Positions 1 through 64,000 of a stretch of DNA of 64,000 nucleotides are shown here, one piece after another. This DNA is from an uncultured Clostridium sp. Its GTDB lineage: Bacteria; Bacillota; Clostridia; TANB77; CAG-508. The number at the start of each line of letters is the position of its first letter. Positions within the stretch are counted from its first letter, which is position 1. The notes beneath the pieces were generated by a model, which was not told the DNA's origin, searched no databases, and was given only the letters and a program-made list of their open reading frames with translations. The stretch spans positions 29,968 through 93,967 of the forward strand of contig CAMMWP010000002.1 in the NCBI GenBank assembly GCA_946500615.1, given 5' to 3'. A program made the translations under genes and the position numbers.

Positions 1-410
1 AAGACAAAAAATTAGATGGTAGAATTTTAAGAGATTTTAGCGAGGTAAAGAATAAGCAATTTAAAAATAGCTTGGACAAATTGTTACCACAAAAATTAAT
101 ACCAGTTATTATAAAAAGAAGTAAAATAGATTCTAATAAAAAAGTTAATGAGATAACTAGAAAAGAAAGAGAAGAATTAATAAAAGCAATAAAAAGGTTT
201 GAGATTACAATAAAACAATTTAGACCAATAGAAGAAGCCATTATTACAAGTGGAGGGATTAATGCAAAAGAAATAAATCCTAAAACGATGGAATCAAAAA
301 AGATAAAAGGGATGTATTTTGCAGGAGAAATTATTGATGTAGATAGTTATACAGGAGGATTTAATTTACAAATAGCATATTCGACAGGTTATGTAGCAGG
401 ATTAAATTAG
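1..410 (+). CDS. C-terminal part of HI0933-family FAD-dependent oxidoreductase (gene is truncated at the window start)
   Basis: Frame is open from nt 3. C-terminus reads GGINAKEINPKTMES...GMYFAGEIIDVDSYTGGFNLQIAYSTGYVAG, typical of the HI0933/aminoacetone-oxidase-like flavoprotein family. Confidence 0.5.
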   Translation, partial: DKKLDGRILRDFSEVKNKQFKNSLDKLLPQKLIPVIIKRSKIDSNKKVNEITRKEREELIKAIKRFEITIKQFRPIEEAIITSGGINAKEINPKTMESKKIKGMYFAGEIIDVDSYTGGFNLQIAYSTGYVAGLN

Positions 411-411
411 T

Positions 412-578
412 GTCCATTTGGGGACGTTTCCTTTTGAGACATTTTTATGTAAATCTAAGGCGTTAATAATAAAACAAGATAAGTATTTATTTTCTATATA
501 ACAATTCATTATTTATAAATAAAGAAAAGGCAGATTTACATAAAAATGTCTCAAAAGGAAACGTCCCCAAATGGACAT
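412..578. repeat. 167-bp foldback element with perfect 46-bp inverted arms (tgtccatttggggacgtttcc...) around a 75-bp AT-rich spacer. Probably also acts as a terminator.
   Basis: Arm 412-457 is the exact reverse complement of 533-578. A solo arm-like 20-mer (gtgtccaattggggacgtttc) recurs at 31026. Confidence 0.6.
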
Positions 579-636
579 AAGATTTTGTTATAAATCTTAT
601 AAATTTATAAATATATTATACGTGAAGGGAATAAGA

Positions 637-1278
637 ATGAATCATTACGTAACAATAAAAGAAAATTTAGAAACAGAAATTGTCATAAAAAAATCAAAAT
701 TTATTGCTAGTCTCATAAGAGTAGCAACAAAAGAAGAAGCTGAAGAAAAAATTAGAAAAATAAAGAAAAAATATTTTGATGCAAGGCATCATTGTATTTC
801 TTATAGAATTTTAGAAAGTAACAAAATAATAGAAAGGTTTAGTGATGATGGAGAGCCTTCTGGAACAGCTGGAGGACCTATGTTAAATATTTTACAAAAA
901 AACAATTTAGTCAATATATTAGTGGTTGTTACTAGATATTTTGGAGGAATACTATTGGGAACAGGAGGACTTGTTAGAGCTTATTCTGAAAGCGTTTTAA
1001 AAGCAATAGAGGAAAGTGAACAATTAGAAATTTTAGAAGGAAGAGAATGTGAAGTTGGAATAGAATATAGTAATTTTGAAAAATTTAAGTATTATTGTAA
1101 AAATAATGGAATATCTATAAAAGATTCTATTTATACAGAAGAAATTGTTTGTAAAATAGAGATGGAAGAACAAATAAAAGAAAAATTATTAAGAGATTAT
1201 GAGTTAAAAAATATAAATTTATTATATTTAAATGTTTTATCTAAAAAATATATAGAGAAAAGTATAGAAAAAACATAG
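637..1278 (+). CDS. yigZ: YigZ/IMPACT-family protein
   Basis: IKKSKFIAS...FDARHHCISYRI...DDGEPSGTAGGPML motifs. RBS gaagggaa lies upstream of the ATG at 637. The track start at 571 lies inside the inverted repeat. Confidence 0.7.
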   Translation: MNHYVTIKENLETEIVIKKSKFIASLIRVATKEEAEEKIRKIKKKYFDARHHCISYRILESNKIIERFSDDGEPSGTAGGPMLNILQKNNLVNILVVVTRYFGGILLGTGGLVRAYSESVLKAIEESEQLEILEGRECEVGIEYSNFEKFKYYCKNNGISIKDSIYTEEIVCKIEMEEQIKEKLLRDYELKNINLLYLNVLSKKYIEKSIEKT

Positions 1279-1385
1279 TTTTATAAAATAAATGGAAAAA
1301 ATTACCAATTATCATTGCAATTTATTTTCTATAATACTATAATTTGAACTGTAAAATATTTACAATTTATTTTTGGAGGGAAAAA

Positions 1386-2210
1386 ATGAAAGAAAAAATT
1401 ACAGTTTTGATTGCAGATGATAATCAAGAATTTAGTCAAACATTAGCATCATACATAGATGCACAAGAAGATATGGAGGTTATTGCAAAAGCCAAGGATG
1501 GAACAGAAGTAATAGATATAATAGCGAATACAGTCCCAGATATAATATTACTAGATGTTATAATGCCACATTTAGACGGGTTAGGAGTTTTAGAAAATAT
1601 CAATAAAATAAAGATAGCTAAGAAGCCAATTTGCATCATGTTATCAGCAGTTGGACAAGATAAGATAACACAAAGAGCAATAGAATTAGGTGCACAATAT
1701 TATGTAGTAAAACCATTTGATATTGAAGTATTAATCAAAAGAATTAGAGAATTTAAATTTTACAAACCAGTAGCACAAAATACGAATAATAATTTTTTGG
1801 CTAGAGAAGTAAAACCACAATATATTGAGATTTCTTCAGATAATGCTAAGCCAGAAGAAAACTTAGAAGCATTAGTAACAAATATTATACATGAAGTTGG
1901 CGTACCTGCACATATAAAAGGATATCAATATTTAAGAGAAGCGATTATGATGGTTGTAAATGATATTGATGTGATTAATCAAATTACCAAAAGCTTATAT
2001 CCACAAATTGCACGCAAATTTAATACAACACCAAGTCGCGTAGAACGTGCCATTCGTCATGCTATAGAAGTGGCATGGGGACGTGGTCAACAAGAAATTG
2101 TTGAGAATATATTTGGATATACCATTTCAGCTGCTAAAGGAAAGCCTACCAATAGTGAATTTATAGCGATGATAGCTGATAAATTACGCTTAGAATTAAA
2201 ATCAGCATAG
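1386..2210 (+). CDS. spo0A: Sporulation master response regulator Spo0A
   Basis: RBS ggaggg, then [16 protein letters not shown] receiver domain (D-D-K residues). C-terminal Spo0A-specific DNA-binding domain ([18 protein letters not shown]...[15 protein letters not shown]). The last ~50 codons lie in a sequence duplicated at 10772-10920. Confidence 0.92.
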
Positions 2211-2417
2211 GATATGGCTAGAAGTATTGCAAGAGTAAGAATATATAAAATTAGAAAATCTGCTTGCAAGGCTATAAACTATATGAAAATAGTCATAGAT
2301 TAAGTGAAAAATCAGCTCTCAAGGCAATAAATGAAAATTGAATAGGACAATAAACTTCCAAGATTTATTGGTTAATATTTAAAAATGTTAATCAGTAAAA
2401 ATTGGAGGTTTTTTTGT

Positions 2418-3404
2418 ATGGAGAAAATTGATTATGAGGTAGATGACTTTATGAATTATTGTGATTATAAAGGATTATCAAAAAAGAGCATGAGAAGTTA
2501 TGAGCAAACATTAAGGTTATTTATACGATATTTAAAAGATGAGTGTAATATCACAAACACAGGAGATATAAAAGAACAAACGATAAAAGAATATATAAGC
2601 AGTATAAAGGAAAGAGGAAAATACACAGTAGTTGCAAATGACAATTCAAAAAAATTTAATAATCCACAAAACAGACAAGATTTTGGAAAAAAAGTCAGTT
2701 TAGCAACAGTTAATAATTACACAAGAAATTTAAGAGTATATTTCAACTATATGTATGATAATAGGCTTATAAAAGTAAACCCAATGAAAAATATAAAAAC
2801 AATAAAAATACCAAGAAAAGTAGTAGGGTATATGGAAAATAAAGACTTTAATAATTTACTAAAATGCTTTGATTTATCTAAATTTCACGAATATAGGGAT
2901 TATGTAATAACACAATTAATATTTGATACTGGTATGAGATTAGGGGAAACACTTTCAATAAGAGATGAAACAGATATAAATTTCACAGATAGAACAATAT
3001 TTTTACCAGCAGAGAATACAAAAGGAAAAAAGGACAGATATGTATTTTTTTCAATAAAAATGGCAACTGAATTAAAAAGGTGGTTACAGTTTAGAGATAG
3101 ATACAAAGATAGTGAATATTGTTTTTGCACAATAAAAGGCACAAAATTAAAAGGTAGTAATTTTGAAAAGAATTTCACAAAATATGGAGAAAGAATTGGA
3201 AAAAGAGAAATACACCCACATCAATTAAGGAATAATTTTGCTAAAAGATTTTTAATGAGCGGTGGGGATATTTATACATTATCAAAAATATTAGGACATA
3301 GTTCAGTTCAAGTTACAGAACAAGCATACCTTGATTTAGATACCGAAGATTTAAGACAAATGTATCAAAAACATTCCCCACTTATGAATTTAAAAAGGAT
3401 ATAA
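2418..3404 (+). CDS. int: Tyrosine-type site-specific integrase
   Basis: RBS ggagg. C-terminal catalytic residues R..HxxR..Y (HPHQLRNNFAKRF...GHSSVQVTEQAYLD). Immediately adjacent to the att region. Confidence 0.85.
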   Translation: MEKIDYEVDDFMNYCDYKGLSKKSMRSYEQTLRLFIRYLKDECNITNTGDIKEQTIKEYISSIKERGKYTVVANDNSKKFNNPQNRQDFGKKVSLATVNNYTRNLRVYFNYMYDNRLIKVNPMKNIKTIKIPRKVVGYMENKDFNNLLKCFDLSKFHEYRDYVITQLIFDTGMRLGETLSIRDETDINFTDRTIFLPAENTKGKKDRYVFFSIKMATELKRWLQFRDRYKDSEYCFCTIKGTKLKGSNFEKNFTKYGERIGKREIHPHQLRNNFAKRFLMSGGDIYTLSKILGHSSVQVTEQAYLDLDTEDLRQMYQKHSPLMNLKRI

Positions 3405-3409
3405 AAAGA

Positions 3410-4123
3410 TTATTCTTTTGGGTATTCTTCTTTTGCCTTTTTGATTTTTTTATTTATCTCATCAAAATATACTTTGTCAACTATTGCATTTGTTGTTACA
3501 ATTTTGTTAGACAACAATGTCCTTTCCATAGTAACTTTTTCTTTTGTAATATATATTTTATCATTTTCTTTAACTTTTGAGGTAAAATATTCATGCAATA
3601 TCCTCAAAATTGGGAATTGCTTTTCATACCAACTTTCTTCCTCTTTATAATATTTTTCAAATGCTTTGCTTTCTGCTTTTTCTAACTCTTTTTGTGTATA
3701 ATTTTTTTTCTCTATAATAACTCGTGGATTTCCATCAAATGGACGATTTTTTTTTCTACTTTCTTGTTCTATTAAAAAATTTATGGTATTTAATAGGCTT
3801 TTTTTATTACTATATTTTAATTCATTTAATGCTTCTATTGCCTCATCAGTTAAACCTGTTAAATTATATATAGTAATATAATCTGGATTTGTACTAGCAA
3901 TATCTGTTTTACCCAATAAATAATTTTCTGAAACATTAAATTCTTTTGCTATCTTTTCTAAATCTTCTAGTGGGATAGGACGTTTTCCACTTTCATACAT
4001 GGCTACCGCTGACCTACTTATATTTAATATGTTATTGGCTAAGCCATCTTGTGTAATACCATTTTTTTCTCGTACCTTTTGAATTCTCTTACCTACTATA
4101 ACATAATTAATTTCTTGTGACAT
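3410..4123 (-). CDS. XRE-family HTH repressor (cI-like), divergent from the replication genes
   Basis: N-terminal HTH_3 (ITQDGLANNILNISRSAVAMYESGKRP). Divergent promoter region with a palindromic operator downstream. Confidence 0.7.
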   Translation of the reverse strand: MSQEINYVIVGKRIQKVREKNGITQDGLANNILNISRSAVAMYESGKRPIPLEDLEKIAKEFNVSENYLLGKTDIASTNPDYITIYNLTGLTDEAIEALNELKYSNKKSLLNTINFLIEQESRKKNRPFDGNPRVIIEKKNYTQKELEKAESKAFEKYYKEEESWYEKQFPILRILHEYFTSKVKENDKIYITKEKVTMERTLLSNKIVTTNAIVDKVYFDEINKKIKKAKEEYPKE

Positions 4124-4150
4124 TTTTTAAATTTTCCTCCTTTTGACACT

Positions 4151-4177
4151 TTTGTGACAAGTATTTTATTTGTCACG
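4151..4177. promoter_or_regulatory. Palindromic operator TTGTGACAA-N9-TTGTCACGA in the divergent promoter region of the island
   Basis: Perfect inverted half-sites tgtgaca/tgtcaca lie between the repressor and the rightward genes. Confidence 0.45.
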
Positions 4178-4385
4178 ATTTTATGATATTATAATCCAAA
4201 TAATCAAAAAAATCAATAAAAACATAATTAAGGGGGTGATTAATATTACAGCAGAAGAAATAAGAAAGGCTAAAAACGAATATTTTAGAACTTGGAGAAA
4301 AAACAACAGAGATAAAGTAAAAAAAGCCCAAGAAAGATACTGGGAGAAAGTAGCAAAAGAAAAACAAAAAAACTCACAAATGTAA
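4170..4385 (+). CDS. Small basic protein (possible Cro/excisionase-like; start uncertain)
   Basis: Lys/Arg-rich 50-70 aa ORF immediately rightward of the operator. Confidence 0.3.
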   Translation: MSRFYDIIIQIIKKINKNIIKGVINITAEEIRKAKNEYFRTWRKNNRDKVKKAQERYWEKVAKEKQKNSQM

Positions 4386-4471
4386 ATATCATTAGGCTAT
4401 GTCAGAAAATCAAACTGATATAAGCCTATTGTTAAGGATATAAAATAAAATAGAAAAGGAGAAATAAAAAA

Positions 4472-4810
4472 ATGAAATATATTGAGTTAAATAATGACAA
4501 AAGTCCAAAATATGGATTTCAAACAACATATAAAACTATGGAAGAATTAGAAAATGCAGGACTACTGCTAAACACAAAAGTTGTACTTGTCGATTTTGAC
4601 AATGACAATATAAATGAAGAAAAAATTATTGATTACATTAAAAAGGAATACCCAACATTAACAGTAAAAACAACAAAAGGTACACATTTTTATTATGCTA
4701 AACCTGATAATGTAAAAATCGGTTGTTATACTGATACGATTACAGTTGGAGGATTTCAAGTTGACTATAAAACAGGAACAAAAGCTTATGCTGTTGTAAA
4801 ACTTAATTGA
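4472..4810 (+). CDS. Primase-polymerase (prim-pol) N-terminal domain protein
   Basis: VLVDFDNDN acidic DxD motif and a YYAKP region typical of bifunctional primase/polymerase. Ends at a TGA that is in frame with the downstream helicase ORF. Confidence 0.5.
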   Translation: MKYIELNNDKSPKYGFQTTYKTMEELENAGLLLNTKVVLVDFDNDNINEEKIIDYIKKEYPTLTVKTTKGTHFYYAKPDNVKIGCYTDTITVGGFQVDYKTGTKAYAVVKLN

Positions 4811-4834
4811 ATAGAAAGGGAAACAAATCAACCG

Positions 4835-6310
4835 TTGTCATTTGATAACTTACCAGAATTACCGCCTATACTATATCCATTAAAAGTATCAAAAGAAAAT
4901 TTAAGTGGAATGGCAGATGGTGACGGAAGAAATGACAAAATGTTTAATCATTTATGTTGGGTGCAACGAATTTATCCTGACATCGACCTAGAAGATATGG
5001 CACAAATAATAAATGAAAAATTATTTGTAGAAAGACTAGAAACAAAAGAGTTAGAAAGTATTATAAAAAGTGTAAAAAGCTATTATGATCCAAACGAATA
5101 TACAGGAGATTTAACAGATATGATAGCATTTGCACAATGGATTATTCCTAAACTAGATATAAAAATTTATAATGGTCAATTATATTTCAAAGATGATAAA
5201 ACATATATTACGGATAATCGTTTATTATTACGAAAAGTAACACATTATTCAAAACTTAAAAGAGTTCAAGATAACGAACTTATACATCAATTACTAAAAT
5301 TTTGGGAGGAAATTGATATTACAACTATGAATTTACCAGTGTATATAAGAAATGGAAGTTTAATTGATGGTGAATATAATTCAAATGATATGCAAATATT
5401 CAGTCCATTTTATTTGGACGTGGAATATAATGAAAATGCTTATGATGAACACGTTGATAAATTTCTAAATGATATTACGTGTAATCGTATAGAATTACGT
5501 CAGACATTAGAAGAAATTTTAGGTCACATATTATTGACCAGTAAATTTCCAGCTCATGTATTCTTCTTATCAGGTGGTGGGAACAATGGCAAAAGCACAT
5601 TCCTAGAAATGATAAATAATTTTGTAGGAAAGGCAGGACAAAATTTAAGTTTAGACGCATTTAATGACGACACCAGTATTGCGGCACTAAATAGTAAATT
5701 ATGTAATTGTGCTGACGAAACTGACGACATAAAAATTGATAAATGCAAACGTTTTAAAAGTTTAGCGAGTGGAAACACAATAACAGTACGACCGATATAT
5801 CAACAACCAGTCAAAATTAGAAATGTTGCAACTCTCATACTATCTGCAAATAAAATGCCAATTTTTAAAGATAAGACAGAAGGTTTTTTCAGACGTCTTA
5901 TGATAATTCCGTTTGATTTTGTAATTACAGAAAAAAACGAAAATTTAGACGAATTATTAAGCACTGATAATGCAAAAAGCTACATATTGAATTTGGCATT
6001 AAACGGTGTGCAACGAATAAAAACAAATGGGTATAAAATGACTAAAAATCAATATGTTGACGCTAAAACTGAGGAATACATAACAGATAATGACCCAATA
6101 GCGGCATTCTTAAAAAATTATCCAAATATTGATGGGGAATTAACTAGTGCTGTATATTATCAGTATGAAACATTTTGCACCACATCAGAAATTGACAGTA
6201 ATTCAATGTCATTATCGCAATTTTCCAGCAAAATGCGTGAATACGGATACAAATCTACACCGACAAAAATTAATAAACAATCGGTCCGTGTTTACAAAAA
6301 AATGCGATAA
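4835..6310 (+). CDS. D5/P4-type primase C-terminal helicase (SF3 NTPase)
   Basis: Walker A FFLSGGGNNGKSTF and Walker B ILSANK motifs. Same reading frame as 4472..4810, separated by a single TGA. The called start is TTG. Confidence 0.65.
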   Translation: MSFDNLPELPPILYPLKVSKENLSGMADGDGRNDKMFNHLCWVQRIYPDIDLEDMAQIINEKLFVERLETKELESIIKSVKSYYDPNEYTGDLTDMIAFAQWIIPKLDIKIYNGQLYFKDDKTYITDNRLLLRKVTHYSKLKRVQDNELIHQLLKFWEEIDITTMNLPVYIRNGSLIDGEYNSNDMQIFSPFYLDVEYNENAYDEHVDKFLNDITCNRIELRQTLEEILGHILLTSKFPAHVFFLSGGGNNGKSTFLEMINNFVGKAGQNLSLDAFNDDTSIAALNSKLCNCADETDDIKIDKCKRFKSLASGNTITVRPIYQQPVKIRNVATLILSANKMPIFKDKTEGFFRRLMIIPFDFVITEKNENLDELLSTDNAKSYILNLALNGVQRIKTNGYKMTKNQYVDAKTEEYITDNDPIAAFLKNYPNIDGELTSAVYYQYETFCTTSEIDSNSMSLSQFSSKMREYGYKSTPTKINKQSVRVYKKMR

Positions 6311-6870
6311 ACTGATACACTAACTGATACACTATGCCATACGTGAAACTGCTGATATTACTGAACTATACACAATTACACTATTACACATATATTTTTT
6401 TAAAATATTTTAATTTTTATTTGTATATTATGAAATATGAAAAAAATTAATAATAAAAAATATATAAAATAATGGTGTAATTGTGTAATAGTGTAACGTA
6501 CTACGCTGACAAGTTGTTGGCGATAGAACAAGTGTATAGGAAAGTGTAATCACTTCAAATTTGTGTATAAAAATGATTTTGAATTAAGTTTTATGTAATA
6601 AAAAAATGGTAACCGAAAAGCACATATTATAGTAATGGCAATATGTTGGTGTGGTTACAAATTTAAAGTTGAATATTTAAACATGGTAACCTAGTCATAT
6701 TTTAAATTTAGGTTTATTTTTTGTGAATTTATAATAAAGTTGGATACCGAAAATGCGAAACATCAGTTATATCAATTTGTTTATGAGGTAACCAAAAGGA
6801 AACCAACTAAAAAAAGTAACCCAAGATAGTTACCGTAAATCATAAAAAAGATAGCAAAGAGCTATCGTAT
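6311..6870. promoter_or_regulatory. Putative replication origin of the island: inverted GTGTAAT iteron clusters flanking an AT-rich unwinding region, plus GGTAACC repeats
   Basis: tacacaattacactattacaca at about 6367 and ggtgtaattgtgtaatagtgtaac at about 6473 in inverted orientation. Between them is an 80-bp stretch that is essentially pure A/T. GGTAACC occurs three times in 6600-6830. Located just 3' of the helicase gene. Confidence 0.5.
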
Positions 6871-6877
6871 ATTATAA

Positions 6878-7117
6878 TTAATCGGCTATATCAATATTAT
6901 CAAATAATTTATCATCGAAAAAATCTTTTAATTTCATATTTAATGCTTCACAAATATATTCTATCATATCAAGTCTAATTATTTTTCTTTTGCCTGATAA
7001 AAATTTAGATAAAGTTGAGCGAGAAATACCAGCCAATGTAGAAAGTTTTGATACATTGAGATTATTTTCATTTATTAAATTAGTAATTCTCATTCTAACT
7101 GCTTCTGATAAATCCAC
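6878..7117 (-). CDS. Small XRE-family HTH regulator
   Basis: 79 aa with LSTLAGISRSTLSKFLSGKR helix-turn-helix. Confidence 0.6.
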   Translation of the reverse strand: MDLSEAVRMRITNLINENNLNVSKLSTLAGISRSTLSKFLSGKRKIIRLDMIEYICEALNMKLKDFFDDKLFDNIDIAD

Positions 7118-7181
7118 TCTAAAATCTCCTTTTATATAGTATTCCTATTAAAGAAAATTTTAACAAAAAACATATTTACAT

Positions 7182-7439
7182 TTGTTGACAAACGCCAACA
7201 TTTTTAGTATTATTTATACAGAAAGGTGCAGTAAAATGGAACAAATAAATAAAGAATTCGATGTGCCATATTACATATTTGAAGAAATAGTTAATTATGT
7301 TGAATTAACAGCACATGGAAAAAATAAAAGTATGAAATGGGAAAATATAAAAATGCTATTAGGATTAGCAAAAGTAAATGATAGATTAACAAGTGAACAA
7401 GTTGAATTTCTTATAAATAAATATAACAGGGAATTATAG
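7182..7439 (+). CDS. Hypothetical protein
   Basis: ORF with a likely start at MEQINKEF (7237). Located downstream of a ttgaca promoter-like box. Confidence 0.35.
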   Translation: MLTNANIFSIIYTERCSKMEQINKEFDVPYYIFEEIVNYVELTAHGKNKSMKWENIKMLLGLAKVNDRLTSEQVEFLINKYNREL

Positions 7440-7472
7440 TTCAATAATTTACAAAAGAAGGGGGATGAATAA

Positions 7473-7559
7473 ATGGACGGAAAAGGAAAATGGTGGAAAG
7501 TGATTTTAGGTATAGGACTTTTAGTTGGTGGATGTATCTTAGTTGCTATAACAGCATAA
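7473..7559 (+). CDS. 28-aa hydrophobic peptide MDGKGKWWKVILGIGLLVGGCILVAITA
   Basis: Strong RBS aagggggatgaataaATG. Single TM segment. Not in the ORF track because it is under 60 aa. Confidence 0.35.
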   Translation: MDGKGKWWKVILGIGLLVGGCILVAITA

Positions 7560-7598
7560 ACATTTTAAAAATTATAGAGAGGAAAGAGGAATATTTAT

Positions 7599-8060
7599 AT
7601 GAATATGAAATTAAAAAATCAAACAGGAATAAGTTTAATGAAAGTAATAATTATCGTAGCAGTAATAATTATAGGAATAGTAATCATTAGTGCGATTACA
7701 AGTAAACCGGGTTACGAGTTAAGTGTAGAAAAAAGCGAACCAGTTGCATATACAAATTTAAGATATTCTATTGCACAGGCAGCTGCAAGTAGTGGTGGTG
7801 CTAGTACATTAAAAAGCGAATATATTGATACACTTGGAAAATTAGTAAAAAGTGCAGATAGTAATAATCAATGGTTTTCAAGTAATAGTGGTGTGTTTTA
7901 TGGTGGAACAGCAGATACTTCTGATTATCAATATACTTGGATTTCAAACGGAACTTATTGTGCAACATTTTGTATAAAACAAGAGGGCAATACATATTAT
8001 TTATGTGATTTTAAATTTTCAACTGATACTGTAAAAGGTTATACACTTTTTGTTGAGTAA
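7599..8060 (+). CDS. Hypothetical secreted or membrane-anchored protein with a pilin-like N-terminus
   Basis: N-terminus MKLKNQTGISLMKVIIIVAVIIIGIVI: short basic leader, a Gly, then a roughly 20-residue hydrophobic stretch. No E at +5, so it is not a canonical prepilin. Confidence 0.4.
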   Translation: MNMKLKNQTGISLMKVIIIVAVIIIGIVIISAITSKPGYELSVEKSEPVAYTNLRYSIAQAAASSGGASTLKSEYIDTLGKLVKSADSNNQWFSSNSGVFYGGTADTSDYQYTWISNGTYCATFCIKQEGNTYYLCDFKFSTDTVKGYTLFVE

Positions 8061-8353
8061 TATGGATAATATAACGATAAAATAATAAAAAGTAGAAGAT
8101 ATTATCAATTTATCTTCTATTTTTGTAAATTTATATAGAAAAATAATCATAAAATAAAAATAAATAGCGGTAATTAGTATTATACAGGTGTTTTTAGGGA
8201 TTTTATATTTTAGTAAAGGTAATTTCATAGGTAATATATTAAAAGTGTTTAAAATTAAAATTACGACCACGTTTTTTATAAAAGTTCATAAAAAAGAAAA
8301 ATGTAAATATGTTTTATGAATTTTTTCTGTGTTTAGCAATATCAAACTGTTTT

Positions 8354-8542
8354 TTAATATATGGTCTGCCGACTAACAGGAATAATATTGCGAATATACC
8401 AGTTTTCTGCATTATCACTCATACGAGCCATAATTGTTTTATTCCAGTGTTTTATTTGTTCCTCTGACATTGGAACTTTTGAACAAGAGGATAATTGCAC
8501 AATATTAATAATATCTATATCATCTAAATCTGGTTTGTTCAT
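8354..8542 (-). CDS. Hypothetical protein (62 aa)
   Basis: Good RBS aaaggtggtg upstream on the minus strand. Confidence 0.35.
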   Translation of the reverse strand: MNKPDLDDIDIINIVQLSSCSKVPMSEEQIKHWNKTIMARMSDNAENWYIRNIIPVSRQTIY

Positions 8543-8700
8543 TTTTTATGCACCACCTTTTTCTATTTGATAAATTACATTATAAGATAAAATTAAAAAA
8601 AAATAAACAATGTTCTTACATTTTACAAATAACTACATTAAGAAAATAATAAAAATCTCTTAAAATAAAATGTGAATATAAAGTGAAAGGGGTGGATTTT

Positions 8701-8904
8701 ATGGAACAAGATTTTTATAGTGCAATATTAAAAATACTAGAAAAGGATATAAAAATTAATACAAATGAAAATTTAATAAACACATTATTTGAAAAAAGGT
8801 CAGAAAAATTTCATGTAGCAGTTACTAAAAATGACAAATATAAAGTTCAAAAAGAAAATTTAAAAAAAGCAAATGAAAAAATATATAGAATTACAAATGT
8901 ATAA
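8701..8904 (+). CDS. Hypothetical protein
   Basis: RBS aaaggggtgg, then ATG at 8701 (MEQDFYSAIL...). Confidence 0.35.
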   Translation: MEQDFYSAILKILEKDIKINTNENLINTLFEKRSEKFHVAVTKNDKYKVQKENLKKANEKIYRITNV

Positions 8905-9186
8905 ATATGGTGTTTATGACGGTATAAAATTAATACTTGACAGCATAAACAAATAATAAACTGTGATATTAAAAAGCAAGGGTGCAATATACCTTGTTTT
9001 AATTTTGTTTATTAAATTATGAATGTAATACAATGACAATTTAATTACATTTGATAAAACACACATAAAGCCAGTAATATCAACCGTTAAATACATTTTT
9101 GCTCGAAATATATACAGACAAATGTAATACAATTCATTTAGATTTTACATTAAATGTCTTATAATGAATAAAAAAGAGGTGGTTTT

Positions 9187-9747
9187 ATGAATACAGTTCA
9201 GCCAATAAGGGATAGGGAAAAATTAGAAGATTTAAAAGAGGAATTAAAGAAAAACGGAACAAGAGATTATATGTTATTTTATACAGGTATCAATTCGGGT
9301 ATGAGAATATCAGACATTGTAAAATTAACAAAAGAAGATGTAAGAAATAGTGATAATAGTATGAAACAACATATTACAGTAATTGAAAAGAAAACAGGAA
9401 AACAAAAACGATTTCCACTATGTAACGGTTTATTAGTAGAAATGGAAAAATACACAAAAAATATGAGAGCAGGGGAATATTTATTTAAAAGTAGAAAAGG
9501 AGAAAACAAACCAATAACAACAGTACAAGCATATAGGATAATAAGTGAAGCGGCAAAAAGAATAAGTTTAGAAGAAATAGGAACACATACTATGAGAAAA
9601 ACATTTGGGTATTGGCATTATCAACAATATAAAGATGTTGCAATATTACAAGAAATATTTAACCACTCATCACCATCAGTTACATTAAGATACATTGGAA
9701 TAAATCAAGATAACATTGATAAGTCATATATGAATTTTAGTTTATAA
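9187..9747 (+). CDS. Minimal tyrosine recombinase (186 aa, catalytic domain only)
   Basis: RBS aagaggtgg. Catalytic residues R (SGMRISD), K (KKTGKQKRF), HxxR (HTMRKTF), W/H (YWHY), Y (LRYIG). A degenerate 3' copy is at 11140-11285. Confidence 0.7.
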   Translation: MNTVQPIRDREKLEDLKEELKKNGTRDYMLFYTGINSGMRISDIVKLTKEDVRNSDNSMKQHITVIEKKTGKQKRFPLCNGLLVEMEKYTKNMRAGEYLFKSRKGENKPITTVQAYRIISEAAKRISLEEIGTHTMRKTFGYWHYQQYKDVAILQEIFNHSSPSVTLRYIGINQDNIDKSYMNFSL

Positions 9748-9863
9748 AAAATGTAAAATTTTACAATGTTCGCTTGATTTTTGCAAACAAATGTTGTATA
9801 GTATTAAACATAGGAAATGAGAATAAGCAGATGTGGTTTGCCTCCAATAAGGAGGTGAGGCAT

Positions 9864-9986
9864 ATGGTAGAAATACAAACATTAATTGCAACAATATACA
9901 TATTATATTATTCATTAATTGGCGTAACTATCATAGCTCTTACTTCGATAATAGCACTTGTAATACTACTTTGTAAGAGCAAATAA
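9864..9986 (+). CDS. 41-aa hydrophobic peptide with a C-terminal KSK; candidate type I toxin
   Basis: Promoter-like ttgcaa..tatagtat at 9782-9815. Strong SD aaggaggtg. Peptide is MVEIQTLIATIYILYYSLIGVTIIALTSIIALVILLCKSK. Followed by a rho-independent terminator. Confidence 0.45.
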   Translation: MVEIQTLIATIYILYYSLIGVTIIALTSIIALVILLCKSK

Positions 9987-9994
9987 ACCAAAAA

Positions 9995-10036
9995 AACAGA
10001 CACATCTGTAAACTCGCCAAAGTTTGATGTGTCTAA
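9995..10036 (+). terminator. Rho-independent terminator hairpin (agacacatc ... gatgtgtct)
   Basis: 9-bp stem plus a downstream A/T run. Confidence 0.5.
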
Positions 10037-10771
10037 AACATTATTCCGAGGTTGACCACGTTTGTGGTTTCTCCATTTCCTATAATTATTATACACAGAT
10101 TAAATGGATTTGTCAAATATAATTTTTTAATAAAATTGCATAAAAAGTGATATTTGCAACAGAAAAAAATAAAAATAAGTGTATAATAATAATTAAGTAT
10201 TAAAATGTATTAATTAAATAAGAGAGGAGGAATGACGAAGGAACTTAGATTCAAGTTAAATAAGACCTTTCAATAAATAAAAATTTATAGAAAGGAGGAA
10301 TTTTAAGGAAGTATCCTTTAATATGCTTAATAAGAATATTAATATTAATAATAATTTTTTTATTTGGTGAAGATACAATTCCAATCATAAAAGATTGGTT
10401 GCTTGGAGAATTGATTAGTTATTTCATAAAATCATTTTATACTAGTAAAATTAAAACTGAGCCAAAAAATGAAATAATTGTAAATATAAATCAAAATAAT
10501 TATTATACAGTAATAAAAAAACAATAATCCAAATTCCTAAACTTGTCTAAAACCTTTAAATTATTCCTATTTGTGTTAATAAAAGTAAGAATAAGTGATT
10601 AAGTTCATTTATTCTTTTTAGTTTCTATTGAGATTTCACGAATAATCTCTTAAAATCATACCAATAAACATTTTTGGATAAAACCAATAAATATTTATTG
10701 GAATGTGAAAATTTATTGCCCTCGTAACCTTTGACAAAATCTAAAAAGTTTGGTTTATAAAAATCCGCCAT

Positions 10772-10920
10772 GCCATAGAAGTAGCATGGGGAAGAGGACA
10801 AACGGATGTTGTAGAAAGTATATTTGGATACACCGTATCAGCAGCAAAAGGTAAGCCAACTAATAGTGAATTTATAGCAATGATAGCTGATAAATTAAGG
10901 CTAGAATTAAAATCAGCATA
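10772..10920 (+). pseudogene. Displaced second copy of the spo0A 3' end (last 50 codons, about 85% nt identity, mostly synonymous differences); att-associated
   Basis: Encodes [50 protein letters not shown]. spo0A positions 2058-2210 encode [50 protein letters not shown]. Confidence 0.8.
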
Positions 10921-11700
10921 ATGAATAATCTAGTATGTTTGAAGGTATTGATATAATAAGAATACGGAAATTTATAAAATATGATTTTATAGCTATAAAC
11001 TATATGAAAATAGTCATAAAATAAGTGAAAAATCAGAGGTTAAGGCTATAAATGAAATATTCATAGGACAATAAACTTCTAAAATTTATTGGTTAATATT
11101 AAAAAACGTTAATCAGTAAGTTTTGGAATTTTTTTTCATATGTGTAAAACATGTGGATATTGGCATTATCAACAATATAAAGATGTTGAAGAAATAGTTA
11201 ATCACTCATCACCATCAGTTACATTAAGATACATTGGAATAAATCAGGATAACATAGATAAATCATATATGAATTTTAGTTTATAAAAATGTAAAATTTT
11301 ACAATGTTCGCTTGATTTTTGCAAACAAATGTTATATAGTATTAAACATAGGAAATGAGAATAAGCGGAGTGTGTTGCCACCTTTTACTCTTTGATGTGT
11401 ACATATTTATTCCACAGCTTTTAGCTTGTGAGATTGACTGGCTGGTGGTGGTGCTATGGTAGAAACAGCTTATTAGTAATCATCAAACTACTTTTCCTTG
11501 GATTAGTAGGTGTAACTATCATAAATTTTGCCTTAGTATTCATCATCTTGTATTTACTACATAGGCAATAAAAATAACCATTCTGCTTTGACGGGTCGAA
11601 TGGTTATTTTATTCTTCTCGGCAACCACAAAGTGGTTTCTTCATTTCTTATAATTATTATACACAGATTAAATGGATTTGTCAAATAATAATTTTCCCAT
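10921..11700. mobile_element. Remnant of a second, related element E2: a left end homologous to 2211-2400, fused to the 3' fragment of the small recombinase and a disrupted toxin-peptide region
   Basis: 10975-11110 matches 2265-2400. 11140-11285 encodes ...WHYQQYKDVEEIVNHSSPSVTLRYIGINQDNIDKSYMNFSL*, matching the 3' end of 9187..9747. 11630-11690 matches 10060-10120. Confidence 0.6.
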
Positions 11701-11820
11701 CTGTACCACCTAATATTATTATGTACAAAAATAAATAATAGTATAAAAATAATGCAAATAGAGTTATCTGTCATGTTCGCTAGACAATAAAGTAAAAATA
11801 TAATGTACTAATTAACATAG

Positions 11821-11888
11821 GAAAGAGAAGAACAAGAAGCAGTTGAAAATATCTTTGGATAAACAACAAGCGTGGTACTGCAAAGCGT
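11821..11888 (+). pseudogene. Third, highly degenerate relic of the spo0A 3' end (likely the original chromosomal copy)
   Basis: acaagaagcagttgaaaatatctttggata aligns 25/30 with spo0A acaagaaattgttgagaatatatttggata. The frame is broken by TAA. Confidence 0.5.
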
Positions 11889-11983
11889 AAAAATAAAAAA
11901 ATAATCATATAGTATGAATTTGTATAAAATGAAAAATTATGGAAATACTGAAGATAAATACATAAGAAACTAAGGAGGTACAG

Positions 11984-12319
11984 ATGGAAGATATTGATTT
12001 AAAAAATATGATAATTTTAAAAGATTTACCATCAAATATAGTAAAAGAAGCGTATGTGGTATTCAAATCTAATAAAATGATAAAAAAATTTCAGAAAATT
12101 AATAAAAATAAAGAAAAAAAACAAATTGACAGAGAATGTGAAGAAGGCCAATATGCAATAAAAGAAGCAGAAATGTTAGTATCAGAATATATAGAAAAAG
12201 TAGAAAAATCTGAAAAAGAAGTCATATTAAATTCCAAAGTGAACAAAAAATTAAAAAGATATGCATATATAACAAGTATGATTATCGTTTTACAATTTAT
12301 ATTATTAATCATTAAATAG
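11984..12319 (+). CDS. Hypothetical protein with a C-terminal TM segment
   Basis: RBS aaggaggt. 111 aa, K/E-rich with a hydrophobic tail. Confidence 0.5.
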   Translation: MEDIDLKNMIILKDLPSNIVKEAYVVFKSNKMIKKFQKINKNKEKKQIDRECEEGQYAIKEAEMLVSEYIEKVEKSEKEVILNSKVNKKLKRYAYITSMIIVLQFILLIIK

Positions 12320-12381
12320 GCATAAAATACCTTTTCCAAACATATAGTTTAACAAGAAACGAAGGAAGAGGTGTTTTTTTA

Positions 12382-13275
12382 ATGGAAAGAGTAATGACAG
12401 TAGAAGAAAGAATCAAACGAGCAGAAGAAATATATGCAAGGCGAAAAAGAAATGAAGGACTGACAGTTATTAAAGATGAAGATATCAAAAAAGAAAAATC
12501 TGAAAAAAAAGATATAAAATTATTAAAAAAAATGTTAATTCAATTAATGGTTTGTGTATGTATATATTTAGTCATTTATATCATACAAAATAACCAATAC
12601 ATATTTTCAGAAGATTTTATTCACAAAGTAAATGAAATCATATCATATGATATTGACTTAAAAAAAATTTATGAAGACACAAAAAACTATATAATGAGTA
12701 TCTTCAATAAAGAAAAAGAAGAAGAAAACAAAGAAGAAGAGCAAAATGATCAAACAAATACGACGCAAAGCAATGAAGCAAATAATGGAATTGGAGGTGC
12801 AGTAGAAGAAACAAATAAGGAACCAGAGCAAGAAAAAGAAAATGAGGTTTTATCACAAGAAGAACAAGACATTTTAAATGTAAAAAATACAGCTAACTTT
12901 ATAAGACCGGTGGAGGGAACAATTAGTTCTGTATATGGATACAGGGAAACAGCAACAGGTACAGTGCCCAAAAATCATACAGGAACAGATATAGCAGCAA
13001 CAATGGGGACAAAAATAAAATCAGCAACAGATGGGCAGGTAGTTTTAGTTTCAGAAGAAGGAGATTATGGAAAACATATAAAAATACAAATTGGAGAAGT
13101 GAGTATTATTTATGCACACTGTAATAGCTTATATGTAAAAGAGGGGGAACAAGTAACACAAGGACAAGAAATAGCAGAAGTAGGATCTACAGGAAATTCG
13201 ACAGGTCCACATTTACATTTTGAAATTAGAATATCAGAAAGAACAGTTGACCCACAAAAGATACTAGAATTATAA
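12382..13275 (+). CDS. M23-family peptidase-domain membrane protein (SpoIVFA-like)
   Basis: N-terminal TM segment, C-terminal LytM/M23 motifs HTGTDIAA and GPHLHFEI. Lies immediately upstream of the SpoIVFB homolog. Confidence 0.6.
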   Translation: MERVMTVEERIKRAEEIYARRKRNEGLTVIKDEDIKKEKSEKKDIKLLKKMLIQLMVCVCIYLVIYIIQNNQYIFSEDFIHKVNEIISYDIDLKKIYEDTKNYIMSIFNKEKEEENKEEEQNDQTNTTQSNEANNGIGGAVEETNKEPEQEKENEVLSQEEQDILNVKNTANFIRPVEGTISSVYGYRETATGTVPKNHTGTDIAATMGTKIKSATDGQVVLVSEEGDYGKHIKIQIGEVSIIYAHCNSLYVKEGEQVTQGQEIAEVGSTGNSTGPHLHFEIRISERTVDPQKILEL

Positions 13276-13285
13276 AGGAGACAAC

Positions 13286-13996
13286 ATGAAATTTAGAATC
13301 GATTTGAAAATATTTATATTTATGATATTGTTTTTGATAACAAATCAGATAAAAATATATGCAATGATCATGCTATTTGCGATTATTCATGAATTAGGAC
13401 ATTTAGTCGCAGGAATATTATTAGGAATGCATGCCGAAAAAATAGAAATAAAACCATTTGGGGTAGCAATAGATTTGAATATAAAGAGAAAAGATTATAT
13501 GGTTAAACTACGAAGAGGAAATATTTTAGAAGTAAAAAAAATCATAGTGGCTTTAGCAGGTCCTTTAACAAATGCATTTATCATTTTGATACTATCAGCA
13601 CCACCAATTTTTCGATTAAATCCAGAAGAAACCATAGTAATGATTTTTTCTAACATTACTTTAATTTTATTTAACATATTACCAATTTATCCATTAGATG
13701 GTGGCAGAATCATTAAAAGCATGATGTATATTGTAAAAGGAAAACAACGTGCAGAAAAATACACATATTATATTTCTTACATAACACTAGTAGTGATAAC
13801 AATGATAAGTAGCATAGCAATTTTGTATTTGAAAAATATTGCTATATTTTTAGTAGTTATTGTTTTATGGGGATTACAAATGAAAGAGCAAAAAATATAT
13901 AGAAATAAAATGACATTATATGAAATAATAGAAAAAGAAATGAAAAAAGATGAATGTAAAAATATAAAAATTCCTATTGAAAATAAAATAAATTAA
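13286..13996 (+). CDS. spoIVFB: Site-2 protease, M50 family (SpoIVFB-like, pro-sigma-K processing)
   Basis: HELGHLVAG zinc motif in a TM helix and a second LDGGR motif. Multi-TM protein. Confidence 0.7.
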   Translation: MKFRIDLKIFIFMILFLITNQIKIYAMIMLFAIIHELGHLVAGILLGMHAEKIEIKPFGVAIDLNIKRKDYMVKLRRGNILEVKKIIVALAGPLTNAFIILILSAPPIFRLNPEETIVMIFSNITLILFNILPIYPLDGGRIIKSMMYIVKGKQRAEKYTYYISYITLVVITMISSIAILYLKNIAIFLVVIVLWGLQMKEQKIYRNKMTLYEIIEKEMKKDECKNIKIPIENKIN

Positions 13997-14028
13997 TAGT
14001 AAACTATACTAAAGAAAGTTGGAGGTAA

Positions 14029-15459
14029 ATGCAAATGATAAAAAAGGAGAAGGGTATTACAGTGATTTCATTATCAATAGCAGTCATTATTATATTGGCA
14101 ATAACAGGAATGATTTTATATTCAGCAAAAGATAGTATATATATACAAAGATTAACCAATATGCAAAATGATATAGCGAATTTAAGAGATAAAGTATCAC
14201 TATATTATTCAGAGTATGGAGAAATACCAGCAAAAACAGAATATTTTGACATTAGTAATTTACAAACATCAGGGGTTATTGGAGCCAATGATACAGGAAA
14301 ATTTCTAATCTTAGAAATAGAGAATCTAGAAGGATTAACATTAAATTATGGAAAGGATTATGAAAAATATAAAGCCAATGATTATACCGATTTAGCAGAC
14401 TTAACAGATATATATATTATAAATGATGTCAGTCACAATATTTTTTATGTGCAAGGAATTAATGTAAAAGAAAATGACCAAATGAAAACATATTATACAG
14501 ATTATACAGAAGGAGATAAACAGGAAGTTCAATTAATAGAGATAAAAGAAAATACAATAAAAGTAGGAGACTATGTAAATTATACATATGATGAAAAGAA
14601 TCAAGGCTATACTCTATTAGCATCACAAAGTGGATATATAAATGATCAAACGATTAATCAAAAAAGTGAAATGAAATGGAGAATTTTGAATATTCATACA
14701 GATGGAACAGTAGATTTAATAGGGGATATCAATTCATTTGATCAAACAGTGTATTTCATGGGAGGGCTTGGATATAACAATGGAGTATATTTATTAAATG
14801 ACATATGTAAAGAACTGTATAGCAATAGCAATTTAGAAATAGAAGCAAGAAGTATAAATTTAGAAGATATAGAAAATCAAATGAGTGAGGAAGGAATTAG
14901 AGCAAGAAATACTTATAATAATGGAACAATAACATATGGAAAGAGCAAAACATATACAGAAAATAATACAAATTATCCAAACTTATATGCAAGGGAAAAT
15001 GGAAGTGGAATTAATTCACAAGAACCCAAAAAAGATGGAATAGAAGTAAGTGATAATGGATATACAAGTCAGACACAAGAAATATCTACTAAAGCAGATA
15101 GCTTAACAGTAACACAAAACAGATATTATTTTAGTAATCCACCAGCAAGTTATTTTAAAGACTATGATGGTAATAGTAGTGCAATAAAAGACTTGTTATT
15201 TGAAACAGAAACAGAATATTGGTTAGCTTCTCGTTTTGCCAATTGTTATTCAGTCAATGTGGATTTTGGATTATGCAATATAGCTACTAATAAACTTAAT
15301 GAAGATATATTGTTGTATGATTCTACTAGTGATACTACAGGGGAAGGAAACAGACGTATACGTCCAGTGATTTCTCTAGGAAATGATATTGAAATTACAG
15401 CAGTAGAAAATGCTGATGGAAGCAATACAAAAAATATGCACCAAATTAGTAAAAAATAG
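14029..15459 (+). CDS. Hypothetical 476-aa membrane-anchored protein with a pilin-like N-terminus. Sits where minC is expected.
   Basis: N-terminus KKEKGITVISLSIAVIIILAITGMILYS. Mostly N/Y/T-rich extracellular-looking sequence. No MinC motifs. Confidence 0.45.
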   Translation: MQMIKKEKGITVISLSIAVIIILAITGMILYSAKDSIYIQRLTNMQNDIANLRDKVSLYYSEYGEIPAKTEYFDISNLQTSGVIGANDTGKFLILEIENLEGLTLNYGKDYEKYKANDYTDLADLTDIYIINDVSHNIFYVQGINVKENDQMKTYYTDYTEGDKQEVQLIEIKENTIKVGDYVNYTYDEKNQGYTLLASQSGYINDQTINQKSEMKWRILNIHTDGTVDLIGDINSFDQTVYFMGGLGYNNGVYLLNDICKELYSNSNLEIEARSINLEDIENQMSEEGIRARNTYNNGTITYGKSKTYTENNTNYPNLYARENGSGINSQEPKKDGIEVSDNGYTSQTQEISTKADSLTVTQNRYYFSNPPASYFKDYDGNSSAIKDLLFETETEYWLASRFANCYSVNVDFGLCNIATNKLNEDILLYDSTSDTTGEGNRRIRPVISLGNDIEITAVENADGSNTKNMHQISKK

Positions 15460-15669
15460 ACAGTAAAAATTCAAGAAGCGAAAATACTACTTGAATTTTT
15501 TGTTATATACAAAAAAGGGATTGTAAATTGCTACAAAATGTAATGAAATTGTAACAATTTAGCAATCTTTTTGTAATTTTAGCATGAAATATGATTGACA
15601 ATTAATGGATTTCGTTATATGATATACACATCAAAAATATGTGTTTTTAAAATCCTAAGGAGGAAAATT

Positions 15670-16464
15670 ATGGGAGAAGTAATTGTTATCACATCAGGAA
15701 AAGGTGGAGTAGGAAAAACAACAACAACAGCAAATTTAGGCTCAAGCTTAGCATTAGAAGGAAAAAAAGTAGTTTTAATTGATACAGACATAGGATTACG
15801 TAATTTAGACGTTGTTATGGGATTAGAAAATAGAATTGTATATGACATTGTTGATGTTGTAGAAGAAAAATGTAAATTAAGACAAGCATTGATAAAAGAT
15901 AAACGATTTAAAGAATTATACCTATTACCAGCAGCCCAAACAAGAGATAAAAGTGCAGTAAATGAAGAACAAATGAGAAACTTAGTAGGCACATTAAAAG
16001 AAGAATTTGATTATATTTTAATAGATTGTCCAGCAGGAATAGAACAAGGTTTCAAAAATGCCATAGCTGGGGCTGATAGAGCAATCGTTGTAACCACTGC
16101 TGAAATATCTGCTATTAGAGATGCAGATAGAATTATAGGTCTATTAGAATCATCTGACATTAAAAATCCAGAATTAGTCATTAATAGAATTAGACCAAAC
16201 ATGGTAAGAAAAGGAGAAATGATGGATGTAGATGATATTGTAGATTTATTGTCTATTGATCTAATTGGTGTCGTACCAGATGATGAATATATTATTACAC
16301 AAACAAATAAAGGAGAGCCAGTCATACAAAATAGAAGGGCACCATCAGGAAAAGCATACATAGAAATTGCAAAAAGAGTATTAGGAGAAAAAATAGAAGT
16401 GACGATACCGGGAAGAGAAAAGGGATTTTTTGCAAAGATAAAAAGATTATTTAAAAAATCATAA
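15670..16464 (+). CDS. minD: Septum site-determining ATPase MinD
   Basis: RBS aaggagg. Deviant Walker A GKGGVGKTTT. MinD-typical length and motifs. Confidence 0.9.
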   Translation: MGEVIVITSGKGGVGKTTTTANLGSSLALEGKKVVLIDTDIGLRNLDVVMGLENRIVYDIVDVVEEKCKLRQALIKDKRFKELYLLPAAQTRDKSAVNEEQMRNLVGTLKEEFDYILIDCPAGIEQGFKNAIAGADRAIVVTTAEISAIRDADRIIGLLESSDIKNPELVINRIRPNMVRKGEMMDVDDIVDLLSIDLIGVVPDDEYIITQTNKGEPVIQNRRAPSGKAYIEIAKRVLGEKIEVTIPGREKGFFAKIKRLFKKS

Positions 16465-16498
16465 ATAGATAGAACAAAAGTTGGAGGGTAATTGAATA

Positions 16499-17065
16499 AT
16501 GTTTGAAAGCATAATGAAATTCTTTAATAAAATGAGAAAAAAAGAAGAAAAAGTAGCATCAAATTCTAAAGAAGCTGCGAAAGAAAGATTACATTTAGTA
16601 CTAATGCAAGATAGAGCAAATGTTTCAGCAGACTTTTTAGAACTAATGAAACAAGAAATCATAGAAGTAATAAAAAAATATATAGATGTAGATGAAGGAG
16701 CAATAGATGTAAGATTAACGAACAAAGAAAATGAAGATGGTACAAATGGCGCTCCAGCTTTATATGCCAACATTCCTATTTTAAACATAAAAAATGAAGC
16801 TAGAAAAATAGAAAAACAAAATAAAAAAGAAGAAAAAAATAAGGAAAGTAAAGAAGAAACACAAGCAAAACAAGAAAATACACCACAAGAAGATAAAAAA
16901 GAAACCATACAAGCAGAAGCAAATAATCAGAAAGAGCATACAGAGAAGAAAAATATAAAGAAAAGTGAAAATGAAAATAAAGATGATGAAAAAGATATAA
17001 AAGAAATTGCAGAAGAAAAAGAAACAAAAGAAGAATTAAATCAAGATAAGAAAAGCGTAAATTAG
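16499..17065 (+). CDS. minE: Cell division topological specificity factor MinE with a roughly 100-aa K/E-rich C-terminal extension
   Basis: N-terminal MFESIMKFFNK...ERLHLVLMQDR...LYANIPILN is a canonical MinE of about 90 aa. It is followed by low-complexity KEEKNKESKEE... up to 188 aa. Confidence 0.8.
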   Translation: MFESIMKFFNKMRKKEEKVASNSKEAAKERLHLVLMQDRANVSADFLELMKQEIIEVIKKYIDVDEGAIDVRLTNKENEDGTNGAPALYANIPILNIKNEARKIEKQNKKEEKNKESKEETQAKQENTPQEDKKETIQAEANNQKEHTEKKNIKKSENENKDDEKDIKEIAEEKETKEELNQDKKSVN

Positions 17066-17182
17066 TCAAGTAAAGTCTATTATGTAGTACTTATAAAACA
17101 TAGGGAGCTTGTATGTAGAAAATCTATAGGACCAAGCTAGAAATGATTTTCTTATATAAAAAAATAGAAAAAGAGTGATTTA

Positions 17183-18289
17183 ATGAGAAAAAGAGAATTA
17201 AAAAATATGGAGTGGGGAATTCTAATTACTGCAATTATTCTATGTGTTATAGGAATAGTTGCTTTATTTTCGGCCACACAAGAAACAGAATATGAAGAAT
17301 TTACAAAACAAATTATATGGTTTGTTGTTAGTTTAGTGATAATGATAGGCATTATGTTTATAGACTATAATTTGTTGCTAAAAGCATCTCCCATAGTATA
17401 TGGAATATTTATTGTACTATTAATTGGCGTCATGTTTACAACACCAATTAATGGAGCAACAAGTTGGTTTAATATAGCTGGATTTTCGTTCCAACCAGGA
17501 GAATTTGCGAAAATATTTGTTATTTTATTTTTAACATATACTATCATAAAAATACAACGTAAAGGGCAAGAAGAAATCAATAGAATAACTAGATTACTTA
17601 TACCATTAGCTGTAGTAGGATTGCCGGTTTTATTAATTATTATGCAACCAGATTATGGAACAGCACTAGCCTATATAGTAGCTACAGCATTAATGCTGTT
17701 TTCAGCAGGATTAGATAAGAAATATATTATAGGTACGATATTATTAATTGTAATTGCTGTGCCAATATTATATAATTTTGTGTTGCCAGAACATGCTAAG
17801 CAAAGAATAGATATATTTTTACATCCAGAATCAGATCCAAGAGGAGCAGGATATAATATTCTTCAATCAAAATTGGCAATTGGTGCTGGTGGATTGACAG
17901 GGATGGGATTATTAAAAGGAAACCAAACACAATTAGGTTTTTTATATCCTAAAACAACAGATTTTATTTATTCTGTTATTGGAGAAGAAATGGGATTTAT
18001 TGTAGCAGGAGGTATTATATTACTGTATGTATACTTAATAACCAAATGTATCTATATTGCTAAAACAGCAAAAGATAGGGCAGGTTCATTAATAGCTATA
18101 GGAATAACAGGTGTTTTTCTATTTCACATAATAGAAAATATAGGAATGGTTATGGGATTATTACCAATAACAGGTGTACCTTTGCCATTTATAAGTTATG
18201 GAGGAAGTTCTTTAATTACAAATTTTATATGTATCGGTCTTTTATTAAATATTAGTGGAAAAAGACAAAAAACAATATTTGTGCAATAA
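17183..18289 (+). CDS. rodA: Rod-shape determining protein RodA (SEDS family)
   Basis: 10-TM FtsW/RodA/SpoVE-family signature (GFSFQPGEFAKI, PESDPRGAGYN, GGSSL). Confidence 0.85.
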   Translation: MRKRELKNMEWGILITAIILCVIGIVALFSATQETEYEEFTKQIIWFVVSLVIMIGIMFIDYNLLLKASPIVYGIFIVLLIGVMFTTPINGATSWFNIAGFSFQPGEFAKIFVILFLTYTIIKIQRKGQEEINRITRLLIPLAVVGLPVLLIIMQPDYGTALAYIVATALMLFSAGLDKKYIIGTILLIVIAVPILYNFVLPEHAKQRIDIFLHPESDPRGAGYNILQSKLAIGAGGLTGMGLLKGNQTQLGFLYPKTTDFIYSVIGEEMGFIVAGGIILLYVYLITKCIYIAKTAKDRAGSLIAIGITGVFLFHIIENIGMVMGLLPITGVPLPFISYGGSSLITNFICIGLLLNISGKRQKTIFVQ

Positions 18290-18328
18290 TTGTACAAATA
18301 TTTTATATATTAATAAGAAGGAGAAAAA

Positions 18329-19303
18329 ATGGGGTATTTACAAAAATTAAAAATAGGAAATGTAGAATTAGAAAATAATTTAATATTAGCCCCAATGGCA
18401 GGAGTAACCAATAGACCCTTTCGAATCATTTGTAAAGATTATGGGGCAGGTATGGTATGTACAGAAATGGCAAGTGCAAGAGCAATGTTTCATAATGATG
18501 CAAAGACAAATAGGTTATTAAATACAGAAGGAGAAAAAAGACCAATTAGTATGCAAATATTTGGAAGTGATGAGGAATCTATGGTCTATGCAACAAAGTA
18601 TGTAAGCGATATGGCAGATATTATTGATATTAATATGGGATGCCCGGCACCAAAAGTTGTAAAAAATGGTGATGGCAGTAAATTATTATTAGATCTAGAA
18701 AAAGCAGAGTGTATTTTAAAATGTGTTGTTCAAAATGCAAAAGTTCCAGTTACATTGAAAATACGAAAAGGTTGGGACAAAGAAAATATAGTAGCAGTTG
18801 AAATTGCCAAAATAGCAGAAAAAGTAGGTATATCAGCAATTACTGTACATGGAAGAACAAGAAGCGAATTTTATACAGGGACAGCCGATTTAGATATCAT
18901 CAAAAAAGTAAAAGAAAGCGTAAAAATTCCTGTTATAGGAAATGGAGATGTTGTAGATGGGGAAACAGCAAGTAAAATGTTTGAGTATACAGGCGTAGAT
19001 GGCATTATGATAGGAAGAGGTACTTTTGGAAATCCATGGGTATTTCAACAAATTATCAGTTATTTGAAAACAGGAAAGACATTGGAAGAGCCATCAAAAG
19101 AGGAAAGATTGAAAGTTATGAAAAAACATATTGCATTAGCAGTAGAAGAAAAGGGAGAAATAGCTGTTAAAGAGTTAAGAAAACACATTGCTTGGTATAC
19201 AAAAAATTTAAAAAATTCTAGTGAATTTAGAGCATCAATTAATAGAATAGAAACAAAAGATGAATTGTTAGAAAAAATAGAAGAATATTTTAAAACATTG
19301 TGA
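18329..19303 (+). CDS. dus: tRNA-dihydrouridine synthase
   Basis: LAPMAGVTNRPFR...MGCPAPKV...GNGDV: Dus TIM-barrel motifs. Confidence 0.85.
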   Translation: MGYLQKLKIGNVELENNLILAPMAGVTNRPFRIICKDYGAGMVCTEMASARAMFHNDAKTNRLLNTEGEKRPISMQIFGSDEESMVYATKYVSDMADIIDINMGCPAPKVVKNGDGSKLLLDLEKAECILKCVVQNAKVPVTLKIRKGWDKENIVAVEIAKIAEKVGISAITVHGRTRSEFYTGTADLDIIKKVKESVKIPVIGNGDVVDGETASKMFEYTGVDGIMIGRGTFGNPWVFQQIISYLKTGKTLEEPSKEERLKVMKKHIALAVEEKGEIAVKELRKHIAWYTKNLKNSSEFRASINRIETKDELLEKIEEYFKTL

Positions 19304-19401
19304 ATAAAATGAAACAAGAAACTATTTGTAAAATTATATACAAATAGTTTATGTTTTTTATATATTAGGAAAGTCATGCTGACTTTCTAATATATAAAAA
19401 C

Positions 19402-19510
19402 ACATTGCACACAATTTTACATGCGTAAAATTAGCGCAGAACAAATTTACGGAAAGCCTAAGCAAAATTTAAAGTGTAGTTGTATTTAATGGCTTTCCGA
19501 TTTGTTCTAT
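19402..19510. repeat. Mosaic intergenic repeat family R1, copy a (modules: palindrome aattttacNNNNgtaaaatt; hairpin gaacaaatttacggaaagcc/ggctttccgatttgttc)
   Basis: The same modules recur at 23259, 25284, 28895 and 34484. Confidence 0.6.
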
Positions 19511-19511
19511 A

Positions 19512-20141
19512 TTGCAGGAGGTCTTTTTGGATTATAGAAAATTATTAAAATTTATCTTTATATGTTTTTTTATATTCGGCTGTATCTTTTTCGGACTTTT
19601 TTTTATAAATAAGACTAAAAAAATGAAATGGGGGAATAATAGAAATAGTCAAGAAATCATTGATCATATTTTAAATATTAGTTCATATGAAGCAATCATA
19701 GAAGTAGAAGTAAATAGTAATAAAAATACGAACAAATATCTAATAGAACAAACCTATGTAGCACCTAATACATCTGAGCAAGAAGTAATAGAACCAGAAA
19801 ATATTCAAGGAATCAAGATAATAAAAAATGAAAACGAATTAAAAGTGGAAAATACAAAAATGGATCTGATAAAAATATATAACCATTATGAATATATGAC
19901 AGATAACTGTTTAGATTTAAATGCTTTTATAGAAGATTATAAAGGAATCAATAAACAAAAATATGAAGAAAAAGACAATGAAATCATACTTACGATTGAA
20001 AATAAAGACGAAAAATATCATAGAACGAGAATGTTGTATATTAGTAAAGAAACAGGAAAACCTACTAAAATGGAAGTAAAAGATAATAACAAAAAAACAT
20101 TAATTTACATATTATATAAAGAAGTAGAGTTAAATCATTAA
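19512..20141 (+). CDS. Hypothetical membrane-anchored protein
   Basis: N-terminal TM ([19 protein letters not shown]). 209 aa. Confidence 0.45.
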
Positions 20142-20209
20142 ACTCTACAAAACTAATATTTAAAATAAGACACATACTTGATAATATAACAATATTGGGA
20201 GTGAAATTA

Positions 20210-20560
20210 ATGGTAATAAAAAGAGGAGATATGTTTTATGCAGATTTAAGCCCAGTAGTAGGATCTGAACAAGGAGGAATTAGACCAGTATTAATTATAC
20301 AAAATGATTTAGGAAATAAATATAGTCCAACCGTAATAGCTGCTGCTATTACATCACAAACAGGAAAAAATAAATTACCAACACATATAGAAATTGACTC
20401 AGAAAGTTGTGGATTGAAAAATAATTCAGTTGTTTTGACAGAGCAAATAAGAACAATCGATAAAAGTAGATTAAAAGAGAAAATAGGGCATATTGATGAT
20501 GAAACAATCATTAATCAAGTAAATAATGCCTTAGGAGTAAGCTTTGGGCTAGAAGAATAA
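20210..20560 (+). CDS. mazF: MazF/PemK (EndoA)-family endoribonuclease toxin
   Basis: [33 protein letters not shown]...[11 protein letters not shown] is the canonical MazF/NdoA motif set. No antitoxin ORF lies in the 68-nt gap upstream. Confidence 0.8.
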
Positions 20561-20596
20561 AGAGGATTTACCAAAAAAGTAAATCCTCTTTAAAAA
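20560..20596. terminator. Bidirectional terminator hairpin between the convergent mazF and HD-GYP genes
   Basis: aagaggatttac...gtaaatcctcttt. Confidence 0.55.
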
Positions 20597-20599
20597 TAC

Positions 20600-21547
20600 T
20601 TATACTCTTAATTTTTTTATAATCTTAATTTCATGGTATAAATTATCAATAATGGCTTTTCTGGTTTGATAAGCTTCAACATATTCTTGATAAATAGTTT
20701 CTAAATTTTCAGCAGTTTCACCAGATTTCGCTAAAACTTTAATTCCTTCAGCATAGTAATTTTTATCTTTTTCACTTTTAGCTTTTTCCATTTTTTCTTT
20801 ATATTTTTTCATTTGTTTTAATCGTTTAATATCTTCTGACAAAGCATCGACATAACTTTGTGTACAAGTAATTTCATACCCGATATCATCAATGACAACC
20901 TTAAACAAAGTACGAACAATAACAGGATTACTTTTACCAAGTTTGGCATCTTCTGCAAGATGATTTAACGTTCCCGAATAATTAGGGGTAATAGATGGTT
21001 TCGTTTCATCTATCAAAATTTTTAATGTATCAGATATTCCGATATGAGATTTATATTGCCTTCTACTGACAATCGCATCATATTCATCAGCAACTCGGAT
21101 AATTTGCCCTTCATAAGGAATATCTTTTTTAGTTAATCCTTGAGGATATCCAGAACCATTAAGTGCTTCATGATGATATAAAGGCCCAGCTGCATAAGGT
21201 CTTAATTTTAAATCTTTCATACACATCTCATACCCTAAAGTTGTATGTGTTTTCATAACAGCAAATTCTTCTTCCGTTAATTTAGAAGGCTTTTGCAAAA
21301 TAGCTGGAGGGATGAAAAGCTTTCCAATATCATGTAAATAAGCACAAATAGTACAATATTCTGTAAACCCTTTATTACAATGTAAATATTCACAAAGTCT
21401 ACAAGTTAAAGCTGCTACATTTTCACAATGCTTTCTTGTAAAAACGTCTAATGTATCTAACATATCTAGCTGATATCTCATAGTTTTATCTAGGTTGTAT
21501 GATTTTAAACTAGTTTTATCATAAAAATCAAATTCTGGTTGTTTCAT
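20600..21547 (-). CDS. HD-GYP domain phosphohydrolase (putative c-di-GMP phosphodiesterase)
   Basis: HD motif (YLHDIGK) and HHEALNGSGYP (GYP signature). Confidence 0.7.
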   Translation of the reverse strand: MKQPEFDFYDKTSLKSYNLDKTMRYQLDMLDTLDVFTRKHCENVAALTCRLCEYLHCNKGFTEYCTICAYLHDIGKLFIPPAILQKPSKLTEEEFAVMKTHTTLGYEMCMKDLKLRPYAAGPLYHHEALNGSGYPQGLTKKDIPYEGQIIRVADEYDAIVSRRQYKSHIGISDTLKILIDETKPSITPNYSGTLNHLAEDAKLGKSNPVIVRTLFKVVIDDIGYEITCTQSYVDALSEDIKRLKQMKKYKEKMEKAKSEKDKNYYAEGIKVLAKSGETAENLETIYQEYVEAYQTRKAIIDNLYHEIKIIKKLRV

Positions 21548-21694
21548 TCTTTATCTCATTCCTTTCACTAGGTACAAATTTGGTTGACAACACCAAATTT
21601 GCAATTATTTTTCAACCTTATTAAAAATATCATAACATTAAATAAAAAAAACTGCAATAAAAAAATAGATATATCATCAATATTTAGGAAAAAA

Positions 21695-21927
21695 TAGTTC
21701 CCCTTCAAGCTTTCCAAGCTGAGAGCCATCAGTATATTTTAAGCTTCTCGGCTACCCTCCAATTGACGTTTAAGAAATTCTAATATCTAAATCGTAACAA
21801 TACCCGGAAACAGGACCCTTTATGACTTATATATAAGAATTTCTAAAACGATTCCGGTCGCATTCGAAACTTAAAAATATACTGATGGCTCTCAGCTTGG
21901 AAAGCTTGAAGGGGAACTAAAAAAACG
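21695..21927. repeat. Foldback element R2 copy 1: perfect 46-bp inverted arms around a 140-bp core that is HindIII-site delimited
   Basis: Left arm tagttccccttcaagctttccaagctgagagccatcagtatatttt is the exact reverse complement of the right arm. The core is shared with 27726-27850 in the opposite orientation. Confidence 0.7.
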
Positions 21928-22079
21928 CCAAAACATGTAATTTTGACTTGATAAGGTTGATTTTTAGTATATAACATAGTAAACTAAATATAGTTAAAGC
22001 TAAATTAGCGAAGTGGAGGAAAAAATGGGGAAAAGTATATTTAAATGGATTATCATGTTTTTTTTAATATTTATACGGC

Positions 22080-23156
22080 ATGTTCTTAGGCAGTTACTTG
22101 ATTGTAAACAATCATAGTTTTTTGATAGTTATAATGATTGCTATATTTTTGGTAGTAGTTTTTTTAGTATTATTAAGAACTTTATTAATAGAAAGTGGAA
22201 CCATAAAACCACATATAAAACATAAACATAATAAAATAAAGAAAAAGATAGTAAGTAAGAGATTTCAAGAAATTTACAACTATATAGAATCAGAATATGC
22301 TAAAGATTTAGAGTCCAATAGAAAAAAACTAATAAAATATATGATTATTTGTGCCATATTATTTATTATCTCATGTTTACTATTTTTGTTTTTAGTAACC
22401 AATTTACGAATACATACAAGATTGGGATATAAATTAATTGGTTTTATATGTATTCCTATTATCATGGTTGGAGTACATAGTTATCTTAAATACAATAAAA
22501 TATATAAAGAAAATTTTAAAGATAAAATTATCAAAAATTTGTTTAAATACATAAACCCCAATTTACAATATGATCCAATTGGAGGAAACAATTTACACAA
22601 ATACTATTTAGATGCAGGTTTTAAAGGAGATTTTAATAAATTTATCACAGATGATTATATAGAAGGATGCCATGAAAATAATATAAATTTAAAAATGGCG
22701 AATATAGCATTAGGAGATAATGATAAAACAAAATTTTTATATGAAGGCATTTTTTCTGTTACAGAAATCAATCAATACTTACAAGATAAAGTTATCATAA
22801 AGAAAAATAAGTATATGTTTAAAGATAATGATTATAAAAAAATAGGAATGGATAGTGAGGAATTTGAGAAATATTTTGATGTATATAGTACATCAAGTAT
22901 GTTAGCGATGGAAATATTAACACATGATATTATGGAAGAATTAGTGGAATTTTACAATACCTATAGAATTGAATTTGAAATTGTTTTTAAAGATAATCAC
23001 ATTTATATTAGGTTTGATACAGGTGTTATGTTCGAACCCAATATATTAAAAAAATCAAATGATTTAAGTACAATATGGGTTTATTATAATGTAATGAATT
23101 TTGCTATATCATTAACCATGAGAATAAATAATGTATTACAAGAGATAGATATATAA
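22080..23156 (+). CDS. Hypothetical multi-TM membrane protein (358 aa)
   Basis: Two N-terminal TM segments, another TM pair around residue 90, and a large C-terminal soluble domain. Confidence 0.5.
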   Translation: MFLGSYLIVNNHSFLIVIMIAIFLVVVFLVLLRTLLIESGTIKPHIKHKHNKIKKKIVSKRFQEIYNYIESEYAKDLESNRKKLIKYMIICAILFIISCLLFLFLVTNLRIHTRLGYKLIGFICIPIIMVGVHSYLKYNKIYKENFKDKIIKNLFKYINPNLQYDPIGGNNLHKYYLDAGFKGDFNKFITDDYIEGCHENNINLKMANIALGDNDKTKFLYEGIFSVTEINQYLQDKVIIKKNKYMFKDNDYKKIGMDSEEFEKYFDVYSTSSMLAMEILTHDIMEELVEFYNTYRIEFEIVFKDNHIYIRFDTGVMFEPNILKKSNDLSTIWVYYNVMNFAISLTMRINNVLQEIDI

Positions 23157-23258
23157 TAAAATAATCAAGGAATATCATTTGAATAAATCATCAAATAAAG
23201 GGAACTGAACCTAAAAAATCAAAACTTAGACACACTAACCATTGAAAAATAGCCAAAA

Positions 23259-23425
23259 CTATGATAATATAAGTAAGAGAACAAATCGGAAAGTCTTAAC
23301 ATTTGTGCAATCTTTAACTTTTCGCTTTGGCTTTCTGTAAATTTGTTCAGCGCCAATTTTACGTATGTAAAATTGTGTGCAATCGTTAGCGCGAAGCGAG
23401 ATTTGTCCTACAATAGGAAAGGGTT
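23259..23425. repeat. Mosaic repeat R1 copy b
   Basis: gaacaaatcggaaagtc...ggctttctgtaaatttgttc hairpin, aattttacgtatgtaaaatt palindrome, tacaataggaaag..ctttcctattgta palindrome. Confidence 0.65.
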
Positions 23426-23514
23426 ACTTTCCTATTGTATAAAAAAGGGAAAAAGTTAGAAAAGAAATAAAATTTTAACTGAATGGATACCAAAAAGAAG
23501 GGAATGAGATAAAA

Positions 23515-25257
23515 ATGTATAGAACAAAAACTTGTGGAGAATTAAATATAAAAAATGTAGAAGAACAAGTAGAACTTGCAGGCTGGATTCAGAAAATAAG
23601 AGATTTAGGTGGAATGACCTTTATAGATTTAAGAGATGAATTTGGAATAACACAAGTTGTTATAAATGATGAAGAACTAAAACAATTTTCAAAAGGTCTA
23701 CATACAGAAAGCTGTATCCACATAAAAGGAAAAGTTGTGGAAAGAACAAGCAAAAATGCACATATGAAAACAGGAGATATTGAAGTTGTAGCTGAAAACA
23801 TAGAAGTATTAGGAAAATGTAAAAATATCCTTCCTTTTGAGATTAATACAGAACAAGAAGTTAGAGAAGATTTACGATTAGAATATCGATTTTTGGATTT
23901 AAGAAATGAAAAATTGCACAATCATATTTTGTTGCGTTCAAAGATATTAAAAACAATACGAGATAAAATGGATGAATTAGAATTTACAGAAATCCAAACG
24001 CCTATCTTAGCAAATTCTTCACCAGAAGGAGCAAGAGACTATTTAGTACCAAGTAGATTAAATCCGGGAGAATTTTATGCACTTCCACAAGCACCACAAC
24101 AATTTAAACAATTATTGATGGTAAGTGGGTTTAATAAATATTATCAAATAGCACCATGTTTTAGAGATGAAGACCCAAGAGCAGATAGAGCACCGGGAGA
24201 ATTTTATCAATTAGATTTTGAAATGAGTTTTGCAACACAAGAAGATGTATTTAAGGTTATTGAAGACGTCATACCATATACCTTTGAAAAGTACACAGAT
24301 TGGAAAGTAGATAAAGGACCATTTGTTAGAATTCCATATAAAGAAGCTATGGAAAAATACGGAATCGATAAACCAGATTTAAGAAACCCATTAATCATTC
24401 AAGATGTTACAAAATTATTTGAAGATTCTGATTTTAACGCATTTAAAGATAAAACAATTAAAGCGATTATCGTACCAAATGGAGCAGAACAAGGAAGAAA
24501 ATTCTTTGATAAAATGGGAGAATTTGCAATGACAGAAGAAGTAGGAGCAAAAGGATTAGCATGGACCAAATTAGATAATGAAGGAAATATACAAGGAGGT
24601 ATTGCAAAATTTATAACAGAGGAAATCAAGGAAAAATTAGAAAAAGACTTTGGACTAGAAAGAAATGCAAGTATATTCTTTATTGCAGATGAATTTGAAA
24701 AAGCACAGAAAATAGCAGGACTAGTCAGAATAGAATTAGGAAAACGATTAGATTTGATTGAAAAAGGTGTATATAAATTCTGCTTTATTGTAGATTTTCC
24801 AATGTATGAATTATCTGATGAAGGAACAATCGATTTTAGCCATAACCCATTTTCAATGCCACAAGGGGGATTAGAAGCATTAAATCATCAAAACCCATTA
24901 GAAATTTTAGCATACCAATATGATTTAGTATGTAACGGATATGAAATGGCATCAGGAGCTGTTAGAAACCATGACCCAGAAATCATGGTAAAAGCATTTG
25001 AAATTGCAGGATATAGTGAAGAAGATGTAAAAAATCGATTTGGTGCATTATATAATGCGTTCCAATATGGAACACCACCACATGCAGGTGCAGCACCCGG
25101 AATAGATAGAATGGTTATGTTAATTGCAGATGCGCAAAATATCAGAGAAGTCATTGCATTTCCAAAAAATAAAAGAGCAAGAGATTTACTAATGAGAGCG
25201 CCATCTGTTGTTACAGAACAACAATTGAAAGATGTACATATAAAATTAGACCATTAG
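23515..25257 (+). CDS. aspS: Aspartate--tRNA ligase (bacterial type with GAD insertion)
   Basis: 580 aa. Class II motifs FRDED, GGAAPGIDR. N-terminal OB-fold. Confidence 0.9.
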   Translation: MYRTKTCGELNIKNVEEQVELAGWIQKIRDLGGMTFIDLRDEFGITQVVINDEELKQFSKGLHTESCIHIKGKVVERTSKNAHMKTGDIEVVAENIEVLGKCKNILPFEINTEQEVREDLRLEYRFLDLRNEKLHNHILLRSKILKTIRDKMDELEFTEIQTPILANSSPEGARDYLVPSRLNPGEFYALPQAPQQFKQLLMVSGFNKYYQIAPCFRDEDPRADRAPGEFYQLDFEMSFATQEDVFKVIEDVIPYTFEKYTDWKVDKGPFVRIPYKEAMEKYGIDKPDLRNPLIIQDVTKLFEDSDFNAFKDKTIKAIIVPNGAEQGRKFFDKMGEFAMTEEVGAKGLAWTKLDNEGNIQGGIAKFITEEIKEKLEKDFGLERNASIFFIADEFEKAQKIAGLVRIELGKRLDLIEKGVYKFCFIVDFPMYELSDEGTIDFSHNPFSMPQGGLEALNHQNPLEILAYQYDLVCNGYEMASGAVRNHDPEIMVKAFEIAGYSEEDVKNRFGALYNAFQYGTPPHAGAAPGIDRMVMLIADAQNIREVIAFPKNKRARDLLMRAPSVVTEQQLKDVHIKLDH

Positions 25258-25283
25258 GGACGAGGCAAATTGTTCTAAGAGTG

Positions 25284-25445
25284 AAGAACAAATCGGAAAG
25301 CCTTAACATTTGTGCAATCTTTAACATTTCTCTTTGGCTTTCCGTAAATTTGTTCTGTGCCAATTTTACGGAAGTAAAATTGTGTACATCTGTTGCGCGA
25401 AGCGTTTCTTATACAATAGGAAAGGGGAACTTTCCTATTGTACAA
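25284..25445. repeat. Mosaic repeat R1 copy c. The track ORFs 25281-25699 inside it are spurious.
   Basis: Near-identical modules to copy b in the same orientation. Confidence 0.65.
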
Positions 25446-25523
25446 GAAATGCGAAACGAATAAAAATAGTGGTTAAAAGGGGAAACAAACAAGATGTATG
25501 CATTGAGAAAGGGATGTGAAAGA

Positions 25524-25784
25524 ATGGAATATAGATATAAACCAAGTGGTGTTTGCTCAAGAGAAATGATAATAGAATTAGATGGAAATATTATTAAAAA
25601 ATTGACAATTATAGGAGGATGTGCTGGAAACACACTAGGAGTTTCTAGATTGGTAGAAGGTATGAATATCAATGAAGCGATTAGACGATTGAAAGGCATT
25701 CCTTGTGGTACAAAAGGAACATCTTGCCCGGATCAATTATCAAAAGCCTTAGAGGAAGTAAAAGAAAAATATCAGATTGATTAG
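25524..25784 (+). CDS. TSCPD-domain protein
   Basis: Contains the eponymous ...GTSCPDQLSKAL motif. Upstream of mnmA, as is common. Confidence 0.6.
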   Translation: MEYRYKPSGVCSREMIIELDGNIIKKLTIIGGCAGNTLGVSRLVEGMNINEAIRRLKGIPCGTKGTSCPDQLSKALEEVKEKYQID

Positions 25785-25797
25785 ATGAGGAATTTGA

Positions 25798-26847
25798 ATG
25801 AAAGAAAAAGTGTTATTAGGAATGAGTGGAGGGGTTGACAGTTCTGTGTCAGCCGTTCTTTTAAAAGAAGCAGGATTTGAAGTTATTGGTTGTACTATGA
25901 ATTTATTAGATGAACCAAATGAAGAAGCGATAAAAGATGCTAAAAAAGTATGTGAAAAATTAGGAATTGAACATCATGTATTTGATTGTAAAAAAGAATT
26001 CAGATGTTATGTAATGGATACCTTTATTTCTGAATATGAGAATGCAAGAACACCAAATCCATGTGTAGAATGTAATCAATATTTAAAGTTTGGTATGTTT
26101 TATGACAAAGCGAAAGAATTAGGATGCAAATATATAGCCACAGGGCATTATGCTAAAAAAGAATATTCAGAAAAATATAAACAATATGTTTTAAGAAAAT
26201 CGAGTGAAGAGAAAAAAGACCAGACCTATTTTTTATATACGATTCCGAGAGAAAAAGTAGAGTATATTATATTTCCATTGCAAGATAATGTAAGTAAACA
26301 AGACACAAGGCGATTAGCAGAACAAAATGGACTAGAAATTGCAGATAAAAAAGACAGTCAAGAAATTTGTTTTATCAAAGATGATGACTATCAAAAATTT
26401 TTAAAAGAACACATGAAGCAACAACCCAAAAAAGGAAATATTGTTTTAACAACAGGTGAAATTCTAGGAAAACACAATGGACTGATAAATTATACAATTG
26501 GACAAAGAAAAGGATTAGGTATTTCTTACAAAGAGCCATTGTATGTGGTAGCATTAGATATGCACAAAAATCAAGTGATTGTTGGAACAGAAAAACAGTT
26601 ATATAGCAGTGAATTAGAGGCCATTCATTTAAATTGGATTATAGATGTTGAGAATGCATTACAAAAAGGATTAGAATGTTTTGCCAAAATTCGCTATAGA
26701 GCTAAAGAAGCAAAAGCAAAAGTGATAAAAGAAAATGAGAAAATAAAAGTAGTATTTCAAGAACCACAAAGAGCTATTACTAAAGGACAATCTGTTGTAT
26801 TTTACGATGAAGATGGTATTGTTCTAGGCGGAGGAAAAATTAAATAA
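25798..26847 (+). CDS. mnmA: tRNA-specific 2-thiouridylase MnmA
   Basis: PP-loop LLGMSGGVDSSVSA. Catalytic Cys motifs. About 350 aa. Confidence 0.88.
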   Translation: MKEKVLLGMSGGVDSSVSAVLLKEAGFEVIGCTMNLLDEPNEEAIKDAKKVCEKLGIEHHVFDCKKEFRCYVMDTFISEYENARTPNPCVECNQYLKFGMFYDKAKELGCKYIATGHYAKKEYSEKYKQYVLRKSSEEKKDQTYFLYTIPREKVEYIIFPLQDNVSKQDTRRLAEQNGLEIADKKDSQEICFIKDDDYQKFLKEHMKQQPKKGNIVLTTGEILGKHNGLINYTIGQRKGLGISYKEPLYVVALDMHKNQVIVGTEKQLYSSELEAIHLNWIIDVENALQKGLECFAKIRYRAKEAKAKVIKENEKIKVVFQEPQRAITKGQSVVFYDEDGIVLGGGKIK

Positions 26848-26944
26848 AAGGTAACAACAAAAGATGTAATTCATAAAATCTTAATATTTCCTTTGTTGTA
26901 AAAACACAGTTCTTAGTATATAATGTAAAAAAAGAAATAAAGAG

Positions 26945-27655
26945 GTGTCTATGAAATTATTTAGAAAACTTTTATTGATTATGTTTATATTCATAGTAAT
27001 AGCAGTTATTGTTTTAGGAATAATTGGTTTTACAACTTACTCTAAAGCCTTAGATGAAAAACCATTAATAACAAGAACGGATGAAATAACAAAAGATGAA
27101 CATTATGTACCATTTAGTGAATTATCTGAAGATTATATACATGCAGTTGTTTCTGTAGAAGACAGAAGATATTATGAACATGGAGCAGTTGATTTTATTG
27201 GAATCGCTCGTGCCATTTGGACAAATATACGAACAGGAAAATTACAAGAAGGTGGTAGCACCATAACACAACAAGTAGCAAAAAATATTGTATTTACACA
27301 AGAAGAAACCATTACAAGAAAAATGGGAGAAATATTTGCTGCCATTGATTTAGAAAATAAATTTTCTAAAGATGAAATTTTTGCTCTATATGTAAACAGT
27401 GCTTACTTTGGCGATGGATATTATGGTATTTATGATGCTAGTATGGGGTATTACAAGAAAGAACCAAAAGATTTAACATTAGATGAAGCGTCTATGCTGG
27501 CAGGTGTACCAAATGCACCTTCTGTATATGCACCAACTGTCAATCCGAAGTTAGCAAACGAAAGACAATCACATGTATTAGATACAATGGTTGAAAATGG
27601 ATATATTTCACAAGGACAAGCTGATGAGATTATCAATAGCAAAAAAACAGAATAG
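26945..27655 (+). CDS. Monofunctional peptidoglycan glycosyltransferase (GT51 transglycosylase domain)
   Basis: N-terminal TM. EDRRYYEHGAVD, GGSTITQQVAKN motifs. Confidence 0.8.
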   Translation: MSMKLFRKLLLIMFIFIVIAVIVLGIIGFTTYSKALDEKPLITRTDEITKDEHYVPFSELSEDYIHAVVSVEDRRYYEHGAVDFIGIARAIWTNIRTGKLQEGGSTITQQVAKNIVFTQEETITRKMGEIFAAIDLENKFSKDEIFALYVNSAYFGDGYYGIYDASMGYYKKEPKDLTLDEASMLAGVPNAPSVYAPTVNPKLANERQSHVLDTMVENGYISQGQADEIINSKKTE

Positions 27656-27668
27656 AAATTAACTAAAA

Positions 27669-27907
27669 CAAGGTTACCGTTCAAATCTTCCAAAGTGAGG
27701 GGGGATTCATATAGTAGATTTTTTAAGCTTCGAATGCGACCGGAATCGTTTTAGAAATTCTTATATATAAGTCGTAAAGGGTCCTGTTTCCGGGTATTGT
27801 TACGATTTATATATCAGAATTTCTTAAACGGCAATTGGAGGGTAGCCGAGAAGCTTAAAAAATCTACTATATGAATCCCCCCTCACTTTGGAAGATTTGA
27901 ACGGTAA
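27669..27907. repeat. Foldback element R2 copy 2: perfect 57-bp inverted arms. The core is inverted relative to copy 1.
   Basis: ttaccgttcaaatcttccaaagtgaggggggattcatatagtagattttttaagctt is the exact reverse complement of 27851-27907. The core 27726-27850 is the reverse complement of 21741-21866, with a few substitutions. Confidence 0.7.
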
Positions 27908-28038
27908 CAAACATAGGAGGAATCGTGCAAAAAACGTGTTAAAAAAGTTGCATAAAATAAAATACTGTGATAAAATCCGTAAGTAGAAGCATATAATTAT
28001 ATGATTCTATATAGTAATACCTAAAAGAGGTGAAGAAA

Positions 28039-28890
28039 ATGATAAAATTTACAAAAATGCATGGGCTAGGGAATGATTATGTCTATATGGATGCCATCCA
28101 CCAACATATAGAAAAAGAATCATCTCTAGCTCAATTTGTTAGCAATCGACACTTTGGAATAGGATCAGATGGATTAATTCTAATATGTAAAAGTGAAGTT
28201 GCTGATTTCAAAATGAGAATGTTTAATGCCGATGGTAGTGAGGCAGAAATGTGTGGAAATGGAATTCGATGTGTTGGGAAATTCGTTTATGATAAAGGAC
28301 TAACAAAAAAGGAACAAGTTACGATAGAAACACTAGCAGGTATAAAAACATTGAAATTCAATATAGAAGAAGGAAGGGTCAAGACAGTAAGGGTAGATAT
28401 GGGAGAACCGATTCTTGAACCTAAAAAAATTCCTGTTATTTCAGAAGAAAAACCAGTAAAAAATTTAAGTATACATGTAGAAGATAAAGAATTTCAATTT
28501 ACATGTGTATCAATGGGAAACCCACATGCCATAACCATGGTAGATACTGTAAAGGATTTTGAGGTAGAAAAATACGGAAAACAGTTAGAAGTAAATAAGG
28601 TTTTTCCCAATAAAACAAATGTAGAATTTATTGAAATAATAGATGAAAACCACATTAAAATGAGAGTTTGGGAGAGAGGTGCAGGAGAAACATTAGCTTG
28701 TGGAACAGGGGCTTGTGCTTCTGTGGTAGCCTGTGTATTAAATGAATTAACAAAACATATAGTAAGTGTTGAATTGTTAGGAGGAACCCTAGAAATAGAG
28801 TGGAACAAAGAAGACAATCATGTATATATGACAGGACCAGCAGTTACTGTTTTTGAAGGAGAATTATTAGAAGAGGCAAAAAAATTTTAG
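28039..28890 (+). CDS. dapF: Diaminopimelate epimerase
   Basis: [12 protein letters not shown] start. Catalytic Cys motifs CGNGIRC and ACGTGACA. Confidence 0.88.
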
Positions 28891-28894
28891 CATA

Positions 28895-29050
28895 AAATTG
28901 GCGAAGAAACAGAAAAAACTATAATCGATAGCCCTTTGAGATTTTCTCCTTACAGTCGAAAACTCAAATCAAGCGAAAACAAATTTACAGAAAGGCAAAG
29001 AGAAAATATCAAATTAGTATCATTATAAGGTTTTCCGATTTGTTTAAAAC
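28895..29050. repeat. Degenerate R1 mosaic repeat, copy d
   Basis: gaaaacaaatttacagaaaggc ... aaggttttccgatttgttt. Confidence 0.4.
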
Positions 29051-29082
29051 CTAAATATAAGAAAAGGAAAGGAAAGATATAT

Positions 29083-30321
29083 ATGAGTTATATAAATGAA
29101 AATTTTTTAAATTTACAAGATAGTTATCTATTTTCCACAATAGCTAGAAAAGTGGCAGAATATGCGAAAAATCATCCAGATAAAGAAGTCATTAAATTAG
29201 GAATAGGAGATGTTACAAAACCAATTGTGCCAGCATGTATAGAGGCTATGCATAAAGCTGTTGATGAAATAGGAACACAAGAAGGATTTAAAGGGTACGG
29301 ACCAGAACAAGGATATGAATTTTTAAGAAAAGCCATAGTGGAAAATGACTATAAAGCAAGAGGGGTAGATATAGAGGCAGATGAAGTATTTGTATCAGAT
29401 GGAGCAAAATGTGATTGTGGAAATATTGTAGATATATTTGCCGAAAATAATAAAGTAGCAATTACAGATCCTGTATATCCAGTTTATTTAGATACGAATG
29501 TGATGTCTGGTAGGAGCGGAGACTATAATGAACAAAAACGAGTATATGAGAATATTGTATATTTACCAGTAACAGCAGAAAATGATTTTAAACCAGCACT
29601 ACCAAAAGAAAAGGTAGATATGATTTACTTATGTTTTCCAAACAATCCAACAGGTACAGTATTAACAAAAGAAGACTTAAAAGTATGGGTAGATTATGCA
29701 AAGCAAAATAATAGTGTTATTTTATATGATGCTGCATATGAAGCATTTATAGAAGAGGAAGGTATACCACATAGTATTTATGAAGTAGAAGGTGCAAAGG
29801 ATGTAGCAATAGAATTTAAAAGTTATTCTAAAACAGCAGGATTTACAGGAACAAGGTGTGCTTATGTTGTGGTTCCTAAAACAGTAAAAGGTTACACAAA
29901 AAATGGAGAAGCAATTGCATTAAACAAATTATGGAATAGAAGAACTTGTACAAAATTTAATGGTGTATCTTATATCGTTCAAAGAGCAGCAGAAGCGACA
30001 TATTCAACAGAAGGAAAAAAGCAGATAGAAGAAAATATAACATATTATAAAGAAAATGCAAAAATAATAAAAGAAGGATTAGAAGAGGCAGGATTTACAG
30101 TATATGGGGCAATTAATTCACCATATATTTGGTTAAAGGTACCAGAAGGAATGACATCATGGGAATTTTTTGATGCATTACTAGAAGAGGTATATGTTGT
30201 AGGAACACCGGGGAGTGGATTTGGACCTCATGGAGAAGGTTACTTTAGATTAACTGCTTTTGGAACAAAAGAAAATACAATAAAAGCAATTGATAGAATA
30301 AAAAATTGGAATAGAAAATAA
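29083..30321 (+). CDS. dapL: LL-diaminopimelate aminotransferase
   Basis: About 410 aa PLP aminotransferase with a DapL-like N-terminus [18 protein letters not shown] and a [13 protein letters not shown] lysine motif. Confidence 0.8.
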
Positions 30322-30399
30322 AAGAACTTCTAATATCTAACTACCCTCAGATTGAAAGGTAATCTACGGACAAAAACAAAACAAAAGTTCGAAAAAGTA

Positions 30400-30428
30400 T
30401 TGACTTTTTAGAATAAAATTTATATAAT
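30400..30428 (+). promoter_or_regulatory. Sigma-A-type promoter: TTGACT, 17-bp spacer, TATAAT
   Basis: Consensus hexamers with a 17-bp spacer, upstream of the 30460 gene. Confidence 0.5.
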
Positions 30429-30459
30429 GTGAAAGAAATAAAAGAAAAAGGAGCAGAAA

Positions 30460-31014
30460 ATGAAAGAAGAATTTTTAAGACTATTAAAAACAGTAAAAAG
30501 AGAAGGAATAGAAGACATCATCAATTTTTTAGAAAAATCAGATTTTTTCAAAGCACCTGCTAGTACAAGATTTCATGGTGACCATGAAGGTGGATTAGTA
30601 GAACATAGTTTAAAGGTATATGAAATTTTAAAACATAAAGTAACAAATAATATAAAAGGAATAACAGTACCAGAAGAATCCATCATTATCATAGGATTAT
30701 TGCATGACATCTGTAAAACAAACTTTTATAAAGTAGATTACAGAAATGCCAAAAATGCTTTAGGAGTTTGGGAAAAAGTACCATATTATACAATTGAAGA
30801 TACCATTCCTTATGGGCATGGAGAAAAATCAGTTATGATGATTACAGAATATATGAAATTAACACCAGAAGAAAAATATGCTATCAGATGGCATATGGGA
30901 TATACAGAACCAAAAGAATTATATAATGCAATAGGTGCATCTTATACAAAATATCCAATTGCACTATTAACACATGAGGCAGACTTAGAGGCAACGTATT
31001 TTTATGATACATAA
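30460..31014 (+). CDS. HD-domain phosphohydrolase
   Basis: H...HD...D metal-binding pattern (FHGDHEGGLVEHSL, LHDICK). Confidence 0.6.
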   Translation: MKEEFLRLLKTVKREGIEDIINFLEKSDFFKAPASTRFHGDHEGGLVEHSLKVYEILKHKVTNNIKGITVPEESIIIIGLLHDICKTNFYKVDYRNAKNALGVWEKVPYYTIEDTIPYGHGEKSVMMITEYMKLTPEEKYAIRWHMGYTEPKELYNAIGASYTKYPIALLTHEADLEATYFYDT

Positions 31015-31142
31015 TATCCAAATGTGTCCAATTGGGGACGTTTCTATTTGGACAAAAAGAAATATAGTATATGAGAAAGAACTCTTTTGCAGTTATATAA
31101 ACTGGATAAAAAGAAATATAGTATACGAGAAAGGAAAACAAT

Positions 31143-31781
31143 ATGTTAGCATATATAAAAGGAACATTAGAAATGAAAATGACAGAATATGTAGTAATTG
31201 ATGTAGGCGGACTAGGATATAAAGTATTCATGTCAAGCATTGGAATAGAAAAATTGGGCGAAATTGGAAGTCAAGTAAAAGTATATACATATTATAGAGT
31301 GAGGGAAGATGATATCAGTATATATGGATTTAATACAAATGAAGAATTAAGAATGTTTGAATTATTATTATCTGTAAGTGGGGTAGGCGCAAAAACAGCA
31401 TTAGCAATGCTTGCTGTTTGTACGCCATCTGAATTTGTATTAGCTATCGTCTCAGAAGATATCAATGTTCTAACATCCATTCCGGGAATTGGACCAAAAT
31501 CTGCCAAAAGGATTATTTTAGAGCTAAAAGATAAAATCAAAAAAGAACAACAAATTCAAGAATTATCAAGTGCTTCAAAAACAAATAAAGAGATGAGTGA
31601 AACAAATATAAAAGTAAAACAAATGATAGAAGATGATAATAAAATACAAGAAGCAGTAGCAGCATTACAAGTTTTAGGCTATAACAAAAAGGAAATCGAA
31701 AAAGCATTTATGAAACTAGATAAAACAAATTTAACAACAGAAGATTTAATAAAAAAAGGACTAATGATTTTAGCCAATTAA
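31143..31781 (+). CDS. ruvA: Holliday junction branch-migration protein RuvA
   Basis: MLAYIKGTL...GGLGYKV OB domain, twin HhH motifs (VSGVGAKTALA, IPGIGPKSAKRI), C-terminal domain III. Confidence 0.85.
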   Translation: MLAYIKGTLEMKMTEYVVIDVGGLGYKVFMSSIGIEKLGEIGSQVKVYTYYRVREDDISIYGFNTNEELRMFELLLSVSGVGAKTALAMLAVCTPSEFVLAIVSEDINVLTSIPGIGPKSAKRIILELKDKIKKEQQIQELSSASKTNKEMSETNIKVKQMIEDDNKIQEAVAALQVLGYNKKEIEKAFMKLDKTNLTTEDLIKKGLMILAN

Positions 31782-31888
31782 TAGAAAAAATTCGAGATTT
31801 TTATAGAAATAATAAGAAAGATAATAAGCAAAAAATGTGCTTGTATTTACAAAATCAGTTTATCATCTTTCCTATTCTGGAGGAAAAT

Positions 31889-33133
31889 ATGAATAGTAAT
31901 GAGCCATTAGCTTTTAGAGTAAGACCAAGAACACTTGAAGAATATGTAGGACAAGACCATGTCTTGGGAAAAGACAAAATATTATATAGAACCATAAAGG
32001 CGGACAGATTATCCAGTATTATTTTATTTGGACCACCTGGATGTGGAAAGACCTCATTAGCAAGAGTGATTAGTGAAACAACGAAATATAAATTTTATAA
32101 AATAAATGCAGTTACTTCTGGAGTAGCAGATATAAAAAGGGTTGTAGAAGAAACCAAAAATTTTATGATAAATCCAACAGGAAAAAGTATTTTATTTATT
32201 GATGAGATTCATAGATTTAACAAATTACAACAAGATGCATTATTACCATATGTAGAAAATGGAACTGTCATTTTGATTGGAGCAACCACAGAAAATCCAT
32301 ACTTTGAGGTAAATAAAGCGTTGATTTCTAGGTCAATGGTTATAAAATTAGAGCCTTTAACAATAGAAAATATTTTTACAATTTTAAAAAATGCGATAAC
32401 AAGGCAAGATGGATTAGGAGAATATTCTATAAAAGTAGAAGATGAAACTTTGAAAAAGTTGGCGATGATATCTAATGGAGATGTTAGAACAGCACTAAAT
32501 GGGTTAGAGGTTGCAGTATTAACAACCAACATGGAAGCAGATGGATATATTCATATTACAGATGAAGTAATCAAAAATAGTGTGCAAGATAGAAAAGCCA
32601 TATTTGATAAAAATGGTGAAGCTCATTATGACAATATTAGTGCATTTATTAAATCTATGAGAGGTTCTGATCCAGATGCAGTGGTATTTTATTTAGCAAG
32701 AGCTTTAACTGGAGGAGAAGACCCAATGTTTTTAGCAAGGAGAATCGTCATTTGTGCTTCAGAAGATGTGGGGTTAGCAAATCCACAAGCACTAGTGGTG
32801 GCGAATGCTGCCATGCAAGCTGTTCATATGGTGGGGATGCCAGAAGCAAGAATTATATTATCAGAAGCAGCTGTATATGTAGCATTGTCAAAAAAATCAA
32901 ATGCAAGTTATTTGGCAATTAATAAGGCATTAGAAGATGTAAAAAATAAAGAAACTGGAGAAGTTCCTATGCATTTAAGAAATGCACCCATTGACAATAT
33001 GAAAGACTTGGGATATAGTCAAGGATATTTATATCCTCATGATTTTCCGGGACACTATGTAGAACAACAATATTTGCCAGATAAAATGATTGGAACAAAA
33101 TATTTTATAAAAGATGAAAATATAGATTTATAA
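31889..33133 (+). CDS. rarA: Replication-associated recombination protein A (RarA/MgsA AAA+ ATPase)
   Basis: RBS ctggagg, then MNSNEPL. Walker A GPPGCGKTS. Walker B LFIDEIHRFNK. MgsA C-terminal domain. It sits where ruvB would normally follow ruvA. Confidence 0.8.
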   Translation: MNSNEPLAFRVRPRTLEEYVGQDHVLGKDKILYRTIKADRLSSIILFGPPGCGKTSLARVISETTKYKFYKINAVTSGVADIKRVVEETKNFMINPTGKSILFIDEIHRFNKLQQDALLPYVENGTVILIGATTENPYFEVNKALISRSMVIKLEPLTIENIFTILKNAITRQDGLGEYSIKVEDETLKKLAMISNGDVRTALNGLEVAVLTTNMEADGYIHITDEVIKNSVQDRKAIFDKNGEAHYDNISAFIKSMRGSDPDAVVFYLARALTGGEDPMFLARRIVICASEDVGLANPQALVVANAAMQAVHMVGMPEARIILSEAAVYVALSKKSNASYLAINKALEDVKNKETGEVPMHLRNAPIDNMKDLGYSQGYLYPHDFPGHYVEQQYLPDKMIGTKYFIKDENIDL

Positions 33134-33159
33134 TAAATTAAGATAAACTTATATAATAA

Positions 33160-33200
33160 AGATGACATTTGATAAAAAAAGTGTCATCTTTATATTTTTT
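33160..33200 (+). terminator. Rho-independent terminator
   Basis: aaagatgacat...gtgtcatcttt plus a T-run. Confidence 0.5.
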
Positions 33201-33272
33201 TAGTATAAAATGTGAAATTATAGAAAAAAATAAATAGAAAAAAATCGATAGAAAAAAAGATAGGAGGACCAA

Positions 33273-33488
33273 ATGCATCATATTGAAAAAAAGCAATATA
33301 CCAAAGAAAGTCAATGGAAAAATGCAGATGAAATTTACCTATTTGAAGTACAAAAATTTTTAGATTTAACAGAAAATATCAAAGAAGAAGAATTGAAAAA
33401 AGAAATTGTAGCACAAATGTTGAAATGTGATAAAAGAGTAACACAACTAGCTGAAAAAAGATTTGAAGAATTAGAAAAGAATGAATAA
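33273..33488 (+). CDS. Hypothetical 71-aa protein
   Basis: RBS taggagg. Confidence 0.4.
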   Translation: MHHIEKKQYTKESQWKNADEIYLFEVQKFLDLTENIKEEELKKEIVAQMLKCDKRVTQLAEKRFEELEKNE

Positions 33489-33517
33489 AAAGAAAAAAAT
33501 TGTAAAAAATAGATAGT

Positions 33518-33874
33518 ATGAAAAATATAAGTAAAAAAATCATAATAGGATTATTAGCTGGAATAGTCAGTGGACTTTTTTCAACAGGAGGCGGAATGAT
33601 TGTTGTTCCAGCATGTATCTATTTGTTAAATATGGAAGATAAAAAGGCAAGAGGAACATCGATATTTTGTATATTACCAATGGTAGTGACAAGTGGTATC
33701 TTTTATTATAAAAGTAATTATATTGACTGGAATATTTCCATATTATGTGCAATAGGTGGGATGATAGGCGGATATATTGGTGCAAAGGCATTAAAAAAGA
33801 TGCCAGTTCAGTACTTAAAAATTGCATTTACAATTTTTTTACTATATGCATCTTATAAAATGTTTTTTAAGTAA
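33518..33874 (+). CDS. TSUP (TauE/SafE) family transporter, N-terminal half (4 TM)
   Basis: GLFSTGGGMIVVP motif. Followed in the same frame, after a single TAA, by the second half. Confidence 0.6.
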   Translation: MKNISKKIIIGLLAGIVSGLFSTGGGMIVVPACIYLLNMEDKKARGTSIFCILPMVVTSGIFYYKSNYIDWNISILCAIGGMIGGYIGAKALKKMPVQYLKIAFTIFLLYASYKMFFK

Positions 33875-33883
33875 GAGGAAGAA

Positions 33884-34285
33884 ATGGTAGAGATTTTAAT
33901 TGGGATTATATCTGGAATGATTAGTGGAACAGGAATGGGAGGAGGGACAATATTAATCTTTCTCCTTGTATATTTGTTAGGTATAGAGCAACATATTGCT
34001 CAAGCCACTAACCTCATTTTTTTTATACCAACTTCGATAATTGCGATTATCATTAATTCTAAGAATAAAAATATTGCTTTACAAAGTGCTATTTTTATTT
34101 CTGTATTTGGTATATTAGGAGCGATTATTGGAGCAAATATATCTATACGAATTGATGTCAATATATTAAGAAAATGTTTTGGGATTTTTTTGGCAATAAT
34201 TGCGATACATGAAATATATACCATTGTAAAATGGTATAAAAAAAAGAAATTAAGAGATAATAAGGAAAATGGATTTATAAAATAA
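33884..34285 (+). CDS. TSUP (TauE/SafE) family transporter, C-terminal half (4 TM)
   Basis: GTGMGGGTILIFLL motif. Own RBS gaggaag. Confidence 0.6.
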   Translation: MVEILIGIISGMISGTGMGGGTILIFLLVYLLGIEQHIAQATNLIFFIPTSIIAIIINSKNKNIALQSAIFISVFGILGAIIGANISIRIDVNILRKCFGIFLAIIAIHEIYTIVKWYKKKKLRDNKENGFIK

Positions 34286-34306
34286 TATAATAGAGAGGAT
34301 GATGAA

Positions 34307-34447
34307 TATGAAATTTGTTAAAGGTATTGTTATAGGAGGATTATTAGTAACAGGAGCTGCTATGATGTATACAGAAATGGGAAAAAGTACAAAAAGAAAA
34401 ATGATGAAAAAAGGAAGAAATATGATAAAGAAAATGGGAATTGTTTA
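34307..34447 (+). CDS. 46-aa small membrane protein
   Basis: RBS agagaggatg. MKFVKGIVIGGLLVTGAAMMY... Terminator follows. Confidence 0.4.
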
Positions 34448-34448
34448 A

Positions 34449-34481
34449 AAAAAGATGCCAATACAGGCATCTTCTTTTTAT
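34449..34481 (+). terminator. Rho-independent terminator
   Basis: aagatgcc...ggcatctt plus ttttt. Confidence 0.55.
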
Positions 34482-34483
34482 TG

Positions 34484-34745
34484 AATAGGAAAAATCGAGT
34501 TTTTCCTATTCAAGAACATCGCTTCGCTCTAACAATTGCACACAAATTTTACTTACGTAAAATTTGGCGCCGAACAATGACGCGGGCTTTAAAATGTTAT
34601 AAACAGAGAAAATGTTCAAAAAAGCCCGCTATTGTTCTACAATAGGAAAGTTCCCCTTTCCTATTGTATAAAAAACGCTTCGCATAACGGATGTACACAA
34701 TTTTACATACGTAAAATTGGCACAGAACAAATTTACGCAACGCTT
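34484..34745. repeat. Mosaic repeat R1 copy e (largest: two aattttacNNNNgtaaaatt modules, two ataggaaa palindromes, one GC hairpin)
   Basis: See the R1 family. Directly abuts the prophage junction. Confidence 0.65.
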
Positions 34746-34806
34746 TAATAATTTAATTTTGGTACTAAATTAAAATTTTCGATTGTAATAACATACTGTA
34801 AATTTA

Positions 34807-35181
34807 TTAGCATTCTGGTTTTTCTGGATAATCTGGTTTTTTATCGTCATCTTTTTTACAGTCACATTTATCACATTCTATAAAGCAATCACATTTTTCG
34901 CACTTTTCACCTTTTAAGCATTTTCCTTCATGATGACATTTTGCACAAACTTTAACTTTTTTAGTATCATTTACCCAAATTTGAAGTGCATATTGTTTTC
35001 CCGGACATAAAGGACCGAAAACAAATTCTCCTTCACAATCAGTAAACGTATGCCCAATAGGTCTACGTTCCTCTTTGTCACAGTTGTAAACGATTTCAAC
35101 TAATTTAACAACAGCATCTGCAACTGGTTCTTTGAAACAATTTTTAACAACACCATAAATGACATCTCTATTGTCTTCTGT
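34807..35181 (-). pseudogene. 3' fragment (124 codons, no start codon) of a host gene for a CarboxypepD_reg-like beta-sandwich plus Cys-rich protein, interrupted by the prophage
   Basis: Frame is open from the att-proximal TAG to TAA with no ATG/GTG/TTG. Reads ...GVVKNCFKEPVADAVVKLVEI...GEFVFGPLCPGKQYALQIW...CAKCHHEGKCLKGEKCEKCDCFIECDKCDC... Confidence 0.55.
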
Positions 35182-35206
35182 CTAAGTGAAAAAGTACCAA
35201 GACAGA

Positions 35207-36598
35207 TTAAATAAAAAATATTTTCATATTATAATCCTTATCTATTACTACGTAATCAATCACAGATAGCCAAATTCTTCTTTTTTCTATTCGAGATAAC
35301 GAATTATATACTAAATTAAAATCATTGCTTAAAAACGATTTTAAAGCGTCTAGGTTTGTATCTGGAATATTAGTTTCTATTTTTTCCTGTTGTTTATATA
35401 ATTCATCTAGTTGTGCAACATATTCTTTATAATCTTTTTCATAATCTTCAATCCTTATTAAATCTCTTACATATAAATCTTTTAATTTAGACAATTTGTT
35501 TTCTACAGAAGTTATTTCTTTTGACATATCAATTTCTTTAAAGTGTTTTTCTTTGTATTCATAATCAGAAACATATTTTTTTAATTGGATATTAAATTCT
35601 TGTAAAAGTTTTTCTTCTATTTTTACTTCATTAAAATTCACATTGCAAGAGCATTTCATTGTTAAATGATGTCTTTTACAAATGTAATAATATTTAGAAC
35701 TTTCGGGATTTTTAGAATAGAATTTTCCGCCTAACCTATAACCACATTCAGCACATTTTAAAAGTCCTTGAAAAATATATCCACCAGAATTTTCGGCAGA
35801 TGGTTTTCTTGCATTTTTACTTAACAATCTTTGTGTATTTTCAAAATCTATTTTATTAATTATAGCAGGACAAAAATCTTCAATATCTCCATATCTAGTT
35901 TTCTTAATTCCTATATATAATTTATTAGTAAGTATTCTATATACCCTCATATAATTCAATTGTAGTTCTGGATATTTTAAATCTAATTTTTGAAAAGTTT
36001 GATAAGCACTAGTAGTTTCTTTATAAAACTGAAATGCATCTAAAACTACTTGTTTTTTATCTTCATCGATGACAAGTTTTTTATCTTGTTTTTTTAATCC
36101 AACTGGGATTTTTCCGCTAATCAATTCTTTACTTTCTACCTTTGTTTTAAATACACTTCTAATTCTTTCAGAAGTTTGAGCAGACTCGTTTTCGGCGACA
36201 GAAAGCATGATGTTTATATGCAATCTACCACTAGCTGTAGAACTATCATATTTTTCAAAAATAGTTTGCCAAAATACACCGTGTTCATCTAAAACATCTA
36301 ATACTTTATAATAGTTTCTAACACCACGAGAAAGACGATCTAGTTTAGTTATAAGTATTCTGTTTATCTTGTTTTGCTCAACATCTTTTAAAAGTCTTTG
36401 TAAAGCAGGTCTTTTTAAGTTAGTAGCAGAAAAACCGTCATCTTCATAAATTCCATAAATGTGAAAACCATTCTTTAAAGCATATTTAGTTAATTCTTCT
36501 CTTTGCGTTCTTAAACTATCTCCATTAATGGCTTGCTCTTCTGTACTAACTCTAACATATAAAGCTACTTCTTCAGTAACATTTTTAACATTTTCCAT
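35207..36598 (-). CDS. Large serine recombinase (phage integrase)
   Basis: N-terminal resolvase domain ALYVRVSTEEQ (catalytic Ser), recombinase domain, Zn-ribbon CxxC...CxxC, coiled-coil C-terminus. 463 aa. Confidence 0.85.
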   Translation of the reverse strand: MENVKNVTEEVALYVRVSTEEQAINGDSLRTQREELTKYALKNGFHIYGIYEDDGFSATNLKRPALQRLLKDVEQNKINRILITKLDRLSRGVRNYYKVLDVLDEHGVFWQTIFEKYDSSTASGRLHINIMLSVAENESAQTSERIRSVFKTKVESKELISGKIPVGLKKQDKKLVIDEDKKQVVLDAFQFYKETTSAYQTFQKLDLKYPELQLNYMRVYRILTNKLYIGIKKTRYGDIEDFCPAIINKIDFENTQRLLSKNARKPSAENSGGYIFQGLLKCAECGYRLGGKFYSKNPESSKYYYICKRHHLTMKCSCNVNFNEVKIEEKLLQEFNIQLKKYVSDYEYKEKHFKEIDMSKEITSVENKLSKLKDLYVRDLIRIEDYEKDYKEYVAQLDELYKQQEKIETNIPDTNLDALKSFLSNDFNLVYNSLSRIEKRRIWLSVIDYVVIDKDYNMKIFFI

Positions 36599-37236
36599 TA
36601 TTCAAAAGCTCCTTTTATTTTTGCTTCTTTAACTCTACCAATTATTTTAATAGGAATACTTTTCATATCCTCAAAAGTGAATTTTTTAATAGGATAATAT
36701 GGATTCATAGCATGTAATTCTATTCCTTCATTCGTCTTGATTACTTTTTTTACTGTTGCTTCTTCTCCGTTAATAAGAATAACAGCAGTTTGCCCACTTT
36801 CAACATCATCTTGGTCATGTACTATAACTAAGTCTCCATCACTAAGAAGAGGGAGCATACTATCTCCAGTTACTTTTAATGCAAAATACTCATTTATGTT
36901 TTTTTCATAATCTTTTATAGTATCTCTATCAGTTATATATCCAATTACATTTTCTTCTGCTAACCAATTATATCCAGCTTTTACTGTTCCTAAAATTGGT
37001 ATACTTTTATTAGAATTTGAATTGCTTTCTACTAAATCAGATTTTTGTATTCCAAAATAGTTAGCCAATATTTGTATCTTATCTATACGAGGATATATGT
37101 TGCCGTTATACCAATCTGTTAATGTAGAATAAGGTATCTCTAAATCTCTAGCAACATCGTTCCTATCTTTATTGTTAAGTCTCATATATCTTCTTAAATT
37201 TCTTGAAAAAATTTCTTTATTTCCTAAATCGCTCAT
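36598..37236 (-). CDS. cI-like repressor with an S24 LexA-type autopeptidase domain
   Basis: N-terminal HTH and C-terminal GDSMLP (Ser) ... VKKVI (Lys) dyad. Confidence 0.8.
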   Translation of the reverse strand: MSDLGNKEIFSRNLRRYMRLNNKDRNDVARDLEIPYSTLTDWYNGNIYPRIDKIQILANYFGIQKSDLVESNSNSNKSIPILGTVKAGYNWLAEENVIGYITDRDTIKDYEKNINEYFALKVTGDSMLPLLSDGDLVIVHDQDDVESGQTAVILINGEEATVKKVIKTNEGIELHAMNPYYPIKKFTFEDMKSIPIKIIGRVKEAKIKGAFE

Positions 37237-37312
37237 AAGTACCTCCTGAGCATATTATACGACTTTACCGTAAAAAAATCAATAAAAAAATAAAAAAATT
37301 ACGAAAAAACTA

Positions 37313-37341
37313 TTGACAACGGAGAAACCGTCGTATATAAT
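37313..37341 (+). promoter_or_regulatory. Consensus promoter TTGACA, 17-bp spacer, TATAAT, with flanking ACGG-N5-CCGT operator palindromes (37320-37332, 37355-37367)
   Basis: Perfect -35/-10 hexamers. Two near-identical palindromes overlap and follow the promoter, between the cI and cro genes. Confidence 0.6.
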
Positions 37342-37387
37342 ACAGACAAGAAAAACGGAAAAACCGTCAAGAAAAGAGGTGAAATAA

Positions 37388-37585
37388 ATGCAATTAACAT
37401 TAAAAGCTATAAGAGTTAATAAAGGGTGGACACAGGAAGAAGCTTCAAAAGAAATAGGAGTAAGTGTAGATACACTAAGGAATTACGAAAATGGAAAAAG
37501 TTATCCAGATATACCAACTTTAAAAAAAATAGAAGAGGTTTATGAAACCCCATACAATAATATAAATTTTTTTCCAGAAAAATAA
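37388..37585 (+). CDS. Cro-like XRE HTH protein
   Basis: 65 aa. WTQEEASKEIGVSVDTLRNYENGK. Confidence 0.75.
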   Translation: MQLTLKAIRVNKGWTQEEASKEIGVSVDTLRNYENGKSYPDIPTLKKIEEVYETPYNNINFFPEK

Positions 37586-37621
37586 CGGTTTATTCGTAAA
37601 AAAACAAAAAGAGGTGAGAAG

Positions 37622-37780
37622 ATGAAAATAGAAGGTAGTGTGCAAGAATTAGAATTATTTTTCAAAAAGTTTAATTTAATAGAAAAAGCAGAAATAAAAA
37701 TAGATGGCACAAAAGTTGGGGAACAGATTGTACCATCAATTATAAATACTTTAAAAAATGCAAGACCTATTGATTCTTAG
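37622..37780 (+). CDS. Hypothetical 52-aa phage protein
   Basis: RBS aaagaggtgagaagATG. Not in the track (under 60 aa). Confidence 0.3.
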   Translation: MKIEGSVQELELFFKKFNLIEKAEIKIDGTKVGEQIVPSIINTLKNARPIDS

Positions 37781-37997
37781 GTGTAATATCAAAATTTTCA
37801 GTTAACCATTTATGATAATGAGAAAGTATAGTTATATCTGCTCCAAGAGAATTTCCAACAGTTGTACCTACAATATCTTCTAAACTAGGATTTTTACTAA
37901 AAGAATTTTCTAATTCATTTTTAAGTTTAGGCAGTACATTATCAAAATAATGGTTTTCAAAATTTTTAAAATCGCAACTCATATAATTCACCTCCAA
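37767..37997 (-). CDS. Hypothetical phage protein
   Basis: 76-aa ORF with an RBS-like ggaggtgaa upstream on the minus strand. Confidence 0.4.
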   Translation of the reverse strand: MEVNYMSCDFKNFENHYFDNVLPKLKNELENSFSKNPSLEDIVGTTVGNSLGADITILSHYHKWLTENFDITPKNQ

Positions 37998-38393
37998 TCG
38001 AGGTAATTATAACAGAAAATATCAACAAGTACAAACTATAAGAATAAAGATAGGGAGAGGTGGTGGTCTTGGAAAAAGATAAAACACAATTTACATTAGA
38101 ACACGCACAAATATTATATCAAACAATAGCAGACATTATGGGAGAAAAATACAACGTAGAAATAAAAGCAAAAGTTAAAGAAAAATAAATGAAAGAAGGT
38201 GATACAAATGAAAAGTAAAATTTATGAACTAATTGGACGAGCAGTAGTATATAGTACTTTATACATCGGAGCAGTCGCAGGATTTGTTTGGGCATTTTGC
38301 CAAAATACGATTTATTAGGAGGGAGAAAATGTATAGTTTTATTTTTACAATAATTATTTAGAATTTAAAAATTAGGAAAGGAGAAAACAAAAA

Positions 38394-38660
38394 ATGGAAA
38401 ACTTACTACAAAAAATAATGTTAAAAGCATATGAAGTAAACAAGAATACAGAGCATACAGTTTTTGTAGATTTTATGGGACATGTGAATTGTTTTCAAAT
38501 TTATTTATATTTGAATGGATGGAAAGAAAATTCAAACCCTGATATAAAAATTGAAACTTATTTAGATGAAAAATTCGCAACAGAAAATTTACAATATATG
38601 TTAAATAAATTAGAAGAATTGGAGGGAAAGGAATGTTTACAAGAAAAGATAGAAAAATAA
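38394..38660 (+). CDS. Hypothetical phage protein
   Basis: RBS aaaggagaaaac. Confidence 0.45.
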   Translation: MENLLQKIMLKAYEVNKNTEHTVFVDFMGHVNCFQIYLYLNGWKENSNPDIKIETYLDEKFATENLQYMLNKLEELEGKECLQEKIEK

Positions 38661-38908
38661 GAAATTTAGAAACTAAAGTGTTAAATAGAGACATTTTAAT
38701 AGAAGATTTAAAAAGCAAAGAAGCAATACAAAAACAAGAAAATTTAGCATTATATGAAGAAAATAAAGACTTAAGATTTGAAAATGAAGAGCAGAGAGAG
38801 TTTATAAGCAGAATAGATAGATTAGTAAATTCTAATAAATATAACAACGAAAAAGCAATTTTAAGTAAATTAAAAGAACTAGTTAGCGACTACCAATCAT
38901 TAAACTAG
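38633..38908 (+). CDS. Hypothetical coiled-coil phage protein
   Basis: Overlapping start. Charged coiled-coil sequence. Confidence 0.4.
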   Translation: MFTRKDRKIRNLETKVLNRDILIEDLKSKEAIQKQENLALYEENKDLRFENEEQREFISRIDRLVNSNKYNNEKAILSKLKELVSDYQSLN

Positions 38909-38990
38909 CTCTACATAAACATATATAAACATATGATTTTCTACTACATTATAACAAAAATCAGGTAGAAAATCAAGAAAGGAAATAAAA

Positions 38991-39212
38991 ATGAATAGAA
39001 AATTAGATAAATTAGGAAGAATTGTAATTCCAGTAGAAATAAGAAAAGAAATGGATTTAAAACCGGGAGATGAAGTAGAAATAATGCAAACAGGGAACAG
39101 TTTCAATATCTCTAAATATAAAAATACATTTTGTCCAGAGTGTTTAACAAGATGTGAATATACAGATAATTATTGCAGAAATTGTGGGTTAAATTTTGGA
39201 CATTTAGTTTAA
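38991..39212 (+). CDS. AbrB/MazE-family swapped-hairpin DNA-binding domain fused to a C4 zinc ribbon
   Basis: LDKLGRIVIPVEIRKEMDLKPGDEVEI followed by CPEC...CRNC. Confidence 0.6.
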   Translation: MNRKLDKLGRIVIPVEIRKEMDLKPGDEVEIMQTGNSFNISKYKNTFCPECLTRCEYTDNYCRNCGLNFGHLV

Positions 39213-39224
39213 AAGAGGTGCAAG

Positions 39225-39632
39225 ATGGTAGTAAAAGATTTGTCAAAAAGTTTTAATCCATGTCCAAAAAATAAAGTTATAGCAAAAGAGAGTAAAAAAG
39301 AAATTCTTAAAGAAATTAAGAAACAGAAAAAAGAATTAGAGTCTGATTTTTGTATTATGCCGAAAAGTACGAAATATAGCACGGTAAGAACTAAAAAATA
39401 TAGTGAAAGGCATGAGGTTTTCTTCTCTAAAGCTTACAGAATAAAAAGCATAAAAGATGGTTTAATAATATTTTTAACAGAAGAGGATCATCGAGGAACT
39501 AATGGAGTTCATGGAAAAAACGGAGACAAACTTAATAGATATTTAAAAAGAACAGCAGAAAAGGCATGGATTAGTTATTACAAAAAAACAAAAGAAGAGT
39601 TCCAACAAAGATATGGAAAAAATTATATTTAG
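39225..39632 (+). CDS. Hypothetical phage protein (possible HNH-like nuclease)
   Basis: ERHEVFF...TNGVHGKNGDKLNRY pattern. Weak. Confidence 0.3.
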   Translation: MVVKDLSKSFNPCPKNKVIAKESKKEILKEIKKQKKELESDFCIMPKSTKYSTVRTKKYSERHEVFFSKAYRIKSIKDGLIIFLTEEDHRGTNGVHGKNGDKLNRYLKRTAEKAWISYYKKTKEEFQQRYGKNYI

Positions 39633-39643
39633 GAGGAAGAAAA

Positions 39644-40009
39644 ATGAAAAGTGAAAATGGATTTAGTGACTTAGCTTTTGTGATAATTTTGGCAATAATA
39701 TTAATCACATTTATAGGATTCATCTTTTATTGTATAACAGTAGAATATCAAAATGAAGAAACAATAGAAATAACAGTTAAAGACAAGTACATAAAAAGAA
39801 GTGGAAAGACAGATTTATACTTAATAGCTAGTGAAGAGGGAGAAACATATAAAATATCAGATTTATTTTTTAAAAGCAAATTTAATAGTACAGACTTATA
39901 CAATCAATTAGAAATAGGAAAGAAATATAAAGTAGAAGTAACAGGCATTAGAAATCAATTTTTAAGTATGTATAAGAACATAAATAAAATAGAAGAAATA
40001 GAAAAATAA
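39644..40009 (+). CDS. Membrane-anchored hypothetical phage protein
   Basis: N-terminal TM. Confidence 0.4.
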   Translation: MKSENGFSDLAFVIILAIILITFIGFIFYCITVEYQNEETIEITVKDKYIKRSGKTDLYLIASEEGETYKISDLFFKSKFNSTDLYNQLEIGKKYKVEVTGIRNQFLSMYKNINKIEEIEK

Positions 40010-40025
40010 CAAAAGGAGAAAAACA

Positions 40026-40796
40026 ATGGAAAGTCCTAATTATTACGCAATTATACCTGCAAAAGTACGATATGACAAGGAATTAATGGCTAACGCAAAA
40101 TTGTTATACAGTGAAATAACGGCACTATGTAATGAGAAAGGAATATGCTGGGCAGGAAATGAATATTTTGCCAATTTATATGGCGTTAGTAAAGAGACAA
40201 TATCAAGATGGATTAGTCAGTTAAATAAAAAAGGATATATATACATCACATTTTTTTATAAAAAAGACTCTAAAGAAATAGACAAAAGAATAATTTCTTT
40301 AGTTAATATCGAAAATCAAGGGGGTATTGACGAAATCGTCAAGGGGTATTGTCAAAAAAATCAAGGGGGTATTGACGAAAACATCAAAGAGAATAATACA
40401 AGTATTAATAATAAAAAAGAAAAAGAAGAAGCATATAAAAAAATTATAGAATTTTATGAAAACAATATCACGTTAATCACACCATTTGTTTCAGAAGATA
40501 TTGATAAATTTTTAAAAGTAGATAACTTAGAAGAAGATCTAATAATCGAAGTAATGAAAGAGGCAGTTTCGAGAAATAAAAGAAATTGGAAATATATATC
40601 CACAATTCTAGTTAATTGTGTGGATAACAATATAAAAACAGCAAAACAATTTAGAATCAGTCAAGAAGAATTTAAGTCGAATAAAAATCAAAACAACAAG
40701 AAAGATGAAACAAAAGAAGAGGAAATAGAATACAAAGAATGCACAATGACAGAAGAAGAATACTTTAAAAAACTGAGAGGAGAAAAGGATGTATGA
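40026..40796 (+). CDS. Phage replisome organizer / DnaD-like replication initiator, with iterons inside the gene
   Basis: N-terminal phage_rep_org_N-like HTH (ANLYGVSKETISRWISQLNKKGYIYI). Internal DNA direct repeats at 40313-40380. Confidence 0.6.
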   Translation: MESPNYYAIIPAKVRYDKELMANAKLLYSEITALCNEKGICWAGNEYFANLYGVSKETISRWISQLNKKGYIYITFFYKKDSKEIDKRIISLVNIENQGGIDEIVKGYCQKNQGGIDENIKENNTSINNKKEKEEAYKKIIEFYENNITLITPFVSEDIDKFLKVDNLEEDLIIEVMKEAVSRNKRNWKYISTILVNCVDNNIKTAKQFRISQEEFKSNKNQNNKKDETKEEEIEYKECTMTEEEYFKKLRGEKDV

Positions 40797-42009
40797 TGAA
40801 GAAATTGAAAAAACAGTACTTTACTACATAATTTTCAAAAATGAAGAATTAGACATAGAAGAATCAGACTTTATAAACATGAAGAATAAATTAATAGCAA
40901 AAGCAATAGAAGAATTAAAACTAGAAAAGGAAGATATATCAATTTTAGCGGTACAAAATAAAATAAAAGGAAATCAAAAGCAAATTTTAGAGTACATATC
41001 AAATTTAGGAAATAACATCTATGGAATAACAGCAGAAGGTTGCTATAACAGATTAAAAGAATTTTCTAAAAAAAGAAAAGTATTCGAATTAGCACAAAAT
41101 ATTTTAGCAAATGTTACAGAAGAGGAAAATATAGATATATATATTCAAGATTGTATAGACAAATTAAATAATATCGAAAAGATAAATACAAAAGAGAAAA
41201 CATTTATAGAACAAATAGCAGAAACAACAAGCGAGATAGAAAAGAATTATAACAATAGAAATGATTATAGTCTATATACAGGAATTTTTGATTTAGATAA
41301 ATTAACATGTGGATTACATAATCAAGAATTAACAATTATTGGAGCAAGACCAGGAATGGGAAAAACGACATTAACATTACAGATAGCACAAAATATAGCA
41401 AAAGAAAAAAATGTTGTATTTGTGAGTTTAGAAATGTCCCAAACTCAGTTAATTCAAAAAATGATAGCAAAACAGAGCATAGTTAATAGTTACAAAATGC
41501 GACTAGGAACACTTGAAGAAGGAGATTGGGAAAAGATAGCAAAAGCAAGCGTACAATTATCTGAATTAAATTTGACAATAAATACAAGAGTTAGAACAAT
41601 ACAAGACATAGAAGTTATGGCTAAGAGATTAAAAAATAAAGATAAATTAGATTTATTGATAATAGATTATATTCAACTACTAAAAAGTCAAGGAAAATTT
41701 AATTTAAGAGAACAAGAGGTAGCAGAAATAAGTAGAAGACTAAAACTATTAAGCTTAGAAATAAATATTCCAATAATTGCACTTTGCCAATTAAACAGAA
41801 ATGCAAACATAGGAGAGCCAACATTAGCGGACTTAAGAGAAAGTGGAAGTTTAGAACAGGATGCAGATAATATAATTTTTATTTATAAAGAAAATGAAGA
41901 GGATAATATTACAACATTAAAACTAGCAAAACAGAGAGCAGGAGACATTGGAAAAGTAAAAGTTAAATTTAATAAACAACTAAGTACATTCGTGAATTTA
42001 GTGAGGTGA
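40789..42009 (+). CDS. DnaB-type replicative helicase
   Basis: GARPGMGKTTLTLQIA Walker A. DnaB C-terminal RecA-like domain (IIDYIQLL, SGSLEQDAD). Confidence 0.8.
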   Translation: MYDEEIEKTVLYYIIFKNEELDIEESDFINMKNKLIAKAIEELKLEKEDISILAVQNKIKGNQKQILEYISNLGNNIYGITAEGCYNRLKEFSKKRKVFELAQNILANVTEEENIDIYIQDCIDKLNNIEKINTKEKTFIEQIAETTSEIEKNYNNRNDYSLYTGIFDLDKLTCGLHNQELTIIGARPGMGKTTLTLQIAQNIAKEKNVVFVSLEMSQTQLIQKMIAKQSIVNSYKMRLGTLEEGDWEKIAKASVQLSELNLTINTRVRTIQDIEVMAKRLKNKDKLDLLIIDYIQLLKSQGKFNLREQEVAEISRRLKLLSLEINIPIIALCQLNRNANIGEPTLADLRESGSLEQDADNIIFIYKENEEDNITTLKLAKQRAGDIGKVKVKFNKQLSTFVNLVR

Positions 42010-42148
42010 AACATATGAAAAAAGTAATTAATGAAGAGGATATTAGAAAAGCAAATAATCTAGAAAGATGTAGATTATTACTAATGATTATAAAAGGACA
42101 AGCAGTATATACACAAGATATAAAAACACATTAAAGGAAGTGTTGAAG

Positions 42149-42424
42149 ATGATAGAAACAAGACAATTGAGTTTTGAAGATATAAAACCACAAAAAAGAA
42201 CTAAATATATGCAGATTTTAGAAATACTTGGAGAAAGAAAAATGACAGCTAGAGAGATAGAAAAAGAAATGAATAGAAGAGGATATTCAAAGTATTTTGA
42301 CATGAATCATGTAAGACCAAGATTAACAGAACTAGTAAAAGACTATGAAAAATTAGTTGAATGTGGTGTAAAAGAAGATAGCTTAACGAAGAAGAGGGTA
42401 GCAGTATACAAAAAGAAAGAGTGA
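42149..42424 (+). CDS. Hypothetical phage protein
   Basis: 91-94 aa ORF. Confidence 0.4.
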   Translation: MIETRQLSFEDIKPQKRTKYMQILEILGERKMTAREIEKEMNRRGYSKYFDMNHVRPRLTELVKDYEKLVECGVKEDSLTKKRVAVYKKKE

Positions 42425-42546
42425 TAGAAAATGAATAAATGTAATAATTGTGCAAAATTCTTAACATGTAACAGAAAAGAATGTGATCAAGTAACTTTTT
42501 TACAAGCAAAACAATTAGATAAATTAGAAGTAAAGGAGAAGAAAAA

Positions 42547-43197
42547 ATGAAAAATAAAATAATTAAAATAGTTAGTATGATAGCAATAATAATAACAATA
42601 ATAGGAGTAACAACTCCAACAATTTATGCAAGAGCTCATTCACGTGGTGCAAGAAGTAGTGGTTCGCATAGTAGTGTAAAGTCTAGTACACCAAAAAGTT
42701 CTACTAAAAGTAGTACAAGTAGCTCTGTAAAAGCTAGTACTCCAAAATCTAGTACAACAAAAAGTAGCACATCAGGAAAAAGCTATACAACAACTAAAAG
42801 TAGTTCTGGAAGGACAACAGTTAGTCACGATACAGTTAAACCAAAGACAGATTCAACTGGAAAATCAACAATAGTTAATAATAATCCAACATATTATACA
42901 ACATACAGTACAGACACAGGATTTTCTCTAACAAATAGTATATTTCAATTTTATATGTTGGATCAAATATTTTCTGACAAAGAAAAAGTAACAGAACAAG
43001 ATGTAGCAAAAGCATTAGAAGAAAGAGGATACAGTAAAGAAGAAGTAGATCAAATTCTAGACGAAGCAAGAACAGAAGAAAAAGCAAATAAACCATTTTA
43101 TGATGGTTGGAAATGGTATAATTGGCTACTATTTGTAGTTATTATATTAGCGATAATTGGAGGAGTAGTAGAATTAGCTATATGGTTAACATGGTGA
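42547..43197 (+). CDS. Secreted Ser/Thr-rich protein with a C-terminal TM anchor (first gene of the K+ channel operon)
   Basis: Signal peptide, long S/T/K low-complexity region, C-terminal WYNWLLFVVIILAIIGGVV TM. Stop overlaps the next start. Confidence 0.5.
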   Translation: MKNKIIKIVSMIAIIITIIGVTTPTIYARAHSRGARSSGSHSSVKSSTPKSSTKSSTSSSVKASTPKSSTTKSSTSGKSYTTTKSSSGRTTVSHDTVKPKTDSTGKSTIVNNNPTYYTTYSTDTGFSLTNSIFQFYMLDQIFSDKEKVTEQDVAKALEERGYSKEEVDQILDEARTEEKANKPFYDGWKWYNWLLFVVIILAIIGGVVELAIWLTW

Positions 43198-43901
43198 GAA
43201 AAAAGTTATTTAAGATAGTTGAAAAAGATACAACATATTACGAATGGTATGACATATTAATACTAATTTGCATATGGATTAGTATAATTCCGTTAACGTT
43301 TAAAGAACAAAATAATTTTACATATATTCTAACAATTTTAACAACAATAGTATTTGTGATTGATTATATGTTGAGATGGATAACGTCAGATTTTAGGTTA
43401 AAAAAAGGAATAGATAGCTTTATAAAATATCCATTTACGATTTCAGCAATATTTGATTTAGTAGTTATCTTATCATGTTTTAGTGAAATATTTAACAGTT
43501 CATATATTTTAAGAATATTTAGCATATTTAGAATATTAAGAATAGCAAAAACATTAAGATATTCTAGTAAATTTGAAATAATTAAGAACGTAGTCAACAA
43601 AAATAAAAAAATATTAGAGGTAGTATGTGGATTTACAGCAGGATTTATATTCATTTCAGCATTAATAATGTTTCAGTTTGAAAATCAAAGCTTTAAGAAT
43701 TTTTTTGAAGCAATATACTGGTCTACAACAGTATTAACAACAGTAGGATATGGAGACATATGTCCTAAGACAGAAATAGGAAGATTGATAAGTATAATAT
43801 CTAGTTTAGTAGGAATTGCATTTGTAGCACTTCCTACAGGAATTATAACAAGTGGATTTGTAGAAGAATTAAATAGAGAAAAGGAGAATGATGAAAAATG
43901 A
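43182..43901 (+). CDS. Voltage-gated-type (6TM) potassium channel
   Basis: S4-like helix LRIFSIFRILRIAKTLRYS with R/K at every third position. Pore helix plus selectivity filter TTVGYGD. S5/S6 present. Confidence 0.75.
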   Translation: MVNMVRKKLFKIVEKDTTYYEWYDILILICIWISIIPLTFKEQNNFTYILTILTTIVFVIDYMLRWITSDFRLKKGIDSFIKYPFTISAIFDLVVILSCFSEIFNSSYILRIFSIFRILRIAKTLRYSSKFEIIKNVVNKNKKILEVVCGFTAGFIFISALIMFQFENQSFKNFFEAIYWSTTVLTTVGYGDICPKTEIGRLISIISSLVGIAFVALPTGIITSGFVEELNREKENDEK

Positions 43902-44512
43902 AAAAAATAACAAAATTAAAAATAGTATTTGATAGGATATTTAATAAATTTGTAAAGGTAGACAATATTGAAAAAATAGAAGAGGGACTAAATAGACAAA
44001 AAGAAGCTTTAAAGAATTTAAATAACAGCTATTATAATGCACAAGGAGCATTAGAATCTTATAAAAATGAATTAAAGAAAAACCAAGAAAATGAAAAGAA
44101 GTTAAATAAATGTTTTGAGATTTGTAAAACAAAAAATGATAAAGAGGGAGCTAAGCAAATATTTGAAGAATTAAATACAACAAAACAAAGAATTATAGTT
44201 TTAAAAGAGCAAAGTCAAAAACAAGAATTAATAGTTCAAAGATTCAAAGAAGCAAAAGAAAGATATGAAAAAGAAATAAGAAACTTACAAAATAATTTAG
44301 AAACAATGAAATCTAAAAATAGATTTAGTAAAGCTGTAAAAGAATATGAAAGTCAATTTGGAGAATTTGAAGAATTTAATATAGATGATATACAAAAAGA
44401 TATAGACATAGAATTTAATGCAAGTAATGCACAACTTCAAGAACAAGAAAATAAAATTGATTTAGATCAACTAGAAAATGAATCAAATTTTGAAGAAATG
44501 TGGGGGAAATAA
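43898..44512 (+). CDS. Coiled-coil protein (PspA/IM30-like?) translationally coupled to the channel gene
   Basis: ATGA overlap with the channel stop. 204 aa all-helical K/E-rich. Confidence 0.4.
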   Translation: MKKITKLKIVFDRIFNKFVKVDNIEKIEEGLNRQKEALKNLNNSYYNAQGALESYKNELKKNQENEKKLNKCFEICKTKNDKEGAKQIFEELNTTKQRIIVLKEQSQKQELIVQRFKEAKERYEKEIRNLQNNLETMKSKNRFSKAVKEYESQFGEFEEFNIDDIQKDIDIEFNASNAQLQEQENKIDLDQLENESNFEEMWGK

Positions 44513-45045
44513 TGAGGGAATATATTACAAAGAAAGAATATGAAGAGATTATAAAAGAAAAAGAAAGATTCAAAAAATTGTTTCAAGTACTAAAAATAGA
44601 CTCCGAAGAGATTATCAAAGAAGAAAGAAAAAATAATAAAATTACATATTTTTGTATAGTAAGCAATAAAGAAAAAACATATATAATATTTTACAATTCT
44701 GATAGTGAAGACTTAATACAAGTCTTACTATCAGAAGAAATCAATATATATGACTATCTAGAAGAAAATTTAATAGAAGAGGTTAATGTAGAAAAGCCAC
44801 AAGATAACTTTAATTACAGAGGATTTAATTTTAAATATTTGGAAGAGCCATATTTCATAAATCAAATTTTTGAAGGAATAAAATTTGAAAGTACAGAACT
44901 TATAAAAGAAATAGATCAAGAAATAAAATTCTATAAAGATAAAATTACAGAGGAAAGACAAGAGATATTTGATTATACAAAAACAAATAATATTTTAAAT
45001 AAATATAAATTCGAAATTGAGGAGAAATTAAATGAAAAAGACTAA
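44500..45045 (+). CDS. Acidic hypothetical protein (operon member)
   Basis: Overlapping start with the previous gene. Confidence 0.4.
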   Translation: MGEIMREYITKKEYEEIIKEKERFKKLFQVLKIDSEEIIKEERKNNKITYFCIVSNKEKTYIIFYNSDSEDLIQVLLSEEINIYDYLEENLIEEVNVEKPQDNFNYRGFNFKYLEEPYFINQIFEGIKFESTELIKEIDQEIKFYKDKITEERQEIFDYTKTNNILNKYKFEIEEKLNEKD

Positions 45046-45247
45046 ATATTTTAATAAAGATATTTACGAAACAGAAAAGAAAATAAAAACAGCATTTATA
45101 ATACTAATCATATTTCTATTAGGTTTATACATAGGACTAGCAATAAATTATTTAGAGATACAAAACAAAGAGCAAAAAATACGAGAATATCAAGTAGAGA
45201 TAGATAGTTTAAAAGAAACAATATACTTGATAGAAAGGAAGAATTAA
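45032..45247 (+). CDS. Small single-TM protein (operon member)
   Basis: TM helix AFIILIIFLLGLYIGLAINYL. Confidence 0.4.
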   Translation: MKKTKYFNKDIYETEKKIKTAFIILIIFLLGLYIGLAINYLEIQNKEQKIREYQVEIDSLKETIYLIERKN

Positions 45248-45581
45248 TATTAAAGAATATGGAGTATATGATTTAAAAAATTATGAGCAATGTATATACA
45301 TAGGAACAATATCAGAAGTTTCAAAATTTTTAAATTATCGTAAAGATACTTTAAGGAGCTATCTATCAAGAAAAAAACATGACAGAAGTTTATTAATAGA
45401 TCATAGATACGAAATAGTAGAAGTAATAGAGGAAGAACAACAAGAAGAAAAAAGAAAAACAGATCAAGAAGTATTTGAAGAACTTATCAAAAGTTTTACA
45501 GGACAACGTAGTATAACAACACTAAAAGAAGAAATCTCAAAATTTAAAATATTTGATGAAGTTAAATGGATTGTAAAAGGA

Positions 45582-45896
45582 TTGGCAGACAAAGTAATAA
45601 TTGAAGAAGAATGGAAAAAGATACCACAATTCGACTATTCAATAAGCAATTATGGACGTATTAGAAATGATAAAAATGGAAAGCTAAAAAGCTTGAGATA
45701 CCATAGATGGATGATACAAGTTGATATATACAAAGACGGAAAGAGATATACAATAGATGTTCCTAGATTAGAAGCAATGTTATTTATAAGAAAAGTAGAA
45801 AGAAATGAAAGAGTAAGTTACATAGATGGAGACAGAAGAAATCTTTACTATAAGAATTTGAAGATAATAGAAAGAGGTGTAAAAAATGAATTGTAA
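45582..45896 (+). CDS. Compact HNH homing-endonuclease-like protein (NUMOD4 plus HNH_3 motifs)
   Basis: EWKKIPQFDYSISNYGRIRN (NUMOD4-like) and RYHRWM...VSYIDGDRRNLYYKNL (HNH_3-like). TTG start. The upstream in-frame open region has no start codon. Confidence 0.45.
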   Translation: MADKVIIEEEWKKIPQFDYSISNYGRIRNDKNGKLKSLRYHRWMIQVDIYKDGKRYTIDVPRLEAMLFIRKVERNERVSYIDGDRRNLYYKNLKIIERGVKNEL

Positions 45897-46049
45897 ACAT
45901 GCAAAAGTAATAAGAATAACAAACAATAAACAAGAATATTACTGCATAGCAAAACAGAAAGAAGTAACAGAAAGCGACTGTAGAGGTTGTATGTTATACA
46001 ATCCAGATTTGCCAGATGTAATAAAGAATATTTTTGGAGGTTTTAGAAG

Positions 46050-46409
46050 ATGAGTAATATAGAAGAAGATATAATGAGTGAAGAAGCATTTAATGAATTA
46101 ATAGATAATTTTGAGATAGTAAATACTTTGACCGAATATGGTAGAAAAGCAATAAAACAAAATGTGAAGAAATTACAAAAGAGAATCAAAGAATTAGAAG
46201 AAATAAATACAGCTAACAGAAAAGTAATAGTAGAACAATGTGATTATATACAAAATAAGAGTATACCAGTTCAAAAAGTAAAAGATAAGATAGAAGAATT
46301 AAAAAAACACTATAATACAGACAATAATATAAGGATTTATACATTAAAAGACAGTTATGAATTACAAGCAACTGTTTTAGAAGAATTATTAGAGGAGGAC
46401 AAGCAATGA
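46050..46409 (+). CDS. Hypothetical phage protein
   Basis: RBS ggaggtt. Confidence 0.4.
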   Translation: MSNIEEDIMSEEAFNELIDNFEIVNTLTEYGRKAIKQNVKKLQKRIKELEEINTANRKVIVEQCDYIQNKSIPVQKVKDKIEELKKHYNTDNNIRIYTLKDSYELQATVLEELLEEDKQ

Positions 46410-46588
46410 CAAAAGAACAAGAAGTAATAACATATATAAAAAAACGAATTAAAATATGCAACGAAAATGCAGACATATGTGACGACAATGATTTTGATGA
46501 AGAAGCTACATATTTAAGAGAAGAAAGTTATATGTTAGAAACAGTCTTATCTATGCTAAAACAAAAAGATAAAGAGATAGAGGAGTGA
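46406..46588 (+). CDS. Hypothetical phage protein
   Basis: Coupled start. Confidence 0.35.
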   Translation: MTKEQEVITYIKKRIKICNENADICDDNDFDEEATYLREESYMLETVLSMLKQKDKEIEE

Positions 46589-46593
46589 TTTAA

Positions 46594-46851
46594 TTGGGAA
46601 AATACACAGATAAGAAAGTAAATAATACACCTAAAGCAAAAAAGATAAAAAAATATCTAGAAAATTTAGGACATACAAATGTAGAAGTTTGGTATGAAAC
46701 CATAAAAAAAGGTTGTGAAATGAGTGGCTATGAAGGTGGATGGGCATTTTGTAGTGGAATCGAAGATGAAGAATATTTTGATCCTTGTTTAGGTTACAAC
46801 ATTGAAGAAGCATTAGAAAACATAGAACAATATAATTTAAAGGAGGAATAA
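46594..46851 (+). CDS. Hypothetical phage protein
   Basis: RBS ggagtg. Confidence 0.35.
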   Translation: MGKYTDKKVNNTPKAKKIKKYLENLGHTNVEVWYETIKKGCEMSGYEGGWAFCSGIEDEEYFDPCLGYNIEEALENIEQYNLKEE

Positions 46852-46955
46852 ATTATGTTATCAGAAGATAAAAAAAAGACATAGAACAAGCAGTAAGTAA
46901 TGTATTAAGTGGAATAGATATTGAAAGTTCATCATTAATATTAGAAAAAGCAATT

Positions 46956-47420
46956 ATGGATAATTATATTATATCAAGAGGAAGAGTAAATATATTGAAA
47001 ATTGCAACACGACAAATATTAAATTTTATTGAAGAATATAAAAATAAAGGATATTTAGATGTTGTAAGAGAAAAGGTAAAAGCAAATGAAGAGATAACTA
47101 AACTACAAAAAGAAATAGAACATCAAAAAGAAAAAAGAGAAAATCAAAAAGCAGAATTAACAATATTAAATGAAAAGCAAAAAGAAATGAATAAATTAAC
47201 AAATACAGTTAGTTCATATAAAGGAATGTTTAAGAAAGAACAAAAAGACAATAAAAAGAAAGATAAGATAATAGATTTAATGGCAGAATTTATAAAAAAT
47301 AGTGTATCAGAAAAGAAACTCATAAATGAAATATGTATAAAAGGTAAATGTAACAATGAAGAATGTCACGAAGATGATTGGAAAGAGTGCATAAAACAAT
47401 ATTTTGAAAATGAGGTGTAA
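46956..47420 (+). CDS. Hypothetical coiled-coil phage protein
   Basis: 154 aa. Confidence 0.35.
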   Translation: MDNYIISRGRVNILKIATRQILNFIEEYKNKGYLDVVREKVKANEEITKLQKEIEHQKEKRENQKAELTILNEKQKEMNKLTNTVSSYKGMFKKEQKDNKKKDKIIDLMAEFIKNSVSEKKLINEICIKGKCNNEECHEDDWKECIKQYFENEV

Positions 47421-47752
47421 GAATGTTTGAAATAGGAGATTATGTAAGAACTAAAAAAGGAAAGATTGAAAAAGTTATAAATAATAATTATCATATGTCA
47501 CAATACATAGAATGCGAAAAAGGCATAGTAGATAAAGAAAATATAGTAAAACACAGCAAAAACATAATAGATCTAATAGAAGTTCGGAGATATAGTAAAT
47601 AATGGATACATTTATGAAATAGGAAATACAGAAGATGGACATAAATGGGTACATAACTTAAATGGACTTTTATTGTTTGAAAATGACATAGAAACAATAT
47701 TAACTAAAGAACAATATATGCAAAACTGTTATACAGTAGAAAGGAAATAAGA

Positions 47753-47965
47753 ATGTTAAAAATAAAAGATAGTGTAGATTTAAAGGAATTAGAAAAATTT
47801 GGATTTAAAAAGGATAAAAATATATATTTTTTCAAAAATATTTGCAATGCGACTGTTTTAATGGCTTTTGATAATAGAAAAATATCTAATCCAAAAGATG
47901 ATCAAGGAAATGAAGTTTTATATGACTTAATCCAAGCAGGATTAGTCGAGAAAGTAGAGAAATAA
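47753..47965 (+). CDS. Hypothetical phage protein
   Basis: RBS aggaaataagaATG. Confidence 0.4.
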
Positions 47966-47967
47966 AG

Positions 47968-48354
47968 ATGAGAGATATAAAATTTAGAGGAAAAATAAAA
48001 AATTCAAAAGTGAATAAATGGGTATATGGTTATTTAGTAGATGAATGTCATATAAATGAAAAAAATCAATTAGGATATACTCCAATCAGAAAAGAAACAA
48101 TAGGACAATACGCAGGACTAAAAGATAAAAACGGAAAAGAAATTTATGAAGAAGATATAATTAAAATTAAACATAAATTTGATAATACAGAATATATTTG
48201 TGAAATTATATATATAGATGGAGCCTTTAGAACTAAAAAATTTATATTTGGTAGTTACTATGATTGCTTATATTACTGGTATGCTAATGATTGTGAAATA
48301 GAAGTAATAGGCAACATATATGACAACCCAGAATTGTTAGAGGAAGGAGAATAA
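47968..48354 (+). CDS. YopX-family phage protein
   Basis: IKFRGK...[14 protein letters not shown]...[12 protein letters not shown]. Confidence 0.65.
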
Positions 48355-48356
48355 AG

Positions 48357-48545
48357 ATGAGTATATTAATTGATAAAGTAAAAACTTATGAAAATAATAA
48401 ATGTAAAATTAAAGGAAAATGGTATATAGCAAAACCTTTAAATAAATTATCTTTAAAAAATAAATTAAAAGATTGTATAAAAATTCTAAGAAATAAAGCA
48501 ATAGCAGTACATTTTAAAGAAGATGAGGTAGAGGAAGGAGAATAA
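48357..48545 (+). CDS. Hypothetical phage protein (ends ...EEGE)
   Basis: Coupled start. Confidence 0.35.
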   Translation: MSILIDKVKTYENNKCKIKGKWYIAKPLNKLSLKNKLKDCIKILRNKAIAVHFKEDEVEEGE

Positions 48546-48546
48546 C

Positions 48547-48738
48547 ATGGAGGAAGAAAGAAAAATTATAGAAGTTTACGTTAAAGAAAATAAAGAAGAA
48601 GGAATAGTTTCATTTACATTTAAGAAAACAGAAAATTCTGAAATAGCAAATTCTACCTTGAAAGGGCTTGCAATGATATTTGCAGCACAAAAAGAAGCAG
48701 AAGATGAATTAGAAGTAGAAACACAGGAAGGAGAATAA
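48547..48738 (+). CDS. Hypothetical phage protein (ends ...QEGE)
   Basis: Coupled start. Confidence 0.35.
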   Translation: MEEERKIIEVYVKENKEEGIVSFTFKKTENSEIANSTLKGLAMIFAAQKEAEDELEVETQEGE

Positions 48739-48902
48739 AGATGCGTAGAATATTAAAGGCATTATTAAAAACAATACTAGTAATCTCAATAGCAAGTTTA
48801 TTCATGTTTTTAGTAAATAGATTTCCTTATATAATATGTATTTTAATGATTATTATTAGCATAATATTTATGTTTTTATATTTTTATTGGGAGGACTAGC
48901 TA

Positions 48903-49289
48903 ATGAATAAAGAAATAGAAAGTTTATTAGAAATAAATGAAACAATAATAACCAGAGAACAACGCAAAGAACATAGAACATTAAGGAATGATGAAACAGT
49001 TTTATTAATGAATAATATAAAAATTAAAGAATACATACAAGAATTAGAATTTCAAAATACAGCATTAAAAGCAGAACACAATCATAACATAGATAAAATT
49101 AAAGAGTTAGAGCAAAAAGAAAGCATATTAGATAAAGTAACAGACAAATTAAAAGAAAGAATAAAAGAGTTAGATAATTTAAAAGAAAATTATATAAAAC
49201 TAAAAGAATATGACCAAGTAGATTTTACATTATGCAAAAAAAGAGAGGTAAGAGAAATATTAAATATCATAGAAGGAGAAAAGGAATAA
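48903..49289 (+). CDS. Hypothetical coiled-coil phage protein
   Basis: 128 aa. Confidence 0.4.
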   Translation: MNKEIESLLEINETIITREQRKEHRTLRNDETVLLMNNIKIKEYIQELEFQNTALKAEHNHNIDKIKELEQKESILDKVTDKLKERIKELDNLKENYIKLKEYDQVDFTLCKKREVREILNIIEGEKE

Positions 49290-49441
49290 TGAAAAGGATA
49301 ATAGTATTTATAATAGAATTTTTAATTGGCTTAGGAGTGATTATTATAGGAAGAGCTATTTCGGATAGTTTCTTATGTGGTGCAATATGTGGAATTATAT
49401 ATGCAGTTATCGGAGACACAATAGAAACTGCTTTAGATTAA
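49289..49441 (+). CDS. Small membrane protein
   Basis: MKRIIVFIIEFLIGLGVIIIG... TM. Confidence 0.35.
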   Translation: MKRIIVFIIEFLIGLGVIIIGRAISDSFLCGAICGIIYAVIGDTIETALD

Positions 49442-49459
49442 AAGAAAAGAGGTAGAAAA

Positions 49460-49756
49460 ATGAAAGAAAATAAAATGCTAAGAAAAAGCAAAAAGGAACT
49501 AGAAGAATTAAAAATAAGAAATACTTTTCCACTTAAATACTTTATAATTGATTATTCGATATTTCATAAAAGATATATACTAGTAAATGTAAGTTTAGAT
49601 TCAGAAATAGATGATGGAGAGAAATGGTATTTTGTTTTAAGCGATGAAGAAGGTTGGGAATATCAGAAAGAAATACAAGAAATTTACGGAATAGAAGATT
49701 TACAGTATTTAGAAGAAAAGGCAAACAAACTAAACAAAGAAAGAGAGTGTGAATAA
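49460..49756 (+). CDS. Hypothetical phage protein
   Basis: RBS gaggtag. Confidence 0.4.
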   Translation: MKENKMLRKSKKELEELKIRNTFPLKYFIIDYSIFHKRYILVNVSLDSEIDDGEKWYFVLSDEEGWEYQKEIQEIYGIEDLQYLEEKANKLNKERECE

Positions 49757-49994
49757 TATGGCAAAATTTTCAGATATATTAGTTAGCACAAATGAATATA
49801 GACCATGTAAAGTTATGGGAAGGAAATGTTTATTTCATCAATGGATTAAGAAAAATGATATATTAAAAAATGAATATTTGTTAGGACTAATAGAATTTGA
49901 AGATGGACATTTAGAAGAAGTCCCAGTTAATAATATAATTTTTGATGATAATAAAATAGAAAAATATTATTTTAAAGAAAGAGAGGATAAATAG
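49749..49994 (+). CDS. Hypothetical phage protein
   Basis: Overlapping start. Confidence 0.35.
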   Translation: MNNMAKFSDILVSTNEYRPCKVMGRKCLFHQWIKKNDILKNEYLLGLIEFEDGHLEEVPVNNIIFDDNKIEKYYFKEREDK

Positions 49995-49996
49995 AT

Positions 49997-50386
49997 ATGA
50001 ATTATAAAGAAGAAGATAAAAAGTTAATAGAAAGTGCAAATTATAGATACTATAAATTTACAGATAAAATAATAGAAAATATAGTTAGCAAAGAAATGAA
50101 TCAAGTAGCTAATGAAGAATGGAGAACTTTAATACAAATGTTATATCCCAAAAATATGATAGGAAGCGGCCTATTTCAACCAATCTTAATATTTAAAATA
50201 AATAAAAAAGGAAAAAGAGTGGATCCACCAATAGAAGCTTATAACTCATTAGATGATATACAAGAAGATACATGCTTATTTTACAGAATAATAGAACATA
50301 TAGAAAAGAATAGCAAAATAAAAATAGATGAAAGTTTTTATAAATTTAAAGAAAGAATCCAAGCAAAAGAAAGAGAGGAAAAGTAA
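49997..50386 (+). CDS. Hypothetical phage protein
   Basis: 129 aa. Confidence 0.4.
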   Translation: MNYKEEDKKLIESANYRYYKFTDKIIENIVSKEMNQVANEEWRTLIQMLYPKNMIGSGLFQPILIFKINKKGKRVDPPIEAYNSLDDIQEDTCLFYRIIEHIEKNSKIKIDESFYKFKERIQAKEREEK

Positions 50387-50762
50387 TATGACAATAAAAT
50401 CAAAATATAATATACGGACAAAGAGTCTGGGTAATTTATGAAAATTAAGGAGAAGCTTGTGTTTATAATGATTATATTGATGAAATATGTGTAAATACTG
50501 AAAACGGCATATATTATATATTAAAAGATGCTTGTATAGATAGAAGTGAAAATGACATAGTCTTATATGAAGACACAGAGATTTTGATAGAAAGAATTAA
50601 AGAAATAACAAACAAAACAGTAGAAAGTAAGTGATTTTATGACAAAAGAAATAAAGAACATATTAAAGAAAGACTTAAAGAAATATGAGAGCTTAGTTAA
50701 TATAACAGAAGGAGAAGCATAAGAAATATACATGGAAGTAGTTATGTTTTTTCAAGAATTAA

Positions 50763-51263
50763 TTGAAGAGTAAGGAGGAACAAATGACTAAACCAGAATT
50801 AATAGAATTGTTAAAAAGTTATAAAGAAAATAAAGCTAAATTAAATATAAGACTAAAAGAATTAAAACTAGCAAGGATAAAGCTAAAATCATTAGAAGAG
50901 GTAGATGTTAATTTATCTGTAGCATATGGATTAAATCAAGATATACATAGTAAGAATAAAATATCTGACAAAGTGGGAAGACAAGTAGAAGAAAATGATA
51001 GTAAAAGAAGAGAATTAGAAGAGGAAATTAAAGAGCTAGAAAAAACAGTAAGAGAATTAAGAGATAAAGTAGAATCAGTAGATGACAGATTAGAATGTTT
51101 AAAATACAGAGAAAAAGAAATACTTTATGCTTATTACATAGAAGGTAGAACATATCAAGATATAGGTGATAATTTATACTTTAAATTGTTTCACCAAACA
51201 AGAGATGGTGATACTATTAAAGATATAGTAAAAGAAGCAACCAAAAAAATGATAAATTTATAA
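50763..51263 (+). CDS. ArpU/RinA-family phage late-gene transcriptional activator (sigma-like)
   Basis: C-terminal region-4-like REKEILYAYYIEGRTYQDIGDNL. Positioned upstream of the packaging module. Confidence 0.55.
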   Translation: MKSKEEQMTKPELIELLKSYKENKAKLNIRLKELKLARIKLKSLEEVDVNLSVAYGLNQDIHSKNKISDKVGRQVEENDSKRRELEEEIKELEKTVRELRDKVESVDDRLECLKYREKEILYAYYIEGRTYQDIGDNLYFKLFHQTRDGDTIKDIVKEATKKMINL

Positions 51264-51979
51264 ATTCCCCTGTTTTTCCCCTCATTATAAGGTATTAATT
51301 AGTATTTATATATAGTATAATAACAATAGTAAGATTGTCGCAAGACAAAATATAGAAACTTTAAATAAGTTTATCCCCTTTTATTTTTGAAATATTTTTT
51401 TACAAAAGTTTCATAGAGATTGTACTTTAACAGTCTCTTGCCAATTACATTTTAACCATGTGAATAAACACAATATCATGTGTCATGGAATTATCCGACA
51501 AGTAGTCAGCTAAAAGGATACTTTTAGAAGGTTGCTTTTTAATTATAGTAATATAGTTAAAGAAGATGTAAAAATCAATACTGGATAATGTGCAAATGTT
51601 ATCGCTTAATAAAATACTAGAGTTGTCGTAGCCGTAATAGACGGACTAGTAGTCAATAAGCCTATAACTCATATCTAGCAAATATGAAGCAATGTAGGTA
51701 ATGCTAAATAAGGCTATTTCTCGTGAATACTCTGAAAAGAGGATATAAGACATAACTAGGTTAAAGTAGCTCAATTCGAGATAAAAAAGCAATGTTAGGA
51801 TTGGAAATTCAAAAACATTCTGAATGATGGGTGAAATTTATGGGCAGTCAATCCCATACGAGCTTGAAAGGGGCAAGAAGTTATAAGGTCGCTACTTATA
51901 ACTCAGACTTGTTCTCTCGGTGATTGAATAATTAAGAAGATAATAATTTGTAAGGTGAAAGTCTAAATGTATTTTATAT

Positions 51980-52056
51980 TGCGGAATGGAGAAGAGGTCA
52001 ATCTCGCTAGTCTCATAAGCTAGAGATCGTAAGTTCGAATCTTACTTCTGCAACCA
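51980..52056 (+). tRNA. tRNA-Met (anticodon CAT; could alternatively be tRNA-Ile2 lysidine type), phage-encoded
   Basis: Manual fold: acceptor tgcggaa/ttctgca, D-stem gaga/tctc, anticodon stem ctagt/gctag with loop ctCATaa, T-stem gtaag/cttac with loop TTCGAAT, discriminator A, CCA encoded. Confidence 0.7.
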
Positions 52057-52156
52057 AACCCTATAAAGTATAATTAAAAGAAAAGGGTATTTAAGAGAAG
52101 AGTAGATGTTAATATTAATGTCTGCTCTTTTTAATTTAATTAGGAGGAGTAGAAAA

Positions 52157-52420
52157 ATGGGAAGTAAAGAATTTATTGATGATTGCAAAGAAAAAGTAAG
52201 AAGTTATGCAATGGGACATTTAGATAAAAGCGATGAAACACCAACATTTGAAGTTTTTGTGGTGTGGTATAGTAAAACATTGCAAAATCATAAAGCGTTA
52301 TTAAGTACATCATTGCCAGATGGTATGTATTATGAATTAACTTACAATGGAGATAAAAAAGAACTATATTTTGATGCATATAAAAAATTTGAAAATAAAT
52401 GTATAAAATATGAAGATTAG
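52157..52420 (+). CDS. Hypothetical phage protein
   Basis: RBS aggaggagtagaaaaATG. Confidence 0.4.
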   Translation: MGSKEFIDDCKEKVRSYAMGHLDKSDETPTFEVFVVWYSKTLQNHKALLSTSLPDGMYYELTYNGDKKELYFDAYKKFENKCIKYED

Positions 52421-52585
52421 TTTTCAACAATTACTAACTATATTCTATATAGTTAAAGAATTGTGAAATAAATTACCTATCTACCAAGAAGTAGAAAAGG
52501 TTTCTGGAAATGTACTATAAATGCAAGTGAACATTGCTGTGATTACTTGTAAATACTAGTTTATTATAGTGCAATTTCTGTATAT

Positions 52586-52660
52586 TTGGGAATAGTTAAA
52601 TTGGTATAACAACAGGCTTTGACCTTGTCATTCTTAGTTCGAGTCTAAGTTCCCAAGCCA
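52586..52660 (+). tRNA. tRNA-Gln (anticodon TTG), phage-encoded
   Basis: Manual fold: acceptor ttgggaa/ttcccaa, D-stem gtta/taac, anticodon stem acagg/cttgt with loop ctTTGac, T-stem cttag/ctaag with loop TTCGAGT, CCA encoded. Confidence 0.7.
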
Positions 52661-52672
52661 AAGGAGAAACGT

Positions 52673-52876
52673 ATGAAAAATAATTTTGAAAGATTTGTAG
52701 AAGAAATCTGCAGTAATTGTAAAGACAGAGAACGAAAAGATTGTGAAATAAGAAAAAGATTAGATGGAACTTTGTATTGTGAACCGTATGAAAGAGCAAG
52801 TAGACCAGAAAAGAAAAAGAAACCAGAAGTTGTAACAGCTAAACAGAGTAAACCATTGATGAAAGGATTAGTGTAA
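52673..52876 (+). CDS. Small Cys-containing phage protein
   Basis: RBS aaaggagaaacgtATG. Confidence 0.4.
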   Translation: MKNNFERFVEEICSNCKDRERKDCEIRKRLDGTLYCEPYERASRPEKKKKPEVVTAKQSKPLMKGLV

Positions 52877-52877
52877 A

Positions 52878-53153
52878 ATGAAAAAATTAAAGTTTTTAGT
52901 AAATGTACCAGACAAATATACTAAAGAAAAATACGAAAAGGGACAAATAAAAGAATTTAATAATAAAAGAGCAGAAGAAATATTAAATACTAAAAGAGCA
53001 AATGGAGAACCTTATGCAATTTTAATAGAAGAGGAAATAGAAACAGCAACAGTAAAACCAAAAGCAGAAAAGGCAGTAAAGAAAAGCAGAAAAGTAAAGA
53101 GTATAGAATTAGATTTGGATAAGGGAATTGTTAAGGAGAATTATGACATATAG
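52878..53153 (+). CDS. Hypothetical phage protein
   Basis: Coupled start. Confidence 0.4.
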   Translation: MKKLKFLVNVPDKYTKEKYEKGQIKEFNNKRAEEILNTKRANGEPYAILIEEEIETATVKPKAEKAVKKSRKVKSIELDLDKGIVKENYDI

Positions 53154-53463
53154 AGATAATCTAGAAATAGCAAGAAAGTATAAAAGTAAAAGATGGCAAA
53201 AGCTTAGAAAAGAAAAGCTATTATTAACAAATGGATTATGTGAAAGATGTTTAAAGAAGCGGGTTATATATACCTGCTTTTTTTGTGCATCACAAGGAAT
53301 ATGTAACAGACCAAAACTATCAAGATGATAATGTATTCTTTAATATAAATAATACAGAAAGCTTATGTAAGGAATGTCACAATAAAGAACATTTTGCTAA
53401 AGAAGAGGAATATAGTTTTAACGAGAATGGAGATTTAATCCCCCCTATAAGCCGAAAAAAATA
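53128..53463 (+). pseudogene. HNH endonuclease, frameshifted
   Basis: Frame 1 reads ...RWQKLRKEKLLLTNGLCERCLKK. The second half, in another frame, reads LYIPAFFVHHKEYVTD...NTESLCKECHNKEHF. Deleting one G at about 53266 restores a contiguous HNH protein. Confidence 0.55.
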
Positions 53464-53552
53464 GGACTAAGGGAGAACGGTGAGTGGGCATTCGAAAAAT
53501 GCACAAGTTATTTTGCGTGAGGGGTGTAGTCAAGAGGAGGTGTAGATATAAA

Positions 53553-53942
53553 GTGGAAGAAGATGAAAATATTTTAGGTTTAAGTGGACAAGAATTAATA
53601 GAAAAAAACAAAACAATAAAAAAAGAAGTGAATAGGTTAAAAAAATTATTTAAGGATTTAGAAGAAAACAAAAAGAAGCTAGCAAAAAGTTTAATTGAAA
53701 ATGCAGCCTTTATGTCTATAACCTTAGAAGATTTAAAAAAGGATATTGTTAAATACGGAGTAAAAGAAACATATGTAAATGGAAGAGACCAATATGGATT
53801 TAAAGAATCAATTGAAAGTAAAACATATAATACTATGATAAAAAATTATATGAATATAATAAAACAGTTGAATGATATGATGCCAGAACAAAAAAAAATA
53901 GATGAGGATGATGAATTTAAGAAATTCAATGGTTTATCATGA
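53553..53942 (+). CDS. terS: Terminase small subunit (P27 family)
   Basis: RBS aagaggaggtg, then GTG start (53553). ...LSGQELIEKNK...AAFMSITLEDLKKDIVKYG. Confidence 0.65.
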   Translation: MEEDENILGLSGQELIEKNKTIKKEVNRLKKLFKDLEENKKKLAKSLIENAAFMSITLEDLKKDIVKYGVKETYVNGRDQYGFKESIESKTYNTMIKNYMNIIKQLNDMMPEQKKIDEDDEFKKFNGLS

Positions 53943-55645
53943 TTACATATATAGAAGAATATTATCAATTTTTATTAAAAAATCCAGATAAGGCTTGCCG
54001 AAAAGTATTGATTACATACAAGAAACTTGTTCAAGATTTATATAATCTTAAACAGGTTTCTTTTTTTAATGAAATAACAGAAGAAGATGAAACACATACT
54101 TATATATTTGATATAAAAAAAGGTAATAGACCTATCGAGTTTATAGAAAGATTTTGTAAACATTCAAAAGGAAAGTGGGCAGGACAACCTGTTATTTTAG
54201 AATTGTGGCAAAAAGCTTTTATTCAAGCACTATTTGGATTTGTAGATAAGGATACAGGTTTAAGAAAATATAAAAAAGGAATCTTATTTGTTGGAAGAAA
54301 AAATGGAAAATCTACAATAGATGCAGGACTTGGTAATTATATGCTTACTTCTGCAGGAGAAGGAGGAGCAGAGGTCTATTCTGTAGCAACTAAAAAGGAT
54401 CAAGCTAAGGTTGTTTGGGAAGAAGCAAAAAGGATGATTAAGAAAAGTCCTGTTTTAGCAAAAAGGATAAGAACTTTAGTAAATGGATTATTTTATGATT
54501 CAACAGAAAGTTTCTTTAAAGCATTAGCCAGTGACAGTAATTCGCTAGATGGTTTAAATGCATTTTTTGTAATAGGGGATGAAATTCATGCTTGGAAAGA
54601 TAAAAATTTGCTTGATGTTATGTATGATTCTATGTCTGCTAGGGAAGAGCCACTTTTTCTTGAAACATCTACAATGGGAATTATAAGAGAAAGCGTCTTT
54701 GATAATGAATATGAATATGCTAGTTCAGTAATAGATGGATATGAAGACCTAGAAGGCGGAATAGAAGATGAAACAATTCTTGCGGTTATATATGAATTAG
54801 ACAATCAAAATGAGTGGCAAGATGAGAAAAAATGGTATAAAGCAAATCCTGGTTTAGGAACAATTAAAAATATAAGAGATTTAAGAGACAAAGTAAATAG
54901 AGCTAAAAACAATCCAACAGAGCTATCTAATTTACTTTGTAAAGACTTTAATGTTAGACAAAACGAACAGGATAAGTGGTTAACATTTGATATAGCTAAC
55001 AATGAAGAGGTTTATAATTTAGAGGAATTGTTTGATACTTATGCAATTGGGGGAGCTGATTTATCTAGTACAACAGATTTAACATGTGCAACGTTAGTTA
55101 TAGTTAAACATAATAAAAAATATGTAATACAGCAGTATTTTATACCTTCTGAAAGACTAGAATTTAAGATAAAAGACGATAAAATTCCATATGATAAATG
55201 GGAAAAGAGAGGACTAGTTACAATATGTGATGGAGCTAAAGTGAATTATAGTGATGTAACACAATGGTTTTTGAGAATGTATGAAGATTATAATATTTCT
55301 ACATTATGGGTAGGATATGACCCTTGGAATACACAATATTGGGTAGAAGAAATGAAAGAATATGGATTTAATATGATAGAGGTAAGACAAGGAGCTAAAA
55401 CAATGTCTAATCCGATGAAACAATTAGAAGCGGATTTGATTGAAAAGAATGTGAATTATAATAATAATCCAATTTTAAAATGGTGTTTATGTAATACATC
55501 TGTAAAAAGAGATGAAAATGATAATATAAGACCAGTTAAAGGACAAAAACAAAGAGCAAGAATTGATGGCACAGTAAGTTTGATAATAGCTTACTGTGTT
55601 TTATTTGAAAAAATGCAAGATTATCTAGTATTGCAGGAGGAATAA
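53939..55645 (+). CDS. terL: Terminase large subunit
   Basis: 568 aa. ATPase Walker A (LFVGRKNGKS) and C-terminal nuclease domain. Confidence 0.85.
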   Translation: MITYIEEYYQFLLKNPDKACRKVLITYKKLVQDLYNLKQVSFFNEITEEDETHTYIFDIKKGNRPIEFIERFCKHSKGKWAGQPVILELWQKAFIQALFGFVDKDTGLRKYKKGILFVGRKNGKSTIDAGLGNYMLTSAGEGGAEVYSVATKKDQAKVVWEEAKRMIKKSPVLAKRIRTLVNGLFYDSTESFFKALASDSNSLDGLNAFFVIGDEIHAWKDKNLLDVMYDSMSAREEPLFLETSTMGIIRESVFDNEYEYASSVIDGYEDLEGGIEDETILAVIYELDNQNEWQDEKKWYKANPGLGTIKNIRDLRDKVNRAKNNPTELSNLLCKDFNVRQNEQDKWLTFDIANNEEVYNLEELFDTYAIGGADLSSTTDLTCATLVIVKHNKKYVIQQYFIPSERLEFKIKDDKIPYDKWEKRGLVTICDGAKVNYSDVTQWFLRMYEDYNISTLWVGYDPWNTQYWVEEMKEYGFNMIEVRQGAKTMSNPMKQLEADLIEKNVNYNNNPILKWCLCNTSVKRDENDNIRPVKGQKQRARIDGTVSLIIAYCVLFEKMQDYLVLQEE

Positions 55646-55646
55646 G

Positions 55647-56880
55647 ATGAAAAAAGAAAAAAGAAGCCTATTTAATATGATTTTTCGGAAATAAAAAGCA
55701 AAAAATAATAGAGCAAACATTACAGTTATTAAGTGGATTTAATGCTACATATACAGATATCTCTGACAATGTAAAGGATAATATCATAGCAAAAGAATGC
55801 ATAAATGCAATAGCAACACATTGTGCAAAAATGATGCCAAGGCATTATCAAAGAGATGGACAATTAAAAAACTCAATAAATGGAGATATAAATTATATAA
55901 TAAGCTGTAGACCAAATCCATTTATGACAGTATATCAGTTTTTATACAAAACAGTAAGTTTATGGTTATCTCAAAATAATGAATTTATATATATTGATAT
56001 AGATAATAGAGGATATTTAAGAGGTTTATATCCATTAAATCCTTTATTCTGCACTTTAATCGAATACGAAAACGAGATTTGGTTAAAGTTTCAATTTTTG
56101 AATGGAAATATATATTACATAAAATATAGTAGAATAATACATTTAAGAGATTATTATATAGACCATGATTTTTATGGAGATACAAATGAGGTTTTATTAA
56201 GTGCAATAGAAACTCAGACTGTAGCTGATGATGGAATAAAAAATGCTATAAAAATAAGTACATCTCTAAGAGGGATTATAAAAGCAGCGAATGCAATGTT
56301 AAAAAATAAAGATATACAGGATATGAGGGATGACTTTATAAATGATTTATTAAAAAGCACAACAGGAATAGCTGGATTAGATTCAAGAATGGATTTTAAA
56401 GAAATAAATTTAGAACCAGTATTGTTAAATAAGGACCAGTTAGAAATGGTAAATGGTAACATATATGGATATTTTATGGTATCAGAAAAAATTATAAAAA
56501 GTGAATATACGTCAGATGAATGGAACGCTTTTTATGAAAGTGTTTTAGAACCACGTGCAATACAGATGGGACAGACTTTTACAAATGCAATATTTGGAGA
56601 TAAGGCTATAAAAGAAGGACACTGTGTAGAATTTTCAGTAAATCGTATAAAATATGCCAAGACAGATACAAAAATAAGTTTAATTAAAGAAGCAGGAAGT
56701 TTAGGGTTATTAACTGTAGATGAGGGTAGAGAAATATTAGATTTACCAGCAATTGGAGGAGAAGAAGGAAATAAGAGATTACAAACATTAAATGTTATAA
56801 ATGCAAATTTAGCAGACAAATATCAAGGAGGTGTAAATAATGGGCAAGAAGGAACTAGCAATGAAGGAAATGAGAATTAG
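55647..56880 (+). CDS. Portal protein (HK97 family), with a +1 frameshift in a T5 run at about 55681-55685
   Basis: RBS aggagg, ATG 55647. MKKEKRSLFNMIF then stop. The continuing frame reads (F)GNKKQKIIEQTLQ... and is the 55831..56880 ORF. Removing one T joins them into a portal of about 410 aa. Confidence 0.7.
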
Positions 56881-57421
56881 TGAATTAAGAGCATTAGACA
56901 TTACAGAAGAAAATAAAGATATGATAGTAGAAGGTTACGCAGCGGTATTTGAAACTGAAACTGATTTGGGTTGGTGCAAAGAAGTAGTAAGTAGAGATGC
57001 TTTTAATGACTGTAATATGAGTGATTGCGTGTTAAAATACAATCACAATGATAATTGTTTAATTCTAGCACGAACAAGAAACAAAAGCTTAGAATTAACT
57101 GTTGATAATAAAGGATTAAAAATAAAAGCAAATTTAATCGATACAACACAAAATAGAGATATTTATAAGATGATAAAAGCAGGACTCTTAGATAAAATGA
57201 GTTTTGCTTTTTCTGTTAGAAAACAAGAATGGGATTATGAAAATGATGTAAGAAGAATAACAGAAATATCTCAACTATTTGATGTTTCTGTTGTGGATGT
57301 ACCAGCTTACGAAACTACAGAGATATATGCAAGAAGTAAAGAAGATTATGAAAAAGAAAAAGAACAATACAAACATGAAAAACTAGAAAAAGAAAAATTA
57401 AATTTATTATTAAGTTTATAA
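56840..57421 (+). CDS. Prohead protease (HK97 family)
   Basis: ...ISELRALDI...IVEGYAAVFETETD...RDAFND... typical of HK97 gp4-like proteases. Confidence 0.7.
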   Translation: MGKKELAMKEMRISELRALDITEENKDMIVEGYAAVFETETDLGWCKEVVSRDAFNDCNMSDCVLKYNHNDNCLILARTRNKSLELTVDNKGLKIKANLIDTTQNRDIYKMIKAGLLDKMSFAFSVRKQEWDYENDVRRITEISQLFDVSVVDVPAYETTEIYARSKEDYEKEKEQYKHEKLEKEKLNLLLSL

Positions 57422-57540
57422 ACTCGATAAAAGAAGTGGTGGTAGAACTGCTTCTTTTTTTGCTGGTAGAAGTAAAATAGAGTCTTTATAAAAAGCGGTG
57501 GTAGAACTGCCATAAAAAATAAAATTAGGAGGAAACAAAG

Positions 57541-58785
57541 ATGACATTAAAAGAAAAGAAAGAAGAATTAAGAAAAAAAATTAATGAAGCTAAAGATGAA
57601 AACGAATTAGCAGAATTAAGAAAACAAGTTGAATTACTAGAAGATTTAGAACCAGAGGAAGAAAAGAAAGAAGAAAAAGTAGACGAAAGAAGTCTATTGA
57701 GAGGAGCAATTAAAGATTTAGAACAAGAAAAAAGAAATTTAAATCTACAAGATGCAAAAGAAATTGAAAAGCCAAAAAAGGAGGAAAGAAAAGTGGACGA
57801 AAAGCAAATGATTAAAGAAAGAGCAAAAGACTTAAAAGAAGGAAAAGCAATAAAAATTGGTTTTGACAATGGAGAACAAAGAAGTGTTACTGTATCTGGT
57901 GGCACTATTTTAGTACCTAAAAAATACAAAAATGAAATCCAAGAAAGCTTCAATGCTGTATCTGGAATGGTAGATATGTTAAATACTATTCCACTTAATG
58001 GTGGAGAGTCTTATTCTGTAGCTTTTGAAAAAGGATACGGAGAAGGTGACTACACAACAGAAGGCGGAGAATACAAAGACATAGATGTAGAAACAGATTA
58101 TGTTGAAACAGGTAGAGCAAAAATAACTTCTTACATAGAGGTTACAAAAGAAGTTAAAAATTTACCAGCAGCTAATTATTTAGCATTAATAGCTAAAAGA
58201 GTAAATAGCTCTATCAAGAAGAAAATTGGTGCACAATCTATTGTTGGTGCAGGAACAACAAATACAATAAAAGGTATTTATAATGCAGACACAAAAGTAA
58301 TGCCTACATCTACTGGAACTGCAGATATAGAACTTACAGGAATAGACGCAGATACATTAAATGAAATTACATTTGCATATGGAGGAAGTGAAGATGTAGA
58401 AGCACCACAAACATTAATACTATCTAAAGCAGATTTAAAAGAATTTGCTAAAGTAAAAACTACAGATGGCAAATTTGTTTATGCAATAACTAAAAATGGA
58501 GCAAGAGGTACAATATCTTATAAAGATGGTGGACTTGCTGTACCATTTGTTATTAACTCTGCTTGCAATTCTATTTCTGATACAGCTACTACAGCTGGAA
58601 AATACACTATGATCTATGGTTCACTTTCTGATTATGAAATGCCAGTATTCTCTGACATAGAAGTACAAGAAAGTACAGATTACCAATTCAAGAAGGGCAT
58701 GATTGCTTATAGAGCAGATTGTATAATCGGTGGTACTGTATCTAAATACAACGGATTCGTAAGAGTAAAAAAAAAAGTAGCGTAG
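57541..58785 (+). CDS. Major capsid protein (HK97 fold) with an N-terminal coiled-coil delta/scaffold domain
   Basis: 414 aa. An A10 slippery run lies immediately before the stop. Confidence 0.8.
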   Translation: MTLKEKKEELRKKINEAKDENELAELRKQVELLEDLEPEEEKKEEKVDERSLLRGAIKDLEQEKRNLNLQDAKEIEKPKKEERKVDEKQMIKERAKDLKEGKAIKIGFDNGEQRSVTVSGGTILVPKKYKNEIQESFNAVSGMVDMLNTIPLNGGESYSVAFEKGYGEGDYTTEGGEYKDIDVETDYVETGRAKITSYIEVTKEVKNLPAANYLALIAKRVNSSIKKKIGAQSIVGAGTTNTIKGIYNADTKVMPTSTGTADIELTGIDADTLNEITFAYGGSEDVEAPQTLILSKADLKEFAKVKTTDGKFVYAITKNGARGTISYKDGGLAVPFVINSACNSISDTATTAGKYTMIYGSLSDYEMPVFSDIEVQESTDYQFKKGMIAYRADCIIGGTVSKYNGFVRVKKKVA

Positions 58786-59081
58786 TAGACCCAGAAATTA
58801 CACAATTAACTATTACACCAGTTGAAGAATTAGAAACACCTGTTGAAGCTGATACAAAAGTTGCAGATTTAAGTGCAACAGGAGGAACAGCACCTTATAC
58901 ATACAGTTTAAAGGATAGTACAGGAGATAATGCAGAATTTAAAATAAATGGAACAGAAGTACAAGCCAATACACAAATTGCAACAGCTAGTACAAAAAAT
59001 ATAACTGTAATAGTAACAGATAGTAAACAAAAAACAAAAGAAGCTTCTGCTCAAATTGAAATATCAGAAGCTTCTGTTTAA
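58776..59081 (+). CDS. Ig-like (Big_2-type) domain, possibly appended to the MCP by a programmed -1 frameshift at the A10 run
   Basis: 102-codon ORF in the -1 frame with no start codon. Reads ...VDPEITQLTITPVEELETPVEADTKVADLSATGGTAPYTYSLKDSTGDNAEFKINGTEVQA...ITVIVTD... Confidence 0.5.
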   Translation, partial: SSVVDPEITQLTITPVEELETPVEADTKVADLSATGGTAPYTYSLKDSTGDNAEFKINGTEVQANTQIATASTKNITVIVTDSKQKTKEASAQIEISEASV

Positions 59082-59096
59082 TTTTAGGAGGAAGAC

Positions 59097-59450
59097 ATGA
59101 CATATGAAGAAGTTAAAAATTTAGAAATTTCTGAAGTTGTAACTAGCACTAACTTAGAAAAATTAGCAAAACAATGCTTAAGTATTGTTGATACATCTAC
59201 ATTTAAAGATGAAGAGATAAAACTTTTTATTAACGCTGCAATCTTGGATATGAAAAGACAAAATATAGATTCCGAAAATAAGATAGACGATTATTTAATT
59301 CAAGCAGGAATTGTAATGTACGTTAAAGCAAATTTTGGAATGTGTGATATTAAAGAAAAAGAATTAGCACAAGAAAGATATATTCAGCTTTGCAACAATT
59401 TGTCATTGTCTTCTGATTATAAGATAAAAGAGGTTGATAACAATGCGTGA
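59097..59450 (+). CDS. Head-tail connector (gp6-like)
   Basis: RBS aggaggaagacATG. 117 aa. Confidence 0.6.
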   Translation: MTYEEVKNLEISEVVTSTNLEKLAKQCLSIVDTSTFKDEEIKLFINAAILDMKRQNIDSENKIDDYLIQAGIVMYVKANFGMCDIKEKELAQERYIQLCNNLSLSSDYKIKEVDNNA

Positions 59451-59760
59451 TGTAAGTTGTAAATTATTATCTACTACTTATAAAGAAGATGATAGAGGTG
59501 TTAAAAAACCAATAGGGACTGTTGAGAGAGAAATTCCAATTATAAAAACTGAGGATATCTATGCTAAGGAATATTATGAAGCTAGTCAAGCAGGTTACAA
59601 ACCTAGTTTGAGGATTAGAATTAGTGCTTTAAATTATAATAATGAAACAGAAGTAATCTACATGGGAACAACTTATACTATTGTGCGAATTAGTGAGCCT
59701 TACGCAGATGAAATAGTTCTAATTTGTGAAAGGAAAATAAAAAATGTCAAAAACAGTTAA
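59434..59760 (+). CDS. Head closure / head-tail adaptor protein
   Basis: 108 aa with the typical ...ISEPYADEIVLICERKI C-terminus. Confidence 0.55.
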   Translation: MITMRDVSCKLLSTTYKEDDRGVKKPIGTVEREIPIIKTEDIYAKEYYEASQAGYKPSLRIRISALNYNNETEVIYMGTTYTIVRISEPYADEIVLICERKIKNVKNS

Positions 59761-60131
59761 AGCTAATCTTTTAACAAAAGAAATAATGAAAGCCTTAGAA
59801 AGTTATAGCGATGATATATCTGAAATAGTAGAAGAAACTGCGAATAAAGTAGGAAAAGAAGCCGTAGCAGAGATTAAACAAGAATCTCCAAAACGGGGCG
59901 AGAAAAGAATACGCAAAAGGATGGAGATTAAAAAAAGATAAATTAAGCAAGAACAGATATATTGTAAAAATACATAATAAAACAGATTATCAATTGACAC
60001 ATCTATTGGAATTTGGACATTCTACCAGAAATGGTGGAAGAACGAAAGCACAACCTCACATTAGACCAATTGAAGAAAAATATTCAAAAGAATTTGAGAA
60101 TGAATTAAAGAAAAAGATTGGAGGATTAAAA
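59744..60131 (+). pseudogene. HK97 gp10-family tail-attachment protein, frameshifted in a G4 run at about 59886
   Basis: Frame 1 ends ...SPKRGEKRIRKRMEIKKR*. The alternative frame reads ...ARKEYAKGWRLKKDKLSKNRYIVKIHNKTDYQLTHLLEFGHSTRNGG... (gp10 hallmark LEFGHS). Confidence 0.55.
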
Positions 60132-60442
60132 TGACGCTAGAAGAATTGAAGACAAGGTGTAAAAATGAAAAAATACAATATGCCTATGGAAACTTTATAG
60201 AAGAAGTTAGTCCCCCACACTTAGTAGCATTAGAAACAGAAACAGATAATTTTATGGCAGACAACAAAGTCTTTAGCAGAAAAGGAAGAATCCAATTAGA
60301 TTTAACTATGGATTATATAGATTTTGACTTAATAGACAAAGTCGAAAATAAAATTTTATACGATGTATGTTGGAATAAAACAGAAGCAACTTATTTGTCG
60401 GATGAAAAAATTTGGCAGATAAGTTATTTTTTTGAAATTTAA
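60131..60442 (+). CDS. Tail completion or terminator-like protein
   Basis: ATGA-coupled start. 103 aa. Confidence 0.45.
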   Translation: MTLEELKTRCKNEKIQYAYGNFIEEVSPPHLVALETETDNFMADNKVFSRKGRIQLDLTMDYIDFDLIDKVENKILYDVCWNKTEATYLSDEKIWQISYFFEI

Positions 60443-60462
60443 AAATAAGGAGGAAATGAAAA

Positions 60463-61044
60463 ATGTCAGATACAAATAATAAAGTCCTTTATGGAATAGA
60501 ACAATGCTATGTAGCAAAAATTACAGAAACAGATGGTGAAATAACATATGGGACACCATTTCCTATGCCAGGTGCAGTAGGATTAAATTTTGACCCAGAA
60601 GGGGAAGAAACACCTTTTTATGCAGATAATGTCAAATATTTTATTGCAAGTTCTAATCAAGGATATTCTGGAGATTTAGAAATAGCAATGACACCAGAGC
60701 AATTTTTAACAGAAATATTAGGCAGACAAAAAGATACAAATGGAGCAATTTTCGAAAATGCTGACGATAAGACAGCAAGATTTGCTCTAATGTTTCAAGG
60801 GCAAGGTGATGCTAAAAATAGAAGATGGGTTTTCTTTGATTGTACAGCAACTAGACCAAGTAAAGAAAACAATACAAAAGAAGAATCTATTGAAGTTGGA
60901 ACAGAAACAATGACAATAACAATGTCTCCAAGAAGTACCGATAAAGCTGTTATGGCTTATATTGAGCCAAATGATACAAACGAAGATGTTTACAACTCAT
61001 TCTTCACAAAAGTTTATGAAAAAAATGCTCAGGCAAGCGTGTAG
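60463..61044 (+). CDS. Major tail protein
   Basis: RBS aaggagg. 193 aa. ...LYGIEQCYVAKITETDGEITYGTPFPMPGAVGLNFDPEGEE... Confidence 0.7.
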   Translation: MSDTNNKVLYGIEQCYVAKITETDGEITYGTPFPMPGAVGLNFDPEGEETPFYADNVKYFIASSNQGYSGDLEIAMTPEQFLTEILGRQKDTNGAIFENADDKTARFALMFQGQGDAKNRRWVFFDCTATRPSKENNTKEESIEVGTETMTITMSPRSTDKAVMAYIEPNDTNEDVYNSFFTKVYEKNAQASV

Positions 61045-61053
61045 GAGGTAAAA

Positions 61054-61440
61054 ATGAAAAAGATAACAATTTGTGAAAAAGAATATCCAATAGATTGTAA
61101 TGCCTTTACTAGATTCCAGTACAAAAAAGTTTTTGGTACTGGAATTTTTTCAGATATTAAAATCTTAAATCAATTTTCAGATAGACAAAACGATATAAGA
61201 AAAAAACTAGAAAAAGAAAATGCAACAGAAGATGAAATACAAAAAGCCATAAATGAAATGATGATGGATAACTTAGATGATTTTATAGATGTTATAGAGA
61301 AAATTACCTATATCTTAATTTATACAGCTAATCCAGAAATAGAATCGTTTGAGAATTGGTTAAAAGGAATTGAAAAAATAGATTTAAGTGCTAGTTGGAT
61401 TGCTGAGGTAACGGAATTAGCCGTAAATTCATTTTGTTGA
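61054..61440 (+). CDS. Tail assembly chaperone (gpG-like)
   Basis: Position between the major tail protein (MTP) and the tape measure protein (TMP). Acidic 128 aa. Confidence 0.6.
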   Translation: MKKITICEKEYPIDCNAFTRFQYKKVFGTGIFSDIKILNQFSDRQNDIRKKLEKENATEDEIQKAINEMMMDNLDDFIDVIEKITYILIYTANPEIESFENWLKGIEKIDLSASWIAEVTELAVNSFC

Positions 61441-61675
61441 TAAAGAATTAATAGAAGAAAGTGAAAAAAGAGTAAAAAAAGCTAATGAAGAGCTTGAAGG
61501 ATTAGATGAACATAGATTCATTGCGAATTGTTTGCAAATAGGTTTAAGAATAAATGATTTAAAAGAATTAGAGTATAAAGATGTAGCAAAAATAATGCTG
61601 TGTTTTGTAGAAACAAAGAAAAAACCTAGAAAAGCTACGCAGGCAGATTGGGATAAATTAGCGGGAAGGAGGTAA
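61427..61675 (+). CDS. gpT-like chaperone extension, reached by a +1 frameshift at TTT_T just before the gpG stop
   Basis: The +1 frame opens only 4 codons before the gpG stop and runs 82 codons to just before the TMP start. Confidence 0.45.
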   Translation: MHFVDKELIEESEKRVKKANEELEGLDEHRFIANCLQIGLRINDLKELEYKDVAKIMLCFVETKKKPRKATQADWDKLAGRR

Positions 61676-61677
61676 AT

Positions 61678-64000
61678 ATGTCAGGCTCAATTAAAGGAAT
61701 TATAGTTGAAATCGGGCGGAGATACCTCTGGATTGCAGAAATCCTTAAGTAAAGTAAATTCTGCAACTTCTAGTCTATCTAAAGAATTAAGAGGAATAAA
61801 TACATTACTAAAGCTTGACCCTAAAAATACTGAATTATTAGCACAAAAACAAACCGTTTTAAGTCAAAATATTCAAGAAACCACCAACAAATTAAATCAA
61901 TTAAAGCAAGTACAAAAGCTAGCAGATGATACGATAAAAAACGGTGGAGAAATTTCTCAAGAAAACTATAGAAATCTTCAAAGAGAAATAATAAATACAG
62001 AAAACAAGTTAAAACAATTAAAAGCAGAAGCATCTGATTGGACTTCTATTAGCAAATCACTTGACTCATTGAGTAAAAAAACATCAAAAATAGGACAAGG
62101 ATTTACAAATATAGGAGGAGCATTAACAACTGGAATAACACTACCAATTCTTGGCTTAACTACTGCTGCAGTAAGTGTTGGAAATAGTTTCGAAAAACAG
62201 ATGAGTAGAGTACAAGCTATTGCAGGAGCTACAAAAGATGAATTAAAACAATTAACAGATCAAGCTATGGATTTAGGAGCTGAAACATCTTTTAGTGCTA
62301 CACAGGTTGCAGAAGGAATGGAAAATTTAGCAAGTGCTGGCTTCACAACTCAAGAAATCATGGAAGCTATGCCAGGTTTGTTAGATTTAGCAGCATCTAG
62401 TGGAGCAGATTTAGCAACATCTTCTGAGATTGCAGCAAGTGCAATAAGAGGTTTCGGATTAGAAGCCAGCAGTAGTGCTCATATAGCTGATGTGTTTGCA
62501 GAGGCAGCAGCAAGAACAAATGCACAGACAGAAGATATGGGAGAGGCTATGAAATATATAGCACCAATCGCAAATACAATGGGACTAAAAATAGAAGAGA
62601 TCGCAGCTGCGATAGGAATTATGTCTGACGCTGGAATAAAAGGAAGTCAAGCAGGTACATCCTTAAGAGGAGCTTTAGTAAGATTAACCAAGCCAACAGA
62701 CAAAATGCTTGGAGTGATGGAAGATTTAGGAATAAGCTTCTATGATAATGAAGGTAAAATGAAATCTCTTACTGAGATGATTTCTATGTTACAAGAGGCA
62801 ACAAAAGGACTAACAGACGAACAAAAACAAAACGCGCTTACAATTTTGTTTGGAACAGAATCTTTATCTGGTATGATGTCTCTAATTAACAGAGGTTCAG
62901 GAGATTTAGCCGACATGACTAAATCTTTTGAAGATTGTGACGGAGCAGCACAGAATATGGCAGATACAATGCTAGACAACACAGCTGGATCTATCGAGGA
63001 AATGACAGGAGCGCTAGAAAGCTTAGCAATTAAGGTTCAACAAATGTTAGCACCTTATATAACGGAAGCAGCTAATAAGATTCAAGAATTAATTAATAAA
63101 TTTATGGAGTTGCCAGAAAGTACGCAGAAAACAATTCTAGCTATAGCTGGAATAGCGGCAATAGTAGGACCTGTTTTACTTATTTTAGGTCGAATAATAA
63201 CATCTATAAGTGCAATAAGTGGAGTATTAAGTAGTTTTACTGCATGGATAGCAAGTACAAGTGCAGGATTAACTGGTTTTTCTAAAGTACTAACGGCTTT
63301 AACAGGACCTGTTGGAATAGTTATAGGAGTAATTACAGCTTTAGTTGGAGTATTTACATATTTATATAATACTAATGAGCAATTCAGATTAAAAGCACAA
63401 GAAACATGGAATAATCTAGTAGCTTTATTTCAAAACACTGTAATGCCTGTTATTCAAAATATAGAAAATCTAGTTATGAGCGTAATCAACACAGTAATAT
63501 CAATTTTACAACAATTATGGAGTTTTATAGAACCATTCTTTACTGAAATGTTTACATGGCTAATGGATTTTTGGAATAATACAGGTTCAAAAATATTTGA
63601 AAATGTAATGGGATTTGTAAATGGATTAATAGATTTAGTATCTATGATTTGGAACAATGTCATATCTCCAATAATAAATTTCTTAGTTCAAAATTTACAG
63701 CCAGCTTTTAGTACGGTATTTGGTATTATTTCTGGGATAGTTCAAGGATTTGGAAATACAATAGGAGCGATAATAGAATCTGTAACAGGAATCTTAAAAG
63801 GAATAATAGATTTTATTACAGGTGTATTTAGTGGAAATTGGGAAAAAGCATGGAATGGAGTAAAAGATATATTTTCTAATATTGTTTCTAGCCTTGGAAA
63901 TATAATAAAAGCACCAATTAACTTTATAATAGATACTATAAATGGACTAATCAGGGGATTAAATAATGTTAAAGTGCCAGATTGGGTACCAGGTATTGGA
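61678..64000 (+). CDS. Tail tape measure protein. It is frameshifted near 61717 and the gene continues past the window end.
   Basis: ATG at 61678 gives MSGSIKGIIVEIG, then a stop. The +1 frame continues GDTSGLQKSLSKVN... through the TMP core (..AGATKDELKQLTDQAMDLGAETSFSATQVAEGMENLASAGF..) to nt 64000. Removing the c at 61717 yields the canonical IEIGGDT N-terminus. Confidence 0.7.

Follow-up and report, generated by a model that had tools for sequence, protein, structure and literature searches.

The 3' end of spo0A is very probably the attachment site (attB) of a lineage of tyrosine integrases that has integrated there serially, each incoming element bringing a replacement 3' end for the gene. 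This was found at a locus within a 64,000-nucleotide stretch of DNA from an uncultured Clostridium sp. (the window). The integrases would reside both on small islands (6–9 kb) and in full-size temperate phages from gut Clostridia, with each attP holding a spo0A-like 3' segment of 29–64 codons, through the stop, immediately upstream of int. Strand exchange by Int would take place inside the shared segment, presumably within a near-invariant stretch coding for 13 residues. The gene would be kept intact, host sequence standing before the crossover and element sequence after it, and the earlier 3' end would come to lie beyond the element, as a silent copy at attR. The repeat structure and gene content of the locus, the empty and occupied sites in relatives and the att triad of a related system were observed directly. 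The original prediction of serial integration with replacement 3' ends is borne out by the empty sites, the recurrent integrase, the recurrent duplicated ends and the attB/attP/attL triad.

Three copies of the spo0A 3' end

The spo0A gene (1386–2210, plus strand) is an intact ORF of 274 aa, with Pfam Response_reg and Spo0A_C domains across its full length and Spo0A entries (1LQ1, 1FC3) as its best solved-structure matches. Its last 51 codons and stop constitute copy 1 (2055–2210, plus strand), the attL of an island designated E1, and recur in frame as the silent copy 2 (10766–10921, plus strand), which serves as attR for E1 and earlier was attL for a second element, E2. A stop codon ends both copies alike. 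The repeat search pairs 2052–2209 with 10763–10920 at 83% identity; in codon register 27 of 156 nt differ (18 synonymous, 8 non-synonymous), changing 5 of 51 residues, and the longest identical runs are 19, 18 and 17 nt, from 2191, 2169 and 2151. The dN/dS of 0.077 at a dS of 0.92 indicates that copies 1 and 2 are alleles that separated long ago, each evolving as a functional end of spo0A. The in-frame repeat of the gene end had been predicted; its reading as a gradient, one sequence decaying in place, fails, as the two copies were already long-diverged functional alleles on different elements.

Copy 3 (11815–11895, plus strand) is the frame-broken relic that had been proposed, matching spo0A 2073–2154 with a local alignment score of 26, against 13.1 ± 1.7 (maximum 20) for 1000 dinucleotide-preserving shuffles. 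Part of it, 11823–11866, finds matches of 81–94% identity in this region of spo0A from dozens of other species. An in-frame TAA and an indel interrupt the relic, and the final ~55 nt of spo0A are missing from it. The earlier coordinates of the copies stand to within a few bases, and the third copy spans about 27 codons, not 50.

These direct repeats at the spo0A end have sharp 5' boundaries and shared element ends. The duplicated segment runs from midway through the second HTH helix (RHAIEVAW...) to include the last two helices, and the replaced segment comprises half of the recognition helix and the two C-terminal helices. Copy 1 should be a host/E1 chimera, joined at a crossover that is still unmapped in E1. 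The claim that the DNA-binding helices of Spo0A are encoded by mobile DNA was overstated: the second HTH helix is only partly covered, and only the part 3' of the crossover is necessarily element-derived.

Elements behind the copies

As predicted, mobile DNA lies behind copies 1 and 2, E1 after the former and a remnant, E2, after the latter, with a left end shared at 80% identity (2213–2415 and 10934–11136 in the repeat search). E1 is apparently a complete island of 8.7 kb (2211–10765). Its non-coding left end (2211–2417, plus strand), which includes the promoter and RBS region of int, is kept among elements and remnants, being 80% identical to 10922–11136, and matches, at 74–97%, the DNA that immediately follows the spo0A stop in many related species. 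In 33 of 80 species an E1-left or E2-like remnant lies ≤400 nt from that stop. The tyrosine integrase of E1 (2418–3404, plus strand; 328 aa) matches Pfam Phage_integrase over positions 3–170 of 172, with a SAM-like N-terminal domain, and the integrase family phrog_1. The mechanical ORF starts at 2385; the true start is likely the ATG at 2418, which is preceded by GGAGG, and a protein of 328 aa is also called in independent assemblies. Beside int, on the opposite strand and convergent with it, lies the gene for an XRE/CI-like HTH regulator (3410–4123, minus strand; Pfam HTH_3 and HTH_19; phrog transcriptional repressor/regulator families), followed by a small basic ORF of 71 aa (4170–4385, plus strand) with phrog matches only to families of unknown function.

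The replication region (4472–6310, plus strand) comprises a PrimPol N-terminal part (4472–4810) and a DUF5906/VapE-type helicase part (4835–6310) in the same frame, which match Pfam and consecutive positions of phrog_864. An in-frame TGA at 4811–4813, a stop codon in this host, splits the primase/helicase, so autonomous replication of E1 may be impaired. Its position directly 3' of the helicase gene marks 6310–6496 as a candidate replication origin, where two copies of the tandem iteron AACTGATACACT and a 15-nt inverted repeat, TTACACTATTACACA, around an AT-rich stretch are found. Further along are a second small HTH regulator (6878–7117, minus strand; Pfam HTH_26 and HTH_3) and, between 7182 and 8904, accessory ORFs on the plus (7182–7439, 7599–8060, 8683–8904) and minus (8354–8542) strands, none of which gave a match in Pfam, PHROG or PADLOC.

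The right side of E1 encodes a small tyrosine recombinase of 186 aa consisting of the catalytic domain only (9187–9747, plus strand; Pfam Phage_integrase positions 6–169 of 172; phrog_216 at 8e-65). Next to it is a putative type I toxin-antitoxin-like module (9774–10116), recognized from a plus-strand promoter (9774–9802), a 40-aa hydrophobic ORF (9865–9987) and a convergent, perfect consensus promoter on the minus strand (10116–10088); this is the part of E1 most often retained in remnants elsewhere. The right end proper (10622–10765, plus strand) abuts copy 2 and is 83–88% identical to DNA before extra spo0A copies at two other loci (L006, L017) and to a stretch in a third (L009). E1 appears competent for both integration and excision: its integrase is complete, regulators are present, and the repeats on either side share identical runs of up to 19 nt. 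In independent samples, too, it adjoins the identical Spo0A.

E2 is the deletion remnant of an island related to E1. Its left end (10922–11136, plus strand; 80% identical to 2213–2415) reaches the position of the int start, and the integrase gene is deleted. The next segment (11139–11369, plus strand) is 91–98% identical to 9591–9831 and holds the last 48 codons of the 186-aa recombinase (remaining ORF 11140–11286) and the promoter region behind them. A toxin-antitoxin-like remnant (11370–11695) follows, with a frameshifted hydrophobic ORF and an intact minus-strand consensus promoter (11684–11656); 10064–10127 and 11632–11695 are 92% identical. A third copy of the promoter-type motif (11766–11825, plus strand; family members also at 9760–9817 and 11298–11355) probably represents a fragment of a third element that became joined to copy 3. 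The native chromosome restarts at 11919–12319 (plus strand) with a conserved leader and the 111-aa ORF (orf111) that follows spo0A at empty sites, succeeded by spoIVFA- and spoIVFB-like genes. The first part of this region, 11919–11983, is 84–98% identical, mostly 91–98%, in the closest ~25 relatives.

Sites with and without inserts in related species

The gene order yigZ-spo0A-orf111-spoIVFA-spoIVFB is maintained across related species, and among the 80 compared the gap between spo0A and orf111 varies from 81 to 9812 nt. Empty sites, as expected in related genomes, are found in 7 species with gaps of 81–297 nt; all 7 species with gaps of ≤310 nt are free of an insert, except for at most a short E1-left/E2-like match in one (L032). 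A triplicated structure with no element-free allele is not the pattern seen. Truly empty sites occur only in more distant species and at the distal spo0A copy of L017, which lies 124 nt from orf111 with a terminator-like hairpin between them, and all genomes of the closest clade carry at least 761 nt inserted at the site. No excised E1 circle or E1-free restored allele of the same species was found, and four predicted pre-E1 Spo0A proteins were absent from the protein collection, where, however, this species is rare (3 contigs).

The integrase, E1/E2-like remnants or extra 3' copies are present at spo0A in 38 of the 80 related species, with homologous integrases ~200 nt past the stop in other species and with different cargo. 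Duplicated spo0A 3' ends recur as pairs in L006, L014, L017, L056, L063 and L079, and further in L091, L093, L095, L097, L100, L113 and L114. A footprint is also visible at the population level: the ratio of between-clade to within-clade distance is 2.59 in the 5' part of spo0A, 1.19 in the last 153 nt and 1.71 in the 153 nt next to these, and divergence within clades increases from about 9% to 14.5%. The cargo found at the spo0A site in relatives includes PARIS, a STAND NTPase and type I R-M, accessory and defence functions.

Integrase specificity and the att triad

A metagenome search started from the integrase recovered relatives at 49–79% identity, and in all loci with usable upstream context (20/20) int lies directly after spo0A or a spo0A 3' fragment. 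The attP form, in which only a fragment of Spo0A (aa 231–272) stands upstream of int, occurs on phage contigs L082/L086 and also in L104/L106/L109/L110; in L082 it sits between genes for a tail-fibre-like and a small membrane protein and int. For a phage with a 51%-identical integrase in a Gemmiger-like host, the full triad was recovered, with attB in L126 (the empty site, whose upstream 2.3 kb are 99.9% identical to the lysogen), attP in L106 and attL in L103/L105. A core of 111 nt inside spo0A, from a Trp codon to GATAA(G/A)AT, is identical in all; the left side of attL equals attB and its right side attP. This phage swaps the last 9 residues of Spo0A for 19 unrelated ones.

In L056, attL and attR have a common perfect block of ~50 nt (equivalent to 2121–2171 of the window) with mismatches only 3' of it. 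This places the exchange inside or 5' of the block, and at least the last ~13 codons come from the element. The copies preceded by E1-like right ends form a mosaic with no clean switch point, and for E1 we infer both the crossover position and its present-day activity.

Proposed order of integration and alternative explanations

From position and degree of decay only, the order of events at this locus would be as follows. An early element would have displaced the native end, leaving the relic at 11815–11895 and the element scrap at 11766–11825; E2 would then have entered the site, with deletion subsequently removing the integrase and most of the genes of this element (10922–about 11765); lastly, E1 (2211–10765) would have entered the functional spo0A::E2 junction, leaving copy 2 at 10766–10921.

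The three elements could instead have arrived as one pre-assembled tandem array, built by accretion in another host and moved by recombination between its outermost sites. Arrays of the same architecture do occur elsewhere (three full copies in L006, two in L014 and L017), and E2-like remnants are widespread in the genus, making arrays a common state. We nevertheless consider this unlikely: copy 3 is without the conserved core and unusable now as an outer recombination site, good repeats bound E1 alone, and E2-type remnants lie beside spo0A without E1 in many related species, which fits an old remnant and a later E1.

Since the target is a sporulation gene, a developmentally regulated element that must excise during sporulation to give a working gene also comes to mind. 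Such elements, among them skin (sigK), SPbeta (spsM), vfbin, gin and yin, are known in sigK, spsM, spoVFB, gerE and yabG; they split the ORF, which excision restores, in the examples compared in PMC10747680 by means of serine recombinases (SpoIVCA, SprA, C. difficile CD1231) and a directionality factor. This explanation is very improbable here, as spo0A is an uninterrupted, full-length ORF with a conserved C-terminus, the enzyme is a tyrosine integrase, and Spo0A functions at the onset of sporulation, when the cell is still undivided, so that the logic of mother-cell-only excision does not apply.

Equally hard to credit is a cassette system in which the silent copies are alternative Spo0A C-termini swapped by the small recombinase. 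Copy 2 is in frame with 5 different residues, and a second recombinase is present (9187–9747), but the repeats are direct, not inverted, so that recombination would delete the DNA between them, i.e. excise it; moreover, copy 3 is broken, the five substitutions are conservative and fall within a variable stretch, and ordinary integration gives the same layout, as in the att triad. Segmental duplication alone, or an assembly artefact, without any site-specific recombination, can practically be dismissed: breaks and collapses at repeats of this kind are frequent in short-read assemblies, and related contigs do end at the small recombinase, but copies only 83% identical are not collapsed or duplicated reads, the same junctions appear in independent samples, and duplication would not lead one to expect a sharp homology boundary, a neighbouring integrase and attP and attB forms.

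Relation to known systems

Serial integration into spo0A resembles the system of phage 21 and e14 in Escherichia coli, whose tyrosine integrase targets the icd 3' end; a substitute for that end, present in attP, keeps the gene functional, the displaced native end persists as a silent duplicate, and alternative 3' ends circulate in the population. Here too, the 3' end of a conserved gene is targeted, attP contains a substitute, a silent duplicate is left and alternative ends circulate. The target gene, host phylum and integrase lineage differ, the spo0A site is also used by small satellite-like islands, stacked three deep, and the substitute end of the Gemmiger-type phage is unfaithful. Tandem accretion is known from the 3' end of fda in Streptococcus thermophilus, where the intact elements ICESt1 and ICESt3 occur beside integrase-less, att-flanked remnants (CIME). 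Accretion at one att site is common to both, E2 being the counterpart of such a remnant. Unlike ICESt1/ICESt3, E1 has a primase/helicase replicon without conjugation genes (Pfam and PHROG searches of the spo0A elements here gave no conjugation or relaxase genes), and, unlike a CIME, E2 has a distal site (copy 3) too decayed for mobilisation in cis.

In size (8.7 kb) and layout, with int, an opposite-strand regulator, primase/helicase and an iteron origin directly after, E1 is like the PICI/SaPI and P4-like satellites, and it shares with them site-specific integration and, at the same site in relatives, accessory and defence cargo. The differences are that E1 has no known helper phage, that a stop codon interrupts its replication gene, and that genes for packaging or capsid redirection and terS-like genes were not detected in it. 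With the skin/SPbeta group it has in common prophage-like DNA inserted site-specifically in a sporulation gene of an endospore-former lineage, but E1 leaves the spo0A ORF whole and uses a tyrosine integrase. None of the papers in the library searched reports spo0A as an attachment site, in agreement with the original prediction that it had not been described as an integrase target. The mechanism of integration is well known; spo0A is a new target gene for it.

Three Copies of the spo0A 3' End

The spo0A gene (1386–2210) is intact and encodes a 274-aa protein with full-length Response_reg and Spo0A_C Pfam domains; its best solved-structure matches are the Spo0A structures 1LQ1 and 1FC3, with which the uninterrupted ORF can be aligned through residue 273, one residue short of either end. 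The last 156 nt of the gene, 51 codons and the stop (copy 1, 2055–2210), recur as a direct repeat at 10766–10921 (copy 2). A repeat search of the window paired the two over 158 nt at 83% identity. With codons in register, the copies differ at 27 of 156 nt, with 18 synonymous and 8 non-synonymous changes (dN/dS 0.077, dS 0.92), amounting to five residue changes (QEI..N..I vs TDV..S..V). A broken third copy (~11815–11895) aligns to spo0A 2073–2154 with a score of 26, against 13.1 ± 1.7 and a maximum of 20 for 1000 dinucleotide shuffles; its best part (11823–11866) matches the same spo0A region of dozens of other species at 81–94%. An in-frame TAA and an indel break this copy, and it stops ~55 nt short of the gene end. 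With copy 2 in frame and copy 3 scoring above every shuffle, the triplication is therefore real and far beyond chance, confirming the original prediction on this point. The gradient that it described, from intact to decayed, is not a series of decay states of one sequence: each copy is a separate allele that came with its own element.

According to the helix-turn-helix sequence pattern, the repeated segment begins halfway through the second helix of the motif (between ...SRVERAI and RHAIEVAW) and takes in the last two helices. The proposal that the DNA-binding helices of Spo0A come from mobile DNA goes too far, as the segment does not span the DNA-binding unit as a whole. An AlphaFold model of Spo0A computed without an alignment is poor (pLDDT 47), and its helix boundaries bear weakly, and solely, on the segment start. 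The mobile share of copy 1 may lie anywhere between the part 3' of the crossover, at least, and all 156 nt, at most.

The E1 Island and the E2 Remnant

Direct repeats of the spo0A 3' end, of the type expected at the left and right junctions (attL and attR) of an integrated element, bound the island E1 (2211–10765; 8.7 kb, repeat spacing 8711 nt) and keep the target ORF intact. A conserved, non-coding left end follows copy 1. The tyrosine integrase gene int (2418–3404; Pfam Phage_integrase, 3-170/172) begins 207 nt past the spo0A stop and so adjoins one junction; its ORF opens at 2385, the likely start is the ATG at 2418 behind GGAGG, and other assemblies annotate a protein of 328 aa. Adjoining int on the opposite strand is an HTH regulator (3410–4123), followed by a small basic ORF and by a primase/helicase (4472–6310) composed of a PrimPol part (4472–4810, 112 aa) and a DUF5906/VapE helicase part (4835–6310, 491 aa). 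The two parts are split by a single in-frame TGA (4811–4813), and the split is repeated in loci from other samples (L120, L122). An alternative genetic code was rejected, as host genes end in TGA; the TGA is therefore either a nonsense mutation or a site of readthrough, or else the two proteins are the natural arrangement. Directly 3' of the helicase gene lies a candidate origin (6310–6496), an iteron/inverted-repeat region in which the 12-nt iteron AACTGATACACT occurs twice in tandem and the 15-nt inverted repeat TTACACTATTACACA flanks ~90 nt of AT-rich DNA. Next come a second HTH gene and a number of ORFs without database match, and the right side of E1 carries a tyrosine recombinase consisting of the catalytic domain only (9187–9747, 186 aa). 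The GC profile showed no compositional contrast between E1 and the chromosome, an Rfam scan of positions 1–16000 gave no match, and the E1 helicase had no relatives in IMG/VR.

Two further features of E1 were noted. A near-palindromic 29-nt AT-rich motif, ATTTATTGGTTAATATTTAAAAATGTTAA, is present just upstream of int in E1 (2363–2391) and in E2 (11084–11112), and E1 has a further copy, 79% identical, in its interior close to the second HTH gene (6661–6689); these copies may be operator sites. A 153-aa E1 ORF (7599–8060), without family match in Pfam, PHROG or PADLOC, and a chromosomal 476-aa ORF (14029–15459) have a similar short basic stretch at the N-terminus; in both, G-I-(S/T) and then a long hydrophobic segment come after it, giving them a pilin-like look.

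The element following copy 2, E2, is a deletion derivative of an E1-related element. Its left end (10922–11136, 80% identical to that of E1) is joined directly to a fragment of the small recombinase gene (11139–11369), comprising the last 48 codons and the following promoter region at 91–98% identity, and a toxin-like region with a frameshifted ORF extends to 11695. A third copy of the promoter-type motif (11766–11825) is fused to the copy 3 relic and is read as a scrap of yet another element. Native sequence, with the leader and ORF found beside spo0A in relatives, runs from 11919. Deletions from the int start to the small-recombinase region recur in many species with varying right-hand endpoints; in two of the compared loci, L001 (~11019–11587) and L116, the first ~33 int codons are joined to codons 15–186 of the small recombinase gene.

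Both elements carry a putative toxin-antitoxin module of type I appearance (9774–10116 in E1, 11312–11684 in E2). In E1 a hydrophobic ORF of 40 aa (9865–9987, MVEIQTLIATIYILYYSLIGVTIIALTSIIALVILLCKSK) is preceded by a weak plus-strand promoter, and a convergent minus-strand promoter of perfect consensus (TTGACA-17-TATAAT) is located at 10116–10088 in E1 and 11684–11656 in E2; the module had no Rfam match. It is also the piece kept by most remnants beside spo0A in other species, and this preferential retention may explain why remnants persist.

Occupancy of the Site in Related Genomes

Species-representative genomes were searched with Spo0A, which yielded 80 loci with Spo0A 80–98% identical; they come from uncultured gut Clostridia, Clostridium sp. 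CAG:343 among them. Synteny is conserved across them (yigZ-spo0A-orf111-spoIVFA-spoIVFB-...-minD), while the distance from spo0A to orf111 ranges from 81 to 9812 nt. Unoccupied sites, as anticipated for relatives lacking the insertion, were found: the gap is at most 310 nt in seven species (81–297 nt), six of them without any insert and one (L032) with a short remnant-like match only. At another locus, L017, the distal copy of the 3' end is complete; a terminator-like hairpin comes after it and orf111 begins 124 nt on, so that the ancestral adjacency is shown inside the window's own clade.

Evidence of the E1 family was obtained in 38 of the 80 species. A full-length integrase homologue (65–77% aa identity) lies ~200 nt past the spo0A stop, with different cargo, in six species; integrase fragments occur in five more, and remnants resembling the E1 left end or E2 occur within 400 nt of the stop in 33. 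Extra spo0A 3' copies were detected in six species by DNA search and in five by protein search, and one locus (L006) has three copies in all, as in the window. Remnants of the E2 type are widespread in the genus and probably old, E1 being probably a later arrival. An exact look-up of four predicted pre-E1 Spo0A proteins found none of them, and no E1-free strain of the window's species. Defence genes are carried in several gaps: PARIS AriA/AriB in L040 (10990–13213), an nSTAND3/PDC-S73 NTPase in L046 (5972–9292), L051 and L057, and a type I restriction-modification methylase with its specificity subunit in L067 (11094–14284).

Association of the Integrase with spo0A

The bias of starting from spo0A was avoided by searching metagenome contigs with the integrase. 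Wherever an integrase 49–79% identical had usable sequence before it, the adjoining upstream gene was spo0A or just its 3' fragment; this held for all 20 such loci, with no exceptions, and at seven of the 20 a second spo0A copy is found at the far end of an element of 4–8 kb. At one locus, L094, only ~135 nt upstream of the spo0A fragment match the element right end; this fits the junction of an attP (the element's own site) or a tandem array, and L094 was set aside as an excised-circle junction on account of that ambiguity. The attP form of E1 itself was not found, such forms being seen for a phage with a 51%-identical integrase.

Phage contigs with integrases 51–52% identical to that of E1 supplied the complete set of sites. 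In six of them (L082, L086, L104, L106, L109 and L110) int is preceded by a fragment coding only Spo0A residues 231–272, the attP arrangement; L082, which was inspected, has phage tail-fibre-like and small membrane-protein genes upstream of this fragment. On two other contigs (L103 and L105) the same phage stands behind a full-length spo0A, constituting attL. The host Spo0A is closest to the Gemmiger/Pygmaiobacter type, and its uninfected allele (protein P0001) occurs on contigs without integrase in the order spoIVB-spo0A-ispDF, with L126 and L127 representing the empty site, attB. Alignment of the three sites revealed a core of 111 nt, from a Trp codon to GATAA(G/A)AT, that is identical in attB and attP, and attL equals attB on its left and attP on its right; over the preceding 2.3 kb the attB and attL sequences are 99.9% identical. 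E1 is a member of a spo0A-specialised integrase lineage that comprises true phages as well as small islands of satellite-like character, and that occurs in two distant groups of Clostridia.

The end supplied by this phage is unfaithful: a native protein ending ...FIAMISDKIRLDKKQRRA (253 aa) becomes one ending ...FIAMISDKI(L/F)MGHKHRTNAINRNVYRFI (263 aa). From within the last helix, the native tail ...DKIRLDKKQRRA is swapped for ...DKI(L/F)MGHKHRTNAINRNVYRFI, the phage tail being ...DKILMGHKHRTNAINRNVYRFI. A Gemmiger-like Spo0A variant of 296 aa (P0004), represented by three member sequences and one 2.5-kb contig, follows Spo0A as far as ...NLRGKPT, beyond which its reading frame is that of an HTH ORF resembling CI repressors; it may reflect a different element that truncates, rather than replaces, the last helix at the same core, or a chimeric assembly.

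Crossover Position and Evolutionary Footprint

The crossover was bounded by two sources only, the locus L056 and the phage set of attB, attP and attL. In L056, attL and attR are identical over ~50 nt (window equivalent 2121–2171) and differ only 3' of this block, which on alignment places the crossover within or 5' of the block, so that at least the last ~13 codons of this locus are element-derived. Together with the phage core, the block points to exchange in the stretch coding 13 near-invariant residues. Mapping for E1 itself, by comparison of copies with a right or left end like that of E1, gave a mosaic with no clean switch point.

The footprint of such exchange was measured as the ratio of between-clade to within-clade distance across 81 spo0A genes. 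The ratio falls from 2.59 in the 5' part to 1.71 in the 153 nt before the segment and 1.19 in the last 153 nt, and within-clade divergence rises from ~9% to 14.5% toward the terminal segment. The end of the gene thus has the behaviour of DNA exchanged horizontally, as repeated replacement predicts. Together, the empty sites, the 20 of 20 integrase loci, the attB/attP/attL set and this footprint support serial integration at the spo0A 3' end by elements bringing replacement ends.

Relation to Known Elements

The mechanism is classical, the element integrating at a gene's 3' end and carrying the replacement end in its attP; what is new is spo0A as the target. Phage 21 and e14 integrate in this way at icd, and ICESt1/3, with accretion of CIMEs, at fda; the elements of the window belong to the same mechanistic class. 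E1 resembles PICIs and other phage satellites in having int with an adjacent regulator, a primase-replicase with an adjacent candidate origin and a length of 8.7 kb (satellites, ~8–15 kb), but differs in the in-frame TGA of its replication gene. The ORFs between 6310 and 9187 gave no terS, capsid-redirection or interference match in Pfam, PHROG or PADLOC, where very divergent genes could escape. Late sporulation genes are known targets of mobile elements, which split them by insertion. A skin-type intervening element was rejected, because in such elements the coding sequence is interrupted until a sporulation-specific excision by serine recombinases (SpoIVCA, SprA, CD1231) with a directionality factor, whereas the 274-aa spo0A ORF is uninterrupted and both recombinases are of the tyrosine type. 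The sporulation genes known as targets in a 2023 paper are sigK, spsM, spoVFB, gerE and yabG (PMC10747680). Full-text searches turned up no paper in which spo0A serves as an attachment site, in agreement with the suggestion that the target is undescribed.

Among deposited phage genomes, megablast with the whole region gave no match, and the sole match to the integrase was a Bacillus phage recombinase (28% identical). In a protein search, the Spo0A C-terminus matched 14 faecal contigs deposited as 'UNVERIFIED Bacteriophage sp.'. The four inspected (L087–L090; GenBank MT835504, MT835737, MT835718 and MT835781) carry a complete spo0A, 41–54% identical, with no related integrase beside it, and so are probably host DNA; these records were dropped as attP forms.

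Implications for Sporulation

Spo0A decides whether a Firmicute sporulates. It is conceivable, if rather unlikely, that the substitute ends rewrite the Spo0A C-terminus in such a way that the element tunes the entry of its host into sporulation, a lysogenic conversion acting on Spo0A. The clearest candidate is the Gemmiger-type phage tail, in which the change begins within the last helix, next to positions known from activation-defective mutants in Bacillus. In the window, the effect would be limited at most to the five changes between copies 1 and 2, all conservative.

The most conserved stretch of spo0A is the landing pad of an integrase lineage that supplies the gene end, in at least two distant groups of gut Clostridia. 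In these bacteria the terminal ~50 codons of spo0A depart from the species tree, which matters for the use of spo0A as a marker and for the inference of selection. Matches to 'phage-encoded spo0A' in viromes may be attP fragments and not auxiliary genes, and the probably bacterial L087–L090 counsel further caution with such claims. In uncultured gut Clostridia, a search for satellites or defence genes can be directed predictably to the position just after spo0A. The weight of the finding lies in the targeting of the master regulator of sporulation, in the breadth of the association and in at least one phage that alters the protein tail; as this phage changes the tail on integration, feedback of lysogeny on the sporulation decision is directly testable.

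Follow-up and report, generated by a model that had tools for sequence, protein, structure and literature searches.

In the SaPI-type phage-inducible chromosomal islands (PICIs) of Gram-positive cocci, the published rule for the replication origin places iterons directly 3' of rep, with an AT-rich centre and at least two iterons to either side of it, the two sets in opposite orientation (PMC9371898); pri and rep are naturally two genes in SaPI1 (PMC9371898), and SaPI5 encodes a fused PriRep. The phage-inducible chromosomal minimalist islands (PICMI) of Vibrionaceae carry only an integrase, a regulator and a primase, without packaging genes, and their helper dependence and concatemer packaging have been demonstrated (PMC10803314). 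Intervening elements are also described in sporulation genes: skin in sigK, SPbeta in spsM and the yin element in yabG (PMC5025042, PMC10747680).

The locus reported here, in a 64-kb window (the whole stretch of DNA that was analysed) from a gut Clostridium, lies inside the 3' end of spo0A, the master sporulation gene. It is a mobile island of 8.7 kb whose replication module is of the SaPI (phage-satellite) type. The boundaries are defined by the following features.

1386 to 2210, plus strand: spo0A (274 aa), with Pfam Response_reg and Spo0A_C on an identical gene call
2112 to 2119, plus strand: attL core TTTGGATA, encoding Spo0A F243-G244-Y245, the inferred crossover region
2120 to 2417, plus strand: island left arm (P'), comprising the replacement spo0A 3' end and the integrase upstream region
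10769 to 10920, plus strand: second spo0A 3' fragment (ending KSA*), the junction of island 1 and remnant, with its core at 10823 to 10830
10831 to 11861, plus strand: internally deleted second island copy, with its right core at 11854 to 11861

The core, which contains TTGGATA, occurs in three copies (2112-2119, 10823-10830 and 11854-11861), so the array is read as one 8,711-bp island followed by a 1-kb internally deleted second copy. The spo0A 3' end is repeated at 10769-10920; such 3' copies accompany the cores at 2112 and 10823, and at the right junction likeness to spo0A stops directly after TTTGGATA. Approximately the last 30 codons of spo0A (~245-274, from 2120) are island sequence, and the left arm is 80-83% identical to 10831-11136. 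The original prediction had bounded the island at 2211-10771; its left end lies instead within spo0A (2112-2119) and its right end at 10823-10830. The crossover position is backed by 13 other species, and in three loci (L018, L019, L025) the attL/attR duplication begins at TATAC, ~90 nt ahead of the spo0A stop.

2418 to 3404, plus strand: tyrosine integrase (328 aa), with Phage_integrase PF00589 (3.9e-33), a SAM-like N-terminal domain and phrog_1 (3.5e-51)

We surveyed the family of this integrase in 33 loci, of which 28, from species-level MAGs, had enough upstream sequence to be assessed. All 28 carry a full or partial spo0A ~200 nt upstream of the integrase homolog. In 13 loci with a full upstream spo0A, another 3' fragment of that gene follows 2.5-8.7 kb downstream, and L040, L041 and L046 have such a fragment downstream of int on contigs that lack the upstream sequence. 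The integrase family is thus widespread, and in these sequences it always targets the spo0A 3' site.

3410 to 4123, minus strand: XRE-family repressor (237 aa) with an N-terminal HTH (HTH_3, 3e-14) and a C-terminal domain without assigned function
4152 to 4178: candidate palindromic operator TTGTGACAA-N9-TTGTCACGA, in the divergent intergenic region
4170 to 4385, plus strand: small basic protein of 49-71 aa, according to which start codon is used (phrog_34302, 6e-9; phrog_14214, 2.5e-8)

The repressor gene points towards the integrase gene and away from the rightward operon. Its NCBIfam match to the RstR family (2.6e-12) is under the cutoff, among PDB entries it matches the ICEBs1 Xre-family regulator best, in the HTH part only, and domain searches found no S24/self-cleavage peptidase domain in it. 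The palindrome predicted as operator is present; it also scored as a 12-pair hairpin, and a third half-site, TTGTGACA, lies at 4115-4122. Both PHROG families matched by the small basic protein are without assigned function, and relatives have ORFs of 57-129 aa at its position.

4472 to 6310, plus strand: single Prim-Pol/PriCT/SF3-helicase initiator gene, with an in-frame TGA at 4808-4810
6310 to 6550: replication origin candidate, starting at the helicase stop codon

Prim-pol and D5 helicase had been proposed as two genes; they proved to be parts of one, in one frame, split by the TGA into a Prim-Pol part (4472-4810) and a DUF5906/VapE/P4-type primase C-terminal SF3 helicase part (4835-6310). 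The HMM search that had been suggested returned, besides PF00589 for the integrase, matches of the helicase to DUF5906 (4e-17), TIGR01613 (4e-46) and phrog_864 (1e-95), and by family profile the best solved homolog is SaPI5 PriRep5 (7OLA, E 1.2e-33). Homologs are single proteins of 606-627 aa with an invariant Gly at the TGA position. TGA is an ordinary stop in this genome, where it ends 5 of 31 long ORFs. The expected iteron origin does begin directly 3' of the helicase, in a SaPI-like layout: a 12-nt direct repeat, AACTGATACACT, occurs twice at 6310-6334, and opposed sets of GTGTAAT-type 8-bp iterons (6365-6390 and 6470-6496) flank an AT-rich spacer of ~80 nt. The 64-kb window has 13 exact GTGTAAT sites, and five of them fall inside this 175-nt stretch; L049 and L051 have the same layout and iteron sequence downstream of their homologous genes. 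Judged by its sequence, the candidate origin matches the published SaPI rule.

6878 to 7117, minus strand: second regulator, HTH_26/XRE, 79 aa (HTH_26, 1.6e-12), divergent from the cargo operon
7236 to 7439, plus strand: conserved 67-aa three-helix protein (o85)
7599 to 8060, plus strand: 153-aa membrane-anchored cargo protein with a pilin-like N-terminus (AF2 pLDDT 57)
8354 to 8542, minus strand: 62-aa ORF, called in L001 and L002
8701 to 8904, plus strand: 67-aa ORF, called in L001 and L002, with a weak homolog in L049
9187 to 9747, plus strand: 186-aa tyrosine recombinase, catalytic domain only (PF00589, 2.8e-22)

An HTH_26 gene of 77-79 aa occupies the equivalent position in L049, L215, L217 and L219. 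The o85 protein is a near-core gene of the primase-helicase island family, with homologs in 88 protein clusters (57-100% identity) and in L051 and L054; a fold search with its AF2 model (pLDDT 89.7) returned no significant match. The 153-aa cargo protein has only five homolog clusters and no family match in Pfam, PHROGs, NCBIfam or PADLOC. The 62-aa ORF has a homolog in L041, and a 62-aa gene stands at the equivalent position in L219. The second minimal recombinase was correctly anticipated; its NCBIfam matches, to XerA/XerC/XerD-like and FimB/E-type invertase models (6e-10), are all under cutoff, and it is kept at the right end of L049, L219, L041 and L039.

9864 to 9986, plus strand: candidate type I toxin, a hydrophobic peptide of 40 aa with GGAGG as its ribosome-binding site
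9988 to 10116, minus strand: candidate antisense antitoxin RNA (~9988-10081) with promoter TTGACA-17-TATAAT (10116-10088)

The small hydrophobic peptide of the original prediction, conserved in L031, L044, L045 and L046, is accompanied by RNA features that suggest a type I toxin-antitoxin locus in which it would be the toxin. A hairpin in its 5' UTR (-19.2 kcal/mol, z -4.5) hides the ribosome-binding site, and the candidate antitoxin RNA ends in a terminator hairpin followed by U7. Only two promoters in 2000-12400 match at 12 of 12 positions, this one and another at the equivalent spot in the second copy, so that consensus antisense promoters face both peptide copies. The antisense RNA and promoter region is the most conserved block of the cross-species alignment, in which promoter and 5' UTR hairpin are both conserved. 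The arrangement resembles the Fst/par-type and BsrG/SR4-type loci of Firmicutes in its ~40-aa hydrophobic peptide, whose C-terminal tail is charged, its convergent antisense RNA, which has a strong promoter and a shared terminator region, ribosome-binding site hidden in a 5' hairpin, short 5'/3' repeat providing complementarity to the translation initiation region, and location on a mobile element; it differs in matching no Pfam or Rfam toxin or antitoxin family.

The state of the replicase and of the right junction bears on whether the island is a once-mobile relic, its replication gene inactivated and its excision and transfer lost, that is now fixed because the only intact 3' end of spo0A lies on it, together with a type I toxin-antitoxin locus that acts as an addiction module. 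The TGA at an invariant Gly is found in all six independent metagenome contigs, from different samples. The native spo0A 3' end is absent from the rightmost junction, so loss of the whole array would cut Spo0A short at ENIFG*. In the second copy the int-upstream arm (10934-11136) is joined to the recombinase 3' end (11140-11286), followed by a diverged peptide ORF (11428-11571) and its antisense promoter (11684-11656); int-5'/rec-3' remnants with other breakpoints occur in L022, L041, L043, L045 and L048, and the L046 remnant keeps the int 5' end and peptide without rec186 sequence. Deletion remnants in six other species retain exactly the left arm with the recombinase 3' end and/or the peptide module. 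However, intact ORFs remain for the integrase, the repressor, the helicase part, the HTH genes and the small recombinase, and excision of island 1 alone would keep spo0A whole through the remnant's arm. Because pri and rep are separate genes in SaPI1 by nature (PMC9371898), function could survive in a split gene or through read-through of the TGA. Moreover, the strain L008, with an identical Spo0A protein, follows the window sequence to 2153 and then continues into another arm type, which argues that turnover at the site is recent. We regard a fixed relic as a credible but secondary possibility.

No island ORF, small ORFs included, matched a capsid, terminase, portal, relaxase or T4SS family in Pfam, PHROGs, NCBIfam or PADLOC, as the original prediction had it, and every part of its gene order (integrase, XRE repressor, basic protein, primase, helicase, origin, small ORFs, recombinase, peptide) was found. 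Family and fold searches found no terS, capsid-size/capsid-redirection or packaging-interference gene among the island ORFs, in which neither AlpA nor Xis was recognised. The island has three of the five core components in the SatelliteFinder PICI criteria ("Type C"), a class that, in the view of that tool's authors, may comprise satellites, defective PICI or other mobile elements (PMC10085698). Its designation as satellite/PICI-like stands for the SaPI-type layout and PriRep5 homology, and falls short for terS, capsid morphogenesis and component count. The spo0A attachment site, the tandem remnant and the split primase-helicase gene had no place in that prediction.

The island shares with SaPI-type PICIs an integrase at one end, variable accessory cargo, a repressor that lacks an SOS-cleavage domain and is transcribed away from the rightward operon, an initiator in which primase and SF3 helicase are fused (profile match to 7OLA) and an origin of opposed iterons around an AT-rich centre directly 3' of the initiator gene. 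It differs in lacking terS, cpm, ppi or a pti operon, in being shorter with its attB inside a protein-coding gene, in its extra HTH_26 switch and conserved 67-aa protein, in the small second recombinase and candidate toxin-antitoxin at its right end, and in its interrupted replicase. The lack of a packaging or hijack gene, the pairing of the same integrase family with other modules (a weak Rep3-like initiator, resolvases, small XRE/Cro sets) and the SatelliteFinder authors' caution that three-component elements may be other mobile elements (PMC10085698) would also suit a plasmid-like integrative replicon or an integrative mobilizable element, moving only by conjugative mobilisation, transformation or generalised transduction. 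Such an element seems unlikely to us: family searches of the island returned neither a relaxase nor a coupling protein nor an oriT-associated family, its replicon type, protease-less repressor and defence-type cargo are those of known satellites, and the nearest solved homolog is a SaPI protein.

Relatives of the primase-helicase reside in 8-12 kb islands with other recombinases. Their cargo varies and is in many cases anti-phage; GmrSD, PvuRts1I/SRA, Mrr, nSTAND3 and Panacea are among it. Those of 60-91% identity have a common layout of recombinase, leftward XRE gene, small ORFs, primase-helicase, ori and leftward HTH_26 gene, the last not evident in L051 and L054, and virion, structural and conjugation/transfer genes are absent from all examined relatives' islands. 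IMG/VR held no members of the primase-helicase clade of at least 58% identity; its viral-contig relatives (at most 47% identity) are on 22-48 kb contigs, several of which look like phages because they also encode a TerL homolog, and helicase homologs in cultured phages reach ~31% identity. These phage homologs, and an integrase, XRE switch and primase-helicase that also form the early region of temperate Firmicute phages, are what a degraded prophage remnant might leave, yet we consider that origin very improbable given a compact architecture intact in many genomes with three recombinase types, related islands in which structural-gene fragments are never seen, and att repeats that bound the island 8.7 kb apart. 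The prophage at 35 kb, suggested as a helper, shares no DNA (pac/cos candidate) or protein link with the island. No circular or attP-type contig was seen, and all contigs of this lineage have the island at the same position, so its mobility in this strain is putative.

On balance we lean, by a modest degree, towards a phage-satellite (PICI-like) island that integrates site-specifically, a satellite-like replicon by function and a candidate PICI member that would depend on a helper. In such an island the integrase would recombine an attP carrying a spo0A 3' copy with chromosomal spo0A at the conserved IFGY codons, and Spo0A would be completed in the integrated state by ~30 near-synonymous island codons. 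The 237-aa repressor would silence the rightward operon via the palindromic operator until derepression, perhaps by a protein of an infecting or induced phage, allowed excision; like a SaPI Rep protein, the fused Prim-Pol/SF3 initiator would then bind the opposed iterons that directly follow its gene and melt the AT-rich centre, and the circle would replicate. Because there is no packaging gene, transfer would depend wholly on helper capsids (cf. PICMI and cos-type SaPIs). The second HTH_26 switch may govern a variable cargo slot, and the Fst/par-like type I locus at the right end, beside the small recombinase, would stabilise the element. The TGA-split replicase, the tandem deleted copy and the loss of the native spo0A 3' end suggest that this satellite-type element may be nearing fixation.

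PICMI, which marine VEIMEs resemble, are likewise small, with an integrase, regulator and primase as the recognisable core, no packaging or capsid genes, defence-type cargo, and a regulator gene whose end serves as the integration site (fis in PICMI, spo0A here). They differ in their AlpA activator, where the island has an XRE repressor, in primase type, host phylum and attachment site, and in helper dependence and concatemer packaging, which are demonstrated for PICMI and would be putative for the island. Like skin, SPbeta and yin, the island is mobile or prophage-like DNA lodged in a gene for sporulation in an endospore former. Those three interrupt their host genes, which only excision restores, whereas the island keeps spo0A intact, and because it provides a substitute 3' end, developmental excision is not required.

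6608 to 6840: second repeat cluster (GGTAACC three times, plus variants), between the origin and the HTH gene

The window has four GGTAACC sites, and three belong to this cluster; its place is taken by GGTTACC/GGTAACC repeats in L049 and by a different repeat, ACTAGAA, in L051.

The island lies inside spo0A and not, as the original prediction had it, after that gene, and the att cores bound a single compact element of 8,711 bp (2112/2120-10830) where an extent of about 8.5 kb had been proposed. The last ~150 nt of spo0A and the ~200 nt before the integrase gene (2052-2415) are repeated at 10763-11136 with 80-83% identity, and the second copy of the spo0A 3' end encodes a near-synonymous Spo0A C-terminus. 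An octamer, TTTGGATA, which covers Spo0A F243-G244-Y245, occurs at 2112, 10823 and 11854, and the att repeats of the island are 8,711 bp apart. Every part originally listed for the element was found (integrase, XRE repressor with palindromic operator, small basic ORF, primase and helicase, iteron origin, a handful of small genes in the form of four small ORFs, a second minimal recombinase and a small hydrophobic peptide), whereas the attachment site, the unity of the split replicase gene and an adjoining remnant had been missed. The features of the locus are as follows.

1386-2210: spo0A, with a YigZ/Impact-family gene on its upstream side
2418-3404: tyrosine integrase, int (PF00589, 3.9e-33)
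3410-4123, minus strand: XRE/HTH_3 repressor (237 aa; HTH at the N-terminus, peptidase domain absent)
4152-4178: candidate operator palindrome, TTGTGACAA-N9-TTGTCACGA, in the divergent intergenic region
4170-4385: small basic ORF
4472-6310: Prim-Pol and SF3/P4-type helicase
from the helicase stop codon: candidate origin, repeat-rich and AT-rich
6878-7117, minus strand: second HTH gene (HTH_26)
9187-9747: tyrosine recombinase, 186 aa, catalytic domain only
9864-9986: hydrophobic peptide, 40 aa
10831-11861: deleted island remnant of 1 kb, in which the int-upstream arm reaches the int start codon and there passes into the small recombinase gene at codon ~133, with a diverged peptide ORF and then the right core beyond
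3' of the variable region: 111-aa gene, then an M23 peptidase/M50 protease gene pair
predicted attP junction of the island: right arm ...GTTGTAGAAAGTATATTTGGATA joined to left arm TACCATTTCAGCTGCTAAAGG
predicted post-excision site of the island: ...GTTGAGAATATATTTGGATA joined to CACCGTATCAGCAGCAAAAGG

The attL/attR duplication could be aligned in 13 other species, and in three species with little or no spo0A-like sequence in the right arm it begins at TATAC, ~90 nt before the stop codon. At the rightmost junction of the window the resemblance to spo0A ends directly after TTTGGATA, and these two limits together place the crossover at the IFGY codons. The element itself thus provides Spo0A codons ~245-274. 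In a skin-like element the gene is interrupted and excision is needed to restore it; here spo0A reads into island DNA, stays full-length and keeps a normal C-terminus. The rightmost junction has the family-typical right-arm sequence CAAGAAGCAGTTGAAAATATCTTTGG, as do two other loci (L029 and L042), and then runs into non-spo0A DNA, reading ENIFG*, from which we conclude that this lineage no longer has the native spo0A 3' end. No empty site emerged from lookups with Spo0A in its exact form, with the YigZ-like protein on its upstream side and with the M23 protein on the downstream side: every long contig carries the island, and terminal overlaps expected of circular forms were absent from eight island contigs. 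One contig resembling an empty site with a truncated spo0A (L011) was rejected: its two parts share exactly 31 nt at the join, the k-mer size of Logan assemblies, its spo0A part is only 84.6% identical, and it is possibly a chimera. A contig from a sample that also holds the island (L010, 1-617) shares the downstream genes, and its DNA left of window position 11921 is unrelated, with a 109-aa lipoprotein-like gene and then a terminator; the finding points to a further variant structure at the right border.

Targeting of spo0A is a property of a family of integrases. In a scan of one genome per species, integrases 54-90% identical to this one were found at 33 loci, all in gut or animal Clostridia/Bacillota MAGs, and spo0A lies ~200 nt upstream of int in 28 of the 28 loci with enough upstream sequence, a count that takes in spo0A 3' fragments at a tandem junction (L042) and at a contig-start cut (L021), the others being full-length. 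At 13 loci with a full upstream spo0A, another fragment for the Spo0A C-terminus is found 2.5-8.7 kb downstream, and such a fragment is also found downstream of int in three loci whose contigs hold no upstream sequence (L040, L041 and L046). Host Spo0A proteins at these loci are 44-98% identical to that of the window, so the hosts are phylogenetically broad. In at least 28 species the attB of this whole integrase family is formed by the conserved IFGY codons in spo0A. Integration at this site, of which we found no account in the literature searched (PMC, bioRxiv), accounts for the integrases and stray Spo0A_C fragments that follow annotated spo0A in these MAGs, and ties a hotspot, where mobile DNA and defence cargo gather, to the gene that decides sporulation.

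Occupancy of the site is not static. In a strain with an identical Spo0A protein (L008) the match to the window extends to 2153 and is followed by a different arm type, so occupancy turns over within the species. Remnants that join an int 5' end to a recombinase 3' end, like the second copy in the window, occur in five species with a different breakpoint in each, and L046 retains just the int 5' end and the peptide; this pattern speaks for repeated decay in which the left arm, needed by spo0A, and the right-end module are kept. None of the 33 loci of the species-level scan carries the primase-helicase, their cargo consisting of a conserved 91-111-aa gene, small XRE/Cro genes, resolvases, a weak Rep3-like protein and others. 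The 91-111-aa gene abuts or overlaps the int stop codon in 20 spo0A-site islands (L016-L034, L039-L040), has no significant Pfam match and is absent from the window island; its position is similar to that of iolg, the int-overlapping gene needed for excision of PICMIs, the minimalist islands of Vibrionaceae (PMC10803314).

The "prim-pol" and "D5 helicase" of the original prediction are both present, but as one frame broken by a TGA and not as two genes: ORFs of 112 and 491 aa share a frame with a TGA at 4808-4810 between them. Most of the 120 best homologs are encoded as one protein of 606-627 aa, and the TGA takes the position of an invariant Gly (GGA>TGA) in 12 homologs aligned with the window protein. 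Recoding of TGA as Gly was ruled out, 5 of 31 long ORFs ending in TGA, and the identical TGA is found in six contigs from different samples; since TGA is an ordinary stop here and recurs in this way, we regard it as a fixed nonsense mutation rather than an error or a recoding event. Read-through of the TGA, or re-initiation at a TTG eight codons past it, might keep the system functional, and in SaPI1 pri and rep are separate genes by nature (PMC9371898). Three features, the nonsense codon of the replicase, the remnant in tandem and the loss of the native end of spo0A, favour a serious rival explanation, that the island is partially domesticated.

The best solved relative of the replicase family profile is PriRep5 of SaPI5 (PDB 7OLA, E 1.2e-33), with poxvirus D5 behind it, and TIGR01613, the P4-family primase alpha C-terminal domain, matches above its cutoff (4.3e-46). 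An iteron origin 3' of the helicase had been anticipated, and repeats do run from the helicase stop codon onward: AACTGATACACT twice, followed by an ~80-nt AT-rich core with a set of 8-bp GTGTAAT-type iterons on either side, the two sets opposed. Iterons and layout recur 3' of the homologous gene in two related islands, L049 (87% identity) and L051 (64%), and the design is that published for the SaPI origin (PMC9371898). That the island works like a SaPI replicon is the best-supported reading. A further cluster of short repeats lies between the origin and the HTH_26 gene (window 6608-6840, L049 3470-3660, L051 12110-12340), with the unit GGTAACC in the window and L049 and ACTAGAA in L051. A position kept among relatives whose sequences differ points to an array of binding sites for a protein specific to each element; the cluster could act in packaging or partition, or as the operator of the HTH protein.

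No island ORF matched a capsid, terminase, portal, tail, lysis, relaxase or T4SS gene in four profile libraries, which bears out the predicted absence of capsid, terminase and conjugation genes and extends to the small ORFs, where structural or conjugative genes might have been concealed. The virion and lysis genes of a prophage are thus missing from 2112-11861, and the relaxase, coupling protein and T4SS of an ICE or IME from the island and six inspected relatives. P4-like satellites have a P4-family primase domain, as does the window replicase, but psu, delta, sid, epsilon and alpA were absent from Pfam, PHROG and NCBIfam scans. Searches of the ORFs with the same three libraries found neither terS nor a capsid morphogenesis or redirection gene; staphylococcal PICIs detected by SatelliteFinder likewise lack the capsid morphogenesis profile (PMC10085698). 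The XRE/HTH_3 repressor occupies the position of Stl and is a candidate counterpart by position, not by similarity to a characterised Stl. The island accordingly has three of the five SatelliteFinder PICI components, counting the repressor by its Stl position and a replicase that carries the in-frame TGA at 4808-4810, and with terS and capsid morphogenesis missing it corresponds to "Type C", a class explicitly left open by the SatelliteFinder authors (PMC10085698). PICMIs are proof that packaging-gene-free satellites exist (PMC10803314). The best-supported view of the element is a PICI-like, satellite-type integrative replicon with the spo0A 3' end as attB, and we infer that it is induced and packaged by a helper. 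The satellite interpretation originally offered is therefore partly supported: the SaPI-type replicon and the lack of virion genes uphold it, whereas terS and capsid genes are missing and a link to a helper was not found.

The helper that had been put forward is a complete-looking, siphovirus-type prophage that starts at 35.2 kb and runs off the window end (35207-64000).

non-structural genes: large serine recombinase, S24/LexA-like repressor, DnaD, DnaB
51980-52660: tRNA-Met and tRNA-Gln, just upstream of terS/terL
after terS/terL: portal, protease, major capsid, tail tube

Comparison of the island with the rest of the window (blastn-short and tblastn) gave chance-level matches only and no protein in common, so the prophage is a candidate helper by proximity only. 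We think it improbable that the spo0A-targeting elements are undescribed helper-dependent satellites or mini-islands of gut Clostridia that have seized the 3' end of spo0A, the master sporulation regulator, with excision of the whole array acting as an element-controlled, heritable sporulation-off switch. Were this so, with the native 3' end gone, full-length Spo0A would need at least one element arm, and excising the whole array would leave Spo0A short by 30 residues. If the islands are satellites, the packaging-gene-free minimal lifestyle of marine vibrios would extend to uncultured gut Clostridia, with a spo0A-3' integrase, a PriRep-like gene with GTGTAAT iterons and a 67-aa core protein as its marker set. 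This prospect and the spo0A-specific integrase family are the main points of interest.

The six inspected relatives of the primase-helicase island (60-91% identity) share a backbone of recombinase, leftward XRE gene, one to three small rightward ORFs, primase-helicase, origin, leftward HTH_26 gene (77-79 aa in relatives; not evident in L051 and L054) and variable cargo. Three types of recombinase occur among them: the spo0A-site integrase of the window (L049), a tyrosine recombinase of 161-190 aa and a serine recombinase of 505-533 aa; in L219 int itself lies beyond the contig end. Virion and conjugation genes are absent from all six, and their cargo includes GmrSD, PvuRts1I/SRA endonuclease, Mrr, nSTAND3, Panacea-domain and UDG genes, anti-phage cargo of a kind typical of satellites. 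The 67-aa three-helix protein o85 (7236-7439) was detected by tblastn in two of the six (L051 and L054), with an ORF of similar size at its position in L217 and L219; it forms 88 clusters at 57-100% identity, has no family match and, although modelled with confidence, resembles no fold in PDB or BFVD. The clade at ≥58% identity is absent from IMG/VR, a close-pattern helicase scan of viral contigs returning nothing, and an alignment-based viral scan found relatives at ≤47% identity only, those at 45-47% on viral contigs of 22-48 kb. A TerL homolog is encoded too on such viral contigs with more distant relatives, and the module therefore probably derives from temperate phages. A metagenome scan added one further relative (62%) among the matches listed.

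Within the cargo, the 153-aa protein o153 has a predicted model of low confidence (pLDDT 57), and its hydrophobic N-terminal segment is encoded by an 18-nt tandem repeat (2.6 copies, 7643-7689). A 20-nt inverted repeat (7164-7183/8299-8318; 19/20 complementary, with the exact 15-mer AAATGTAAATATGTT) brackets o85-o153 beside HTH_26 and could be an operator pair or a cassette boundary. We rejected the bracketed segment as an invertible substrate of the small recombinase, the other orientation being found in no contig and a promoter lying inside the o85-o153 segment. A second cargo hotspot lies at window 9748-9752: there L219, the 91% relative, has an insertion (6422-8231) of two additional genes, one encoding 155 aa and the other a 387-aa DUF4238 protein, fitted precisely into the gap that separates the stop codon of the small recombinase from the peptide promoter.

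The 186-aa recombinase is kept at the right end of L049, L219, L041 and L039 and resembles Xer-type recombinases and invertases of FimB/E size, all under family cutoffs; it may serve in dimer resolution, as a directionality factor or as an independent integrase or invertase. Beside it, the 40-aa peptide locus has the hallmarks of a candidate type I toxin-antitoxin system of Fst/par-like form, as read from its sequence. A predicted hairpin in the 5' UTR hides the GGAGG ribosome-binding site (-19.2 kcal/mol, z -4.46, 0/200 shuffles as stable). Just downstream of each peptide copy the opposite strand has a perfect (12/12) sigma-70 consensus promoter, and the 10.4 kb contain no others. The predicted antisense RNA of ~94 nt terminates in a hairpin and U7. 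As in Fst/par, the antisense 5' end carries a sequence (GTGGTTTCTCC) that resembles one in the 5' UTR (GTGGTTTGCCTCC). Promoter, terminator and hairpin blocks are the best-conserved parts of the locus in five species. The peptide, which would presumably act as the toxin, matched no known toxin family in Pfam, NCBIfam or PADLOC, and an Rfam scan of 2000-12400 gave nothing above noise.

The host DNA is low-GC (~27%) and clostridial. Window-identical proteins were found on metagenome-assembled contigs only, apart from one NCBI contig, and the closest species-level genome is a chicken-gut MAG with a Spo0A 98% identical. Island sequence is present in the runs ERR4968578, ERR6747215 and ERR6769791 and in the assemblies ERZ2641606, ERZ2916515 and ERZ12590415. 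Between the stop codon of the upstream gene and the yigZ-like gene lies a perfect 46-nt inverted repeat (arms 411-456 and 532-577) around a 75-nt AT-rich spacer. The repeat may represent either an invertible switch or a MITE/REP-like element; one orientation only was seen across all contigs, and one arm is found again at 93% identity in the same genome (L007, 5788-5831). Two intergenic stretches, 19369-19435 and 34531-34639, also recur in the same genome (L007, 3677-3815) at 84-96% identity and look like a dispersed REP-like repeat.

Follow-up and report, generated by a model that had tools for sequence, protein, structure and literature searches.

The two foldback hairpins located in the window, the whole stretch of 64,000 nt of DNA analysed here, are real and not the product of chance. 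Their features point to a family of non-autonomous transposons (MITEs) of low-G+C uncultured gut Clostridia, which appears not to have been catalogued previously and to lack sequence similarity to anything annotated. The interpretation that we consider probable combines several properties in one element: a MITE family whose arms undergo concerted evolution at the DNA level, whose core flips between these arms, and in which this core is carried as an RNA-like cargo.

The element and its family

Copy 1 extends over positions 21695-21919 of the window (225 bp), the minus strand being the RNA-like one, that is, the strand of the best core fold, and the core profile matches it at 21876-21737 on that same strand. 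Its left and right arms, which constitute the terminal inverted repeats, are placed at 21695-21740 and 21874-21919, are complementary at 46 of 46 positions and are separated by the 133 nt of the core (21741-21873, minus strand). The outer end of the left arm is a degenerate form (GTTCC...) of the family terminus. Read on the plus strand, the core displays two loop blocks, TTCTCGGCTACCC (21745-21757) and GGTCGCATTCGAA (21856-21868), an inner stem formed by 21767-21797 and 21820-21850, and the apical 20-mer at 21800-21819. The sequence of this copy is also present in a contig of an independent sample (L077).

Copy 2 occupies 27673-27908 (236 bp, plus strand) and is bounded by the family termini GTTACCGTTCAAAT...ATTTGAACGGTAAC, with a core profile match at 27720-27861 on the plus strand. 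In this case the arms (27673-27731 and 27850-27908) pair at 59 of 59 positions and leave 118 nt between them for the core (27732-27849, plus strand). The 5' loop block TTCGAATGCGACC lies at 27729-27741 and the 3' block GGGTAGCCGAGAA at 27840-27852, the inner stem is formed by 27747-27777 and 27800-27830, and the apical hairpin is found within 27778-27797. A sequence-only reading of this DNA had described two foldback copies with perfect arms, and this was borne out, down to the 46/46 pairing of copy 1; for copy 2 the perfection of the arms stands, with slightly corrected figures (57/57 at 27669-27907 had been given). No ORF of at least 60 aa lies entirely within copy 1 or copy 2. A spurious ORF on the minus strand (27451-27693) overlaps the first 21 nt of the left arm of copy 2.

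The comparison of both copies revealed that over the length of the shorter arm 33 of 46 positions are identical between them (72%), close to the 70% that had been estimated, and that their cores are 96% identical over 144 nt when one is read as the reverse complement of the other (21734-21877 versus 27720-27863). A shared core, proposed to be about 125 bp long, is thus present, its opposite orientation in the two copies having been overlooked. As the arms are perfect palindromes, the core alone sets the orientation of a copy, and the RNA-like strand of the window copies is the plus strand for copy 2 and the minus strand for copy 1. Both cores contain internal inverted repeats, as anticipated, with 31-nt arms of 84-90% complementarity. 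Folded as RNA, the whole elements reach -114.5 kcal/mol (z = -19.6) for copy 1 and -136 kcal/mol (z = -21.5) for copy 2, the z values being calculated against shuffled sequences.

A rearranged relic of the core could also be placed at 30328-30355 (plus strand, 28 nt), where the 13-mer TTCTAATATCTAA is joined to ACTACCCTCAGATTGA in swapped order. Its first piece (30328-30340) is an exact core 13-mer and the adjoining one (30340-30355) corresponds to a core 16-mer with 3 mismatches, for which 3 matches were counted in the window and 0.31 were expected. The scrambled core fragment reported earlier near 30325-30360 is therefore real but tiny, and the profile search with the core missed it.

The G+C content of the window is 27.9%, and spo0A is among its genes. 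Two uncultured Bacillota/Eubacteriales genome bins show synteny with it, at an identity of about 80-85%.

The family is not restricted to the two window copies; such a restriction had been named by the sequence-only reading among the findings that would speak against its proposal. The 20-mer of the core apex is present at 76 loci in 16 species-level genomes, with 29 loci in a single genome bin, and a search on two loop blocks with the apex left free added 15 more diverged members in metagenomes; these counts, like the others made over copies, include related copies and orthologues and are phylogenetically non-independent. The 16 genomes, which derive from gut-type metagenomes, carry the labels of uncultured Clostridia, Eubacteriales, Bacillota or Bacilli. 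No match was obtained among viral contigs, phage records or plasmids. At the gathering thresholds of Rfam there was no match at the element, and with E values up to 10 only the plant miRNA precursors MIR7533 and MIR8007 appeared, with 57-66 bits versus thresholds of 195-230, through shape alone; ARAGORN found no tRNA-like gene at the element. An assembly artefact was rejected as the origin of the element, given its presence in 16 independent bins, produced by several studies with different assemblers, and its recovery from another sample of the window strain.

Each copy is composed of the termini, long terminal inverted repeats (the arms) of 25-70 bp and an asymmetric core of about 125 nt, the inner sequence of the arms varying from copy to copy. 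The family termini, GTTACWGTTCAGAC...GTAAC, are conserved as GTTAC(W)GTT(C/T)AGAC...GTAAC, and both of them are recognisable in 25 copies. Among these, the flanks form an 8-bp target-site duplication at 8/8 positions in 10 copies and at 7/8 in another 5, versus none at 8/8 and 0.5% at 7/8 in control pairs of flanks taken from unrelated copies. The duplication of copy 2 is decayed (5/8). All the scored copies (77/77) are intergenic. An occupied and an empty site could be compared at L009 and L044, where 273 nt and 45 nt, respectively, lie between otherwise collinear flanks, although the empty site is not base-precise owing to the divergence of the intergenic DNA. In one intergenic region L049 differs from L042 and L057 in both its arms and its target duplication, which argues for an independent insertion.

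Two kinds of relatives help to separate the mobile part of the element from the rest. A sibling element (around L057:6599-6852) has the family termini and long arms around an unrelated interior of about 215 nt, and palindromes consisting of arms with no core were found at L059:4230-4304 and also in L009 and L018. The ends would therefore be the mobile part and the core its cargo. The insertion of a core into pre-existing palindromes was considered and rejected, given that the arms are homologous between copies, the termini are common to them and the target duplications lie outside the arms.

The neighbourhood of the copies was inspected through the clustering of 370 ORFs located within 2.5 kb in the 16 genomes, and no transposase- or recombinase-like family recurs among them. 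The largest neighbour clusters contain about one member per genome (one of them has two from a single genome), and several read as orthologous housekeeping genes. Integrase- and reverse-transcriptase-like genes do not recur either among these neighbours, as judged by inspection of the clusters by eye and, for the neighbours of the window copies only, by Pfam domains. Copies are scattered singly among unrelated genes, such as those of secretion, MutS2-like, LeuRS-like, DapF and AspRS proteins. No autonomous element with matching termini was seen in the window or in the approximately 0.6 Mb of loci examined. A match to the terminal motif at position 3083 lies inside an integrase ORF (2385-3404) and was taken as a chance occurrence, whereas the remaining matches to it outside known copies turned out to be the arm-only palindromes and the sibling element.

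Arm complementarity and core inversion

Counted over the strictly defined outer stems of 73 distinct copies, 2530 columns are Watson-Crick pairs, 72 are mismatches and 12 contain gaps, and the best stem is perfect in 38 of these 73 copies. The mismatches are distributed as 15 G.T, 24 A.C and 33 of other types, with no excess of wobble pairs on either strand. Many copies are located at orthologous positions in up to seven species, and this made it possible to follow the stem columns in sets of copies that share their flanks. A column was called mirrored when it differs between copies and matches within every copy. By this definition 322 columns are invariant, 90 are mirrored, 26 show unmirrored differences only and 3 show both, the 90 mirrored columns including end columns that reflect stem length only and columns of three sets whose arms are so dissimilar that they are probably independent insertions.

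A closer look at individual sets shows how these changes are arranged. L053 and L067 differ by three mirrored substitutions and by a 1-nt indel, which each copy carries in its left and right arm alike. Five mirrored changes distinguish L027 from L050, and three distinguish L071 from its orthologues, while half-converted states of the arms can be seen in L036, L072 and L060. The element at L019:6849-7080 has arms of 103 nt with 98% complementarity, in which the complement of the TTCGAATGCGACC side now stands in place of the GGGTAGCCGAGAA side; here the homogenisation of the arms has overshot into the normally asymmetric loop. Independent mutation cannot mirror an indel, and selection on an RNA would leave wobble intermediates; for these reasons the arms must be homogenised at the DNA level, the sequence of one being copied to its partner. 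The 26 columns with unmirrored differences indicate that this conversion is not fast. Copying may proceed via recombination, gene conversion or replication template switching, the last of which has been documented to generate perfect hairpin stems, to keep them perfect and to give rise to apparent compensatory changes (PMC8794818, PMC5453318).

The core is also found in both orientations at equivalent positions, an inversion in place that the sequence-only reading had overlooked as well. In three orthologous sets (the L018 set, the L028 set and L053/L067) both flanks match in the swapped, reverse-complement configuration, with flank identities in flipped pairs of, for example, 92% (L053/L067), 96% (L051/L070) and 93% (L031/L044); the swap can be recognised directly in the alignment. 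The arms of the flipped partners belong to one lineage, so that this is an inversion and not a re-insertion. Flipped pairs occur in a fourth set too (L042/L049/L057), namely L049/L057 and, by one flank, L042/L057; the difference in orientation between L049 and L057 reflects the independent insertion described above. An assembly artefact was rejected for the flipped pairs too, the arms being shorter than the assembly k-mers that the contig names imply (k141 in those of MEGAHIT style) or than the typical SPAdes maximum k of 55, which is an assumed value.

Orientation was called from consensus short-read assemblies, and on this basis none of the 5 orthologous pairs with a flank identity of 98% or more shows a difference in orientation. 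A second contig of the window strain, 99.99% identical and ending within the core of copy 2, has the same orientation too. The agreement of the near-identical pairs and of this second sample suggests that the flips seen are evolutionary events between species. An exchange between the inverted arms would invert the enclosed core and convert the arms, so that one exchange process could produce both the flipping and the perfect arms. Flipping is taken here as a passive by-product of long inverted repeats, and not as a programmed switch.

A programmed inverton, in which a site-specific recombinase would flip the core often, to turn something on and off (phase variation), using the arms as recombination sites, has to be weighed at this point, as the core sits between perfect inverted repeats and orthologous loci carry it in either orientation. 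Both ends of the arms, the inner (TATATTTTTAAG) and the outer, are conserved across copies, and one genome bin has many contigs that break off within the element; such breaks, however, would be produced by any repeat that exceeds the assembly k-mer in length. We consider this explanation improbable, given that the arms vary greatly in sequence and length between copies and are marked by the 8-bp duplications as transposon ends, that no recombinase gene recurs beside the copies, that the core has no conserved promoter, and that neither the five pairs with nearly identical flanks nor the second window-strain sample disagree in orientation. Far less credit can be given to a single structured RNA of about 230 nt spanning the whole hairpin, with its arms kept by compensatory substitutions, even if the predicted folds are very stable and the arms, variable as they are from copy to copy, pair within every single one. 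Its arms would show a tolerance for wobble like that of the core, and they do not; an indel mirrored in both arms, arms able to overwrite asymmetric core sequence, arms that end in transposon termini with target duplications, and the existence of arm-only and different-cargo relatives are equally difficult to accommodate, and this reading is already largely refuted. The least probable explanation of all is a foldback element in which every transposition would restore the perfect arms through hairpin-primed or rolling-hairpin synthesis. The element is mobile and its arms are perfect in many copies, as such a mechanism would predict, but the mirrored changes and the flips arose in place, at orthologous loci of different species and without transposition, half-converted intermediates exist, and no replication-initiator, nickase or other element-associated gene recurs near the copies. 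The 8-bp direct duplications fit a staggered-cut, double-strand integration, that is, ordinary transposition, and the hairpin-primed replication suggested by the sequence-only reading finds no support. Its broader proposal of arm-to-arm copying at the DNA level in a mobile foldback element holds for the long outer arms and not for the inner core, and the reverse is true of its other proposal, RNA selection with compensating changes, which fits the inner core, with its covariation and its excess of G.U on one strand, and fails for the outer arms.

The core as a structured strand

Within the favoured interpretation, a MITE with arms homogenised at the DNA level, the core would resist being made symmetrical because it is selected as a single-stranded structure read from one strand, and the transposon would carry it as cargo. 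The consensus structure derived from 74 distinct cores contains 34 pairs in five helices. Standard pairs are formed in 97.7% of the core cells, versus 83.1% in shuffled and 34-53% in slid alignments; 19 pairs are changed on both sides (14.4 when shuffled) and the covariation score is 0.407 (0.130 when shuffled). Wobble pairs are limited to one strand, with 160 G.U versus 15 A.C, or 85 versus 15 with the apical helix excluded, although a strand-specific hairpin of single-stranded DNA would give an equal G.T asymmetry. The same strand of the core is the more stable one in 74 of 74 cases, by a mean of 10.9 kcal/mol; for copy 2 the core folds with -48.2 kcal/mol on the plus strand versus -38.2 on the minus.

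The apical hairpin has the form CCUG-NNNN-CGGG, with a fixed U.G pair that becomes U-A in the diverged member L091. Two internal loops, GAAU opposite CGA and GA opposite GUA, contained within TTCGAATGYGACC and GGGTAGCCGAGAA, are nearly invariant, and the near-invariance of the blocks used as search patterns (the apical 20-mer and the two loop blocks) is partly a matter of ascertainment; that of the loops also held among the copies found by the apex alone. These loops could form tandem sheared G.A pairs. Hairpin or other ribozymes, a K-turn and a T-loop were considered on the basis of the loop sequences and discarded, as they have no support in Rfam and the loops would not fit the canonical K-turn layout. 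Judged by its substitution patterns, the core is probably a structured RNA absent from Rfam, and an RNA would be the most likely form of the selected structure in view of the long covarying helix, the conserved apical hairpin and the two purine-rich internal loops.

No conserved promoter or terminator was seen at the copies, a promoter-like match being found in the arms of copy 1 only. Between co-directional genes the RNA-like strand is antisense in 22 cases and sense in 9, orthologues among them being non-independent, and there is no preference for the sense of the genes. These observations would also fit a core that acts instead as a DNA-level signal, either as a platform for a transposase or a host protein or as a strand-specific hairpin of single-stranded DNA, the MITE nature, the conversion of the arms and the flipping being kept. 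G.T is the least destabilising mismatch in DNA hairpins too, so the asymmetry does not discriminate between RNA and single-stranded DNA, and the core travels with the transposon ends. On the other hand, the sibling element at L057 has the same ends around a different interior, so the ends do without the core. In DDE transposons, 8-bp duplications and terminal inverted repeats indicate double-strand transposition, for which no strand-specific hairpin is required. The core also flips relative to its flanks, so its strand is not tied to the direction of replication, and RNA typically combines fixed wobble pairs and purine-rich internal loops with covarying helices next to them. We regard the DNA signal as rather unlikely. 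A more ambitious version of the RNA proposal, in which the core would represent a structured RNA of a new class that a transposon has distributed, as its cargo, within a clade of gut Clostridia, and in which flipping would turn each of the dozens of copies into a mobile, orientation-switchable RNA gene or cis-regulatory cassette, is offered tentatively, as a possibility that we would not yet bet on.

Compensatory changes are often taken as proof of RNA structure, and two processes are then usually confounded that can be told apart in this element: its outer stem is kept perfect by DNA copying, whereas its inner stem bears the marks of single-strand selection. Covariation methods, and the template-switch model of how hairpins evolve, can therefore be tried out on it as on a natural experiment. 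The inversions show that long inverted repeats of bacterial transposons can invert their cargo in place over evolutionary time and, in doing so, can mimic invertons in metagenome scans. If the core is transcribed, it would represent an uncatalogued, multicopy RNA on a mobile element of abundant uncultured gut Clostridia; if it is not, the family would be an ordinary, if tidy, new MITE family.

Comparison with known systems

The nearest general kind of element is that of the bacterial MITEs, such as Correia/NEMIS of Neisseria, RUP of Streptococcus pneumoniae, MITEAba12 (PMC6382973) and the MITEs of Coxiella (PMC5896051). The family described here resembles them in being small, non-coding, multicopy and intergenic, in having terminal inverted repeats and a target-site duplication of fixed length, in being presumably mobilised in trans and in the possibility of forming a long hairpin if transcribed. 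It differs from them in its arms, which are unusually long (up to about 70 bp), copy-specific and homogenised within each copy, and in its interior, which is far better conserved than the arms, shows RNA-like covariation and flips in place.

A possible kinship of the termini is suggested by the IS6/IS26 family, with the TIR consensus GGTTCTGTTGCAAA and an 8-bp duplication (PMC6807381). The terminus GTTACTGTTCAGAC has GTT-CTGTT in common with that consensus, the length of the duplication is the same and clostridial members of the family exist. However, only about 9-10 of 14 positions match, with one indel, and the element does not begin with GG; no IS6-type transposase was seen in the window or in the loci examined. 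We regard this kinship as a lead and not as a result.

Intergenic palindromic repeats that fold as hairpins in transcripts include ERIC/IRU of enterobacteria and REP/REPIN, the former and the latter (with RAYT) being reportedly treated by De Gregorio et al. in 2005 and by Bertels and Rainey in 2011. In REPINs the hairpin is the replicative unit and its halves are more alike than expected; REP/REPIN sequences leave their target unduplicated and rely on a single-copy Y1 transposase (RAYT) flanked by REPs. The present elements, in contrast, have 8-bp duplications, and no transposase-like gene recurs within 2.5 kb of them in the clusters inspected by eye. Copies of ERIC are highly similar along their whole length, whereas the arms are strongly diverged here.

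Invertons, phase-variable invertible promoters of which fimS is one and which also occur in Bacteroides and Clostridioides difficile, reportedly the subject of Jiang et al. in 2019, consist of short repeats that enclose a promoter and are served by a dedicated recombinase. A short segment between inverted repeats, present in both orientations at the same locus, is common to both systems. The repeats of the present family, unlike those of invertons, are transposon ends of variable sequence with no recurrent recombinase and no conserved promoter, and the flips were seen only between species and never between near-identical genomes.

Long, near-perfect hairpins derived from transposon inverted repeats are also formed by eukaryotic foldback elements and by MITE-derived miRNA precursors (PMC10004981). 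There is no sequence relationship, the host here is a bacterium without a miRNA pathway, and the conserved part of the element is its interior and not its stem. The closest parallel for the behaviour of the arms is found in the template-switch hairpins described in rRNA and in human and ape genomes (PMC8794818; PMC5453318), where one event copies an arm onto the other and gives perfect stems, seemingly compensatory changes and mirrored indels without selection on base pairs. The concerted evolution of inverted repeats through gene conversion would have an equivalent effect. The process proposed here differs from template switching as described in those reports in acting on the terminal repeats of a bacterial transposon and in being coupled to the inversion of the core.

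Elements sharing the family termini

Inspection of the L057 stretch revealed a sibling element (approximately 6599–6852) placed 20 nt away from a copy of the MITE-like hairpin family, with the same termini as the family (GTTACAGTTTAGAC...) and arms of about 44 nt, but enclosing an interior of about 215 nt that is wholly unlike the family core. Therefore, the ends serve more than one cargo. Palindromes reduced to the arms, in which the family terminus is present, the core is missing and the loop measures only 10–18 nt, were seen in the stretches L059 (4230–4304), L009 (about 7740–7830) and L018 (about 2620–2710), and are presumably deletion derivatives. An aberrant copy was found in a further stretch, L019 (6849–7080), with arms of 103 nt at 98% complementarity and a spacer of only 26 nt; here the asymmetric loop sequence on one side is swapped for the complement of the other side.

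Core orientation and copy number

Where the genes on either side of a copy are co-directional, the G.U-rich core strand was antisense to them in 22 cases and sense in 9, counted over all loci with orthologues included; since these are not independent, the antisense bias is unproven. Many contigs of one genome bin, CAWVJB01, stop within the core (e.g. L001, L011, L037, L048, L054, L062 and L073), as does L077, a contig of the window strain from a second sample. Such ends are expected, because the repeat exceeds the assembly k-mer, and copy numbers in these bins are therefore underestimates.

Other features of the window

The window also carries another intergenic repeat family, unrelated to the hairpin MITE and without a match in Rfam, with a unit of about 100–170 bp, 76–91% identity and at least six copies, among them those at 23278–23446, 25285–25449, 19404–19508, 28978–29044 and 34475–34743. 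The hairpin ACAATAGGAAAG...CTTTCCTATTGT forms part of this second family. Positions 51432–51984 are occupied by a full-length ROOL RNA, which scores 317 bits against Rfam RF03087 and is adjoined by a tRNA at 51980–52053; a second tRNA is located at 52586–52657.

L052 and L069, two loci syntenic with the window, lack about 8.7 kb of it (2215–10921). The insertion point is the 3' end of spo0A (1344–2210), whose final 150 bp or so is present again as a duplicate at 10763–10921. Within the insert are encoded a tyrosine integrase (2385–3404), an HTH repressor-like protein (3410–4123), a Prim-Pol fragment, a DUF5906/VapE-like protein (4835–6310) and a second integrase-like ORF (9187–9747), and the whole has the appearance of a satellite or island that has integrated here.

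Follow-up and report, generated by a model that had tools for sequence, protein, structure and literature searches.

A temperate prophage has very probably split a conserved cysteine-rich gene of an uncultured Clostridium sp. by means of a large serine integrase, and the two parts of the gene would be rejoined upon excision, as judged by comparison with intact and interrupted loci in related genomes. The window, i.e., the whole stretch of 64,000 nucleotides that was analysed, contains the 3' part of the gene (34807-35181, minus strand) and, adjoining it, the left ~29 kb of the prophage (35182-64000). The type of event, a phage with a serine integrase splitting a gene, is already known; the target gene and the host clade are new.

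The gene fragment consists of 124 codons and a stop codon and covers the intact protein from approximately residue 32/33 to the C-terminus. As described in a first-pass annotation of this DNA, it represents a minus-strand frame of 124 amino acids without a start codon: its translation contains no methionine, and in-frame ATG, GTG, and TTG codons are absent, as are a promoter and a ribosome-binding site (RBS). The cysteine-rich tail described in the same annotation is also present, the C-terminal third of the fragment containing CxxC and CxC motifs (CAKCHHEGKC...CEKCDCFIECDKCDC...PEC). A TAG codon that had been placed seven codons from the beginning of the frame actually lies directly 5' of the first codon (35182-35184, minus strand). 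This TAG is derived from the phage and closes the frame, so that no fusion open reading frame (ORF) exists in this lysogen and the 3' fragment cannot be translated. When aligned with intact homologues of 136-216 amino acids, the fragment shows 76-88% identity and retains all columns that are invariant in the family. The window copy is devoid only of the first ~31 residues, M..ILD(I/V)DGVISGGKQFDLDITLP, and begins with T-EDNRDVIYG versus P-EDNRDVIYG in the intact homologues. The N-terminal half of the gene had been predicted to lie beyond the far end of the prophage; homology supports this location, but the missing part comprises ~31 of 155-200 codons and not half of the gene.

The fragment has 1490 database relatives (>1490 clusters), the intact forms of which contain no Pfam domain, and the gene is present at 583 or more loci in species-representative genomes, all of which belong to uncultured gut Clostridia from human, mouse, rabbit, and chicken, such as Clostridium sp. 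CAG:343. The first-pass annotation had suggested a search for the intact gene in related strains, and it was found in related genomes in identical synteny (metagenome contigs L001-L004). The neighbourhood shared by the window and the intact loci comprises the genes for DapF, an aminotransferase, an HD protein, RuvA, MgsA/RarA, two TauE proteins, and a 46-amino-acid ORF, followed by the gene itself; in the related contigs, genes for a 295-amino-acid protein and then for a 2729-amino-acid GH94 enzyme are located beyond it. At the DNA level, the window and the intact loci are colinear up to the CCA/ACA codon and unrelated past it. The protein database contained no intact allele from the same species, the best match sharing 94% identity across 81% of the query. 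The same-species contigs encoding an identical TauE protein all end at ~34318-34535, at a repeat region or immediately ahead of it and ~300-750 nt short of the junction. An IS91-family element (Y2 transposase) is inserted between the HD-protein and aminotransferase genes of one of the intact loci (L003, 10695-12095), which is otherwise syntenic.

The gene next to the fragment (35207-36598, minus strand) encodes a large serine recombinase (phage integrase) of 463 amino acids. Pfam assigns to it the domains Resolvase (PF00239, 8.3e-34, residues 11-154), Recombinase (PF07508, 8.5e-08), and Zn_ribbon_recom (PF13408, 3.4e-10), i.e., the protein combines an N-terminal resolvase catalytic domain with a C-terminal Recombinase domain and a zinc ribbon, and the N-terminal motif YVRVSTEEQ contains the presumed serine nucleophile. 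In the PDB, it matches the catalytic domain of the TP901-1 integrase (8e-25), and its closest cultured relatives are the phiCD27/CD1801 integrases of C. difficile (48.6% identity). The distance of 26 bp between the recombinase gene and the fragment had been given correctly, but the end facing the fragment is the stop codon, i.e., the 3' end of the recombinase gene, and not its start.

The start of the integrase gene is overlapped by one base by a gene for a CI/LexA-like repressor (36598-37236, minus strand) composed of a helix-turn-helix (HTH) domain and an S24 autopeptidase (Pfam: Peptidase_S24, 3.6e-25; HTH_26/HTH_3), which forms a lysogeny operon with int. Divergent from it, an early lytic operon starts with a Cro-like HTH regulator (37388-37585, plus strand; PHROG transcriptional regulator/repressor families, ~1e-12); the plus strand also carries genes for a DnaD-like loader, a DnaB-like helicase, and a late transcriptional regulator (phrog_36). 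Further plus-strand genes, assigned like the rest of the prophage by PHROGs and by Pfam-annotated gene tables of contigs encoding the same proteins, specify terminase, portal, protease, capsid, and tail proteins, and the tape measure gene runs off the end of the window. By its gene content, the prophage is a complete-looking temperate element of the siphovirus type, the modules of which appear intact in the visible part. As a homologous prophage with two ends measures 39.25 kb, a total of ~39 kb is expected and attR should be located roughly 10-11 kb past position 64000. A directionality factor was not recognised among the visible prophage ORFs by means of PHROGs. When the far end of the prophage was sought, the contigs that carry the last complete gene of the window either stopped before the lysis module or were mosaic relatives, none of them carrying the 5' stub motif, and the contigs with an identical integrase were all lysogen junctions.

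In at least nine other lysogens, phages with related integrases occupy precisely the codon that is interrupted in the window. Among the 80 best species-representative genomes, five are interrupted there (L036, L037, L045, L046, and L082); the same insertion occurs in the four contigs from which protein P0066 stems (L005-L008) and in two IMG/VR prophages (L091 and L093). The lysogens among the species representatives carry different phage arms at this codon, and the C-terminal fragments of all nine other lysogens are open reading frames, so that the fragment is intact in ten lysogens including the window copy. Since only some species are hit (five of the 80 representatives), and by different phages, the site is, on the strength of these comparisons, an active attB hot spot for a phage family.

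The other forms of the attachment site were found in homologous elements. Two viral contigs (L089 and L105) contain attP of the free phage, and neither of them carries the cysteine-rich gene. A pattern search of metagenome contigs gave five attR junctions (L100-L104), in which promoter, RBS, ATG, and 31 codons are followed by CCAGATG.TAA...AAAAAGTAC and phage DNA; the phage arm of L100 is the right arm of the L089 attP, and the host DNA of L101 and L103 is syntenic with the stretch upstream of the intact gene, on the GH94 side of the locus. A single IMG/VR contig of 40,173 bp contains both junctions in the same orientation, 39.25 kb apart. When its halves were joined in silico at CCAGA, a colinear ORF of 155 amino acids resulted that is 60% identical to P0048 (E=2e-56), together with a symmetric attP. 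The attP sites, the attR junctions, and this contig show, by homology and for related prophages rather than for the copy in the window, that excision would rebuild the ORF, as had been proposed. Together with the synteny and the shared codon, they also support the initial claim that a prophage with a serine recombinase resides inside a host gene.

A different origin of the fragment is highly improbable. It might be a remnant or moron carried by the phage, a pseudogene decaying beside a defective element, or the result of a chimeric assembly, and the position of the 5' part outside the window and the failure to retrieve an intact allele of the same species would fit such an origin. The host synteny on the 3' side of the fragment is conserved, however, and all family-invariant residues are kept; moreover, attR junctions with the 5' part exist, the free attP forms in L089 and L105 are devoid of such a gene, and the junction of this lysogen recurs unchanged in L206 and L207, contigs with an identical integrase from two independent metagenome assemblies, which rules out an assembly artefact. 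Synteny, gene-free attP forms, and independent assemblies thus exclude both a phage-borne remnant and a chimera.

In the attL of the window, 7 nt separate the integrase stop codon from the phage half-site arm TGGTACTTTTTCACTT (35184-35199, minus strand), which is conserved at attL junctions and makes up one half of the inverted repeat of attP; the sequence TAG-A-CAGA and the host codons come next. The CAGA block (35177-35180, minus strand) is common to attB and attP: across the lysogens, attL junctions read A/T/C-CAGA-AGA and attR junctions C-CAGA-TG, and the identity between attB and attP is limited to CAGA, reaching TTGCCAGA in one pair. The palindromic attP of L105 has the dinucleotide GA of this block exactly at its centre, and so does the attP rebuilt from L093 and L155. 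Because CAGA alone is shared and GA occupies the centre of the attP symmetry, strand exchange is predicted to occur at GA, 35178-35177 on the minus strand (35177-35178 in plus-strand coordinates). The attB site lies inside the coding sequence ...ACTTTACCAGAAGATAA..., a region which is near-invariant at the protein level in more than 70 species.

The true attP repeat has the form TGGTACTTTTT.../...AAAAAGTACCA. As the site in the window is a hybrid, only a single arm is present there, and its partner, predicted to be ...AAAAAGTACCA, would be located at the far junction. An arm of the TGGTACTTTTT type is found at the same distance (6-8 nt) from the integrase stop codon in all ten attL junctions and in the two free attP sites, with the variants GGTAC in L005/L008, TAGTAC in L082, and TGGTATATTTTTTT in L091/L093. 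The attP of L105, TGGTACTTTTTAATAT-AGACAGATGTTA-ATATTAAAAAGTACCA, comprises perfect 16-bp inverted repeats flanking 12 bp that are centred on GA, and that of L089, whose integrase is 79% identical, reads TGGTACTTTTTAAC-TTTACCAGATGATAAT-GTTAAAAAGTACT. A short attP composed of inverted half-sites around a central dinucleotide and sharing minimal identity with attB is thus present in the relatives L105 and L089 and in the site rebuilt from L093 and L155. Neither the exact arm of the window type nor a degenerate DNA pattern for GGKQFDLDITL gave a match in viral contigs.

The first-pass annotation had recognised an imperfect inverted repeat at 35177-35206 as the symmetry of the attachment site. The repeat exists, with perfect 7-bp arms (TCTGTCT/AGACAGA) and a spacer of 16 nt, but its role as recombinase site was rejected: the window is AT-rich (28% GC) and contains 224 perfect 7-bp repeats spaced by 10-20 nt, i.e., about one per 286 nt, so that this repeat is not unusual, and its phage-side arm TCTGTCT is not conserved in the other junctions.

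Several observations concern the reading frames across the junctions. In L005 (4289-4699, encoding protein P0066), L036, L045, and L082, the phage arm contains no in-frame stop codon, a sense codon being found at the position of the TAG; gene callers therefore predict chimeric ORFs in which ~20 phage codons (MKTTTCRYFLFSLWWYFFLL) precede the host fragment and overlap the 3' end of the integrase gene. Chimeric ORFs such as P0066 are probably annotation artefacts which add false N-termini to the family. At the attR junctions of L100-L104 and L155, the 31-codon stub continues in frame for 12-15 phage codons (e.g., LPDVNRKKYY..., LPDDNIKKYHLYYNN*). At the centre of attP, CCAGATGATAAT imitates the host sequence CCAGAAGATAAC, with P-D-D-N encoded in place of P-E-D-N.

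These data give the following picture. An integrase of the TP901-1/phiCD27 type inserted the phage at codon 32 of the cysteine-rich gene, between ...DITLP and EDNRD..., and integration parted the last 124 codons from the promoter, a hairpin in the 5'-untranslated region, the RBS, the ATG, and the first ~31 codons. With the fragment cut off from these expression signals, the gene should be off in the lysogen. The missing 5' part would lie ~39 kb to the right, beyond the window, and the far junction is expected to consist of the stub ATG-...GGKQFDLDITLP followed by CCAGATG...AAAAAGTACCA, ~39 kb right of 35178. Upon induction, for which the S24 repressor suggests an SOS route, the integrase and a putative recombination directionality factor would rejoin the gene precisely. 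The phages may favour this target because its 5' coding sequence is near-invariant in hundreds of species and because the gene is presumably dispensable for vegetative growth.

No family name could be assigned to the split gene, there being neither a Pfam nor an NCBIfam family nor a source name on the cluster members. A beta-sandwich of the CarboxypepD_reg type had been proposed for the fragment; the match to PF13620 falls below the threshold (15.1 bits versus a gathering cut-off of 32.3, E=0.03) and is not found with the full-length homologue P0006, but a beta-sandwich (residues 24-100) does appear in an AlphaFold model, albeit one of modest quality (pLDDT 60), followed by a disordered tail rich in cysteine, lysine, and aspartate. 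According to this model, the first beta-strand (residues 24-30) belongs to the part missing from the window. A sequence search of the PDB with the cysteine-rich protein yielded only NOMO (E=0.12), and the fold search gave only generic beta-sandwich/CBM matches, all with E >1e-3 and none in the PDB below 1e-3. The variable C-terminal tail with its KCDKKCDEKYDEKCD... repeats is, we presume, similar in its biased composition to CotC/CotU of B. subtilis and CdeC/CdeM of C. difficile, whereas we know of no counterpart of the conserved N-terminal beta-sandwich in these proteins. The likeness to lysine-, aspartate-, tyrosine-, and cysteine-rich spore coat proteins thus comprises the composition of the tail and a conserved promoter of the mother-cell type upstream of the gene.

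In the upstream regions of intact orthologues, a CATAnnATA box is invariant (78 of 78), and the motif AC-N16/17-CATAnnnTA is present in 51 of 75 distinct regions versus 0.025 expected per region, a conservation that is partly due to shared ancestry. In C. difficile, the elements recognised by sigma-K are AC at -35 and CATATAAT at -10; the type of the -10 box is common to sigma-E and sigma-K, and the -35 AC sets sigma-K apart (PMC3789822). The assignment of the cysteine-rich gene to sigma-K is a consensus match with a -10 box shared with sigma-E. The host encodes Spo0A (1344-2210; 381.6 bits versus a cut-off of 200). As the mother-cell-type promoter is conserved and Spo0A is present, a late role in sporulation is plausible, and we lean toward the view that the gene codes for a spore-envelope protein made late in the mother cell from a sigma-K-type promoter. 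The promoter and Spo0A thereby lend indirect support to the suggestion of the first-pass annotation that the protein may belong to the spore coat.

Two further observations were made on the promoter region. At the 5' end of the predicted mRNA of the intact gene, ~10-35 nt past the -10 box (L001-L104; e.g., L001 5940-5975), there is a stem-loop conserved by covariation; four of its five pairs show compensatory changes (e.g., CAAC/GTTG, GTAAC/GTTAC, CAGAT/ATCTG, CAAAC/GTTTG), it may serve as a 5' mRNA stabiliser or as a binding site for a regulator, and in lysogens it is retained at attR together with the 5' stub. On the plus strand of the window, a single other strict AC-N16/17-CATAnnnTA motif (20089-20116), again followed by a hairpin, is located upstream of a MazF/PemK toxin gene (20195-20560; PF02452, 5.8e-35) and downstream of a weakly GerS-like lipoprotein gene (19512-20141), which is a caution regarding the specificity of the promoter motif.

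The arrangement resembles that of elements which split sporulation genes. Prophage SPbeta of B. subtilis, which possesses the integrase SprA and the directionality factor SprB, resides in spsM, and its excision rebuilds this spore-envelope-linked gene (PMC4191935, PMC5499854). The present case is alike in that the gene is split by a prophage which looks active and encodes a large serine integrase, and in that precise excision would rebuild the ORF. The integrases are only distantly related, as a comparison with YokA, a solved SPbeta resolvase homologue (PDB 9dxh), gave E=7.6e-6; the phage described here is much smaller (~39 kb) than SPbeta (~134 kb), no SprB-like factor was recognised in its visible part, and spsM codes for an enzyme of polysaccharide synthesis, whereas the target here encodes an uncharacterised cysteine-rich protein with a predicted beta-sandwich. 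The elements skin in sigK of B. subtilis and C. difficile, gin in gerE, and yin in yabG likewise carry serine recombinases, interrupt sporulation genes, and are reported to restore them by excision (PMC5025042, PMC5595907, PMC10747680). They share with the present case the interruption of a host coding sequence by an element with a serine recombinase; in contrast to the complete-looking phage found here, which has counterparts from different phages in five of the 80 species representatives, they are either defective or reduced to a minimum and have mostly become fixed in their lineages. With phages of the TP901-1/phiCD27 type, the present element has in common the Resolvase, Recombinase, and zinc ribbon domains of the integrase and a short attP with inverted repeats around a central dinucleotide; it differs in its att specificity, attB being located in a coding sequence, and in the host clade of uncultured gut Clostridia.

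Developmental regulation of excision defines this group of elements. In analogy to SPbeta in spsM, excision might be specific for the mother cell, with the directionality factor or the integrase under control of sigma-E or sigma-K, such that the gene is rebuilt in time for its expression by sigma-K and the forespore stays lysogenic. We consider such a switch unlikely. The mother-cell-type promoter of the target, the presence of Spo0A in the host, and the intact C-terminal ORFs in ten of ten lysogens are in line with it, and so are the integrase class and the gene-splitting layout, which correspond to those of skin and SPbeta (PMC4191935, PMC5499854, PMC5025042). A recent integration, however, would equally leave the fragments intact; the insertion is sporadic, with differing phage arms in five of the 80 species representatives, as is the case for ordinary active phages, and not fixed like skin; and neither a directionality factor nor a strict sigma-K-type promoter was found in the visible part of the prophage (35182-64000, 29 of ~39 kb).

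The insertion probably represents plain inactivation of the gene at a conserved, dispensable site, whereby the gene would stay off throughout the life of the lysogen, sporulation included, and be restored only in rare induced cells that lyse. The S24-type repressor, which implies induction of the SOS type, the completeness of the lytic modules, the near-invariance of the attB region, the sporadic occurrence among species, and the lack of a sporulation promoter in the visible prophage all argue for this. Plain inactivation leaves unexplained, however, why the integrase family became locked onto a gene with a mother-cell-type promoter, since the known precedents with that combination are developmental switches, and ~10 kb of the prophage lie beyond the window. 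A more far-reaching proposal, which we regard as quite unlikely, is that the whole phage family acts as a reversible switch on a sigma-K-driven spore-surface gene: excision in the mother cell would allow lysogens to form normal spores, the phage would persist in the germ line, and the promoter and 5' hairpin of the attR stub, which face the right end of the prophage, could supply the sporulation signal, either by sense transcription of a directionality factor or by antisense control of genes at the right end.

Whichever of these applies, a new, recurrent integration target is added to the few genes of endospore formers that are known to be split by prophages with serine integrases. Were excision coupled to sporulation, active lysogeny of the SPbeta type would extend to the gut microbiome; to our knowledge, nothing is known about the control of sporulation in uncultured gut Clostridia. 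The comparison also defines attB, attP, attL, attR, and a predicted crossover dinucleotide for related integrases (60-79% identity), which may be of practical use in integrase toolkits, and it marks an abundant, uncharacterised protein family as a candidate for a late component of the spore envelope.

Some features of the host part of the window should be mentioned. Downstream of the split gene (34450-34800), two tandem units of ~155 nt each contain a hairpin of 17-19 bp (34478-34516 and 34632-34674) followed by the palindrome AATTTTACWTACGTAAAATT, which also occurs in three other host intergenic regions (19413-19432, 23355-23374, and 25362-25381), giving eight strand matches in the window versus 0.01 expected. 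The palindrome has no Rfam match, and Rfam gave nothing meaningful around the junction. Because the same-species contigs all break near 34318-34535, the repeat at 34450-34800 is suggested to be a dispersed genomic repeat or a shared operator. At 12382-13996, just upstream of minD and rodA, a gene for an M23 peptidase-like protein is directly followed by one for an M50 site-2 protease. The two have generic Pfam/NCBIfam matches only, and their arrangement presumably resembles that of spoIVFA-spoIVFB, whose products process pro-sigma-K in B. subtilis; a true likeness would support the presence of a sigma-K pathway in this host. Directly downstream of spo0A, a second mobile element (2385-9747) comprises genes for a tyrosine recombinase (2385-3404), an RstR-like repressor (3410-4123, minus strand), a P4-family primase (4835-6310), and a partial second tyrosine recombinase (9187-9747).
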